Below are positions 1 through 50,498 of a DNA stretch of 50,498 nucleotides, piece after piece. The notes beneath the pieces were generated by a model. The model was not told the origin of the DNA, did not search any database, and worked only from the letters and a program-made list of their open reading frames with translations. Numbering within the stretch: the first letter of the stretch is position 1; every line of letters starts with the position of its first letter. A program made the translations under genes and the position numbers. The stretch comes from Klebsormidium nitens (lineage: Eukaryota > Plantae > Klebsormidiophyceae), in contig DF237570.1 in assembly GCA_000708835.1 (NCBI GenBank), positions 1-50,498 of the forward strand, in the 5' to 3' direction.

Positions 1-608
1 TCACAGTGATTATTTAAGCTTTGCCCCTGAATTACGAAATGTGTCGGCGGAATCGCAAGTTACATTTGCCTGGGGCGCAATTCTTGCCGGGGTGGTGCCT
101 TAGAGTGAAATCTTATGCACCCGTAGACTCGGTCACCCCCCTGAAATTCTACCGTCATCCCTAGTACTAGAAATGGTACCGTATTGTCATGGGCGGTTGT
201 GCTGAGCAAGCATTCAATGGTGATCAAAAGCCGAGAAAATTGACGTCATATCTTGTCTGAGCTGAGAAGGAGCTCTTCCAATTTGTACTCCCAGCGAAAT
301 GCATCGGCTAGAGCGGCCAGGGCTGACCCCTAGCGCATATTGATCTTACAGATCTGCATCTGGGAGCTAATCAAAGCAGACTTGAGTTTGTCTGCTTTCA
401 GCAAATGTCTTGAAGCACTAAAAAAAGATCTCGTGTGCAGGGTTCAACAGACTTGTGGAGCACACTATTCCCTAGATCTGCTCAGTGTTCCGTGGTCTTG
501 CAAGGAAGGGGTATTTTTGCACTCAAGGCACTCAAGGATCCGTCCTTCAAATGAAGGTAGCTTTTTGTGTCAGCTGACCTCTGAGATCTGCTCTTCTTTG
601 AGGAGACC

Positions 609-3600
609 ATGGCTTCCAAAGACCTGCTTGCAGCTGGAAAGAAGCGGGTAGGTTTTCTGTGCCACCACTCCTTTTATAAGGTATTAACTTCATATTGCTT
701 GCAGCTTCTTGAAAGAGGTCTAACACTTGGGATCTCACTCATGCCTTGATCGATGCATTCGCCATCTGGCAGAGGCTCATATCAGGAACATTTCTTGTCA
801 GTGATGGATTTGAATCATGATGCACGAAATTCAAGCTCCATGATGCAGCAAAGTTAATAATCTGGGGATCTGTGGAGGGCTCACAAGCAATGGAACACCC
901 TCATGGTCGCTCATGATCCAATCGAACCACAGCACTTATTGATACTCATATCAATCTGCGTCAGACCTGTCCCTTTGCAATATCAGAAACAGAGGTCTTG
1001 TCAAACCTAGTAGCTCACCCAGTTTCTGTAAAGACCTACTTCCATCTTAGATCCTTTTCTTACATCACTTGCAGCTCGAACAGTTCCGGCAAAACAAGAC
1101 GGGAGCAAAGACGCCGGTGGCAAGCAAGGCGCAGAAACCCGGGTTTAGCTTTGGGTTAGGTCGACGGGCCACCAAGCCAGAGCCGGCAGAAGAAGCAGCA
1201 GCCGGTGAAGTCCCAGATGCTGGAGACGTTTCTGCTGACCTAGCAGGGGATGCAAGCAACTCTGCAGCGACTGAGACGGCGAAGGATCAGGGGTTGGACT
1301 CAGAGCAAGAAGAGGATGTATTCGAGGTGGGGTTCATTGCCTTCGTTTGCTTCTTGACGCAACTGCTGATTTGCAGTAGTGCTGGAAAGCAAATGCTTGC
1401 AGATTGAGTGGCGCGCGGGGCTGCTAAAAGATGTGGGAGGAGAAAAACCTCCGGAAATATGAAAGCTCACTTCTGAAGTTTCGGGTCGGATGCCCATCCT
1501 TAAAAATACATCTTTGCCAAAGGCCATTGCGCTCCCCTACATTATAACCTGACGTGTTGCAGCATCATACTGTCCATTGTGTTGCATCAACCAATGGTGC
1601 GTTGAATGCTCCCTAGAGGGAGATTGTGTTTGAGAATCTCTTTATCCCTTCCATTTCCTTTGCAGGATGCTCGGAGCACCGGGAACCTTACAGATGGCGC
1701 TTCCACTGACGATGAGCAGTCGACCCCAAGGACCCCCCCACTGCGAAGGGTGCCGGCGCCTTTCCCAGAGAACCGCTTCAACTTCTTTGCCAACGACACG
1801 TCGAGGTTTGCGGTGGGTGTCTGAAAGCCTGACTTTTTGACCTGCAGTGTTTTCAGTGCAGTCAGAGGTTGGCATCTGCTGTGGACACTGATTTTGAAGT
1901 TCAAAAGCTCTGGTGGCAACTGGTTTGAAGGGCGCAGCTCTATTTGGAAAGAGGTGTTATAGGGATTTTTGCTATAGCTGGGAGCCCGGAACTCACATTA
2001 ATGCTAAAGTCTGTTTTCCATCTCATCTTTCTGGCCCTCTCCAAACATCTGATTACATTCTTCCTGTGCTCTTCCCGTTGGTTGCGCGATTCATCAGTCG
2101 CTGTATTGTTTCTGCAGACATCTCGGCTTCGCACACAGGAGAATGGTCAGCCAGGCAGCGCCCCTCCACCAGCCCTAGATGTCCAGCCCAAATCCCCTGA
2201 GACTGCGGAGCATAGCCGTTTGAAAGAGCAGGCTCTCTCCCTTCAGCAGCGGCTCTCTCTCATTGGGAGCCCGTCCTCCTCACCCACCCCAGTCGAGAAT
2301 CAGGTCAAAGAAGAGCTCAGGAAGAAGTCTGAACGAATCAAGATTCTGGAAGAGGAGAGAGAGGCACTGCAGGCAAACCGGCGGGAGAGCCGGGGAAGCG
2401 ACGCCGCGCGCAGGGGGGAGAACGCGAGCAGGATCGCAGATCTGGTGGAGAAACACGGGGCTGAGGTGGCGGAGCTGAAGCTGTCGCTACGGGACAAGGA
2501 GCGAGAACTAGGCGTGCTGCAAAGCGAGCGCGAGGAGGCGCGGACCCACTTTGCCGAGTTCCAACAGGCGCTGACGCAGCGGGACGAAACAATCTCGGAG
2601 CTTCAGAAGAAGGTGCGCGAGGCGGGGAACAGTATGGAGATTGAGGAACTCGGCGAGAAGTTGCGTGCGTGCGAGGGGGCGCGCGCGCTTGCAGAGGAGC
2701 GCGCCGAGGGCCTGGCCAAGCAACTAGAGCTGGCGCAGAACTTGAGCGTGGGCAATGAGGAAAGCAGCCTGAAGGCGGCCTCGGAGGAAGTCAAGCGCTG
2801 CCTCGAAGAGGTCGCCGCAGCGAAAGAAGCAGAGCGGAAGGCCGAGGCGAGAGCCGCAGAGACAGAGCGCCAGGTGGCGACGCTCCAGGCCGCGCTGTCC
2901 GGAAAAGACGACGAACTGTCCGCTGTCCGGCTGGAGAAGGACAACGAGCTGGAGCGGTCGCGGTTCACGGTTCAGTCTTTGCAGTTCCAGATCTCATCAG
3001 CAGAGCAGGTTCTGGCGCCGCGAAAGCAGGCGGGAACGGAGTCCTTCTCGCTTGTGTCGGAGGTCACGGCGCTGCTGTCGGAGCTGGAGCATGCGCGGGC
3101 AGGGGTGGCTACGCTGCAGAGCCAGCTGGCGGCGCTAGAACAGGAGGTGCAGTTCCTGAGGACGCAGGCGGCGCAGGGGGAACTCGCGGTGCAGCAGGTT
3201 GCGGCGCTCCAGGCGGATCTGGCGCAACGGGAGGAGCAGCTTCGGAAGACCAAGGAGAAGCTGCGAACCGCGGTGGCCAAGGGAAAGGACGTGGTTCGCG
3301 AGCGGCAGAGCCTCGTGGAAGCGTCGGAAACCCTGCAGGCGCGAGTGGCGGAGCTGGAAACGGAGGTTGCAAGCAAGGGGGTCGTTGTGGAAGAGCAGAA
3401 GGCAAAGCTTGCGGAACTAGAGGCGGGGGCTGCGAGCAACGGGGCCATCGCAGAAGAGCAGAAGGGGAGGCTTGGGGAACTAGAGGCGGAGGTCGCAGCT
3501 CTCAGGAGTGCGCCTGATGAGCAGCGAGTGAAAGCAGAGGAGCTAGAGAGGGCACTCAGTGCTGCGCAGGATAAGGAGAGCGCGGCGTCGATTGAGGTTG

Positions 3601-6600
3601 AAGCGGTGCGGGTCAGAGTTTCTGAGCTGGAGGAAGCAAGCAGCAGGTTGGAGGTGGACAGAGAAGGACTAGTTGGGGAGAAGGAAGCGCTTGAGGCCGA
3701 GTTGGTGGCGTTGCGGAAAGAGGTGAAGAGCGTCGAGGCGGAAGCCCAGAACGTGTGTTCGGCAAAGGAGGCGCTAGAGGCCCGCGCAGGGGAGGCGGAG
3801 AGTGCCGTGGCTGTGATGTCAGCACGCGCAGAGGGGGCCGAAGAAGCTGTGCGGTTGTTGAAAGAAGATTTGGCTGGGGTTCAAGCCAAGAAGAAGGCGC
3901 TAGAAGAGGAAATGGGAACGGCCAGGGGGCGTGCGGAAGAAGCGGAGAGGGCTCTGGAGGAACTACGGGTACGGAGCGAAAAGGAGGGGGAGCAGCGGGT
4001 GACGGTAGCGGAACAGAGGGCGGAGGAAGCGAAGGGGATGCTGGAGTCGAAAGAGGGGGAGCTGCAGGTTGCACTAGAGGAAGTGGCGAGCGTAAAGGCG
4101 GAGCTTTTAGAAGCGGGGTCGAAAGCAGAAGAAGGGGAGAGAAAAGTTGGGGAGCTCGAGGCTGCCTTGGCAAGGGCGTCTGAGGAGACGGCAAAGGGAA
4201 GGGCACAGCTGGAAGGAGTCACAGCGGAGCTGAATGCAGCCAAAGAAGAAGCGAACGCCACCCGTGCTCAAGGGGAAGAGGCAAGGACGGGGGCGTTGAA
4301 AGAGATGGCAGAGAAAGAAGAGGAATTGGGAAAGGCTCTGGCTCAAGTTGAGAGCCAGTATGCGGCAGCGACCGCAGAGGCGGAGGAGATGAAGCTGCGT
4401 CTGACCACGCTCGAGAAGGAGTGCGGGGACGCAAAAGCAGCTTTGGCCGAGTCTCAGGCGGTTGCCGAGTCCAAAGACGCCGCGGTGAAGTCTCTCGAGG
4501 AGAAGGTGAGTGAGTTGACGCGGTCTCAGGAGGAGAGGACGGGCCAGCTTGCCGCGCTCGAAGCGGAGCTAGTGTCTGTGAAGGAGAAAGAAGCGGAGGC
4601 GGTTGCGAAGCTGGAGGCGGCCAGCAACGCAGTGAAGAAGGTCGGGGGCAAGAACAAGAAGGGCGGGGATCGGGCGCTGAGTCCCATGGGGTTGGAAAGA
4701 AGGCTGGTTTCGCTGCAGGAGTCGGCGGATCGAGTGGAGGGCCTTGCTGATGAAGTGGTAAGACTGAAACAGCAGTTGGAGGAAGTGGGAGTGGCTCAAG
4801 ACAAGGCCTCAGAGGAGTTGGCTGGGGTGCGGAAGGATAAAGAAAAGGCGGAGAAGACCGCAAAGTCTGCGAAGGCGCTGTTTGAGACGGTTAGGGAGCA
4901 ATTAGAGGCCAAGTCGGCGGAGCTGACGGCGCTGCAGGAGAGGTTTGAAACTAGAGAGGGGAGCATTCTGGCCTTGGAGGAGGAATTCTCGGGTCAGGCC
5001 GCAGAAGTCGACCAGTTACGGACGGAGTGTCAGAGGTTGGAGAACGAGTTGAGTGGGGCAAGAACTAGAGAGGAAAAGTTTGGGGCGGATCTGGCTGAGG
5101 TTCGGAAAGAGGCCGACCAAGCGAAGGAACAAGAGGCTGCGGTGAAGGAGAAGTTGGAGGAGATGCGGAAGAAAGTGCAGAAGAAAATGGCGGAGACGAA
5201 GGCAAAGAGGGAGGAGCTGGAGGGGAAGATTAAGGAGCAAGGGGAGACCATTGGGGAACTAGAGCGGGGTGTGGCGGAAGCTGCCGGCAAAGCAGGGGAA
5301 GTGGCGCGCCTTGAGGAACAGGTGGCGGCCGCTGAGGCGAGGATTACGGAGCTAACCCAAGAGGTCGAGTCTGCAGAGGCACTGCGGAGGAAGAGTGAGG
5401 CAAGGGTTAATGAGCTAACCCAGGACGTCCAGTCTGCAGAGGCACTACGGAAGGAGAGTGAGGTGAGGCTTAAGGAGCTAACCCAGGAGGTCGAGTCTGC
5501 AGAGGCGCTGCGGAAGGAGAGTGAGGCGAGGGTTAAGGAGCTAACCGAAGAGGTCGACTCTGCTTCAAAGCTGCGGAGAGAGGCGGAGGAGCGGGTTGAG
5601 GGCCTAACCCAGGAGTTAGCGGCCAAGGAGCAGGAAGTTGAGGAGAAGGTTAAGGGCCTAAGCGAGGGGCTCGCAGAGAAAGAGCGGCTACTGAACGAGG
5701 CCCTGGTGGAGGCAGAGACGGAGCGGGAAACTAGGCGTGCGATTGAAGCGTCGGTGGAGGAAGGGAGAGCCGAGCTTGCGGCACAGACGGAAGCACAGGA
5801 GGCGGCCGTTGAGAGGATTGCAGCGCTTGAGAAAGAGGTGGGGGCAATGAAAGAGGCGGCAGCCGCCCGCGAGAAGGTGCTATCGCAAGCGCAGGTGAGA
5901 TAGACCCGTCTTGCGCTCAAGGCTTTCAGTACGAGGTGTCCATTTCTTTGTTTGACCGGCGGCTGCTTGAGTAGCATTAGCAGTCTGCGGAAGACTCGGA
6001 GGGGCAACAGAAACGTCACATCCTTCGCTGGGGAATACTTGGAGAGGCGACGGATTCTACAAATGACTCGTCACAAGCCTGTCCGTCAAACCCAACTCAT
6101 GCACATGATTATCCAAGCACAGGTTGCTCTGATTTAATGCTTTGAAACGTCACTGGACTCACAGAACCTTGTCACGCCTTTGCAGGTTCAAGACCAGCAG
6201 TCTGCTCTGGCCCCCCGCGTACAAGCCCTTGTCTCCCGCCTAACCAAACATGGCATCCTCGAACTAACTCCCGCGCCCAAACCAGAAGCCCCCCAGCCAG
6301 CGCCCCCAAAGGCGACCCACGGGGGCAAGAAGGGCCGTAACAAGAAGGCGCACAACCAGGCCGGCGTTTCCGTGGTGCCCCGCGAGAAACCCTCCGAGGA
6401 GCCTGTCGCAATGTCCCTGGACGCTTTGATCGAGCAGACGGAGAGCGGGATGGTCAAGCTGCTGGAGTCGCTTGAGGGCGCGCAGAAGAAGTGCGAGGCG
6501 CTGGAGCAAGAGCTGAGAGCTCGAGGTGGGTGTCTCGGCGATTTGAAATTTTCGGTTGAGTTCTGGAGGTCTTCGTGTTTGCTTTTCTAGTTCCCTTTTC

Positions 6601-9600
6601 GCCATGCTCATCACTGCGTGATAAGTTCTTGCTTCTGTACACACTGGTCGAAAGCCTTGTTGAATGGAAGCAAACCAACGGACGAAGAGCAACCTTCATT
6701 TTATAAACTTCTTTGTGCCTACCGCTTTACTGTTCGTGAGCCTTTCACCTGGAAGCTTGTTTGGGCGATTGTCAATGATTAGTCTTCTAAATTCGATACA
6801 CTCAAGAGGAGCCCTTGTATGTATTAACAAGGCTCTTCCAGTTTGTGGTGCATGGCACCTTTTTTGGTGCCTTGACAAGTGGAAACGTTAACCTTGCCTG
6901 CGTTCAATGAGTTGCGAACCCCGTGAATTTCACTATCTGAACTTCATGTCTCCTCATTGTTCCCACTTCACAAGCTTGCCCGTGGCCCCACTTGTGTTGG
7001 GACGTTTGGGCACTCTTGAAACAAGAGATGTTCTGAAGAGCTGTTTGAAAAAAAGTGCATCTGATGAGACAGCATGGTGTTGCTCTTACAGAAGAAGAGG
7101 CGGAAAAGATAAAGGCCGAGAGGAACGCCGTGGAAGAGCAGCACCAGGACTCAGTGGCCCGAGTCGCTGCCATGGAGTCTGACGCCGCTTCAGCCCTGGA
7201 GAAGCTGAGGGAAGCTGAAGAGAAAGCAACGCAGACGGAGGCAGCGCTGCGGAAAGAGCTGACGTCAGCCCTGGAGAAGCTGAGGGAAGCTGAAGAGAAA
7301 GCAACGCACATGGAGGCAGGCCTGCAGGAAGAGCTGACGTTAGCTCAAGAGAAGCTGGGGGAAGCTGAAGAGAAGGCGACGCAGACGGAGGCAGCTTTGC
7401 GGGACGAGCTGACGTCAGCCTTGGAAAAGCTCAGGGAAGGGGAAGAAAAGGCGACGCAGACGGAGGCCGCGCTGCGGGAAAAGCTGACATCAGCAGAAGC
7501 TGATGTCGAGCGGCTGCGGGGAGAAGCGCGGGCCGCTGGAGAAGCGGCGGAAGGGGCCGAGAGCAGGGCGCGAGAACTAGAGGCGGGGGTGGAACGCCTG
7601 CGGCGGCAGTCGGAAGATGCGGAGAGAGAGAAGGAATCTGCGGAGAGGGGCTTGAGTGAGCTGGACACGTTGCGGAAAGAAATGGCGGAGGTGGTGGAGG
7701 CGAAACGAAAGGCGGAGGAGTTGCTGACTTCGAAGGGAATAGAGTTGAGTGAGCTTCGGGAGGTGATTCGTCGGATGGAGGAGAAAGGTATGGAGAGGGA
7801 AAGCGAGTTGCGAACGGTGGAAGAGAGAAGAGCGGAGGTGGAGAGCGCCCTGGAAGCGAGAGAGAAAGAAGTGGGCGCTTTGAAGGAAGCCCTCGAAAGC
7901 GGCTGTGCGAAGGAAGAGGAGCTGTCAGCTCAGGTTGCGAAGATGACCGCGTCTGCGTCTGAGAACGAAACGAGAGTGAGCGTACTACGGGAAGCGCTGG
8001 AGACAACTAGAGCGGAGGCGGAAGACGCGCGGGCGCGAGCGGAAGCGGTCGAGAAGGGGAAGGCGGAGGGGGAAGCGGCTATGGAGCAGCTGAGGCAGAG
8101 CTACCAACTAGAGAAGGACAAGGTGGAGCGCGCAAAGAAAGCGTACAAGAAGCTCAAGGACGAGAAAGTGCGCTTCGAGACCAAGGTGAGCGAGTGGCTG
8201 TTAAGGAGTGGGTGCAGGACAGCAATCCGTGGCAGTGCGTTGTTGTGTCTGTAGCGGAATGGATAGACACGTGGCTTCCGTTTGGTGCAGGCGATGCTTG
8301 TGACTTCTGACGATCTGTGATTCTGTTTCGAGTACTCCAAGCAGCGTGTTTCTCATAGTGGTTGGTAACCAGTACAATGAGCTTTGGCGCAGCTGTCGGG
8401 CTCAGAGCGCCTATTGAACGGTGGCAAAACCAGTTTCGGGTTGCGGCCGGAGGCATCAAGTGCGTTCCGCGAGGCACGATTTCAGTAATTGGCTGACATT
8501 TTACCTGAGGACATTGAGAGAGAAATGTTCGGAACCAGTCTCGAAGAGTTCCACCCACGAGGACCTTGTTGAGGGTTGCAAAGCTCGGCCGATAGATGAA
8601 TGACGTCTTCTTTCTGTCTCACAGGTGAAGGAGCTCGAGGGGAGCGCCTCGTCCGGCGCCGACGCTCAAACGGCCCGGATCAAGGAGCTTGAGGCAGCCG
8701 CAGCGCAGTCGCAAGAGCTGCTCGAAAAGGCACAGAGTGAAAAGGGTCAGACAGAGGAGACGCTTAAGCAGCTAGAGGCGGCAGTTGCAGAGGCCGAGGC
8801 CAAGGCGCAAGCACTTGCCGGCCAACTCGAGGAGGCGCGGGAAAGGATGGGGGGCATGGATGCAGAAATTCTCAGAGCGCTCCGTGAGAACCAAGCGCTG
8901 GATGTTATCGTGAAGGACCACCAAGATGCGCTGGAGCGCACGACTGCCGAATCGCACGGTCTCCGGACGGAGCTGGCCGCGGCGTCCGAACGGGCGCGGC
9001 AACTAGAGGCGGAACTCCTGGAGAAGGAAGGGGAGATTGGGGACGTGTGGGAGCGCAATCGGGCTCTCATGGAGGATCGGGCCACGCTTGAGACTTCCGT
9101 TGAGGGTAAGGACTCGGAAATTAACGTGATCCGAGTTCAGTTGTCGGAAGCTGAAAAGAAGGTGACGGAGACGGACACGAGAGCGGGCGCGGCGGAGGCG
9201 CTGTTGGAAGAGACTCGTGGCAGGACGCGGGAACTGGAGGAGGAGGTGGCGGTGATGCAAGGAACTCTGGTGGAGTTGCAGGGGTTCCTGAAAACGATGG
9301 CGCAGGAGAAGGAAAGCGCTGTAGCGGAGAAGTCGGGGCTGGAGGCGAGAGTGCGCGAGCTCAGTCCGGAGATGGAAAAACTGCGCGCGGAGCTGGCCGC
9401 CGTGCGGAAAGAACTAGAGGAGGCGAGCAGCGCTCTGGGAGGTGCGCGGAAAGACGCGGAGGAAGCGAAAGCTAACGCGGATAACGTTCGGAAAGCAGCT
9501 GAAGATGCGGAGAAGATGTTGGGAGACACGCGGAGAGAGGCAGAGGCCGCGCAAAGCGAGCTGCAGAGTCTGAGGGAGGCGAAGAGCACTGATATGAGGG

Positions 9601-12600
9601 AACGAGAAGCAGAGCTTACGTCACTTCTGGCAGAGCGGGACGCGGCAAACGAGGTGCGGATGAAAGAAGTGGCGGAGCTACGGGCGCAGGTGTCGGAACT
9701 GGAGCAGGAGAGACAGGAACTAGAACGGGAGAGGCAAGATCTGGCCGGCGAGCTAGAGTTGGTGCAAGCGGCGATTTTGGACGTCCGACAGGAGAAGAAG
9801 GAACTTGTGGCGGCATCCGAACTAGAGCAGGCGCATATTCATGAAGCTCGCCAGGAGAAGGACCGAATTGCGCAGGAGCTGTCGGATGTGCGGAACCAGT
9901 TGAGACGGACGTCAGGAGCGGAGCAGGAACTAGGGACGGCGAGAGAGGAGGCCGAGCGGATCCGGGTGGAGAGCGATGCGAGGTACAGGGGTTTGCAAAC
10001 CGAGTACGAGGCGCTTGCGACACGTTTGGAGTACGCGGAGAATGAAGTGGGTGCTTTGAGAGAGGCGATGGGTCGGAGAGAGGGCGAGCTGCGGTCAGCA
10101 GAAGACGCTCTTTCTGCTCTAAAAGAGGAGAAGAAAGCGCTAATTCAGAGCCAATCGGAGGAGAGTGAGAGACGGGAAGAAGCCCTGCGGCGAGTTGAGG
10201 TGGAGCTAACAAAACTGAAACAGGAGCGGGAGACGCTACATAGGGACCGCGAGGCCGCGCACAGCTCAGGTGCCGAAGCTGCTGCCGCTATTTCGGTTTT
10301 GGAGAGGGAGAAGAAGCATTTGGAGGAGGAGGTTGCGCGGCTAGAAGAGACGGCTGCGCAGCGGAGCGCGGCTCTGGAGGCGGCCAATGAGAGGGCTTCA
10401 GAAGCTGCAAACGAATTGGCTGAGAAAACGGAGAAGCTTATGGCTTTGTCTGCCGAGATCGCGGCTCTTCAGGCGCAGATTGCAGATGCGGCTTCCGAGA
10501 AGGAGGCGCTGGTGCAGGCTCTGAGGGAGAAGGAGCGCTTGGTGGAGTCACTGGCTGCTGAGCTGGAGGCCGCGAAGAGCCAGAACGAAGCACTGGAGCG
10601 CCAGGTGGCGCAAGCGGGGGACGCCTCCGAGGTCGCGAAGTTGAAAGAGGACCTAGCGCAAGCGCAGACCCAAACGGCAACGGTGCGGGAGAAACTTATG
10701 AAGGCCGTAAAGAAGGGCAAGAGCATCGAGCAGCAGAAGAAGGAACTAGAGAAGGAGCTGCAGGAGTTGAAGGGAGCGCCGGCGGCGACCGAGGGGACGC
10801 CTAGAGGTTCCGCGCGGCAAAGTGAGGAGCTGGGCGACGGGGGGGAAGCTTTAGAGGTGCAGGCGGAGCGGCGGCGGCTGGAAGAAATTTACGCCGCTCA
10901 GATGCAGCGGGTGGCGGAGCATTCCGCGGAGGAGCAACAGCGGCTGACGGCGGAGCGGGACGCGCTCGCGCGCGAACTAGAGGGGGCGAGAAATGAGCTT
11001 AGAGCGTTGGAAGCCGAGGTGCAGAAGCTCGGGGCGCGGATGCGGGATAAGGAGGAGGAAGCGATGGAGGCGCATCGCAAGGCAAACGACCTGGCCGTCG
11101 TGCTGGCGGAGAGCGCAGCGCGTGAGACGGAGCTGCGGAGGATGAGCGGGCACCTGCAGAACCAGGTAGGTTTGGCGCTTTGTTGTTGAGAGCAATTGGA
11201 AGATGTCTGCTGGCTGCATATTACGGGCGTACTGGCACTAATCTTGCAATTGCGGTTGCACAGTAGATATCCACGTCTGTCCTGTCAGACCGCGCTTTAA
11301 CACACCGCTCCACTCAGTAGAGCCCTCTCATTTCATTTCATGACGACCTCTTGCGTCGTTGCAGGGGAAGATTCAGTCAGCTATCAGCAGTGTAAGCGTC
11401 TGTCTGTGCATAGTTTCAAACGGGAAATTGTATCATACTCGACTGCGAACGTAAAAGCGACAGCGCTTATGGATACCAACAAACGTTCCTGTGAAGGAGT
11501 CAGTTTCCAAAATCAACTTCTCAGCCTAACCCACAAGAAGAGGCGTTTTCAAAACCACATCGCCTCTTTCACGTTTCCTCCCTCTCTTTCCAGGTGAAAG
11601 AACTAGAGGAGTCCATTACTGCCGCCAAGCGCAAGCGCCGCGAGTCCGAGCGCGCGCTCGAGACCCACGAGGCCGAACTCCAAACCCTCCAAACCTCGCT
11701 GACGTCACTCGAGCAGTCGAAACAGGCCCTCGAAGCGGACCTGTCCGCCCAGACCGCTCGCGCCGAAACCGCCGAGTCCGCGCTCGCCGCCCGGGAGGTC
11801 GAGATGGGCGGTGTGAATACTCTCAGGTCGGAGCTGGCGGCTGCGAACGAGCGCGTCCGACAGCTGGAAGAGGGCATTCACACCAGGGGGAAAGAGCTGG
11901 AAACTGTGGGGGCGCAGCTGGCGGAGATGACGGAGAAGCACCGGACGGCGCAGGAGAAAGCGCTCCGCGCGCGGGTGCTTTGGGAGAAGGGGAACAAGGA
12001 GGTGGAGAGATTGAAGGCGGAGGTTGCGAGGCTGGAGGAAGGAGGGGAGCAGCGCGAGAGGGGCGGCGAGGACGCGCAGGGAGAGGTGAGCCTCGCTTCT
12101 GGTTTCCACAAGGGAGAGATTGGAATATAATTATCCTTGTGAGTGCTCTATCAACGATCACAACTCGCCTTCTCGAGGTTACAAGTCCGCGCGAAAGAAT
12201 TGCAGGGATTTGAATACAACTTCTGCGATTATCCAGACTCAGTTTCCTTCCGGATCTTCTTCTGCCGTGGTTCAAGTACCTTTGTAGATGGTCGTTGGAC
12301 CTCTCAGTAGTTTGTTCCGTTCGGAAGGGGCGTCATTTTGACCCGTGAATTTGTGAGGACGTGTCAGAGCCCATCTCTTTCGTTTCCGGGTGACTTTCAC
12401 GCGTGGTGCAAACGCGGTGCATTGCTTGGTATACATCGTTCGATTCAGACTTCTGGAATCTCTCAGGAGTGTGTCAGTGCTAAAGAGGGCAAGGAGCTTG
12501 TGGCCTGTGAGAGCAGTCTCAAAGTGCCAGATGTGCTTCCGCCTTTTTACATTCGGCATGGAGAATTGTGTGTTAAGGCTGCAGGAGTGCCTCCACCCTC

Positions 12601-15600
12601 GCACGAACGCCTTCGTACCCAACACAATTATTGGTCTGAGCCAATGCGCACTTCTGCTGTTCCAGACCCGAATCGAACTTTTAAGTGGCACCTCGGGGCC
12701 CTGGTTCCATCTTCGCGCGACACGACCTTTCTAAGCAAGGAACAATCAACTTTCAAAAAGGATCTGAAAGAAAGCTTTTACTCTGTGCAGGTTCTCACGC
12801 TCCAGACTCGAGTTGAGGAACTCACCGCCGCCCTCGAGAGCGCCCGCAAGGAAGCCGAGGAGCGGCTCACTCACTCAGAAGACGAGAAGAACCGGCTTTT
12901 GGCATCGCTCGCCGACCAGCACGAATCCGCCGCCAGTGCTGTCCATAAGCTTGAACGGCTACAGGGACTGCTGCAGACCGAAGTGGAAAAAGCGGAGAAG
13001 TACGAAGCGAGGATTGCGGAGCTCGAGGCCACGTCAGCTGGCCACGTGGCAGACGTCGAGCGGCTGTCGGGAGACCTGGCGGCGCTGCGGGCGAGCCACG
13101 ACGAGGCGGGTGACGTCATCAAGGGTCTCCAAGAGGAGCGGGAAGCGGCGCGCGGGGAAACGGAAGGTCTGAGGCGGAAGCTGGAAGCTGCGGAGAAAGG
13201 GGGAGACGAGGAGCTGGTTTTGGCGAGGGAACAACTAGGCGCGGCGCAGAAAGAGGCGGCGGGACTGAAGGCGGCTTTGGATGCCCACGAGAAAGAGTAT
13301 GAAGCGAAGCTGAAGGAGTGGGAAGAGAAAGCGAGGGGGCTGTCAGAGGAAGTGGGGGCGTTACGTGCGCGAGAGGAGGAGCGGGTTGCGGCAGTCGCGG
13401 GTGCGGAGGCGCAGCGCGCAAAGGCGGTTGCGGCGGTGCAGAGCACCAAGAAGAAGACCCAGGAGATGGTTGCGCAGGTAGATTTCCAATTTGTCCTCTA
13501 CCCGGCTTTTCGTGACCCCCAAAAAACCTGTCAACTAAAAAGCTATTTTTGGTGGGCGGTGCAGAGCGCTAAGAACAAGACGCAGGAGATGCTTGCGCAG
13601 GTTAGTTTTGATACTTTTCCTTACCGATAGAAACCATCAATAATCAGCTTTTTTTACTAGCAGTATACACCTTGTTTGCAGATTACGCAAATCCATGAAG
13701 GTTCTTGCACACGTTTACTTCACCACCCTAGAACCCTAACCTATGTATGTTGTGTTGGTTTGACTATGATCAAGCTCTGTAAAACGGAAGGTCGTTCTGC
13801 TGGGCCAAAACAAACCTAGATCTTGATCCAAACATTCTTGCGCTCCGCACCTATATTCACCCTTATCTTCAAGCTAGCCCCGCCTGTCACCCCGGTTTGG
13901 TGGTGGTGATGACATGGCGCATGCTCATAGAGGCGACTTTTCTGTGGCGCAGATGCAAATGATCATTGCGGAAGCAGAGACTCTGAAAGCGGCGGTCGAG
14001 ACGCGGGATAACACTGTAGCGGAGCTGGAAGGACGGGTTGCGGAGCTCGAAAAAGAGAAGCGGGAGCTCAGTGCGAGGTCAGCGGGGCTGGAAGGAGAAC
14101 GAGAGGCGCTTCGACAAGAGATGGCGGAGCAATCCGCGCGGATTGAAACGTTGACGGCGGAAGCGCAGGGGGCGCTCGAGAGAGGGAGCCTGGAATTGGA
14201 CCAGCGGGTTGCGACGCTCGAACGGGAGCTGTCCGAATCGAGGCAGGAAGCGTCCGAAGCGCGCGAAGAGGCGTCCGAATCGCGCCACGTGGCGTCCGAA
14301 GTCCGTCGAGAGCTGTCCGACGTCCGGGAGCAGCTCAGGCAAGAACGCGCGAGGGCGGAAACGCTGTCGAAGCAACTGGAAGAGGCCTCGGAACGGCTCT
14401 ATAATGAGATAGCATCCTCACGGGGAAGGATCGATGCGCTGACGTCAGAGCTCGAAGAGCGCGCCCGCGAGGTTGGAGCGCTTCGGGGCCAGATTGAGCG
14501 GATCACGGAGCAGAACGCGGAACTAGAGGCGGGGTGGGAAGAGGAAGCGAGGGGCCGGCAGGAAGATGCGTCGAAGCACACCCTGGAACTCCAAGCGCGC
14601 ACCGAGGCGGTGCACGAGCTGGAGACACGTGTCCAAGACCTGTTGGGTTCGGAGGCGCAGGTTAAGGAGCTGCAAACCCGGGTCAGCGACCTGGAGGGTT
14701 ACGAAGCCCGAGTGAGGGAACTGGAGGGTTACGAAGCCCGAGTCAGGGAACTGGAGGGTTATGAAGCCCGGGTTAAGGAGCTGCAAGGCGTGGAGGTCCG
14801 GGTCAAGGAGCTGGATATCCGGGTTAAGGAGCTGGAGGCGATGCAAACCCGGTCGGAGGAGGCGCTGGATACGGTTTACCTCGAGCTTGCGGAGAAAGCG
14901 AAAGAGAGCGAAGGGCTCACTGCTTCGATCGAGCAGGAACGGGGAGCCGCCGCCGAGAAGGTCCAGAAACTAGAGGCGGAGCTCGACGAGGTCGTGCGCA
15001 AGCTCTCCGGGGTTAAGGAGGAGCTAACCCGGGTTAAGGACGCCCACGCGCAAACCCAAAAAACGTTCCGGGAGAGGGAGGAAGAAGTCGAGAGTTTGCG
15101 GCAGGAGTTGGCCGATTACGGAGCGGAAACTGCGGCTACTCGCGGGAGCGAGCTTTCGAGAGGCCCTGTCACGCCGAAGGTCGAAGCGCGGCAGCCGGCC
15201 GAGTTGAGAAACGACACGGGCAGAGGCCTCCCGACGTCGCCGCTGCAATCGACGGGGCCTCTGGTGGCGGTGGCCAGCGTGGCGCAGCTGCGGGGCGCGC
15301 TGGCGGCCCGCGAGCTGGAGGTTAAGGAGCTAACCCGGCGGTTAGCGGAGGTTAGCGAGGCGGCGAGGCAGGCCAAGGGCAAGGAGGACGCGGTGCGGCG
15401 AGAGCTGAACGACTTGGTAAGAGTTGGGCACGGATCACGTCGTCGCTGGTTGCTCGGATCTGAGGTCCTAAACCTTAAGACCCAAAACAGGATTATCTTC
15501 CTTCTTGACACCGATAGTACATATTTTTGCATTGGTTTGGCTGGACAGTCAAACATTCCGGTACGAGTAACAGCGGATGCTCAGACCTATTGCTCGTCGC

Positions 15601-17403
15601 TTTGCTTTCCGTTCTTGTCAAATCCATAATGCACCCTTGTACCCTTCTTCCAACAATGACCGACTATCGGCCCCTTTGAAAAATCGTCTGCACGAAAGGC
15701 ACGTTCGACCCTCCATCCGTCCTTAGTTGATTTTGCGCTTCAAACGCGACCCCATCTGCTCTATCAAGCCTCTCTTCCCCAGTCCTCTCTGTCCTCTGAT
15801 CTTGCTCAGGCTGGGCCTAACCCATGCGTCCCTTACCCCATGCCAGGCTTAACCCATGCCAGGCTTAACCCACTTTTTCTTTTCTCCCCCCAGCACCAGC
15901 GCTACCGGGAGCCCCCCCTGCCGGTGTCCACGATTCCACTGGGCTCCCCCATTGCCTCTTCTTCGTCATCCATGCCCCTCTCCACGCTCAACTCTCGAAA
16001 ACCGGGGCACTCCTCCGACCAGGAAATACTGCCACTTCTGGCGGACGACGACAAAGGTGAGTCCACCATCCCATCGCAACTTTCAAGTTGCTTGGTTTTG
16101 ACTCCTTCTCTTTCCTGGACCACAGTCCGCTATTTGGAGAAGCTCCATGGGCGTTAACGGACAATTCGCCAGGAAGACTGTGGGTCCATGGAGGTACTTT
16201 AGGTTCCTCTTTTTCCAACTTATGGAAAAGGAGTCTGCGCCGGACAGGAAGGGTACGAGGAAACGACATGCATGTTTTTGCTTGTTCGCATTTTCAGATT
16301 TTTGAATGCCGTGCCGAGCTGTCACTATAAGGCAGCGTCAGTCACAGCGTTGTGTCACCGCTGTTTTCTGTGTTTATGTGTGTGTTTTTTGTATCCTTTG
16401 TTTGTTTCGTACGTCCACAAGATTGCGGCTCGCGCATACAAAGCACACCAGTCACCTCTGTAATCCTCCCCCAGTATCTATCATCGGTTACCCGCAAGCC
16501 GCAATCCCTGTTTTCAGTTGACAGAAAAGCCCCAAGTCTCGATTGACTCAAACAGTCTGTGCATAGTCAACGGACAGACTACGTATGCAGCACCTTTCGA
16601 GACTCTCTTTGAAACTCTTGGAGCTTGCCAGCTTGCGCGTGCTTTCAGACTTAATGATAGCCTGGTTGCTCGGCTACGAAGCGCGTCCTTATTCCGGCGT
16701 CTTAACCTGCCCCGTATTCGCACAGAGCGGGGCATTGACACGGGGCCTTTTCCCAACGCAGAGAGCTACCTTCGCCCGACCACTGCGCTGCTACGAAGGT
16801 TCCCGCGCGCACTCCGGCCCCTCGCTGAGGGCGCCGATAGGCTATCGTGAGGCTTCCACTTCGTATTTCACCGCTTGGTTTGTTGTGTTATTCGCTGCCG
16901 TCAGTACGGCAATCTTTACCGAAATTACGTTCCTTTTGTAAAGTGGCTACTCTTCTGGAACCGGCAAGCGGAATGTAGGCAATCAATCAGCAGTGCGCGC
17001 AACGAGCGGGTTCCTTGGCAAGTTGAAAGAGCTCTTCGTTCTGCGCCGTTCCTCACTTTAAAACCTGGTCGCAAGCGGCTCAGTACAGCTCACCAACTTT
17101 TGCGGCCTTTGTCGGTTCTACGGTGGATTTACATCTCCACCCCGTTTCCCTGGGGAGACACGTGTCGTTCAGGGAAGCACGGGCGATCTGAGCCGTTAGT
17201 GCACGCTTGGTGTCTTGGGCCTATTTCACCATGTTCGCAGTTTTCGCAGACTGCCGCACAGCGTCAGAGTGCCTAACGCCTGTCCCTGTTTGGTTCGCAG
17301 GACGCTCACTGGGAGGACCCTCCAGGCACAGCCCGGCGCTCGACTCGCAGCCATGGCCTACTGCGTTGTGCTGCATCTCTTCGTCGTTTTTCTCATTTCG
17401 ACG
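609..17403 (+). CDS. TNO1: Giant tail-anchored coiled-coil golgin, TNO1-like (~3,730 aa). Exons: 609-647, 1075-1326, 1666-1812, 2118-5894, 6186-6525, 7092-8185, 8625-11165, 11594-12085, 12791-13477, 13953-15416, 15894-16056, 16762-16846, 17301-17403; terminal codons after 17403 not resolved
   Basis: All listed exons have GT/AG ends and consistent phases (11,184 nt). N-terminus MASKDLLAAGKKR|LEQFRQNK; two (R/K)EKLxxAVxKGK motifs (~3250-3290, ~10680-10720); C-terminus LADDDK|ESYLRPTTALLRRFPRALRPLAEGADRL|STLTGRTLQAQPGARLAAMAYCVVLHLFVVFLIST resembles the plant TNO1 tail (DEDK...VPRFTRPL...DRTLMRQPALRL + TM). E/A/K/L-rich heptads throughout. Confidence 0.85.
5349..5600 (+). repeat. Coding tandem repeat, 63 nt / 21 aa x4 (ELTQEVESAEALRKESEARVK)
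   Basis: Four consecutive gagctaacccaa/g-initiated units in exon 4, in frame. Confidence 0.9.
7190..7489 (+). repeat. Coding tandem repeat, 75 nt / 25 aa x4 (SALEKLREAEEKATQTEAALRKELT)
   Basis: Four near-identical units visible in DNA and in ORF 7055..8254. Confidence 0.9.
14691..14835 (+). repeat. Coding tandem repeat, 30 nt / 10 aa (LEGYEARVRE x3 plus degenerate copies)
   Basis: ctggagggttacgaagcccgagtgagggaa-like unit x3, followed by LQGVEVRVKE and LDIRVKE. Confidence 0.9.
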
Positions 17404-19212
17404 GTAAGTCGGAAACTTCGTGTCCTGTATCTGAGAACACATTCTGAGTACGTCCATGGTTGCTCGTCTTTCCTTTGCCGTTTCCAAGATGCCAATAGAG
17501 GTGTCAGCATGTTTAAACTACTCAACAAGGCATGCCTTCGCCTGTAGAATGATTACTGCCCTTGTCTTTGAGTCCCTGAAATGCTCACGGCGCGTTCGTG
17601 GAGCTGCCAACGAGGAAAAGGGCTCTTCCTTGTTTTCTGTTCTTTCTTCTTTGTACTTATTCAAGCTCCGCTTTAACAGAGTTTTCAATTGCCGTGCAGA
17701 GGAGTTGTCCCTTACCATGACAGACGCGATATGCGTGTTAGTGACCTTCTACGGCATTTGGGCCCCAAGCATCAGGTTTGACATGGCAGTCTTTTACGTC
17801 GGACCCCTAGGGTTTAGGACGGAGCAATCTGGGTCTAATAGCACCTGCATACGGCTCGCCCTAAACGCAGTCGAACTCTACTCTTACTAGCTTGAACACC
17901 GGATCTAGAGACGTCATGTGCCACCGATCAGAGATTTACTGCAATAGTATAAGGCCTTGTTATCTGCTGTATGATCATCGTTGACTTGATTTGCCTGGGG
18001 TCGAGTCGCACACTCTCTTTGATGCCCCAACCTTTTCTGGCGGGTTATCGGAGATGAAGCGCGGCAGTTGGGCAGGATTTCGTCGTTGTTTCGGCTCTAG
18101 GCGCCGTGATCGTCAAGGTTGGCAGTTGGAACGCAGTCGATTGGCTGAGTGCAGTGCAGTACGCACATGCATGTTGGATAGATGCATTAATTGTCCTGAG
18201 AAAGAAACATCATGTGATTCATCCAGTGAGTACTATAATCACTATGACGTCCGGTACATGATATGCGCAACATAATGACCTAGCTAGCTATCGTGATCGG
18301 ACAGGCCGGACCGGGCCGAGGTGTAAGCCTAAATCCGAGCTGCAACATAATTGTCTGCAAGATTTCGGAACCGGTATGCAACCGTCGACTTTCTCAAAGT
18401 CGGATTGAACGCGGCAATTGCCGCGATTGATTAACCCTTGACAATTAAACCCGCCGCCTGTATGTATCATTCCCAACATTGAACTCAATTAATGTCACTA
18501 ACGGTACAGTGTCACATGTTGCACAGCCAGCCAACTTCAATGCCAAGTTGGCGCGGCGCCAGTTGCTCACATGGATATATATGGATGCTGCGCGTGCGCG
18601 GTGACGGGCCAACGTTGAGCTAGTCCATGCGCGCATCGATCCCTGGTGACATGGGCTGGCGCGTCGCGCCGTATGAGCGCTGCTGCCGCGGGCCGGTCTT
18701 GACGGTGCATACTCGACCGTCCAGAGTCTATGTAATTTAGTAAGCGGGATCAGGCATTTGCGGTATAACAGGTAAAGGCCGCGGGCCCCTAACTGATCGG
18801 CTTCAGTGGAATTAGTATTCAACTTCGCAGTTTGCGGACCTAAAAGAATGGTTTCTAACATACCTTCTAGATATCCTTGCATGCTGGTTCAAAGTGCTCG
18901 CTTCTCGCGAGATGGCTCCTCTGGCTTAAAGTTCCTTGCAAGGAAAACACCGGGGCAAGTTCTTAAGCCCCCGAGCAACCCCTTTTTGCACCCCAGGCTG
19001 ACGCCCCAGGAATGTTCTGACTTTTCTTCGGGCGTGCTCTCACCAACTCAAGCAAGCTTAGCCGCTAGCCGCTAAACCCTTGACATGTAATTTTTAAAAT
19101 CGCATGCTTTTGACAACGTAAAGAAATGACAGATTTTAGGGAAAATATGGACCTTACTCGCCACCCGAAAGCGGCTATGACGCTCTGAACTCTCAAAAGC
19201 CTCGATTCTTGC

Positions 19213-22200
19213 CTAAAGAGCTGAGCCCGCCATAGAGTAGGTGTAGATATTGCTCATTGGCACTTTGCCGAAGAGCTCAAGGAAGAAGGTGCGCATCGAC
19301 GCCCAGGAGCGCATGTCCGCCTGACGGTTGTACGCAGACTGGAATGTAGAAGAGGTTAAGCACGGGTTAGTGAGTAGAAGCCTGGGTGCTGAAATGGAGA
19401 AGGCGGGTTAAGCACCGACAATGAAGTAGAGTAGCATCGAATGTGGTAACCCTTCCGGCCTGGGTCGGTGAAATGTTGAGGAAGGTCTCACCCTGACTTG
19501 ACGGCGAGAGATCAAGCAAACGGTGGTCAAAGACTGCAATGTAGCTCGCGAACCCTCGGACTGAATGGCGTGAATGTGAGACTAGTCTAGAAAGTAGGGA
19601 CTGCCTGACCGTACCAGCGACGTCGAAAGAGATTATGCATTGTATTTGTGCATCGTAGCCACGACCAAAACGGCGGGAGACGTCATTGTGCTGACACTCT
19701 GGCGGATTCGTAAAGAGGAAAAGGAGGAGCCAGAGTACAAACCTATAAGTGCAAATCGTCCCTTTCTTTGGGTATTTCATAAATCCGGACCCGCTTTGCG
19801 AAGGCCTCTTGTTCAAGGGGCTCTCCAGCTTGCGATCCGTTCATCCAAGGCAGCGGTTCAACCCTAAGCCTTTTCAGACCTCGAAAACCCAGAATAGAAG
19901 AGATTTCAAACTGGATCTGTCCCTTATCCTTGCAAAACTCAACGTGGCAGGCTGGCCAGAGACAACGAAACAAACGCGGCGCATCCTTACCCTTGCGGTG
20001 CCCGGCACGTTGGTGGGGTTGGTGAAGGCGTGGGGAGTGTTCGAGTACTCGTGGAACTCCCAGGTGACGTTGGCTGCCGCCATCTCGGCCTGCAAAATAC
20101 AGACTAATGACGTCAGACAAACGGTGTTGAAATGTGTTCCGAGTATAAAGCGCATCAGACCTTGTACTCGTGAAACTCCCAGGTGACGTTGGCAGCCGCC
20201 ATCTCGGCCTGCAAGGTACAGAGTGATGACGTCAGAGTACTGACGTCAGACAAACGGTGTTGAAATGTGTCCGAAGACTCATGGAACTCCCAGGCAACGT
20301 TGGCTGCCGCCATCTCGCGGCCTGCAAAGTACAGGGTGATGATGTCAGAGTATTGACGTCAGACCAACGGTGTCAGAATGTTTCTGCGTACTTGCCGAAT
20401 TTCCCAGGTGACGTTGGCTGCCGTCATCCCGGCTGCAAACGAGAGTAGGTGTTTATTTGACCGTCAAGAAACGATTCAATGATTCCAGATCACCCTTTCT
20501 TTGAGCCCTAGTAAGTACGAAACGTGAAACGGCCGCGTTACCTTCTAACAGCACTCCGACTCACTCTTGCATTGGAAACGTCAGGCTGCCGAGCGGAAAA
20601 GTTCTTTACACTGAGCGACGCAACTCGCTCATAGAATCAAGACGGAACTTCGGTTCCACTTATGTACGTCGCTACAAAAGCCTGCCCATATCTTGTCCCC
20701 CCTAGACAAGCACAAACGGTAATTATATCTCAGTAGAGACTACTTCGAAAATTCAGAGTCAATTCAATAAAAAGTCGTCTCTTTATCGATTGTTCAAACC
20801 AATTAAACCAACCGTGTAGTGGGAACGGGCATTTAATCAAACGTCGCGTCAGAAAAAGGACTCACAACGAACTCCGGCTTTCCGTTGGGGATGTCCAGGT
20901 TTCCGCTGTGCAGCGCGATTTTGACGATTGCGCCGGGGGCAATCTTGGAGCCGGTGGTGTTGAGCTGACCGGGGTGGAAACCGACGACGCCTGTTGAAGA
21001 ATGGGATAAATACGGGTTAAATTCAAAACCCAAAACCCAAAACTCGTTAAGGCTGTTCGATTAGTTCTGTCTTTGGTTGATCGTGCAAGAGGAGACAATA
21101 CATTGAACGCTTGAAGGCCTGCAAGAGGAGAAAACCCCTTTCAACGCAGAGCTGGCAAGTAGTGAAACGAAAGTCCTTGTTTGAGAGTACAGAGCTCTTG
21201 AAAAGCTCTCGAAGTTTGCCAGCCTGGGACGGATGGGGTTGCTGCAAGGGTTCGAAAGGAAGGTGTTGGAGCGAGCTTTGAGAGTTGTCGGAAGAAAAGC
21301 TCTAGAATGAGTATCGTTCAGTGGAAATAAACACCCTTCGCCTCTGGAGTAGTCAGCAAAAACGACGAAAGAGAGTGGTATTCGAAGGTAAGTGATAACT
21401 GACAACGGGTTAAAGCAATAAATCACCCCAGGATTACAAGCTCCAGAGGCCCACGAGATTCTTCACTTAGGATGCTTTTACCGACTCAGAGGCAATACCA
21501 GCTCTGAGTCACTATCGAGTTCAATGGAGCATGTCGATAGCAGTGTGTCGGCAATTGTGGGCTGAGAGAATCACCTAGGAGGCCAGAAACGTTGGCACGT
21601 GCCAGCTCGACCATAGCAGATCCGCCGAGACAATAGCCGATGGCAGCAATCTGGCTTCCGTTGGTGACTGGCAGCGTCTTGACCTGAGAAGAAGACGACG
21701 AAACATTGAGATCGTTTTCTGGGGCTTTAATTTGAGACTCAGAGCGAAAACTCTCGGTAAAACTAGCGTTCTCAAGAGGCAGAGAAATACAGTGCCTGAT
21801 TTTGTAAACGATTCGGAAAGCCTACGAGTACCTGCTCGTCTTGGAACGCTTGAATAAGACTTGTCTTCTCGACTATTTTGCCACAAGAGCCTGGAAGCTG
21901 ATTCAGGGCCCAACACTCCCGAGCGAGAGAAAGCTGGACGTACGGAGGACGACTGGCAAACAAACAAACTCTCCCCACCTCTCGAAGACTTCCTGTCTCC
22001 TAGGTGTTAATTTAAAGTGCTCTTGGTAATCCGCAAAGCTATGTAAAGGCACAACAGTGTCTCAATTGGAAAAGTAGGTAAAGACAGAGCTCACTGTGTT
22101 GATCGCAGCAACCATGCGGGACCTCAGAAGGGCAGGGTTGCCCAGAAGAGTTTGTACAAACGCAGAGCGGTTGGAAGAAGGCAGGGAGGGGCCCTGCGTG

Positions 22201-23529
22201 ATGTTGGCGCCAAAGACATCGGCGACCATGGCTGCAAGGATACAGCAAAAATATGAGAATAGGGACGTCGTGTGATGTATCGTACCAAAATGTGCGAAAA
22301 GTTGTTGTCAAACTTACAGCACCGACTAAAGGAACTTTCTTGTGTTTTCTGTTTCTTCCCATGCTGCCCGCTACGAGGCCATGTCTGCCTGGAACCTCCT
22401 CTGTGGCATTTGGATTCAAGTTTTCCCACTAGGCAGCAAATCTAGGCAGCCAATCTAGCGGGAATGTTGAAGCTTGCAGAAACTTTTTTATTAAGTTGTT
22501 GAATCTATACAGATTGTCACTGGCAGTACAGTAATCTGGCTGAACGTCGTGGCACTTCAAGTGGTGAAGCGGGAAAAGCATGGCCGTGGCACAAAGATGG
22601 CTCATTGATAGACACTCCATCTGCTACTTGCAACATATTCACGTTAAGGTTAGATAACATGGCCCGTAACCCATAAATAGCATACTTTTCAAGCCACGTT
22701 TCCACAACAAACTCACCAACATAGCCGAGGTTGGCCAGCTGCATAGCCCTCCACTGCTCATAGGGACCGTTGCCATCAGAGTCAGGGACGATGATGATTG
22801 CGGGCCTTGCGACATTGGTCCGGTTGTCATACGTAAGGAAAGCCTGTGGAAACGGACACATGTCCACTTCAGGAGAAAGGGGAGAAACTGAGCTTGGCAA
22901 CTTTGGTGCTACATTCCTAAATGAGGTGAAGTTGGAACGGTGTTCTCATGCTGGAATGCTGACATCACAAGGGGGATGGAATGAGTAAAAGGACTAGCAG
23001 ATTGTGGCGGCCGTTCTGAGCCGTTTCAGAGCTTCCCTTTGAAACCCTGGACATGATGTTGCATCCTAAGAAGCAGCCCTGATAATCAATCGCAAATGCA
23101 TAGGAGGAATTGGTTCTGATCAATGAGGCATTGGTTCTGATCATTGATCAGAACACAAGGGGACATTGCAGATAAAATCGACCACTTCTTAGTACAGCAG
23201 CGTCTCTCTCGAGGGTACTGTGACCTTTCTTCGTAGACGTGATAAATTCCGCGTTAATCTGCAGTGCTAAGCCATTGGAAACTGCTTCCCCAGCGGGGCC
23301 CAAATTTACGTGAGAAACTTTCATCCCAAGCTAGAATAAGTTGCTTTTCTGTGAAAAGGTCCATCTAGTACGGTATGCTCACATTCAGCGGGATGTCTGC
23401 GTTATAGGGGACCCTCTGCATGGTCAGAGTCGTCATGTTGACCCCGGCGACCAGTTCGCTCTCCATCATCTGGGCATTGGCCGTGTGGAAAACGGCGAGG
23501 ACGGCAAGAAGGAGTAGAACGCGCGCCAT
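19213..23529 (-). CDS. Secreted dienelactone hydrolase-family alpha/beta hydrolase (289 aa). Exons (minus): 23529-23383, 22843-22717, 22231-22095, 21683-21575, 20990-20866, 20089-19991, 19338-19213
   Basis: Phase-consistent GT/AG exons total 870 nt. Motifs: PAIIIVPDSDG..QLANLGYVAMVADVFG, IAAIGYCLGG (Cys nucleophile), GVVGFH, IALHSGNLD (Asp), EMAAANVTWEFHEYSNTPHAFTNP (His), AYNRQADMRSWASMRTFFLELF. N-terminal signal peptide MARVLLLLAVLAVFHTANA. Confidence 0.88.
20047..20445 (-). repeat. ~120-nt tandem repeat x3.5 spanning the splice acceptor and 5' part of DLH exon 6
   Basis: Units begin at ~20047, 20161, 20281, 20401, each with ggaactcccaggtgacgttggctgccgccatctcggcctgca-like sequence (minus: cag|GCC GAG ATG GCG GCA GCC AAC GTC ACC TGG). 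Confidence 0.9.
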
Positions 23530-25467
23530 CTGCAAGAAGGTCGGTTTTTGAGTCAATCCGTGTGCTTATGAAGCACATAAAAGATGGGACCCGGAATTTG
23601 TGCTTGGTCAAAGGCACTGACTTTGAATACACCATGATTACCTGAGCACAGTGCTGTTTCACCAGTCATAAGTGGGTTTCAGTCAACCAGGATTAGTGTA
23701 GGCAGAACCCCTCGTCTGGTGTAAGTAGGGGCAGTCCGCAGGAGGTGAAAGAAAAATCAAGGGGGTTTACCAAATTAAGAAATAGTTCCATAAGTGGCAC
23801 TAAAGGGCCATTGAATGGGGTGGATACAAAAAGGAAAACAAGGAGCAGAACTGCGAGCTTTGGAACGGGAGGACATTTCTTGCCAGGTGCAGCCAGCGGG
23901 CGCAAAAGCTTTACCAGGGACAGACTTCGATTCCTGGAAACAAGTGTAGATTGTTGGGGTAAAGCTGTGTGCATGCAGACATGTTTCTCAAACAGAACTG
24001 CCCAAGCTGCCGCTGAGGGGTCCTGAAACCAGATTTTTCTTTCCACAACCACTGCACTTCCTGCATGAATTTGTTTCTTAAACAATTTGGAATTTAAATG
24101 TGCTGTGATGCAATGCATCAGAGTTCAGCATTGTGTGAGCACACACTGCCTGGAGCTAACACTTACCAGTATTAGCTTACAGACAGTATACTTTCACCAG
24201 ACAGCACTGGGTGCATAAGCTAAGAACTGACAAGAGATATAGACTCGTCTTAAGTAGCGCTCAACAAACGTAGGCAGTGCATAGGTGGGAGCTGCTAATC
24301 ACTTTGAAATACAGGAAATGCAGGTCCTAAAGCAGCAAAATTGATTGCAGCACCCAGGAAGAAGAATCACAGAAGAGGCGCAGTCCTAGGTGTTGATTCG
24401 TATCCTCTGGGAAGCAATAGATCCAAGCAAAAAGATAAGAAACTTTTGCTGCATTGTATCAAGAGCACCGGAGTGAGAACCTTACCTTTGACGGAGTGCT
24501 CGCAAATGCAGAAGATGAGCTAGTGAGACGTGCTGAGAAGGGGTTGTCGACAATGGAGCAAAGACACTGATCGACACTTCCCCTTTCAGTGAGATGTAGC
24601 TAAGGGAGAACAATGAGAGGATGCTGGAAATCCCAAGCGAGAGCTAGCACAAGAACCCTCTGCAAAATCCTAAAAAGGTCCAGATTCCGAAAGCACTTTT
24701 GCACTTTTCAATCCTCTGCAGGGATCAAGCTAGGCTGTATCCTACGATGTCGTAATCTCTTCATTCCGGCTCCTAGCTGTGCAGTGTGAGCTGCTTCTGT
24801 GACTGCAAAAAGATGCTATTCTGAGGAATGTTGTCATTGAATCTAGCTCAATCAGTGCACGGTGGCCACATCCTGACGTTACACGTAGGGTGAAGTGTTA
24901 TGCGTGTATACTTTTAGCCACAGGAACTGTGTGCCGGCTGCGCGCACGCGCACGTACATATAAGTACGCCTGAAAATCGACGGCAGCTAGGCATCGACGA
25001 ACCGCAGAATCTTGAGTGAAGGGTCAATAGCTTGCCAAGTGGCTCAATGTGAGCGGGCTGTACAAGAGCACTCTAAAAGCTCCCCGCAATGCGCATGCAG
25101 CAACATATCAGCACCTAGGAAAAGGGTCAGGTTACAAAGTTCCCTGATTGTACCTGTGCTCTAACCGGGTTTAGAGACGTCAGTTCCTCGGGGGCTTTGT
25201 TGCTTATGCAGGTCTGTGGCTTTTACTATTAGTGAAAATGTGAGTGTTTGCTATATGCTCACTCAGAGTCAGAGACAAGTTGCCTCGCAAGGAGTTCTAA
25301 GCGTTCAGCTGCAAACAACCCTCGCAAACACCACGAAGTTGCAATCAACACGAATACTGACAGCACAGTGCTATAACATTGCTGCGTCGGTTGCGTGTTT
25401 CTGTGTTCAGCTGCCAGCCTGCTGCATCCGGCTGAGGGCAGCAACTCTCCGGCGTGAGATCCACTAG

Positions 25468-28400
25468 ATGGCCGGGTTCCAGAAACCCGCGACGCCCGAG
25501 CGGAAGCCAAGGGGCTGGCATGCTTTCACTGCTTCCCAGCGCGGTTCAAGCAACACCGCCGTTGAGGCGTTTCCAAGCTTGAGCCCAATGCAGACGGCGG
25601 CTCCAGATCTCAACCCGAGCCCCTCACAAAACGCTCCCCGTCGGAATGCAAGGTTTTCTCAGGGGGTTGACGGCAGGCGTGTCAGGAGCAACTCGCCGCC
25701 GGCAGTCGGTGGGCGCGTGCAGGGCAGGGGGGGAGTTTTCCAAGAGAAGGCGCCCCCTGCTAGAAATGGATCCCACGGTGGGAATGTTGTTTCAGGGGCC
25801 AATGGTGCGAGCGGGTCAGAGAGCGCCAGCTGGCGGCGGCGGGTTAGTGGTGGTGACATGCGGGGAGAGGCGGTGCGGCGGGTAAAAGGTGCGTACATCA
25901 GATACCAGAATGCGCTAGAATGTTGCAAAGCTGAGGACAAAGTGGCAAGAATACTCAGAAAGAGACGGCAATGCACTCTTGACCGACAATGCTTGGTTGG
26001 AAGCAAAGGTATGTCTGAGCATGCCTACGAGACATTGGGACTGCTTCATTGCCAGTGTTCGCAGGGTGGTACATGTGTTCTGCTCGTGAAGAGGCGCAAA
26101 TGTAAATGCAAGCTTCACATGCTAACACACAGTGTGTGCTGAGTGGATTCGCACCGCCCCGCATGCAAACGGTGGTTACAGACGGATCATCTGATGGCGT
26201 GCCAGCTGCATTCGAAAATATCCATGTGTGCACTAGTCTGAAGTGTCCGACTTCCTTCAAGGTTGGAGCTTTGCTTGCCGACACTCTCCAACAGGCCCCA
26301 GGCGCAGCTTTTTCTTGACTGTCGAGTTAATGAAAGGGTGCATTGGTTTACATTTCCAGGCAGTGACGCCGCTCAGCGTCGAAACAGCTCTAACAGTTTC
26401 TTGGTCTGGACCACCACCGTGCTAAACTGACCTTTGAAATTGCACAACCAGTGAGACTGAGGCATTTTTGAAAGACCAGATTGGACGTTGCAATCAAAAC
26501 GTGCTCTGAGCATCATATGTTGCAACTGGATGACATGTTTGTCCTAAGCCCACTTTGAAAGCTTTTGTTGATCCATTCAAGATGGTTTTCTGCCTTTGCA
26601 GCCGTTGCTCCATCTGCGGACTCCGCCTTGATCCAAGACCTGCTAGAGGCGCTGAACGGTGATGTCACCGCTGTCATCGCGCAGCTAGAGGAAATGGGCC
26701 TCTGCGAGTCGGCCCAGAGTGACGTCACGACCGCCCATGTCGAAAATGGTTTAGGAGGATTAAGCCTGGTTAATGATGAAAGTCGTGAAGGTGCCAAAAG
26801 AGGGGGATCCCTCAGGCGGAGCAGCAGGAGCGAAGGGGAGTTGGCGGAACTAGAAAGAGGGGCTTTTCGGGACGGGTTTGGAGACGCAGGCTGGGGGGAT
26901 CAAACAGGGGATGGTAGGGAGCCGGAGCAGGACCCGTATTACAAGTATCGAGGAGAGGCCATCCAGATATCGAGGTGAGCTCGATGATTGTTGAGCCCCC
27001 TGTAGATATGCATTTAATGCAAGTGGAAGGAGTTATTCACCAGACAGCTTCGAAGTACAGGTTTTCCGAGGTTCAGGTATGAAGTTCGTTCTATTACGTT
27101 GCTGATGATGTTGCTTCGAATTGCTTTGACTGAACAGTCCCAATCTCACTTGCAAAGTCCAGCGGTTGCTGGAAGGGGCTCCAGTTAGGGAGCTGGCACT
27201 TGAGTGCACTGCTTAGAAGACACAAGACCTTGTGTAAACCAATTTCTCATCATGCTTAGGGGTCGCGCCAGGCACTTCAAATAGATTTTTCTACCCGCTT
27301 TCTTTACTCTCGTAGGTACTCTTCTTACTAGCTGATTTTTTTTTTTTTTCAGGCTCTTGAGCTTCTTATACCTCATTACCCCTTTATTTCTCCCGTAAGC
27401 CCCCGTTTCATCTTTCCCAGGGGTCGCGCCAGGCACGCAAAGAGCGCCGCGAGTGCATTCACATTGGGCGACCACGCGCGAGCCCGGGAGCTGTCCCGAC
27501 TGGCGCGGGAGGAGGGAAAGATTGCGCGAGAGTTGCACGCACAAGCCGCTGAAAAGATCCTGCAAGAGCGAAACGCGGACAGACTTGGGGGAATATGGGA
27601 GATTGACCTGCATGGACTCCATGCAAACGAGGTGAGGAAGCGGGATAGCTGAAGGATTCTGGTGGGATGGTGGGAGGTACCCTCGTGAGGGATAAGCTAT
27701 TGGTGGGATCTGGGGGCAGAAGTGCGTTGCTCTCAAAATGAGTGGTCCGGAGGAAGGGAAGGTTTAAGAAAGACAGGGACGAGAAAGGGGGGCTGTAACG
27801 GAGCATTGCTTTGGGCATTACGCTGACTCACGAGACAAGATGATATGAACGCTTTCTCTTTTAAACTACACGCCAAGCAGCCAAATGAGATGCAGCAGGT
27901 CAAAAGCTTACAAGAAGACAATAACGAACGCTTATCGGGCTCCCTTTTGTTGCAGGCCGTATTGGCACTCGCTGCACGGCTAGAAGAACTAGAGGCGGAG
28001 CTTTTTGCCCTGCTGAGCTCGCCCGCGGGAAGCATCCCCTCCGGTGGGAATGCGCCCTGGAGCGGTGTAACTGCGCCTAGCGTCTCGTCGGGCGGCCGAA
28101 AAGCGTCCGAAGGCGTCCCGAAAGTGTCCGAGTTCCCGTCGTTCCGGAAGGAGCTGATGGTCATCACAGGTGGGCTGATCAGTTTGTGCGATGCGCTTTC
28201 GACAGTCAATTCTAGGGGTCATTTGGAATGTGCACTACTTCGCAAACTTGCTGACAATAGTGTTTCCTTCGGTTAATTCTATAAAGAACGGCTTTGGAGA
28301 GACGCCGGCACAAGAGTAGGTTAGCAGCGCTGGTAGTAGTACAGCCCTCTCGGAGTATTCTTAAGCCGTCCGTTAGTGAATTCCGCTCACCTTCCTGTCC

Positions 28401-28954
28401 TTCCATTTTCCGCGCTCGTTGATGATCATGTTGAGGCCCTTCTGACAATGGGTGCATTAGTATTCTAAGAGAAGCGCCCTCACGCCGATTCCCGCCTCGC
28501 TTCATCTGAATATGTTGATGTGAAGATGATGAAGGGATCCCGCGACGAGCCCGCTTGAACCAACTCTAGTCCTCGAAGTCAGCCCCAAAAAATTCACTCG
28601 TTTGGTTGCTTTTATGCGTGTGAAGCATGGGGTATGCCTTCTGACTTCCTTTCCGTTTGTGCGTCCGATTGAAGAGGTCGTTCCCACAACCGACATTGTA
28701 AGTTGCCCTACCGATGCGGCTTGACTCCCGAACGCACAGTGGAGATTAAATCGTTAAGACACAGTCGCCATGTTGTTGGGATATCCCAAGTTTACCCGTC
28801 CGTCCGTTACCCGTTCGCAGAAAACCATCAAACTCTTGAATATTGATATCCGAAAATCCTAACGTCACTGCTTTTATCCTGCAGGGTTGGGCAACCACAG
28901 CAAGGGCGGTCCGACGCTCCCGTCGATCGTCAGCAGCTTCTTAACCGAGAGCGG
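25468..28954 (+). CDS. CUE-like + DUF1771 + Smr domain protein (plant At5g23520-like / N4BP2-Cue2-type putative RNA endonuclease). Exons: 25468-25888, 26602-26974, 27421-27631, 27956-28169, 28885-28954; final exon not located
   Basis: N-terminal GWHAFTASQR...EAFPSL; CUE-like ADSALIQDLLEALNGDVTAVIAQL; DPYYKYRGEAIQISR; AASAFTLGDHARARELSRLAREE..AAEKILQERN; Smr motifs IDLHGLHANEAV and LMVITGLGNHSKGGPTLPSIVSSFL. Phases consistent. Confidence 0.85.
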
Positions 28955-31599
28955 GTGAGCGTCAAGTTTGAATGTCACAGTTTGTGAGCATTCTCTTCGG
29001 TGTCTGATCATTGGGCGAGCAAAGGGCGGCGGGGGTCAAGTACGAACAGATTGTCTGGTATGTTTGCGAAAGCAAAAGCCTTTCCTCTTTAAGAATGACG
29101 TACTTCGTTTTGAGGCCTCCCTAGAAAAAGCTGTGAGGAACACGTTTCCAACTAAACCATGCGGTATCGAATGCTTGTTGTAATGATTATGGGTCTTTTG
29201 GCAACTCTGTTATCAGCGCCCGTCGTCAATCTCTTCTTCGCGAGATTGAGCACAATCATTGAAGCACTAGATGTCTCGTTTGCGTCAATAACCCGGCTTT
29301 ATTGTTCCCTTTGCGCAGATATCTGTTCCGCCAAGCACGCGCGGGTGTGCTCGCCGTTCGCCCGCGCTATAGGTATATAAAAAGGCAAAGTTAGTGCCAG
29401 GGTTTGGGTATCAGAGTATGCGAGGAACATTTTTTTGTCGCAAGTATTGATTGGCAACATTTGCAAGACTTGTTTTCGTCGGAATTGGGTCACCAGTGTG
29501 CGACGCTCTTGAACACCATCTGTCTTTTGATTGCTGAAGTCGATAATAACGGTAATCAGGTCGTGGAGAACGGAATTCTTCCGGTCTCCGATGCCCGAGC
29601 CCCTTCCTGACAGCGGGTGCATATGTTCTTCAGATCTTCGCATTTGCGACCACTGCAATGTCATCTGTTGTTCCGTTGAAAGCACATGCAAATCGGTGGA
29701 GGATATTCAAGGCTTGACTGTGAAATCCATTGTGAAGAGGTGGTTTCTAATCTTGCAACATGCAATCAATCGAATGGCAATCCACTTGCAGATGAAAATG
29801 CCAATCAAGAAAGTCCAAACATTGGGATCCTCTTTTGTGTTGAGATTGAGGAAAAGCGTTCTGACCATTTTGCTAAGACGTGTTTCAGCGAAGTCTTTGC
29901 GGCCCAACGCTGGTCGATTATTCTGAGCTCTGTTTTGTTTCATGGGAACTGAAGTATTGAACAAGTCCTTAAATCTGAAGGAAGACTCGCGAGCCGCGAG
30001 GTATTGAGGCGTTGAACGGTATGCAAATCTGAACTGTGTTGGGGAATTCCAGGTTTGCAAGTTGTTCAGGCTGCTTTAGAAGTCATCACGCTCGAGCTTT
30101 TCCATGTTTGTTGTCAGAACAAGCAAGCAATCGTACCCGTAGCTTCCGGTGGTAAATGCTGCTCAATGGCTAGAAAGCTGCATGATCAATTCACTAGCTT
30201 CCCGTGATTCTGAAAGAAATCAGTGATTGCCTCCCTTATTGACATGACATGTTCCTAGAACGGCAAGGCGTTTTTATTCGTGATCCTATTTGCCGAAACC
30301 CTTACCGGATTGACCGCACTGACCGAGATCGAAACTTGAGCGAGTAATCCCCTACTAACCCCAGCAAATCATCTGCTTCAATCACGAGAGACTCTTGACC
30401 CCATAATAAACCCTTCATCGCAAAACTTCAAGGTTGAGGACATTCTAGTTGGAACCCGGCCGTAATTGACTATCCGCTCGTTCTACCGGGCCCCTTCCAG
30501 TCTCCTCATAAACGTTCCGGAGTTGAGACAAGCTCGCATGATGCTTCTTTCTGTCGCGGGGTACGAATCTTCCCTCGTCCCTGTTCCACTCTTTCTGGTC
30601 ACATCATAGTTTCCCGAACATTGCGGGGTCCAACTCTTCCTGCGTTCTTGTTCCATTCTTTATGGTCACATCATAAGCATAAGCATCCCGAACATTTCGA
30701 GAACCGAAAAGCAGGAAATACGGAGCCGCCGCCTCGTTAGCGCCGCTTTCGTCGAGTCCAATGCGGCAGTCTTCTTGAGCGCAATCTACAATACCTCTCA
30801 AATCAAGAGACGACCGTTAGATTGGAGTGTCGCTTCGGCCAGAGTCACTGGGCGCCGTCGGAATCTTGGGAGGCGAGCACGACCGCTTGTTTAAGGACGA
30901 CGTTTGCGACTTGGATTGAAACGTTGTGGGTCTTTTCAAGGGCCAAGACTCTCGGTCACAGAGTAACCCCAAAACAGGCCCTGATGTGACTGTTTGGGAA
31001 GCAGGTCGATAGCTTCACTCAAATGGTAAAGTCAGGAATTGTAGGTCTGTAATGCGCTTACGAAGCTACGAGTGATGTGACAGACTTTCGGGTGCTCTCT
31101 GCTTGCAAGGGTCTTGCTTCCAGTCCGAACGTTGTGCAAAGTTTTCGCGGCACGTTGTAATGGAGAAGGCGCCTGGATTTGCGCCCGGAAAAGCTAAAGT
31201 CTGGCCGAGGAGCCCAGAAGACTATTTTCAGAGCGCTCTAAAACTCAGGGCATCGTTTGATGTCTAGAGGACGGGGTGGTCGGTATGACTGGGAGAGTGG
31301 AACAGGAGGTGTTGACTGAAGGGCGTGTCAGCTTTGGGCGCCAGCTTCTTGTGACAATGCTCCTTGGCGTTGTTCAGATTTTGGATACGAGAGCACTGGG
31401 AGCACTAAGCAAGGTTTGATCGATGGTTCTTCTTGGGGGACGTCACGTCAAGAGGCTAACGATCTCGCCGTCCCGATTTGGTACTTCAGAAAGCATGCGG
31501 GCTTCACGCGACGTTAGATCTACTAATCCGCTTGTGTTCTTCGTTGCAAAGGCTCCTGTAACCTGTCGACAAGCTCTTATATCCCGTTAACAAACTCTT

Positions 31600-31920
31600 G
31601 GATCTTTTCAAAGGCCTTGGAGCTTAGAGCCAGACCTTTCAGAAGCCTCTTAGATTCTGGAAGACGCCCTGACACCTTGGAGTTTAGAGCCAGATCTTCT
31701 AATAGCCTCTCAGATCCTTTCAACACGCCCTCAAATCCTGGAGCTTAGAGCCAGATTCAACGAGAGGTCAGCCAGCTCCACTTTCGTTGGATAACAGACA
31801 TACACCCCGCCTGTCCTCTTCTTCCAAAACCACATTGCATCCTGGCAAGAAGCTCTTAGATCTTGTCAACAATCTCTCAGGTCCTTTCAACAAGCCTTCC
31901 AGATCTTGGAGCTTTGAGCA
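31600..31920. repeat. Degenerate ~60-nt tandem repeat upstream of the CCCH-PARP gene
   Basis: tggagcttagagccaga-like cores at ~31618, ~31678, ~31738 and a further degenerate copy near 31905; no continuous ORF. Confidence 0.7.
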
Positions 31921-32031
31921 TAGTCCCTCTTAGATTGTTAAGTTTTTAGAGTTCGGAGCTTATGCCTTAGTCCCTCAGGTTTCAACACCAAGTCATCAGC
32001 GCCCATTCCCTTTAGCGACGCTCCAAACCCA

Positions 32032-35000
32032 ATGTCCTCTTCCGGCAACGGGGCTCCTCCCCAACGGAGCCTCCGCCACGTGTTCTCCAAGCCAAAAGAG
32101 AAGCCAACCGAGGTCACTGACGCGGAATGGTACCTTGCCAAGTGGAAAACCAAGCCATGCCAGGTAGATCCCCCCGTTTGCTCGCACTCCCTGTTTATCC
32201 TGTCCGCTGAGAGTTACTGAATGCCTTCAATCAGCACAATCGAGCCTGTTTTGCATCTGGACAAAGCTTTGCTCCACTGTCCTCGGTTTTGGAATTAGAT
32301 CCACAATCTCGAGTGCTCAAACAATGGTGACCAGGCAATCAAATGCCCAGGAAATGTTGATTATCGTGCCCCTGTTAAGGCTATTGTTCCAAACTTTATA
32401 GGTGTAAAACTCACGACGGTTCTGAATGAAAGAGACAAATATCAAAACAAACGAGCAGACGATGCGGTGTCTCTAAATCGTGGTGATTCACCTCTGCCAG
32501 TTCACAGTCTGCCCCAACGCCTGGGGATGCCCGTACGCGCACGGCGAGAACGAGCGGAGGCGATCCCCGGTCAGTTTTACATATAGCGCAGAGGCCTGCC
32601 CAGACGCACCTGACTGCCCTCGGGGGGACGAGTGTGAATTGGCACACAACTACAACGAACAAGCGTTTCATCCCAGCGTATATAAGACGGTGCCGTGCGC
32701 GGACTTTCCGTGGCACTGCAACCAGGGGACCAGGTGAGAAAGCTGGGTGTGACACGTGGCAGGATTGGACTGTTTGTGAAGGTAAACGAGCTTGCGTTTG
32801 ATGCTCTCTCGCTGTCCAAATCGATTTACATCAACTAAGAGAGCAGGTGAGGGCTCTAGATGTGACACGTGGCAAGATCTGGAGACCTGGGTTGGGTCGT
32901 GAATGGTGCAGTTCTGTGGCTGTTTTCCTGGTACTGTTTTGGTGCAAACACGTTTGGGACCAAGGACTAAGTCCGCATCAACGTATCTGCTCTGAGGGAA
33001 ATGTATGATTGTCTCTGTCGAATTCCGGAATGAAGGGTCACATCCATGTGAGAGTCTGTCGTGTCTTTGACTGAGGACTTTCGGCTCTTTCTAGCTCACA
33101 ACAGGATGCGTTCCTATCCAGAGTGTTTGGCAGTCCATCCATTGCGCGTCAGTTTCTTTGGCAGCTATAAAAAATGGGACCAGAGAACTAGCGTAACTCA
33201 TCGTCCACTTTGTTGTCGTCTCGATGAATGTCGTTTGACAGTACTTGGTCCGCAAAGAACGAAAATTGGAAACGGCTGTCTCATTTTGCGCTTGTAAACG
33301 ACAGAGGACGTTCTTTGACAGCGCCGCGCTAGCCCTCAACCAAGCAGTCACGGCAGAGACCACAAAATGATTCAGAAAGTGGATCCTCATTTCTCCATAG
33401 CATGCCTGGAGCTTTGTTCCTAGCATCTCTAAACCCTTGCTTCGCGAGTGTTACCCGTTCTTTTTCTTTCCTTTGGAAGACTTCGGCAAGATGCAAATCA
33501 GCTTCTGCTGAAGAGGCAAGTAGTTTTTGACACTCATCGCGAAGCGCTGTTTTGACCCCTCTCTGTGGCAGGTGCCAGACAAGAACTTCCTTGTTGTCCT
33601 TGTTGCTCGACACAAATGCAAAGTCATCTTCGGCTTTTCATTGGTCAATCCCTCTATTGCCCGGTTGCACGTCGACATTCCACCTCCCTGCTCAACGCAC
33701 AAGGAAGATAAATAGAAGCAGCGGAAAAATGCGCAAACCCTACAAAACATCGAAAATCTTGGGGAGACCAAACGAGAATCTGTCTTCAACTCAGGTGTCC
33801 GAATGCGCACGGCTACCGTGACATGCGGCGGGCCCCTTCCGCTGGGCGCACTCGCCCCCGGCGTTCCGTCTCCGTTGGGGGGTTGGCTGACGTCACTCCT
33901 CCTCCACGCCACGTCAAGACCATGTCCAACATACCGGGGGATCGTACCGGGCGCTTTGGCGGGCCGACGCCAGAGGATTACGAGCGGGCTTCGAGCGGGT
34001 TCAAGGAAGGTTACGAGCCGGTTTCGAGAGGGTTAAGGGAGGGCTACGAGCCCCGGATTATCCCCCAGGAGGGGCCCGGTAGAACCAACCGGGGTCCGGT
34101 TCGAAACGGGCGGGGCAATAACACCGAAGAGGAGACCGAAGAGGACGACACGCCGCCCGCCGCGGGCGGCCAATCAGGGGGCTACACGTGGCAGCAGACG
34201 CCCGCGGAGGTGCGCGACGTGCTCGCCGCTGACCTCATCAGCCGGATGGTGACGCAGGCAGCGGAGGAGTCCGACTTGGAGAGGGCTGCCGAGAGGGCGC
34301 CACGTAGGCCCCCGGAAAGAACTTCCCGCAGCGGGGGGGCCCCGCGGCGGGGCAATGCGGGGGAGGGGTTCGTGAGGAGCGCGGCCCGAGAGATTGACAC
34401 GTGGGCCGTGGACAGCAAGGCGCAGAACGGCCACGTGCGCAGCTTTTCGGCGTTCAGCGTGCGAGGCCGTCAGTACGGACCCCCGGGGGATCCCCCTGAG
34501 GAGACCCCTTCGCCCCGGGAAGAAAAGCGTCCCCTTTCCAGAGACTCGTATGCGTCCCGCATCCGCGACCGGGGGATGAGTCTTGGAGGGGATCCCCCTC
34601 CCAGAGATTCGTATTCTTCTCGGGGGGTGAGTCTCGGGGGCGAGACTGAGTGGCAGGCCGAGTTGGCGAGCCTGCTGCGGCGCCACCCCAGCCGGGGAAG
34701 GGACCGGGGGATCCCCCTGGGAAGGGGTTCGTCCGTCCCGCGAGGCATGGAAGAGGAGATGAGAGCCTCAGCGAGAGCCCCCAGTGACCGGTGGCGCGAC
34801 GCCTCGCGCAGCCCAATGACACGTGCGCAACAGTTGCAGGCAAGGGATAAACAAGCTCACTGTAGATACACGCGCTGCTTATTCAGATTCATATTGCGAA
34901 CGAGGTTTGGTATCTAAGGTGGTCAGATAAGGGATCTGCGACCGTGGTCGTACAGTTGCTGGAGTATCCCTTTTGCTACAGTTCAGCGTCATCATTTGGC

Positions 35001-38000
35001 GAAGTCCGTTTTTGCAACTCTTTCCATCTTTCGAGGTTTACCATTTTCTTACCTGGACCGTATCTTCCGCCCAAATAGCAGCCGGTTAGATTCTGCTGAC
35101 CTCACGAGTTACTTTTCCACACTGCTTGATTTGTCGTTTCCAAGACCAAGTCCGACCTCTCCGCTTCTTCCTCCAATCAAATCGGATCGCGTCAGTATTT
35201 ATGCTTCAGAATTGAGAAGAGGTCAATACGACCCAAGTACCGTGCTCGTAGCATCTGCAACGAGGAGGCTTGCGATTGGAATTGTCAGAAACCTTTACAT
35301 GACCGGCAAGAATTGCGTAACGCTCGTGACAAGGTTTGTTTGATGAGAGGAGTTTCACTGAAGACAGTCGGACCGACCTCATTTCTTTGACCCCATCGCA
35401 GAACTTTCAAACTCCTGCACAATTTCGCTGAACCGCACTTAACACGTATAATTCCATGCTGGCTGAACGTCTCTTATTTGGCCTTTCACGATGCAGGCGT
35501 TGGTGGATGCGCAGCGGGGGGAGACGGACGAACTGCTCTCGAATCTCAACAGCCCTTCCCCGCGGGTCCTATCCCGATTCGCAAGCCCCCGACGGATGAC
35601 GTCAGCCGACTCCCCAATCCGACGGGTGATGTCAGCCGACTCTCCGACCGGAATCGTCTCACAGGCGCGGGACGCGTTCAGCCGGGCGCGAACTTGCCGC
35701 AGCTTTTCCGGGGAGGAAATGTCCCGGAATATTGTCCCCTCTGAACGGAAAAAGAACGATTCCGGAGATTCGGAGGCAGAGAGATATGCTGCCAAGGAAA
35801 AGCAAACGGAGAACGGAACGGACAGGGACAACGGAACGGGCAGAGAGTATTTGAATGAGGACGGAAACGGTGCAAACCGGAAACCGAAAGTGGTTGCGAA
35901 GCGGCCGGACTTGAAGGTGGAGATTCCGATGAGTCAGAGGTTGAGCGAGTTTGCGGCGTTTCAGACCGATACGGTCGCGGGTCTTCGGCGGCACCGACGC
36001 AACGATTCCGCCGTTTCTGAGATCCTACCCCCCCGGGGCGCAAAAGATCATCCCCCGAGTTCTGATTTCGAACCGAGTAAAGACGAGAAAGAAAGCAAGC
36101 GGGACGAAGAACTGGTGAAACGGCCAACCGAGGAGATGCGCCGAACCCGGAGAACGGCAGCGAAGTCGGTGGACTCAGTTCTACTTTCTCGGGGGGGTCC
36201 AACCGAGCCCATTCCCGAGCCTCCGACACCCCCCCCCGAGGGCCAGCTCGAGCCCGGGGTATTGTACACCCTTTTGCACAGCCCGGTTCCCCAAGCCGCG
36301 GAATTGCAGAAAAAGGTCGCGGCGATCTGTGAAGAGGAGGGCGTGGAGCTTCTCTGGACCCCAGTCGGCGATGACGTCACCCCGATGTCCGTACGGCACG
36401 GGGCTGACGTCAGGAGCGACGTCGAGGAGAGCCCCGTGGAGTCGCCGCAGGGGGGCGACGCTGTGGGTGCGTCTAAGAGCCCAACGGTCGCCGAAAAGGG
36501 CCGCAAACTCTCCCCCCTCCCGAGCCGCGCGCCCACTCCCCGAGTGACACGTGTCCCGACTCTTACTGGTCCACGTGGCGCGATCGCGTCCGCCGAGCAG
36601 AAGATCGCCGCGCTGTTTCAGGGGGTCGCTTCGACCACTGCGCGCTTCCCCTCGCAGTTTCTTTGGTACTTAGAGGAAGGGTTCGGGGGTAGGGAGCGGC
36701 TGGATTTGCTCAGGGGAAAACACGGGGTGGAGTTTACGATTTCCCTACCCAGTGATAGCCTGACGGTGTGGCTCGGAGGGGGGGGGGTGCACCGGAAAGT
36801 GATGGCGTACCTGAGGGAATTGGCGGGGGCGATGGGGGCGCCAGCGCAGTTGGCGCAGATTATGGAGGAGCCAGGGGGGGAGGAAAACGAGAAGGGGTGG
36901 GGGCCGACAGTGGTCGAGACGAACAAGACCGCTCTGGAACGGTAAGACTCTGCTCGAAGACCTGATAGAGGTTTCGTTCAAAAATATGAAGTACTTTGAC
37001 ATTGATGGAGGCGAGATGAGAAGCTTTTAACAATTGGTCCTGACTCGCACTTTTCTTCAACAGAATATTTGTCATTGAATGAGACGAACGAGACTGCGCT
37101 GGAGCGGTGAGACCGGGCGTCGATTTGTGCCCTTTGTTCGAAGCAGATTAGTGGACATTTGGTGTAGATGATGTTTCCTACGATGTGATATGTGGGGGTG
37201 AGAATCGGGTGAGATCTCTCGCTTCAATGAAATTTCCTAAAGATGACTTTGATGAAACGGAAAACCTTTCAATAGAGCCCATGAAGGAAAGGCTCCGGGC
37301 GGTTGCCTTCACTTGTGGTCAGCGTTGTAGTTCGATTACAAACACATACAGTCGTGCTACCCGTCAGAAAAGGCGTCATTGAGGTTGCGACAGAAGCCCA
37401 TAAACTGCTCTGGAAAGTTTCTGACGTCGACATTCTCGGAAATTGCTTTTTCTTACGCCTGACTCTCTGTCTTCCAGCGTGCTACCGCCGCACTGGAAGA
37501 AGGAGGGTCTTTCTTCCGGCAAGTGGCACCTTGTGGCCGTTCCGGAGGACAGCCCGGAATGGGCGGAATGCATCAAGAAGCTGCGAGGTGAGTAAGATCC
37601 CACGTGGCGACTGCTGGTTGGGTAGTTTGCAATCAACATCGCGGCGCTGACTTCGAATAATTGGACGATACTACCCCGTTTAAGCGCAGCCTTATACAAT
37701 TTTCTAAACCCTTTTCGCATCGACTCTTGCACAAGTTTTTGGAAACTAGTAATCCGGACATAATCTAGATTGAGCCGTTTCTGAGATGGAGCCGTTCTTT
37801 ACAAGTGCAGCCAGTGAGGCTCCAACCCCGCTTTACTCCGCCCCTACAATCAGGGAACTCCTTTATGCATGTTGTCAGCCAGAAGGTTCTCGCACCACTA
37901 CTCCGGACGCATATCACGTTCAAAATTGCTCATTGAAGCTTGCACCAAGCCCTTCGTACAGACCCCTCCCTCGTTTTTCCAGGTTCTCTTGCCCCCACTT

Positions 38001-40048
38001 CCGTGGTCCGCCTCCTCCGCTTCCAGAGCCCCCGCCAGTGGCAGCGCTTCACAAGCGAGCGCGAGCGCACGGAGGGGGCCAATTCACACCCCGGCAGTTC
38101 CCACTCGCTGTTTGCCACGTGTACCAAGAGCGAGGTGCAGGCGGTGTGCTCCGGGGGCTTCGCCGCCTCGGTCGCCAATGCCGACTCGGATGACGTCATC
38201 CTCGGGAGCATGTTCACATCGGAGGCCTGGCAGGTGTGTTAACCTTCTATAGGAAGCAGTTGCGTGGGCTTTTCCCGAAATGGCCATTTCACGATCGCAG
38301 AGTTCTTTGGCTTGAGCAGATGCGGAGTTGGTTCCTTACTCGATCTTGGGGCGTGACTGGAGTCGTTTTGGCCATGTCTTGGTTTGGATATTGCAAGGCC
38401 TCTTGAGATTTCGAAGAGCTCGTCTTGTCTCCTTGCGGGTTTGATCGTACCGGGCCCAGCTTGTCACTGACTTGATCGGAGTTTGTAGGCGGCGCGGCAC
38501 GCTCACAGGTATTTGAAATTCTAGAAATCTCTGCACATGCAATGGTTCAAAAAGTTTGTCTAGAGAGAAGATGGAAAGGACCGCACAACCCACCTCAAAA
38601 GCAAGCGTCAGAGAAAGTAGAAATGGACGGCCAATCTTGGCCCACTTCAGCCAAATGGATTCTTGTTTCCCTTGAGCTCTCAAAGTTCGTGTAGTAGTTT
38701 CTGGCATATCTCAAGAGGTATTTCTTCGATTCGAGTTTCACTGTCACTCAGTAACTGCAAGCTGTGGAAAGCTATGTCGAAAGTCAGTCCCTCCACGCAG
38801 TCGCCAAGTGATTGAACACAGGCCGAAATACTGTCCTTCAACACGTGTACATTGGTGGGTTTGCCACGCAGGCACTGCAGTTCGCGCCACGTACGAGCGA
38901 CGGGCTGCGCATTCTCGTGATGGTCGAGGCTGCTCTTGGGGGGGCATGGCTGGAGCGAAACCTGACCCTACTCACGGAGAAAGTGGACGGAGGGGGAGAC
39001 TTCGATGCGATCGTCGACAGTCTGACGAATCCACAGGTAAGACTTGGGCCCGCGAAAAGCACGAAAATGCTCAGACTCGCTGTCTCGGAAACCGCGAAGG
39101 TCTGACTTGCTGCAAATTTAGATTCCCAGAATGCTAAATACCAGGATTTCGTGGCGAGACAGATACGAAGGGCAATGATCGTTACGTGTTGAGTCTCTGC
39201 CGGCAGCCCCATTGCCTTGAAGCCTTACCTATTCATTCGCTACCTTTGAGATTCAATACACTGCTTGATACTGAGAAGCAACAGTCGACCGCCAACGTAA
39301 CAGGAGGAGCGCCGCATAAATCCCGCTCAGCCAAAGCGGGATTCTAAAATCGCACAGCCGTCCGATGCTTATTCAAAGGCTTCGATGCATCGGCTACACT
39401 GAGAGTAATTCCACATCGTCCATACCAAATTCATCGAACGGATTAGATTTGTGGCCGGCCACACTTTGTGCATGCTTGCTGGCGTCGACCAGCTCTGCAC
39501 CTTTTGTGCAACTTGGAGCGTCCGATCCGTTTTTCATCGGACGGCCTTGCGATTTTAGAAGCCCCGTATATTACGCGGCGCACCTCCTGGTAAGCCGCTG
39601 TATCGCCACTCCTTGTGAAGCCTTTTGACAACTCTTCTGAAACCTTCACCAAACCCGTTGTGGCTAACGTTTTCTAACCCACTTCTTAACCCCCGTTTTT
39701 GCCATCGCCCGCAAGCAGCATACCTATCCCGCATACGTCCTGGAGGTAGCGTCGGACCCCCGCGCCGACACTTTCTGAAACCTTCACCGAAACCGTGGCT
39801 GACGCTTTCTAACCCACCTCTTAACCCAGGTTTTTGCCATCGCCCGCAAGCAGCAGGCCTACCCCGCATACGTCCTGGAAGTGGCGCCAGATCCTCAAGC
39901 CGACGGGCCGGACGTCCATACGAGCTTCACGCTGCTGGAAGAGCCGTCCGCGCCGTCCGATGATGCATCTCCGAAACCCGACGACGTGGCAGAGCCTCCA
40001 GAAAAGCCGGCGGAAAAGCCGGCGCCAGCGTGTTGCGTCATACTGTGA
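32032..40048 (+). CDS. CCCH zinc finger - IDR - KH-like - PARP-like domain - CaaX protein (1,199 aa). Exons: 32032-32163, 32501-32733, 33795-34839, 35497-36941, 37478-37587, 37983-38233, 38872-39036, 39830-40048
   Basis: Exons total 3,600 nt with consistent phases. Splicing completes CCCH fingers across introns (KTKPCQ|FTVCPNAWGCPYAH; CPDAPDCPRGDECELAH; CADFPWHCNQGTR|CPNAH). PARP-fold motifs: LPPHW..LVAVPEDSPEWAECIKKL, RFQSPRQWQRF, SLFATCT..V..GGF, LRILVMVEAALG, FDAIVDSLTNPQ|VFAIARKQQAYPAYVL. Ends PACCVIL*. Confidence 0.85.
34840..35496 (+). other. Probable GC-AG intron in the CCCH-PARP gene
   Basis: CAG|gcaagg donor and tgcag acceptor join RAQQLQ|ALVDAQRGETDELL in frame; I saw no in-phase GT alternative nearby. 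Confidence 0.6.
39636..39900 (+). repeat. ~135-nt tandem duplication of the last intron end and start of the terminal exon of the CCCH-PARP gene
   Basis: ttctgaaaccttcacc...gtttttgccatcgcccgcaagcag...cccgcatacgtcctgga occurs twice; the upstream copy has cccc instead of ccag at the acceptor. Confidence 0.9.
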
Positions 40049-42708
40049 GGGTTTAGACGCTCGGACGGGTTTTGAAGTGGAGGAGCTCTGCACAGCGTCC
40101 AAAAGTGGTTCGGATGAAACGCATGATGACAAGTAAGTCGCAACGAGCTAGTGCAGGCTTCTCCTAGTATTACCATCAAAGGCGCGATAGCAGACGAGAC
40201 CGCATGCCGTGGTAGACACTACATATAAAGCTCAGCGTCGGATGGTACAGTATTGTTATGACGTATTTAAGTGTACCACTCTCCGATAGTAAGGCAGCAA
40301 ATACCGGGTCCCGTTGCGTTGGGTAAGGAGTCGGGACATGTGGGAAGCTGAAGTTAGTGGACCGGAAGGTTTCAATCGATCCATGGAGGAAGAGGACTCG
40401 GGACGTTCGGAAAGCTCATCGTAAACCCCCAAAAGTATGTGCTACATATAGAAGTCAAGACTCAAGCGTCGAGCTAGGTCGTATGTTGTTTGACGGCACC
40501 CAGGCAACTTGATGAATTACAGTGCTTTTAATTTTCAAGAGCGGCTTGCTAATCATCGACACGTACCGTACGTGTTGCTAGCAAACTTGATTAAAAGATT
40601 GAGCATGTATGTGGCGTGACAGGCCCGACGTAGCAGTTCTTAACGGCCTGGCCAGGCCGCGCCTGCTTGCCGCCGCTCGGTGATCAATAGCTTATATCGA
40701 CCGATCATGATATCTTCCTGACCAATATCCGGTTTGGGCAGCCGCATATCATTGTCTTCATGATCTTACTCTGATTGCCGCCAATTAGTTTCTAACCGAA
40801 GCCTTTTGATGCATCAGTGGCCGCCGCATAATCCCATGCCCCCGGGTGGCGCATGCCAGATCTGCGTCCGATCGCGATTGATCACTTTAAATTGCTTGAT
40901 GCATCAAACCAGACGCATCCGAAGCAAATGTTCCCGCTCGGTCTTGTCATCCTACGATCCAATGAGTTTCGGAACAACTGCCTGAGATACTAGCTCTACT
41001 ATCATCTGCTACCTTATCTTCCGAGACCACACAGACCGTCACCCCATCGGCGTCCAAGCTGGCAGGAATACCATTGGCCCAGCCTTCAAGGTCATGCGCA
41101 AGAGTGTAGGTGCATACATCAAGTCCTGCCAGGAGAGTTGGGCTAGCTGAGCTAGAGTGTCAAAGGTTGATATAGGAAGGATAGTTAGATAGTTAGCATC
41201 TCAGTACCATTGTTCGAACTCGGTCGGATCGTGTGTTGACACTCTTCGGGCCCATGGCGCAAGCTACGGTCCTTATAATAGAAGTATGAATGGATGAATC
41301 ACAGTTCGATCTTAACGGTCAGGATATCCAATCAGTATGCATGCATGTAAGTATAGTCGCGCGTCGATCTGCATGAACGTCCAGCTGAGCACATAATCAG
41401 CTAGCTTGCAGTTAAAATCAGTATCGCGGCTGTACGTCCCGGCGCGATCGGCCGGCATATCAAGGGGCAATGTGCGTGTCTGAGATTTCGCATGCGTGTT
41501 GCATGCGTGTCTGAGAGTTCACAATAGATTCCTACATGCATATGATACAAACGTACACCTAGCCTGATCGCGACATGACGTGTTGAGTCTGCGTAAGAGC
41601 ATATATTGATCGCGAGTATGCCAGAAGTATATGGCCGTATCGGGGATCCATGATGATGGTCACTTCTTTTTATGCGTACGTAGTATACGCGCTTAGGCAC
41701 CTGGGCCCATGGCGCAGAAAGTCGGAAGCAATTTCGGAGTTCGGGCTTCATCAAAAAATGTTTCTATACTAGTTACCAAGCATGGTTACTAACAACAAAG
41801 CAACATGACTAAGATGACATGCTGCCTCATCCATCATGTCTCGATTTGCTGATTGACCGGACGAATACCAATATGTCAGACCGTACCATGATGCCACTGC
41901 TCAGCGAAACTTGGGATACACTTTCATTTATTCGATTCTTTGCGATGTCGAATATCTAGGATATGTACCGCACCGGAACAATACATGATTCCGAATGGTC
42001 GAAAATTCTGATTATATCATCTAATACGACCTCTTTTGCCAAATCAAGTTGACGAGTTATTTAACGAATCCGACCATGATTCCGCCCTGAAAGCGCTCCC
42101 GAGCACTTTTCTGCCCGACGAAAGATTCTACAAGAGTGACCGGTGGACATTTTTGAATTCCGAAGGCAATCCAACAGTTATTTAATAAGTTTGAAAAATC
42201 ACTTTCCGAACCAAAAACAGGTAATGTAGCTTTCCGAGGGGCAAATATTCATTTATTTTCCGTTCCGGTACGGTATGTATATTTCAATAAAGCACAATTC
42301 GCCAGTGGTCGGATGCGCAGCTCCACAAGATGCAACGGGCGACTGAGAAAAGCACTGCTTCTTCATGACGCGTTTGATCTGTACGGATAAGCCATATGAG
42401 GTTCCAGTGCAGCTGCCTGATGCGTTCTCGACCCTCGGCGGCTCCTAGCGTCCAATCGCGATGATTAATAGGGTTCAATCGTAACATCCGTGCATGCATC
42501 CTGAGACCCGCGGGCCGCTCAGTCAAGTAGGAGGCGACAAATAACCGTCAGCGAGCGCGCACTACTGACGTCTGTCACCGGACCACAATACCTTCTGACG
42601 CTGACTACTCCAGCCCCGGTTCCAGACGGGGGTCTAGCTAACACGACGTCGACACATGCTTTGCGATCAACTTGTGGCCGTCTGCTTTAGTCTTCACACG
42701 CCAAGGCG

Positions 42709-45700
42709 TCATTCGAGCTGCAAATATACGAAGAAAACAGTGCGGAGTGGTCATGCGCGTGCGGTAGCATGCCAAAAGTACTCTTCATGAGGTGTTAAAC
42801 TGACAGGAAAAAAGACTTGGCTACCTTCGGATCTCCGTGAAACAACAGCGGCGTTCCAACATGCTTGCGCAAGGAATGCGCCGTTGCTATGCAGCCAATA
42901 GATTTGGAGAAAAATGACATAACAAGAAACAAAACCACAGGACATGTGCCAAGCAAAATGACACAATGGAATGAAGGAGCGTACCTTTTTTGGGCAGTAC
43001 AAACCAAGCAACTTCTTCTTGTCTTCGACGTAGAGGAGAGCCATATACTGCCGGGGGAGTTCGACCATTACGCCCTGCGGACATGCAATCGTTTAGTTCA
43101 GCCGCTTCCCCTCTAGTCCCTTTTGGAATTCTTTGTTTGTGATAATCACTATCGCGTATGTCTGCTGCTCTCTTTCCCGCTGCTTGACACTCCGCGTTCC
43201 AACAAAGCCTCAAAGTGCTGGCCCGCGCCTGTTGTGCTGACTTAGATATTGAAATCGTGTTGCAAACATGGTTGCTCCGCACTACGATTGAGCAGCGAGG
43301 GTGAAGCGGCGTGGCAAAAGTGCTTGTCCGGAATGAAGTGCTGGTCAAACGAGCTTCATATAGTTTACGAAAGTAGTCTTCTGCCTGAACCGACTCTTCG
43401 AAACACGAAGGACAAAAGTTTGACCGACCATGTGCTGAGCGGCAGACTTGACACAGGAGGGGTCAGATCCGGCCTCAGATTTGGGCTAGACCTTCTTAAG
43501 CGCTTTATTACTGAAGTAACTGGGTTCAATGGTGCTCAATGGCTTCTGATCAGAATACTTGCGAGCAGCAATCTAAGCTTACCATCTGTTGGGCGGAGAG
43601 CTTCGACTGATCCAGCCTCGAAAGCCAGCTGAAGCTTGCCTAAGCGCTCTCAATCGCTTTCGGCCCTCACTCAACTGAATCAACGGCACCTGAGTGGCTT
43701 CAAACGGTGCTCAGGTGGCTTCAACTCAATGTTACTACAAGGAAGACACATGAGCTCACCATTTGCTGGGCGGCGAGCTTCGACAGGCCGGGGTGCATCG
43801 GCTTGCCCGGTTTGAAGATGATGCTCTCAATGGCGTTCTGGAACGGCAACGAAGCCCTGAATCACCCGCCAGCAACAATTCGGGTTAGCAGTGGGTTACT
43901 CTCCTGCTTTATCATATACTGACTCTCATTGTTTAACACGGCCCCAATCTTGAGATTGTTAAGCTCAGAACGTTGACGATGCTCCTAGGAGAGTGCAGCA
44001 ACCTCCGAACAAGTCAGGTTTACTAACCCTTTGCGCTGCACGTGATCCGTTAAATTAGATAGGGCACTCCCAACTGCTCGATAGAGGACACTAAAAACCT
44101 ACTTTCCCACTTTTCGATGCCCGAAATATACCCTCCAGTGCTACCCAAAACATTCGTGCAGCCCGTTCAACCCAGAATAGGACAACTGAAAGGTTTGGCG
44201 CGAAGTGATGTGAACAAGATAAGCAGAAAGAAGCACCGCTCACCGCGCGTCTGCTTGCTTGACCAGCTTTGCACCCACGAGCTTGGGTGGCCAGTCGCGG
44301 GTTAGCCCGTGAACCATTTTGTTTTCTAGCAGAAACGCCTGCAGGCGAGCAAACCCTCGTTAACCCAGGTCGGAGATCGTACGGTTAGGCACCTTCCGAG
44401 TGGGCAGTCTACCAAATGCTGGCATGGATGGACTCTGTAGGGCCCTTAGTATCGCGTATGGTGAAAATACTGAATTCATGTCCTGTCAAATGGACAAAAA
44501 GATTCCATAACATCTACGAGGTAAGTAGTTCTGCGAGCAACTTTCTACATGCATTGGGGCCATGTGCTGTCTCGACAATGTAACGTCAAGACCTACATTT
44601 CTGAAGCTCCCATTGCCGTTCAGACGTAATGCTCTTTCCCTTTCAATACATGGATGGAAGGAACCCGTACACACCTGTGTACGATGTTTCACAATGTCAA
44701 TGTTCAACACTCACTCCAGACTCCTGCGAACCAAAGCCCGGAAACAACCACAACAATCTTTCAAGACTCACCTCCAAAGGGCACATCGGCACTTCCTTCC
44801 CTTGCAACGAAAACACTAGCTGCCCCGCCCAAACCCTGACCATCTGTTGCGACCCCCCCTCCTCCCCAGACTGCCGCTGCGAATCCTGGGGGGAGCCCTG
44901 CTGGGCCGCAAGACCCCCCCGAAGCGCGGCCGGCGCCGTGTGATGCCGCCTGTGTGCTTCTGGGGGGGGGTTTAGCTGGGCCGCAGGGGGGGTCGTGTGC
45001 CTCCGCAGAGGCGGGGGCGCGGGATTGCTCCCGAGTATTTCTAAGCTTTCGGCGCTTCCTGAAGACGCCATCGGCTTTTGGGGGAGTGCACTCCCTTGCT
45101 GCGGGTTTTGAGGGGGGGGTGGGTTTCGGTGCCATGCTGCCCCCCCGTTTTGGGAGGCCTGCTGGCCCTGCTGGTTCATGGTAGCTTGGTTATTTTCTGG
45201 GGGGGCGCGATTTGAGGACCAGCTACTGGCGAGGGGGGTAGCGGGTAACCCCTGGCTGGAAGAACTAGGGGCGGCTGAAGGTATGGATAAGTGGAGGGGG
45301 GGAGAGGGCATGTGGGGGACTATGGTTGGGGGAGGAGTGTCGTGAGGTCGCAGGGCTCGTCGAGCTGCAAAACGGCAGTGAATTTCAATTAACAGAGTCC
45401 AACTAGGGGGTTTTGATGACGGCGTCAGGCTGGAAAACGTCCACTTTCTGAGGCGTCCGGAGGATCCAAGAACAGAGATGTGGCAGCTGATTGTGGTGTA
45501 TCGCACTCAAGCAATTGAAATCGGGATAGGAATAGTAGAGTTGGATCGTCTGTAGAAGCCGGGTATACTCGCTCAATCTCATTTGGGCCCGTTTACATCC
45601 GTGACGAGTCATCGTGTTGGCTTCGCTTGACAGGAGTGTGCGCAGTTGACCATTTATTGCATCCGTTGCGCGCCAGGTCAGGGCAGATTCAGACATAAAT

Positions 45701-47393
45701 ATCTGCCCCATGGAACTGTATGGAACTCGTTGGGGAAAGAGCACAAAGACACAGAAAAGCCCGACACGATTTTCCCAGAATTACCAGTCTCACCTGACAC
45801 GAACCGCTCCGAAATGAGCACCATATGGTGCGGAAACTTTTTCGACATCCCCTCAAACACGTCCCTCACCCCCCCGGGCTGCTCCATCGCCATCTGAAAC
45901 AGCGCCGCGTACGGGCCCGACACTTGCGGGACGTTTTTCGGCCCAACCAGGGGGGACGAAATGACTGAGAGCGATACCCCACAGCGCGGAAAGGCGCTCG
46001 CGACATTGTGTGCGTCGGCGAGCCAGCAGGGGGTGTTGGTTGCCCCGTGTTGAGACCCCAGGGAAGAAGGGGGGCAGCGAAGGGCGGAGGGGAACTTGTG
46101 GGGCTGGGTGGTGCCAATTAAGAGGCAATGGCGGCTGTGGGGGCTAGACATCGGGAGGTCTTTGCACATCTGCGGGGAGGGAAGTGACTAAGTTTAGTCG
46201 TACATGGCATCTGATGGCTGAATACGCGAACAGCCAAAACTAAAGGAATCTTGGTTGCTGCTGCAAACATGAATCTCAGACACTCCAATCCTAGAAGTCT
46301 TGCCTGCTCATAAATGAGGAGAGGAAAGATTTGTACACGGCAGTATGAGTCGCTTGAAAGAATGCACCCAGAGTTCTGATCAAATTGGGACGGATTTGTG
46401 CTTGCCACATGGTAGTGGTGCAATCAGCTCATATGGGAAGTCTTGGCCAAATGGAAGGTTTCAAAGGAACACCCTTGGTGAGCAGACAATCAAGTGTCGA
46501 CTGTGGGGGCTGGACACCTGTAGAAATCTGCACATCTTGGGGCAAGTGGAGAAATATAGAGAATCAAGATAAGTGGAAAGCTTGACGAAGTGTGGGGTTG
46601 AGACAGAACCCGGTCAGTGTTTCCAAGAAAACAGTGGCAACTGTGGGGGCTTGAGAATGGAAGGCCATTGCCCACTTGTGGGGAGGGGTATAGGATACAT
46701 GCAATCAGCCTAGAAAGTTGAGTGGAGTGGACATCCTAACAATATGTGGGGTTTTGTGAAAAGTAGCCTTGGGGAAGAAGCAGGCTATGGGCTTTGACAT
46801 GAAGAGGGCTTGCACATCTGAGAAAGATGGATAACTCTAGATAGAGGCCTATTGATGAGAACAAACATTAAACTCTTGGCACAACTGGTGTTGAGGACTC
46901 ACATGTTGAATTCTGTTCACAGCACTCTCATGAAAGATTGAAGAAGACTGATAAAAGTTGGAACTGAAGGGGCATGTCCGAAGACGCTGCTGAATGAAGA
47001 ATGAATTTGACTGTCAGCGAGCTAGTCATTGCAAACCAGAATAAAGCAGAGAATATAACAAGCTAGTGGCGAAGAGCTCACCGCAAGCCCCTCAGCGAGT
47101 CCCTCAGCAACAGCCGCCTCCGCGCACCCCCCCCCACAAAAGTCAATCCTGCTCAACCACCCGCCAAACTCCTCAACATTGTTCGTCCAGCCAGTCTGCT
47201 GCAGGAGACAACTGCTCTGGAACGAGAGCGTATAGAAAACAACTAGAGCGTACTCGGGGCTTTCTGTGAGGCCCTGAGTGTCTGAAGCCAAGCCTGCAAT
47301 AATTGGGTCTATGTATTCTGAGCGAATGGCGGGCCAGTAGGGGAGCATCACCAGATTGCCCTCCACCACCAGCACCAGCTGATGGGGGGCCAT
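42709..47393 (-). CDS. MED25: Mediator subunit 25 / PFT1 orthologue (~523 aa). Exons (minus): 47393-47082, 46169-45794, 45364-44772, 44338-44244, 43856-43760, 43074-42985, probable last exon 42717-42709
   Basis: VWA domain: QLVLVVEG..PYWPAIRSEYIDPII..EYALVVF..CLLQQTGWT..WLSRIDFCGGG..AVAEGLAEGL, RHCLLIG, CGVSLSVIS, HHMVLISERFV. ACID domain: VRVWAGQL..QGKEVPMCPLE|AF..LTRDWPPKL, IIFKP, GVMVELPRQYMALLYVEDKKKLLGLY. Phases consistent. Confidence 0.9.
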
Positions 47394-47611
47394 AGAGAAG
47401 AAGAGCTGACGCGCAGAGGGGGAAGAAGGACTCCAGGGCGATCTCCTCTGAGCTGGCCCAATGCGACCAGCAAATGGCTTTACATTTGATGGTTAGCAGC
47501 GGCCTGCAGGACACTGCAGGGAGCTTTCAGCCTTTAGCCTGAAGGCTGAAGTTTAGGGCATCATGTGCAGATGCCAGAAGCCTGATCAAGAGAACCCAAG
47601 CCCTAAAAGTT

Positions 47612-47620
47612 AAACCCTAA
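47612..47620 (+). promoter_or_regulatory. Telo-box (AAACCCTAA) ~220 nt upstream of the MED25 start codon
   Basis: Exact aaaccctaa motif; telo-boxes are known plant promoter elements, but the motif is short and occurs elsewhere in the window. Confidence 0.35.
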
Positions 47621-48920
47621 TTTTAAACGCCATATGAAAGGAGGACAGGTTTCCTAAAACCCCCGAAACGTGAGCCGGCGAGACGCGCGCCGCGCGGCCG
47701 CGAAGTCCGAGCCGCCGGCGCGGCCGGCCGGCCTGTATCATAGTATAGGCCGGCGGCGCCCATTGAACCGCGGCCGCGTGGCTCGTGAACTTGGTAGGCC
47801 GGCCAGCGCGGGGCCAGCGCTTTGTTCAGTTCGTGTGGGGGCGCCTTCCACAAACCATCAGGTAAGAACAGCCTCCCGTTTTCCAACTTATTAGTGCGTT
47901 CATATATGTGCTGAATCCAGTGCTGAAAGCTAACGATGTCAGGTTGGCAGGGAACGCCACCTAATCCTGAGTTCATTAGGTTCTTGATCTCATGAACGAA
48001 GTGAGCTTCTCATAGTAAAGACTGGACATGGAGGTACTTTGTCGCTTCGAGGCTTTGTCTGGTCCTTTGGTGTTTTCTGTCCTGGCAATATTAGCACGAC
48101 AACCCGCGCCATTATGTTAGGCCGACACGGTCGCCGGGCAAATTATCAAAAACAGAGAGGTCTGACCAGGGCTTATAGTGTATGCGGGGAATTGCGGCAT
48201 TTCTACAGAGTGCGGAAGCAACACGTTTTTTTCAGCTAAAGCTAGCTGTTTTCCCGGTTGTCAACAATGGGTACAAGATTAATAGGCGACTTGCCTGTTG
48301 TGACTTTCTCGATGAACCAAGGGGCATGTTCCAATAAGAGGCTCGAGTATGTTCAAGCCAGGCTCTTGCTTGAAAGCGCTTCTTTTCTGACTTCTTCAAC
48401 AAAACAACACAGTTTAGGTGCGTTCTATGGAGACCTGGAGTTTGGCTTTTGTAATCTGGTATTGAACAACTGGCAGCCTGCTCTAGCAGACTGTCTCTCT
48501 TCACCAATCGGAGTACTCGCTATGCAGGTGTTTGTGGAGCCCTGCTGTTTTGACAAGGTCGCACCGTGCCTGCTCCGAGCTCCATTCATTGTGCCACATC
48601 AGCCATGGTTGGTAAAAGCTGAACTCGAGGCTCCTTTAACCAAAACTTTACTTAGCTGAAGATTTTGTATACTGTTTGCCACCCTGCAGCCTCTTGAATT
48701 TCCTTATGATGAAACGGTGAAATGTTTGGGCTTCGGATGACCAGCTTTGCGAGCGGGAATATGAGCCCACGAGAAGAGAGAGAGTGCGTTCGTTCTTTCT
48801 CCTGCCTTCTTGTTGCGGGCAGTATTTTTCCTACTGCTGCGTAGACGTCAACCAGTTGCAGAATTACTGCCCGCAGTTGAGAGTAACTTCGGATTGAGGG
48901 AGCGACGATGACTTCGATAA

Positions 48921-49097
48921 CTCTCGTGTGACCTAAGAGCCGTGTGACCTAAGATAGGCACCCGGGGGACGGGTGGGGTTGGTATGGTGGTTAGGGTGGG
49001 TTGGGCTGCGGAGCGGGTGATATTTGCATTAGGTCTTTTAGGTTAAGTGCCCGGGTAACACGTATCTTAGTCAAACGCCCGTTAGGTCACACGAGAG
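48921..49097. mobile_element. MITE-like ~177-bp element with 15-bp terminal inverted repeats
   Basis: ctctcgtgtgaccta (48921-48935) is the exact reverse complement of taggtcacacgagag (49083-49097); a second imperfect inner inverted repeat is present; no clear TSD. Confidence 0.55.
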
Positions 49098-49203
49098 GTA
49101 CTGGTATGCGACGATGACCTACAGTGCCAGTCAGCAGCCCTCCTCCGATCAAAGTCTTCGTCACGGACGCAACTAAAGGTCCGAATACACTGCTTGTCCG
49201 CAG

Positions 49204-50146
49204 ACTTCCGAAGCAGGTTCCAGCATGCCTGGGCCCGTCGCTGACGCCGACACAGAGGCAAAGCACCTCGCCAGCCAGTTTATCGCGGAGGGGTATAGAC
49301 ACGATGACGTGGCCGAGGCGACTGCGAAAGGGGGTTTGACTGCCGGCTATGCGGCGTATCTCGACAAGTACAAAGACACGCGTCTTACCGCCCGAAAGAA
49401 GGACGGAGTGAGCGTCCGCAGGTCTGATTGGGCAAAAGCGCCTGACTCAGAGGTGAGCGTGAAATTTGTCTGGCAACTCTCAGTGTGTGTATATGAATCA
49501 AGAAAAGCGCCCGGGAGACGGGGGGTTTAGTTTGGTGGTTAGGGTGGGTTTTCGTGCGGAGCGCATGATCTTAATTTCAGGTCCGCTCGGTCTTGATTCA
49601 AACGCCCGTGGTTCATGCGAAAGTTGCAAGTATTAAAAATCTCTTTCCTACCCTTTCGCTGAGTAGCTAGGATGACATGTATATCCGACCGTCTAGCAAC
49701 GGGCGCAGAACACTCCCCGCGGCGGAAAGAAAGGATCACAAGAACGCGGCAGGTTGACCACCGTACTTCGAAACAATCAAGACGTTATAGCGAAAAAGTA
49801 GGGCGTGAAAGCTCAACGTCAAGAACCCACTTACTCTTGTCGACTCGGATCCTTAACAGACTTAAAGCACTTTGGCTAAAAGGCAGGAGCCAAACTTCAA
49901 GCATTTGATTCTGGTGGCTCACCATATATTGAAACGGTTTCAATCCTGGGCGACTTGTTGAATCCTTGTGTTGCTTCCGGCCCTTCGACCGCATTGGGTC
50001 AGTCGCATTTTCACTGCCTTTGTCGGCGATTTTGCCCTGTGCTTAATATCTACTCAGAACACATTGCAGAAAGATGCTGAGAGTCAGCCTGCGAATCAGG
50101 CTACCATCCTTTTCGCAGGAGTACAAGCGACGGCAGGCGAGCTTTG
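49204..50146 (+). CDS. Putative internal exons (49204-49452, 50119-50146) of an unidentified gene that continues beyond the window
   Basis: gtccgcag|ACT...GAG|gtgag gives an 83-codon open exon (TSEAGSSMPGPVADADTEAKHLASQFIAEGY...DWAKAPDSE); tttcgcag|GAG TAC AAG CGA CGG CAG GCG AGC TTT G|gtga continues in phase. No homology recognised. Confidence 0.4.
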
Positions 50147-50440
50147 GTGAAAGCTACCTGGCACATCTTAGGCGAGCACACCAGTCACCTTGCAATGTAA
50201 GTACTCAGGCCCAGCAGTTGGTCAAGTGACTGCTTTGCTCCTTGTATTAGAGAGCTGCCGCTAGCAGGAACACGGGACCAGCAATGTGACGAAGTCATTT
50301 TTCAACAAGTGAGCTGGCGGTCTTTTGACGAAGCGTTAATATAGCAAAAGAAGCTCTAGCAAAAGTACGCTGACCAGCCTGCTGGGGACGGGTGGGGTTA
50401 GCTTGGGGGTTTAGGGTGGATACGGGTGGGTTTGGTTTTC
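49509..50440 (+). repeat. Two degenerate copies (49509-49615, 50383-50440) of the G-rich core of the 48921-49097 element
   Basis: Shared gggacgggtggggtt..tggtggttagggtgggtt..gcggagcg core; tcaaacgcccgt shared by the first two copies. Confidence 0.7.
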
Positions 50441-50498
50441 AGTGTAAGTGTAGGAGCAAATTTTGATCGAGCTGACTTTTGCTAATGTCACGATGTAT

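Follow-up and report, generated by a model that had tools for sequence, protein, structure and literature searches.

A Klebsormidium nitens gene combining CCCH fingers, KH domains, a degenerate PARP-like domain and a predicted prenylation box

CCCH fingers of the Unkempt type have known relatives that regulate cellular mRNAs. In the human antiviral protein ZAP-L (the long isoform of ZC3HAV1/PARP13), the PARP domain and the CaaX box are both needed for membrane targeting and antiviral activity (PMC8568172), and ZAP itself arose late, within animals, from PARP12 (PMC4245714). PARP9, PARP10 and PARP14 have a layout in which a KH domain divided by a long insertion is followed by one further KH domain and an ART domain (Suskiewicz et al., 2023; PMC10450202). 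Diverged KH domains are able to bind proteins in place of RNA (PMC10450202).

The window analysed here is a 50,498 nt stretch of DNA (contig DF237570.1). An earlier note, made from its letters alone, had placed a ZAP-L-like protein in a plant-lineage genome, and the source is indeed Klebsormidium nitens. The anatomy that it described (three CCCH fingers, a disordered linker, a KH-like region, a degenerate PARP-fold domain and a C-terminal CCVIL) was borne out.

Gene structure, expression and relatives

The gene model was rebuilt independently and gave an 8-exon gene of 3,600 coding nt and 1,199 aa, equal in length to the model of the earlier note and ending A-C-C-V-I-L-stop. Its parts are as follows.

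32032..40048, + strand: whole coding region, 8 exons, 1,199 aa (rebuilt model, RNA junctions and public KFL_006210035)
32032..32163, + strand: exon 1, start codon and first Cys of finger 1
32501..32733, + strand: exon 2, all of finger 2, flanked by the remainder of finger 1 and the first half of finger 3
33795..34839, + strand: exon 3, completes finger 3 and opens the disordered linker, with a GC donor at its end
35497..36941, + strand: exon 4, remaining linker and the KH region
37478..37587, 37983..38233, 38872..39036 and 39830..40048, + strand: exons 5 to 8

RNA contigs from three independent studies show the introns between exons 3 and 4, 5 and 6, 6 and 7, and 7 and 8. The first of these is a GC-AG intron; its RNA joint (34834 to 35492) slides by up to 7 bases and fits 34839|35497 (GC..AG). 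The peptides joined across exons 1/2, 3/4 and 6/7 are encoded without an intron in two related loci, L001 and L003. The exon 1/2 peptide (...KPCQ|FTVCPNAWG...) is intron-free in both, and that of exons 3/4 (...RAQQLQALV...) is uninterrupted in L001. The third finger (C-x6-C-x5 | C-x3-H) is interrupted by the intron between exons 2 and 3, in this gene as in the relatives, and the splice is supported because only the joined exons encode a whole finger. RNA thus upheld four introns of the 8-exon model but left exons 4 and 5 unbridged: this is the sole junction without a bridging contig in the four runs, with contigs ending at 36784 and resuming at 37477. The model relies for exons 1/2 on the intron-less relatives, for exons 2/3 on the split finger, and for exons 4/5 on an intron whose position, phase (2 bases + 1 base), donor and acceptor are kept in L001, L002 and L003. 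Exon 5 also lacks its own start codon, and no in-frame Met comes in the ART half until well inside the domain. The Klebsormidium nitens gene at 32032-40048 is real, expressed and conserved.

The same gene is present in the public record as the K. nitens protein KFL_006210035 (P0004), labelled "hypothetical". This protein is identical to the rebuilt product except at residues 436-470, and is 35 aa too short because the public model misses the GC-AG intron. The expectation that the gene would be easy to miss therefore did not hold, since the annotation already has it as a single protein, though unnamed and shortened. For exon 4, a search of 1.8 billion representative proteins gave a single match, P0001. 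The full layout, ACCVIL included, was found again on two algal metagenome contigs, and a third, short algal metagenome contig carries part of it. The dN/dS ratios between L001 and L003 (fingers, 0.11; KH, 0.23; ART, 0.30; linker, 0.58) show that the fingers, KH region and ART domain are under purifying selection.

Two introns contain copies of neighbouring sequence.

37081..37113, + strand: copy, within the intron and at 85% identity, of the exon 4 end and its donor, repeat family D3
39660..39769, + strand: tandem copy of the intron 7/exon 8 boundary, likewise intronic and at 85% identity, repeat family D1

Use of the AG at 37064-37065 to include the first copy would place a stop before the ART domain; RNA depth over it was zero in the four runs. 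The second copy is without an AG acceptor.

Domains of the encoded protein

The following features were placed on the coding region.

32158..33810, + strand: three-finger CCCH cluster (C43-H58, C77-H93 and C110-H127), broken by introns 1 and 2 (phmmer against the PDB, near-threshold Pfam)
36253..36621, + strand: split KH-like domain, beta-alpha-beta, a disordered insertion of ~60 aa, then beta-alpha (AF2 model, Foldseek)
36631..36831, + strand: type I KH domain (KH2), beta-alpha-alpha-beta-beta-alpha with a G-F-G-G (GxxG) loop (AF2, VIA-align)
37478..39889, + strand: PARP/ART-like pseudo-enzyme domain, exons 5 to 8 (37478-37587, 37983-38233, 38872-39036 and 39830-39889; phmmer against the PDB)
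40031..40048, + strand: C-C-V-I-L and stop, a CaaL box with an adjacent Cys (direct reading of the DNA, RNA contigs)

In phmmer searches of the PDB all three fingers match Unkempt ZnF4-6 (5ELK, E 1.8e-13); other matches are 5ELH (E 4.7e-4) and TTP/TIS11d (E 0.02), and Pfam zf-CCCH_UNK-like matches fall slightly under the cut-off. On these alignments the N-terminal module is a cluster of three CCCH fingers of the Unkempt type, which agrees with the TZF-type origin proposed for it earlier. A disordered linker of ~590 aa, low in complexity and rich in R, S, P, E and G, separates the fingers from the KH region.

The KH region was modelled with AF2 on a two-sequence alignment, with pLDDT 70-88 across the folded parts. 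For KH2 (pLDDT 78-88), VIA-align placed the model on type I KH domains with Z 7.2-8.4 and rmsd ~2 A over 65-70 residues, and 50 of the 50 chains among the matches listed align with KH or KH-like (OOEP-type) domains. Its loop reads GSGG in P0001, and GxxG is kept in all orthologues. KH2 as modelled is thus a type I KH domain whose GxxG loop is intact. The first, split KH-like domain is less certain as modelled: its elements lie at 52-89 and 150-174 in AF2 model m50fcea8b0bd1, and the Foldseek tandem-KH matches of the region (vigilin, IMP KH34, N4BP1, KHNYN and mouse PARP14 1400-1534) have weak E-values of 1e-2 to 1e-4. The KH pair has no PDB or Pfam match, so homology to the KH pair of PARP10/14 is without sequence support.

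The top solved match of the ART domain is the PARP-like domain of ZAP (4X52/2X5Y, E 2.8e-11, end to end), followed by PARP15 (4.5e-6), PARP12 (5.5e-6), PARP10 (1.1e-5) and PARP14 (4.7e-5). ZAP is likewise the first match for the ART piece of L001. The domain reaches only 19.6 bits against Pfam PARP, under the 26.7 cut-off, and scores 0.95-0.96 to PARP clusters by protein-atlas features. The fold assignment rests on homology to solved structures because the AF2 model of the partial domain has a pLDDT of only 45. By this comparison the domain is homologous to those of clade-3 PARPs (ZAP, PARP10/12/14/15). Aligned to PARP15 and ZAP, the catalytic triad is changed from H to A, Y to M and E to V (A-L-V in L001 and L003), with T in place of the glycine following the triad His and A in place of the nicotinamide-contacting serine. 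The NAD+-contact positions H, G, Y, S and E therefore read A, T, M, A and V, and the claim of a dead catalytic site holds for all key NAD+ contacts.

The CCVIL region is variant-free in the covering RNA contigs. L001 and L003 both keep ACCVIL, even though the 45 residues ahead of it have diverged, with indels. Prenylation of CCVIL is predicted from the motif, and the stretch ahead of the box is only weakly basic.

Proposed role and its alternatives

We think it probable that this expressed nuclear gene encodes a catalytically dead clade-3 (PARP7/9-15-like) PARP that serves as a lipid-anchored RNA-binding adaptor. The finger cluster and KH domain would bind single-stranded RNA. The ART domain, presumably unable to bind or use NAD+, may be a protein-docking or effector module, as is seen with the inactive PARP domain in ZAP-L. 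Given the terminal Leu, Cys1196 is the predicted site of geranylgeranylation by GGTase-I, and Cys1195 may carry an S-acyl group, by analogy with RhoB-type CCaaX tails. So anchored, the protein would hold or regulate the mRNAs that it binds, acting on their decay, translation or localisation on the cytosolic side of a membrane. An antiviral or RNA-surveillance role is speculation by analogy.

That role would be expected if the protein were functionally equivalent to ZAP-L, sensing viral or transposon RNA from a membrane anchor and recruiting decay or translation-repression factors in innate defence. The shared design logic (an RNA-binding CCCH module combined with an inactive PARP domain and a prenyl box), the position of ZAP as top solved match and the requirement for both PARP domain and CaaX in ZAP-L antiviral activity (PMC8568172) favour such a sensor. 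We nevertheless consider it unlikely, as the domain dN/dS values of 0.1-0.3 indicate purifying and not diversifying selection, the fingers belong to a type whose known relatives act on cellular mRNAs, a WWE/PAR-binding module was not detected, and ZAP is a late animal derivative of PARP12 (PMC4245714), so that a ZAP-like score cannot mean orthology. Alternatively, the diverged KH domains and dead ART could dock partner proteins at a membrane, a ubiquitin ligase being one candidate (compare PARP9-DTX3L), with the fingers minor or regulatory. The inactive PARP-like domains of RCD1/SRO and PARP9, among others, work through partners, the split KH has no recognisable alpha-GxxG-alpha unit in the AF2 model, and protein contacts are known via diverged KH domains (PMC10450202). 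A pure protein scaffold is distinctly unlikely, however, when the fingers are the most constrained part (dN/dS 0.11) and all three of them align to a module solved with RNA bound, and when the GxxG loop of KH2 is kept in all orthologues.

Two further explanations were weighed. Clade-3 PARPs that lack the glutamate (H-Y-I/L) work as mono-transferases (PMC2964712) and the domain is under purifying selection, but residual NAD+ binding or ADP-ribosylation is most improbable: beyond the Glu, the His, the next Gly, the Tyr and the nicotinamide-contacting Ser are also replaced, in all three or four relatives, and the top solved relative is the inactive ZAP domain. It is also very unlikely that exons 1-4 and exons 5-8 form mostly or only separate products. 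The unbridged exon 4/5 junction in four runs would fit such a split, as would the stop reached two bases into the intron from the exon 4 frame; the copy at 37081-37113 could be a poison exon yielding a short ART-less isoform, compare ZAP-S and ZAP-L. However, exon 5 lacks a start codon and its half has no in-frame Met until deep in the ART domain, contigs begin exactly at the exon 5 acceptor (one has three unmatched letters before it), donor, acceptor and phase are kept in the three related loci, and the public model joins both halves. Consistent with a single product, the stop after exon 4 belongs to the donor consensus in both species and the RNA contig breaks fall at a G-rich stretch.

Comparison with known PARP and CCCH families

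The N-terminal module resembles Unkempt in that residues 32-127 align to ZnF4-6 across three fingers, inter-finger motifs included, and its near-threshold Pfam matches are UNK-like and AtC3H23-like. There is one three-finger cluster here as opposed to two in Unkempt, the RING domain is absent, and the finger spacing (C-x4/5/6-C-x5-C-x3-H) is unlike the plant RR-TZF pattern. Neither the Unkempt nor the plant TZF families have the C-terminal KH, ART and CaaL parts. The RCD1/SRO proteins (clade 2) are also of the plant lineage and have a non-catalytic PARP-like domain, which they use for interactions. The WWE and RST domains were absent in a Pfam search, in contrast with RCD1/SRO, and SRO clusters are among the more distant protein-atlas neighbours (score 0.85-0.87). 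A PDB sequence search with an E limit of 10, in a library whose inclusion of an RCD1 PARP-domain chain is unconfirmed, returned no RCD1/SRO chain, whereas clade-3 PARPs scored 1e-5 to 1e-11.

The analogy with ZAP-L stood for the RNA-binding-type CCCH fingers at the N-terminus, the inactive C-terminal PARP domain and the terminal prenylation box. The ART domains are homologous (~24% identity across ~170 residues, E 2.8e-11), with Val at the Glu position in both and closely similar residues around it, D-x-x-V-D-x-x-x-N-P-x-V-F-x-I ... Y-P-x-Y-V. The triad is A-M-V here and Y-Y-V in ZAP. The Unkempt-type cluster stands in contrast to the four-finger NZAP domain, and two KH-type domains occupy the place of the fifth finger and WWE pair (MZAP). 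The lipid box agrees only in part with that of ZAP-L: a prenylation box is present, but CaaL predicts geranylgeranylation whereas the CVIS of ZAP-L is farnesylated. Without a WWE/MZAP module this is therefore not a ZAP/PARP12-type protein. Membership of the ZAP family was rejected on this absence and on the PARP9/10/14-like core layout.

The split KH, KH and ART core follows the order described for the vertebrate clade-3 proteins PARP9/10/14. An N-terminal RNA-binding module on a long linker is shared with PARP10, Foldseek matches the KH region weakly to residues 1400-1534 of mouse PARP14, and ART matches to PARP10/14/15 lie at about 5e-5 to 5e-6. The differences from this group are CCCH fingers in place of the N-terminal RRMs, an ART domain that is dead here and active in PARP10, PARP14 and PARP15, and the prenylation box. 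As ZAP arose from PARP12 within animals, the overall design must have been assembled independently. The convergence on ZAP-L proposed earlier thus holds for the fingers and lipid box, which look independently added, but not for the ART domain, which is homologous to clade-3 PARPs with ZAP as its top match, nor for the core, which agrees with PARP9/10/14. In summary, the protein is a new domain combination inside the clade-3 PARPs that is partly convergent on ZAP-L.

The gene model, its transcripts and its relatives

We rebuilt the gene on the + strand from ORF pieces and splice signals. The model has eight exons.

Exons of the rebuilt gene, from ORF pieces and splice signals
32032-32163, + strand, exon 1
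32501-32733, + strand, exon 2
33795-34839, + strand, exon 3
35497-36941, + strand, exon 4
37478-37587, + strand, exon 5
37983-38233, + strand, exon 6
38872-39036, + strand, exon 7
39830-40048, + strand, exon 8

The exons total 3,600 nt and encode 1,199 aa, ending in A-C-C-V-I-L-stop. An earlier note made from the sequence had given the same length, which our independent model reproduces, and its observation as a whole (CCCH fingers, a degenerate PARP domain and a CaaX box in one spliced gene) is confirmed. Intron 2 splits the third finger, which is whole only after splicing in all species compared.

RNA contigs from four runs of three studies were placed on positions 34080-40079. They bridge four joints (34839|35497, 37587|37983, 38233|38872 and 39036|39830), with a word depth of ~3-10 over exons and zero over most intron sequence. 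The contigs carry no sequence variants and extend over the stop codon region. The joint 34839|35497 is a GC-AG intron; it was reported at 34834->35492 with 7 ambiguous bases, which fits GC..AG. The RNA therefore bears out the eight-exon structure at four junctions in this interval but not at E4/E5 (exon 4 to exon 5), the sole junction there with no bridging contig in the four runs. Around E4/E5, some contigs stop within G-rich sequence at 36761-36784 and others start at 37477, one of the latter with three unmatched letters ahead of its start.

Exon 4, searched exhaustively against 1.8 billion representatives, gave a single relative, P0001 (830 aa, 46% identity); outside this algal group the KH/linker region therefore has no kin that the search could detect. 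P0001 is located on L001, a JGI metagenome contig. There are further close relatives on L003, a contig of the same sample, and on L002, a Logan contig. A tblastn search with the 1,199-aa model shows the whole gene in the same order on these loci, with identities of 70-74% for the finger exons, 37% for the linker and 53-66% for the ART exons (those of the PARP catalytic-fold domain); the KH region is also conserved. L001 and L003 have the counterparts of E1+E2, E3+E4 and E6+E7 each as one unbroken stretch, which confirms these joined peptides independently of RNA. Intron 4 is conserved in donor, acceptor, position and phase in L001, L002 and L003 (the donor is GTAAGA in K. nitens and GTGAGG in the relatives, and the acceptor TTCCAG is kept), and exon 5 has no start codon. 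It is highly probable that exons 1-8 belong to a single transcript.

Introns 1, 3 and 6 are absent from the relatives (L001 6931-7245, 7875-10364 and 11614-12042), so introns have been gained or lost within this algal group. The gene copies on L001 and L003, both from JGI metagenome 3300060284, are ~87-89% identical in DNA and each adjoins a PRP3 splicing-factor gene; their sources may be a pair of related algal species, or of haplotypes, in one sample. A tblastx comparison of the L001 and L003 flanks with the window gave nothing at E 1e-8, showing no local synteny with K. nitens, and the case for orthology is therefore the collinearity of the whole gene. Word-indexed searches, which distant kin could escape given length and word limits, matched P0002 alone with an ART piece (143 aa) and only the query itself with the full ART region of P0004, the public protein of the same gene. 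A metagenome search with an alignment of exon 6 detected no relatives in a collection apparently lacking the contigs that carry L001 and L003. With the searches used, relatives were detected solely in Klebsormidium-like algal contigs. In AlphaFold DB the protein is the representative of its own fold cluster.

P0004 was retrieved by a word-indexed search with P0001 and is encoded on the contig of 50,498 bases that makes up the window. It is listed as "hypothetical protein KFL_006210035 [Klebsormidium nitens]" (1,164 aa), with the UniRef name "C3H1-type domain-containing protein", and is identical to our model apart from missing residues 436-470 (35 aa). The public protein is short because the annotation took another donor than the GC donor of intron 3 (34840-35496), which is backed by RNA contigs and by L001. 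The public model thus needs correction for the GC-AG intron. KFL_006210035 has no precomputed Pfam domains. The earlier note regarded the gene as easy to miss; it is annotated as one protein, but that protein is nameless and its PARP domain is unrecognised.

Several other features were seen in and around the gene. The last 26 bases of exon 4 and the donor (36916-36948) are duplicated 165 bases downstream at 37081-37113 in intron 4, with 85% identity. This copy has a possible acceptor ahead of it (AG at 37064-37065) and, if included, would introduce a stop codon upstream of the ART domain and so possibly yield a short isoform; the copy had no RNA coverage. A 110-base tandem duplication (39660-39769 and 39795-39904, 85% identical, spacing 135) spans the last part of intron 7 and the first part of exon 8; the AG acceptor has been lost from its upstream copy, which has the look of a dead pseudo-exon. 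Two runs have low-depth RNA contigs (word depth ~3-4) within introns 6 and 7 (38283-38770 and 39170-39360), for which unspliced precursor, DNA carry-over and antisense transcription are possible sources. Contigs in three runs, including a 3.8-kb, high-depth contig of run X2, touch the gene by just 18-19 G+C-rich bases (34482-34500 and 36269-36286) and continue into unrelated sequence; these contacts are probably chance or low-complexity matches. Elsewhere in the window, there is a run of very long + strand ORFs with strong purine skew at 1944-15629 (1,319, 399, 854, 430 and 571 aa). Their sole Pfam matches are weak and of coiled-coil type (CENP-F, GAS, OVT1), and the run is probably one giant coiled-coil protein gene.

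The finger module and the KH region

Residues 1-140 match fingers ZnF4-6 of Unkempt (5ELK) in a PDB sequence search, with E 1.8e-13 over all three fingers and their linkers. Matches to Unkempt ZnF1-3 (5ELH; 4.7e-4) and to the tandem fingers of the TTP family (~0.02) are weaker, and the ZAP finger domain gave no match in this search. Pfam places UNK-like and AtC3H23-like families just under threshold, and zf-CCCH_PARP12 is not among the finger families found. In the gene model the three fingers are spaced C-x4-C-x5-C-x3-H, C-x5-C-x5-C-x3-H and C-x6-C-x5-C-x3-H. The 5ELK match and the UNK-like Pfam result indicate that this is an Unkempt/TZF-type RNA-binding cluster, not one of ZAP/PARP12 type, in agreement with the TZF-type origin suggested earlier. 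The fingers are the most constrained part of the protein compared between L001 and L003 (dN/dS 0.11, against 0.23 for the KH region). The linker (residues 131-718; 14% Arg, 10% Ser, 10% Pro, 9% Glu and 9% Gly, with few hydrophobic residues) is poorly conserved, with 37% identity to L001 and relaxed constraint (dN/dS 0.58).

An AF2 model of the product of 36100-36939 has pLDDT 70-88 in its folded parts. In this model the second KH unit, KH2 (model residues 178-244), has the full beta-alpha-alpha-beta-beta-alpha order of a type I KH domain, with the loop G-F-G-G (G-S-G-G in relatives). VIA-align of KH2 gave Z 7.2-8.4 and an rmsd of ~2 A over 65-70 residues with KH domains of Rrp40, MEX3C, vigilin, Nova, IMP, FBP and PNPase, and all 50 chains listed align at a KH or KH-like (OOEP-type) domain. 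The modelled assignment of KH2 is well supported. The first KH unit is modelled as beta-alpha-beta, ~60 disordered residues and then beta-alpha, and KH2 is separated from the ART domain by ~30 residues.

Foldseek with the KH pair found tandem KH proteins (vigilin, E 1.8e-3 and 3.5e-4; IMP KH34; N4BP1; KHNYN) and, as a weak match, residues 1400-1534 of mouse PARP14 (E 0.048). PARP9, PARP10 and PARP14 have a common core of an insertion-split KH, a second KH and then the ART domain (PMC10450202; Suskiewicz et al. 2023). The modelled split KH and KH ahead of the ART domain would have the layout of this core, the split KH and any kinship with the PARP10/14 pair depending on the weak Foldseek matches. 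The KH region had no PDB match by sequence search, and no sequence-level match, Pfam included, to the PARP10/14 KH pair. Because a sequence-level match is absent, we keep the modelled KH-KH-ART likeness to PARP9/10/14 as a lead, short of demonstrated homology.

The ART domain and the C-terminal tail

The complete ART domain of P0004 (residues 905-1125) was compared with PDB sequences using phmmer.

phmmer matches of the P0004 ART domain in PDB
ZAP (4X52/2X5Y), E 2.8e-11, residues 4-172 of 173
PARP15, E 4.5e-6
PARP12, E 5.5e-6
PARP10, E 1.1e-5
PARP14, E 4.7e-5

The ART fold is therefore recognisable by sequence, with full-length matches to solved clade-3 domains. In the same search PARP1-3, tankyrase and PARP16 had no match at E up to 10, and nor did RCD1, whose PARP-domain chain the library may not include. 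The L001 piece equivalent to exons 6 and 7 had the ZAP PARP-like domain as its only significant PDB match (4.4e-5), to which a small profile of the piece added PARP10; an AF2 model of this partial domain had pLDDT 45 and is unusable as fold evidence. Protein-language-model neighbours of the domain are PARP clusters (0.95-0.96). Pfam PF00644 (PARP) scores 19.6 bits, below the 26.7 cut-off, and Pfam found nothing for the PARP part on single-exon ORF pieces because these are too short. Identity is ~24% to ZAP and ~21% to PARP15. ZAP owes its better score largely to fewer gaps and to a C-terminal stretch of close similarity, so we do not read a specific sister relationship from it. Within animals, ZAP itself derived from PARP12 (PMC4245714).

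Alignment to PARP15 and ZAP shows that the catalytic histidine is replaced by A, the next glycine by T, the tyrosine by M, the nicotinamide-contacting serine by A and the glutamate by V. The H-Y-E triad is thus A-M-V in K. nitens, bearing out the degenerate catalytic residues reported earlier, and A-L-V in the relatives L001 and L003. The H-Y-[I/L/V/T] motif with intact NAD+ contacts, which marks active mono-transferases, is absent. From established PARP structure-function knowledge, we take these replacements to be the loss of every conserved NAD+ contact, which makes the domain a pseudo-enzyme. On sequence grounds the protein is a clade-3-type pseudo-enzyme of the PARP family, with a PARP7/9-15-like ART domain. 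Between L001 and L003 this domain has 21 non-synonymous and 22 synonymous differences and a dN/dS of 0.30, and an intron used for comparison is 87% identical in DNA. Judged by these substitutions, the ART domain is constrained despite its lost NAD+ contacts.

The C-terminal CaaX claimed earlier is present and conserved, and is of CaaL type. C-V-I-L-stop lies at 40034-40048 and is the same in L001 and L003, and all three loci that extend to the C-terminus share ACCVIL. The preceding 45 residues vary in sequence and length, and the retention of ACCVIL after them argues for function. C-V-I-L is a textbook CaaL box of the GGTase-I substrate type: a Cys, two aliphatic residues and a final Leu make it a predicted substrate. 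The cysteine before the box resembles the palmitoylated cysteine of RhoB-type CCaaX tails. We infer from this motif that the tail would be lipidated.

Proposed role and comparison with known systems

We propose that the protein is most likely an RNA-binding adaptor anchored to a membrane. In this scheme the fingers and KH2 would contact single-stranded RNA, with reach or multivalency coming from the long disordered linker, and partners would dock on the dead ART domain. Geranylgeranyl, perhaps together with palmitoyl, would hold the complex to the cytosolic face of a membrane. A specific antiviral role, which the earlier note raised by analogy with ZAP-L, is a narrower reading that we consider improbable for this protein. 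A broader idea is that an RNA-binding head, linker, split KH, KH and ART domain may be an ancient eukaryotic clade-3 design common to streptophyte algae and vertebrate PARP10/14, and that it independently became a dead, geranylgeranyl-anchored RNA sensor in the Klebsormidium lineage, a second invention, in the plant lineage, of the way in which ZAP-L deals with foreign or selected RNAs at membranes. This is a speculation that we think has a small chance of being right.

Clade-3 PARPs, the mono-transferase or inactive and largely immune-related branch, were described as present only in animals, Dictyostelium and Tetrahymena and absent from Plantae, with CCCH-bearing PARPs confined to animals (PMC2964712; Citarelli 2010). 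A later survey placed clade 3 in all supergroups (Perina 2014), so the presence of the domain type in an alga is not itself new. We did not find this domain combination described in the literature on Klebsormidium and PARP, nor listed in PARP evolution reviews. K. nitens, a streptophyte alga, has a conserved and expressed clade-3-type pseudo-PARP. The ART domain looks most ZAP-like and the core PARP10/14-like, and a finger cluster for RNA binding and a lipid box have been acquired. Should the KH-KH-ART core prove homologous, the module would have arisen before plants and animals split. If the protein acts on RNA at membranes, it would be a natural replicate of the ZAP-L design and would help to tell which features (the dead ART domain, the lipid anchor) that function requires. 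Plant RNA biology gains a candidate membrane-tethered mRNA regulator.

The architecture is not that of RCD1/SRO, RR-TZF or Unkempt proteins. RCD1/SRO proteins (clade 2) are WWE - PARP-like - RST, whereas Pfam finds neither WWE nor RST here. Plant RR-TZF proteins have C-x7-8-C-x5-C-x3-H-x16-C-x5-C-x4-C-x3-H and an arginine-rich motif, and the spacing here differs. The compact three-finger CCCH cluster is common to this protein and Unkempt (5ELK, all three fingers). However, Unkempt has two clusters and a C-terminal RING, whereas there is one cluster here and no RING family in Pfam.

Among the PARPs, PARP10 likewise carries an RNA-binding module at its N-terminus, attached through a long linker, and PARP13 and PARP9 are likewise pseudo-enzymes. 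The ZAP-L-like interpretation of the earlier note stands in part. Membership of the ZAP/PARP12 group does not hold, given the finger type and the missing WWE pair: the NZAP-type fingers of ZAP, PARP12 and PARP7 (clade 3E) are replaced here by Unkempt-type fingers, and the finger and two WWE domains (MZAP) that precede their ART domain are absent, with no WWE at E up to 10 in the whole protein (Pfam). The folded region in the MZAP position models here as KH domains. The C-terminal CaaX of the long ZAP isoform gives membrane targeting, and the corresponding tail here is a conserved C-V-I-L of CaaL type. ZAP-L depends on both its PARP domain and its CaaX box for localisation and activity (PMC8568172), and the anchored-adaptor logic that we propose would match that shown for ZAP-L.
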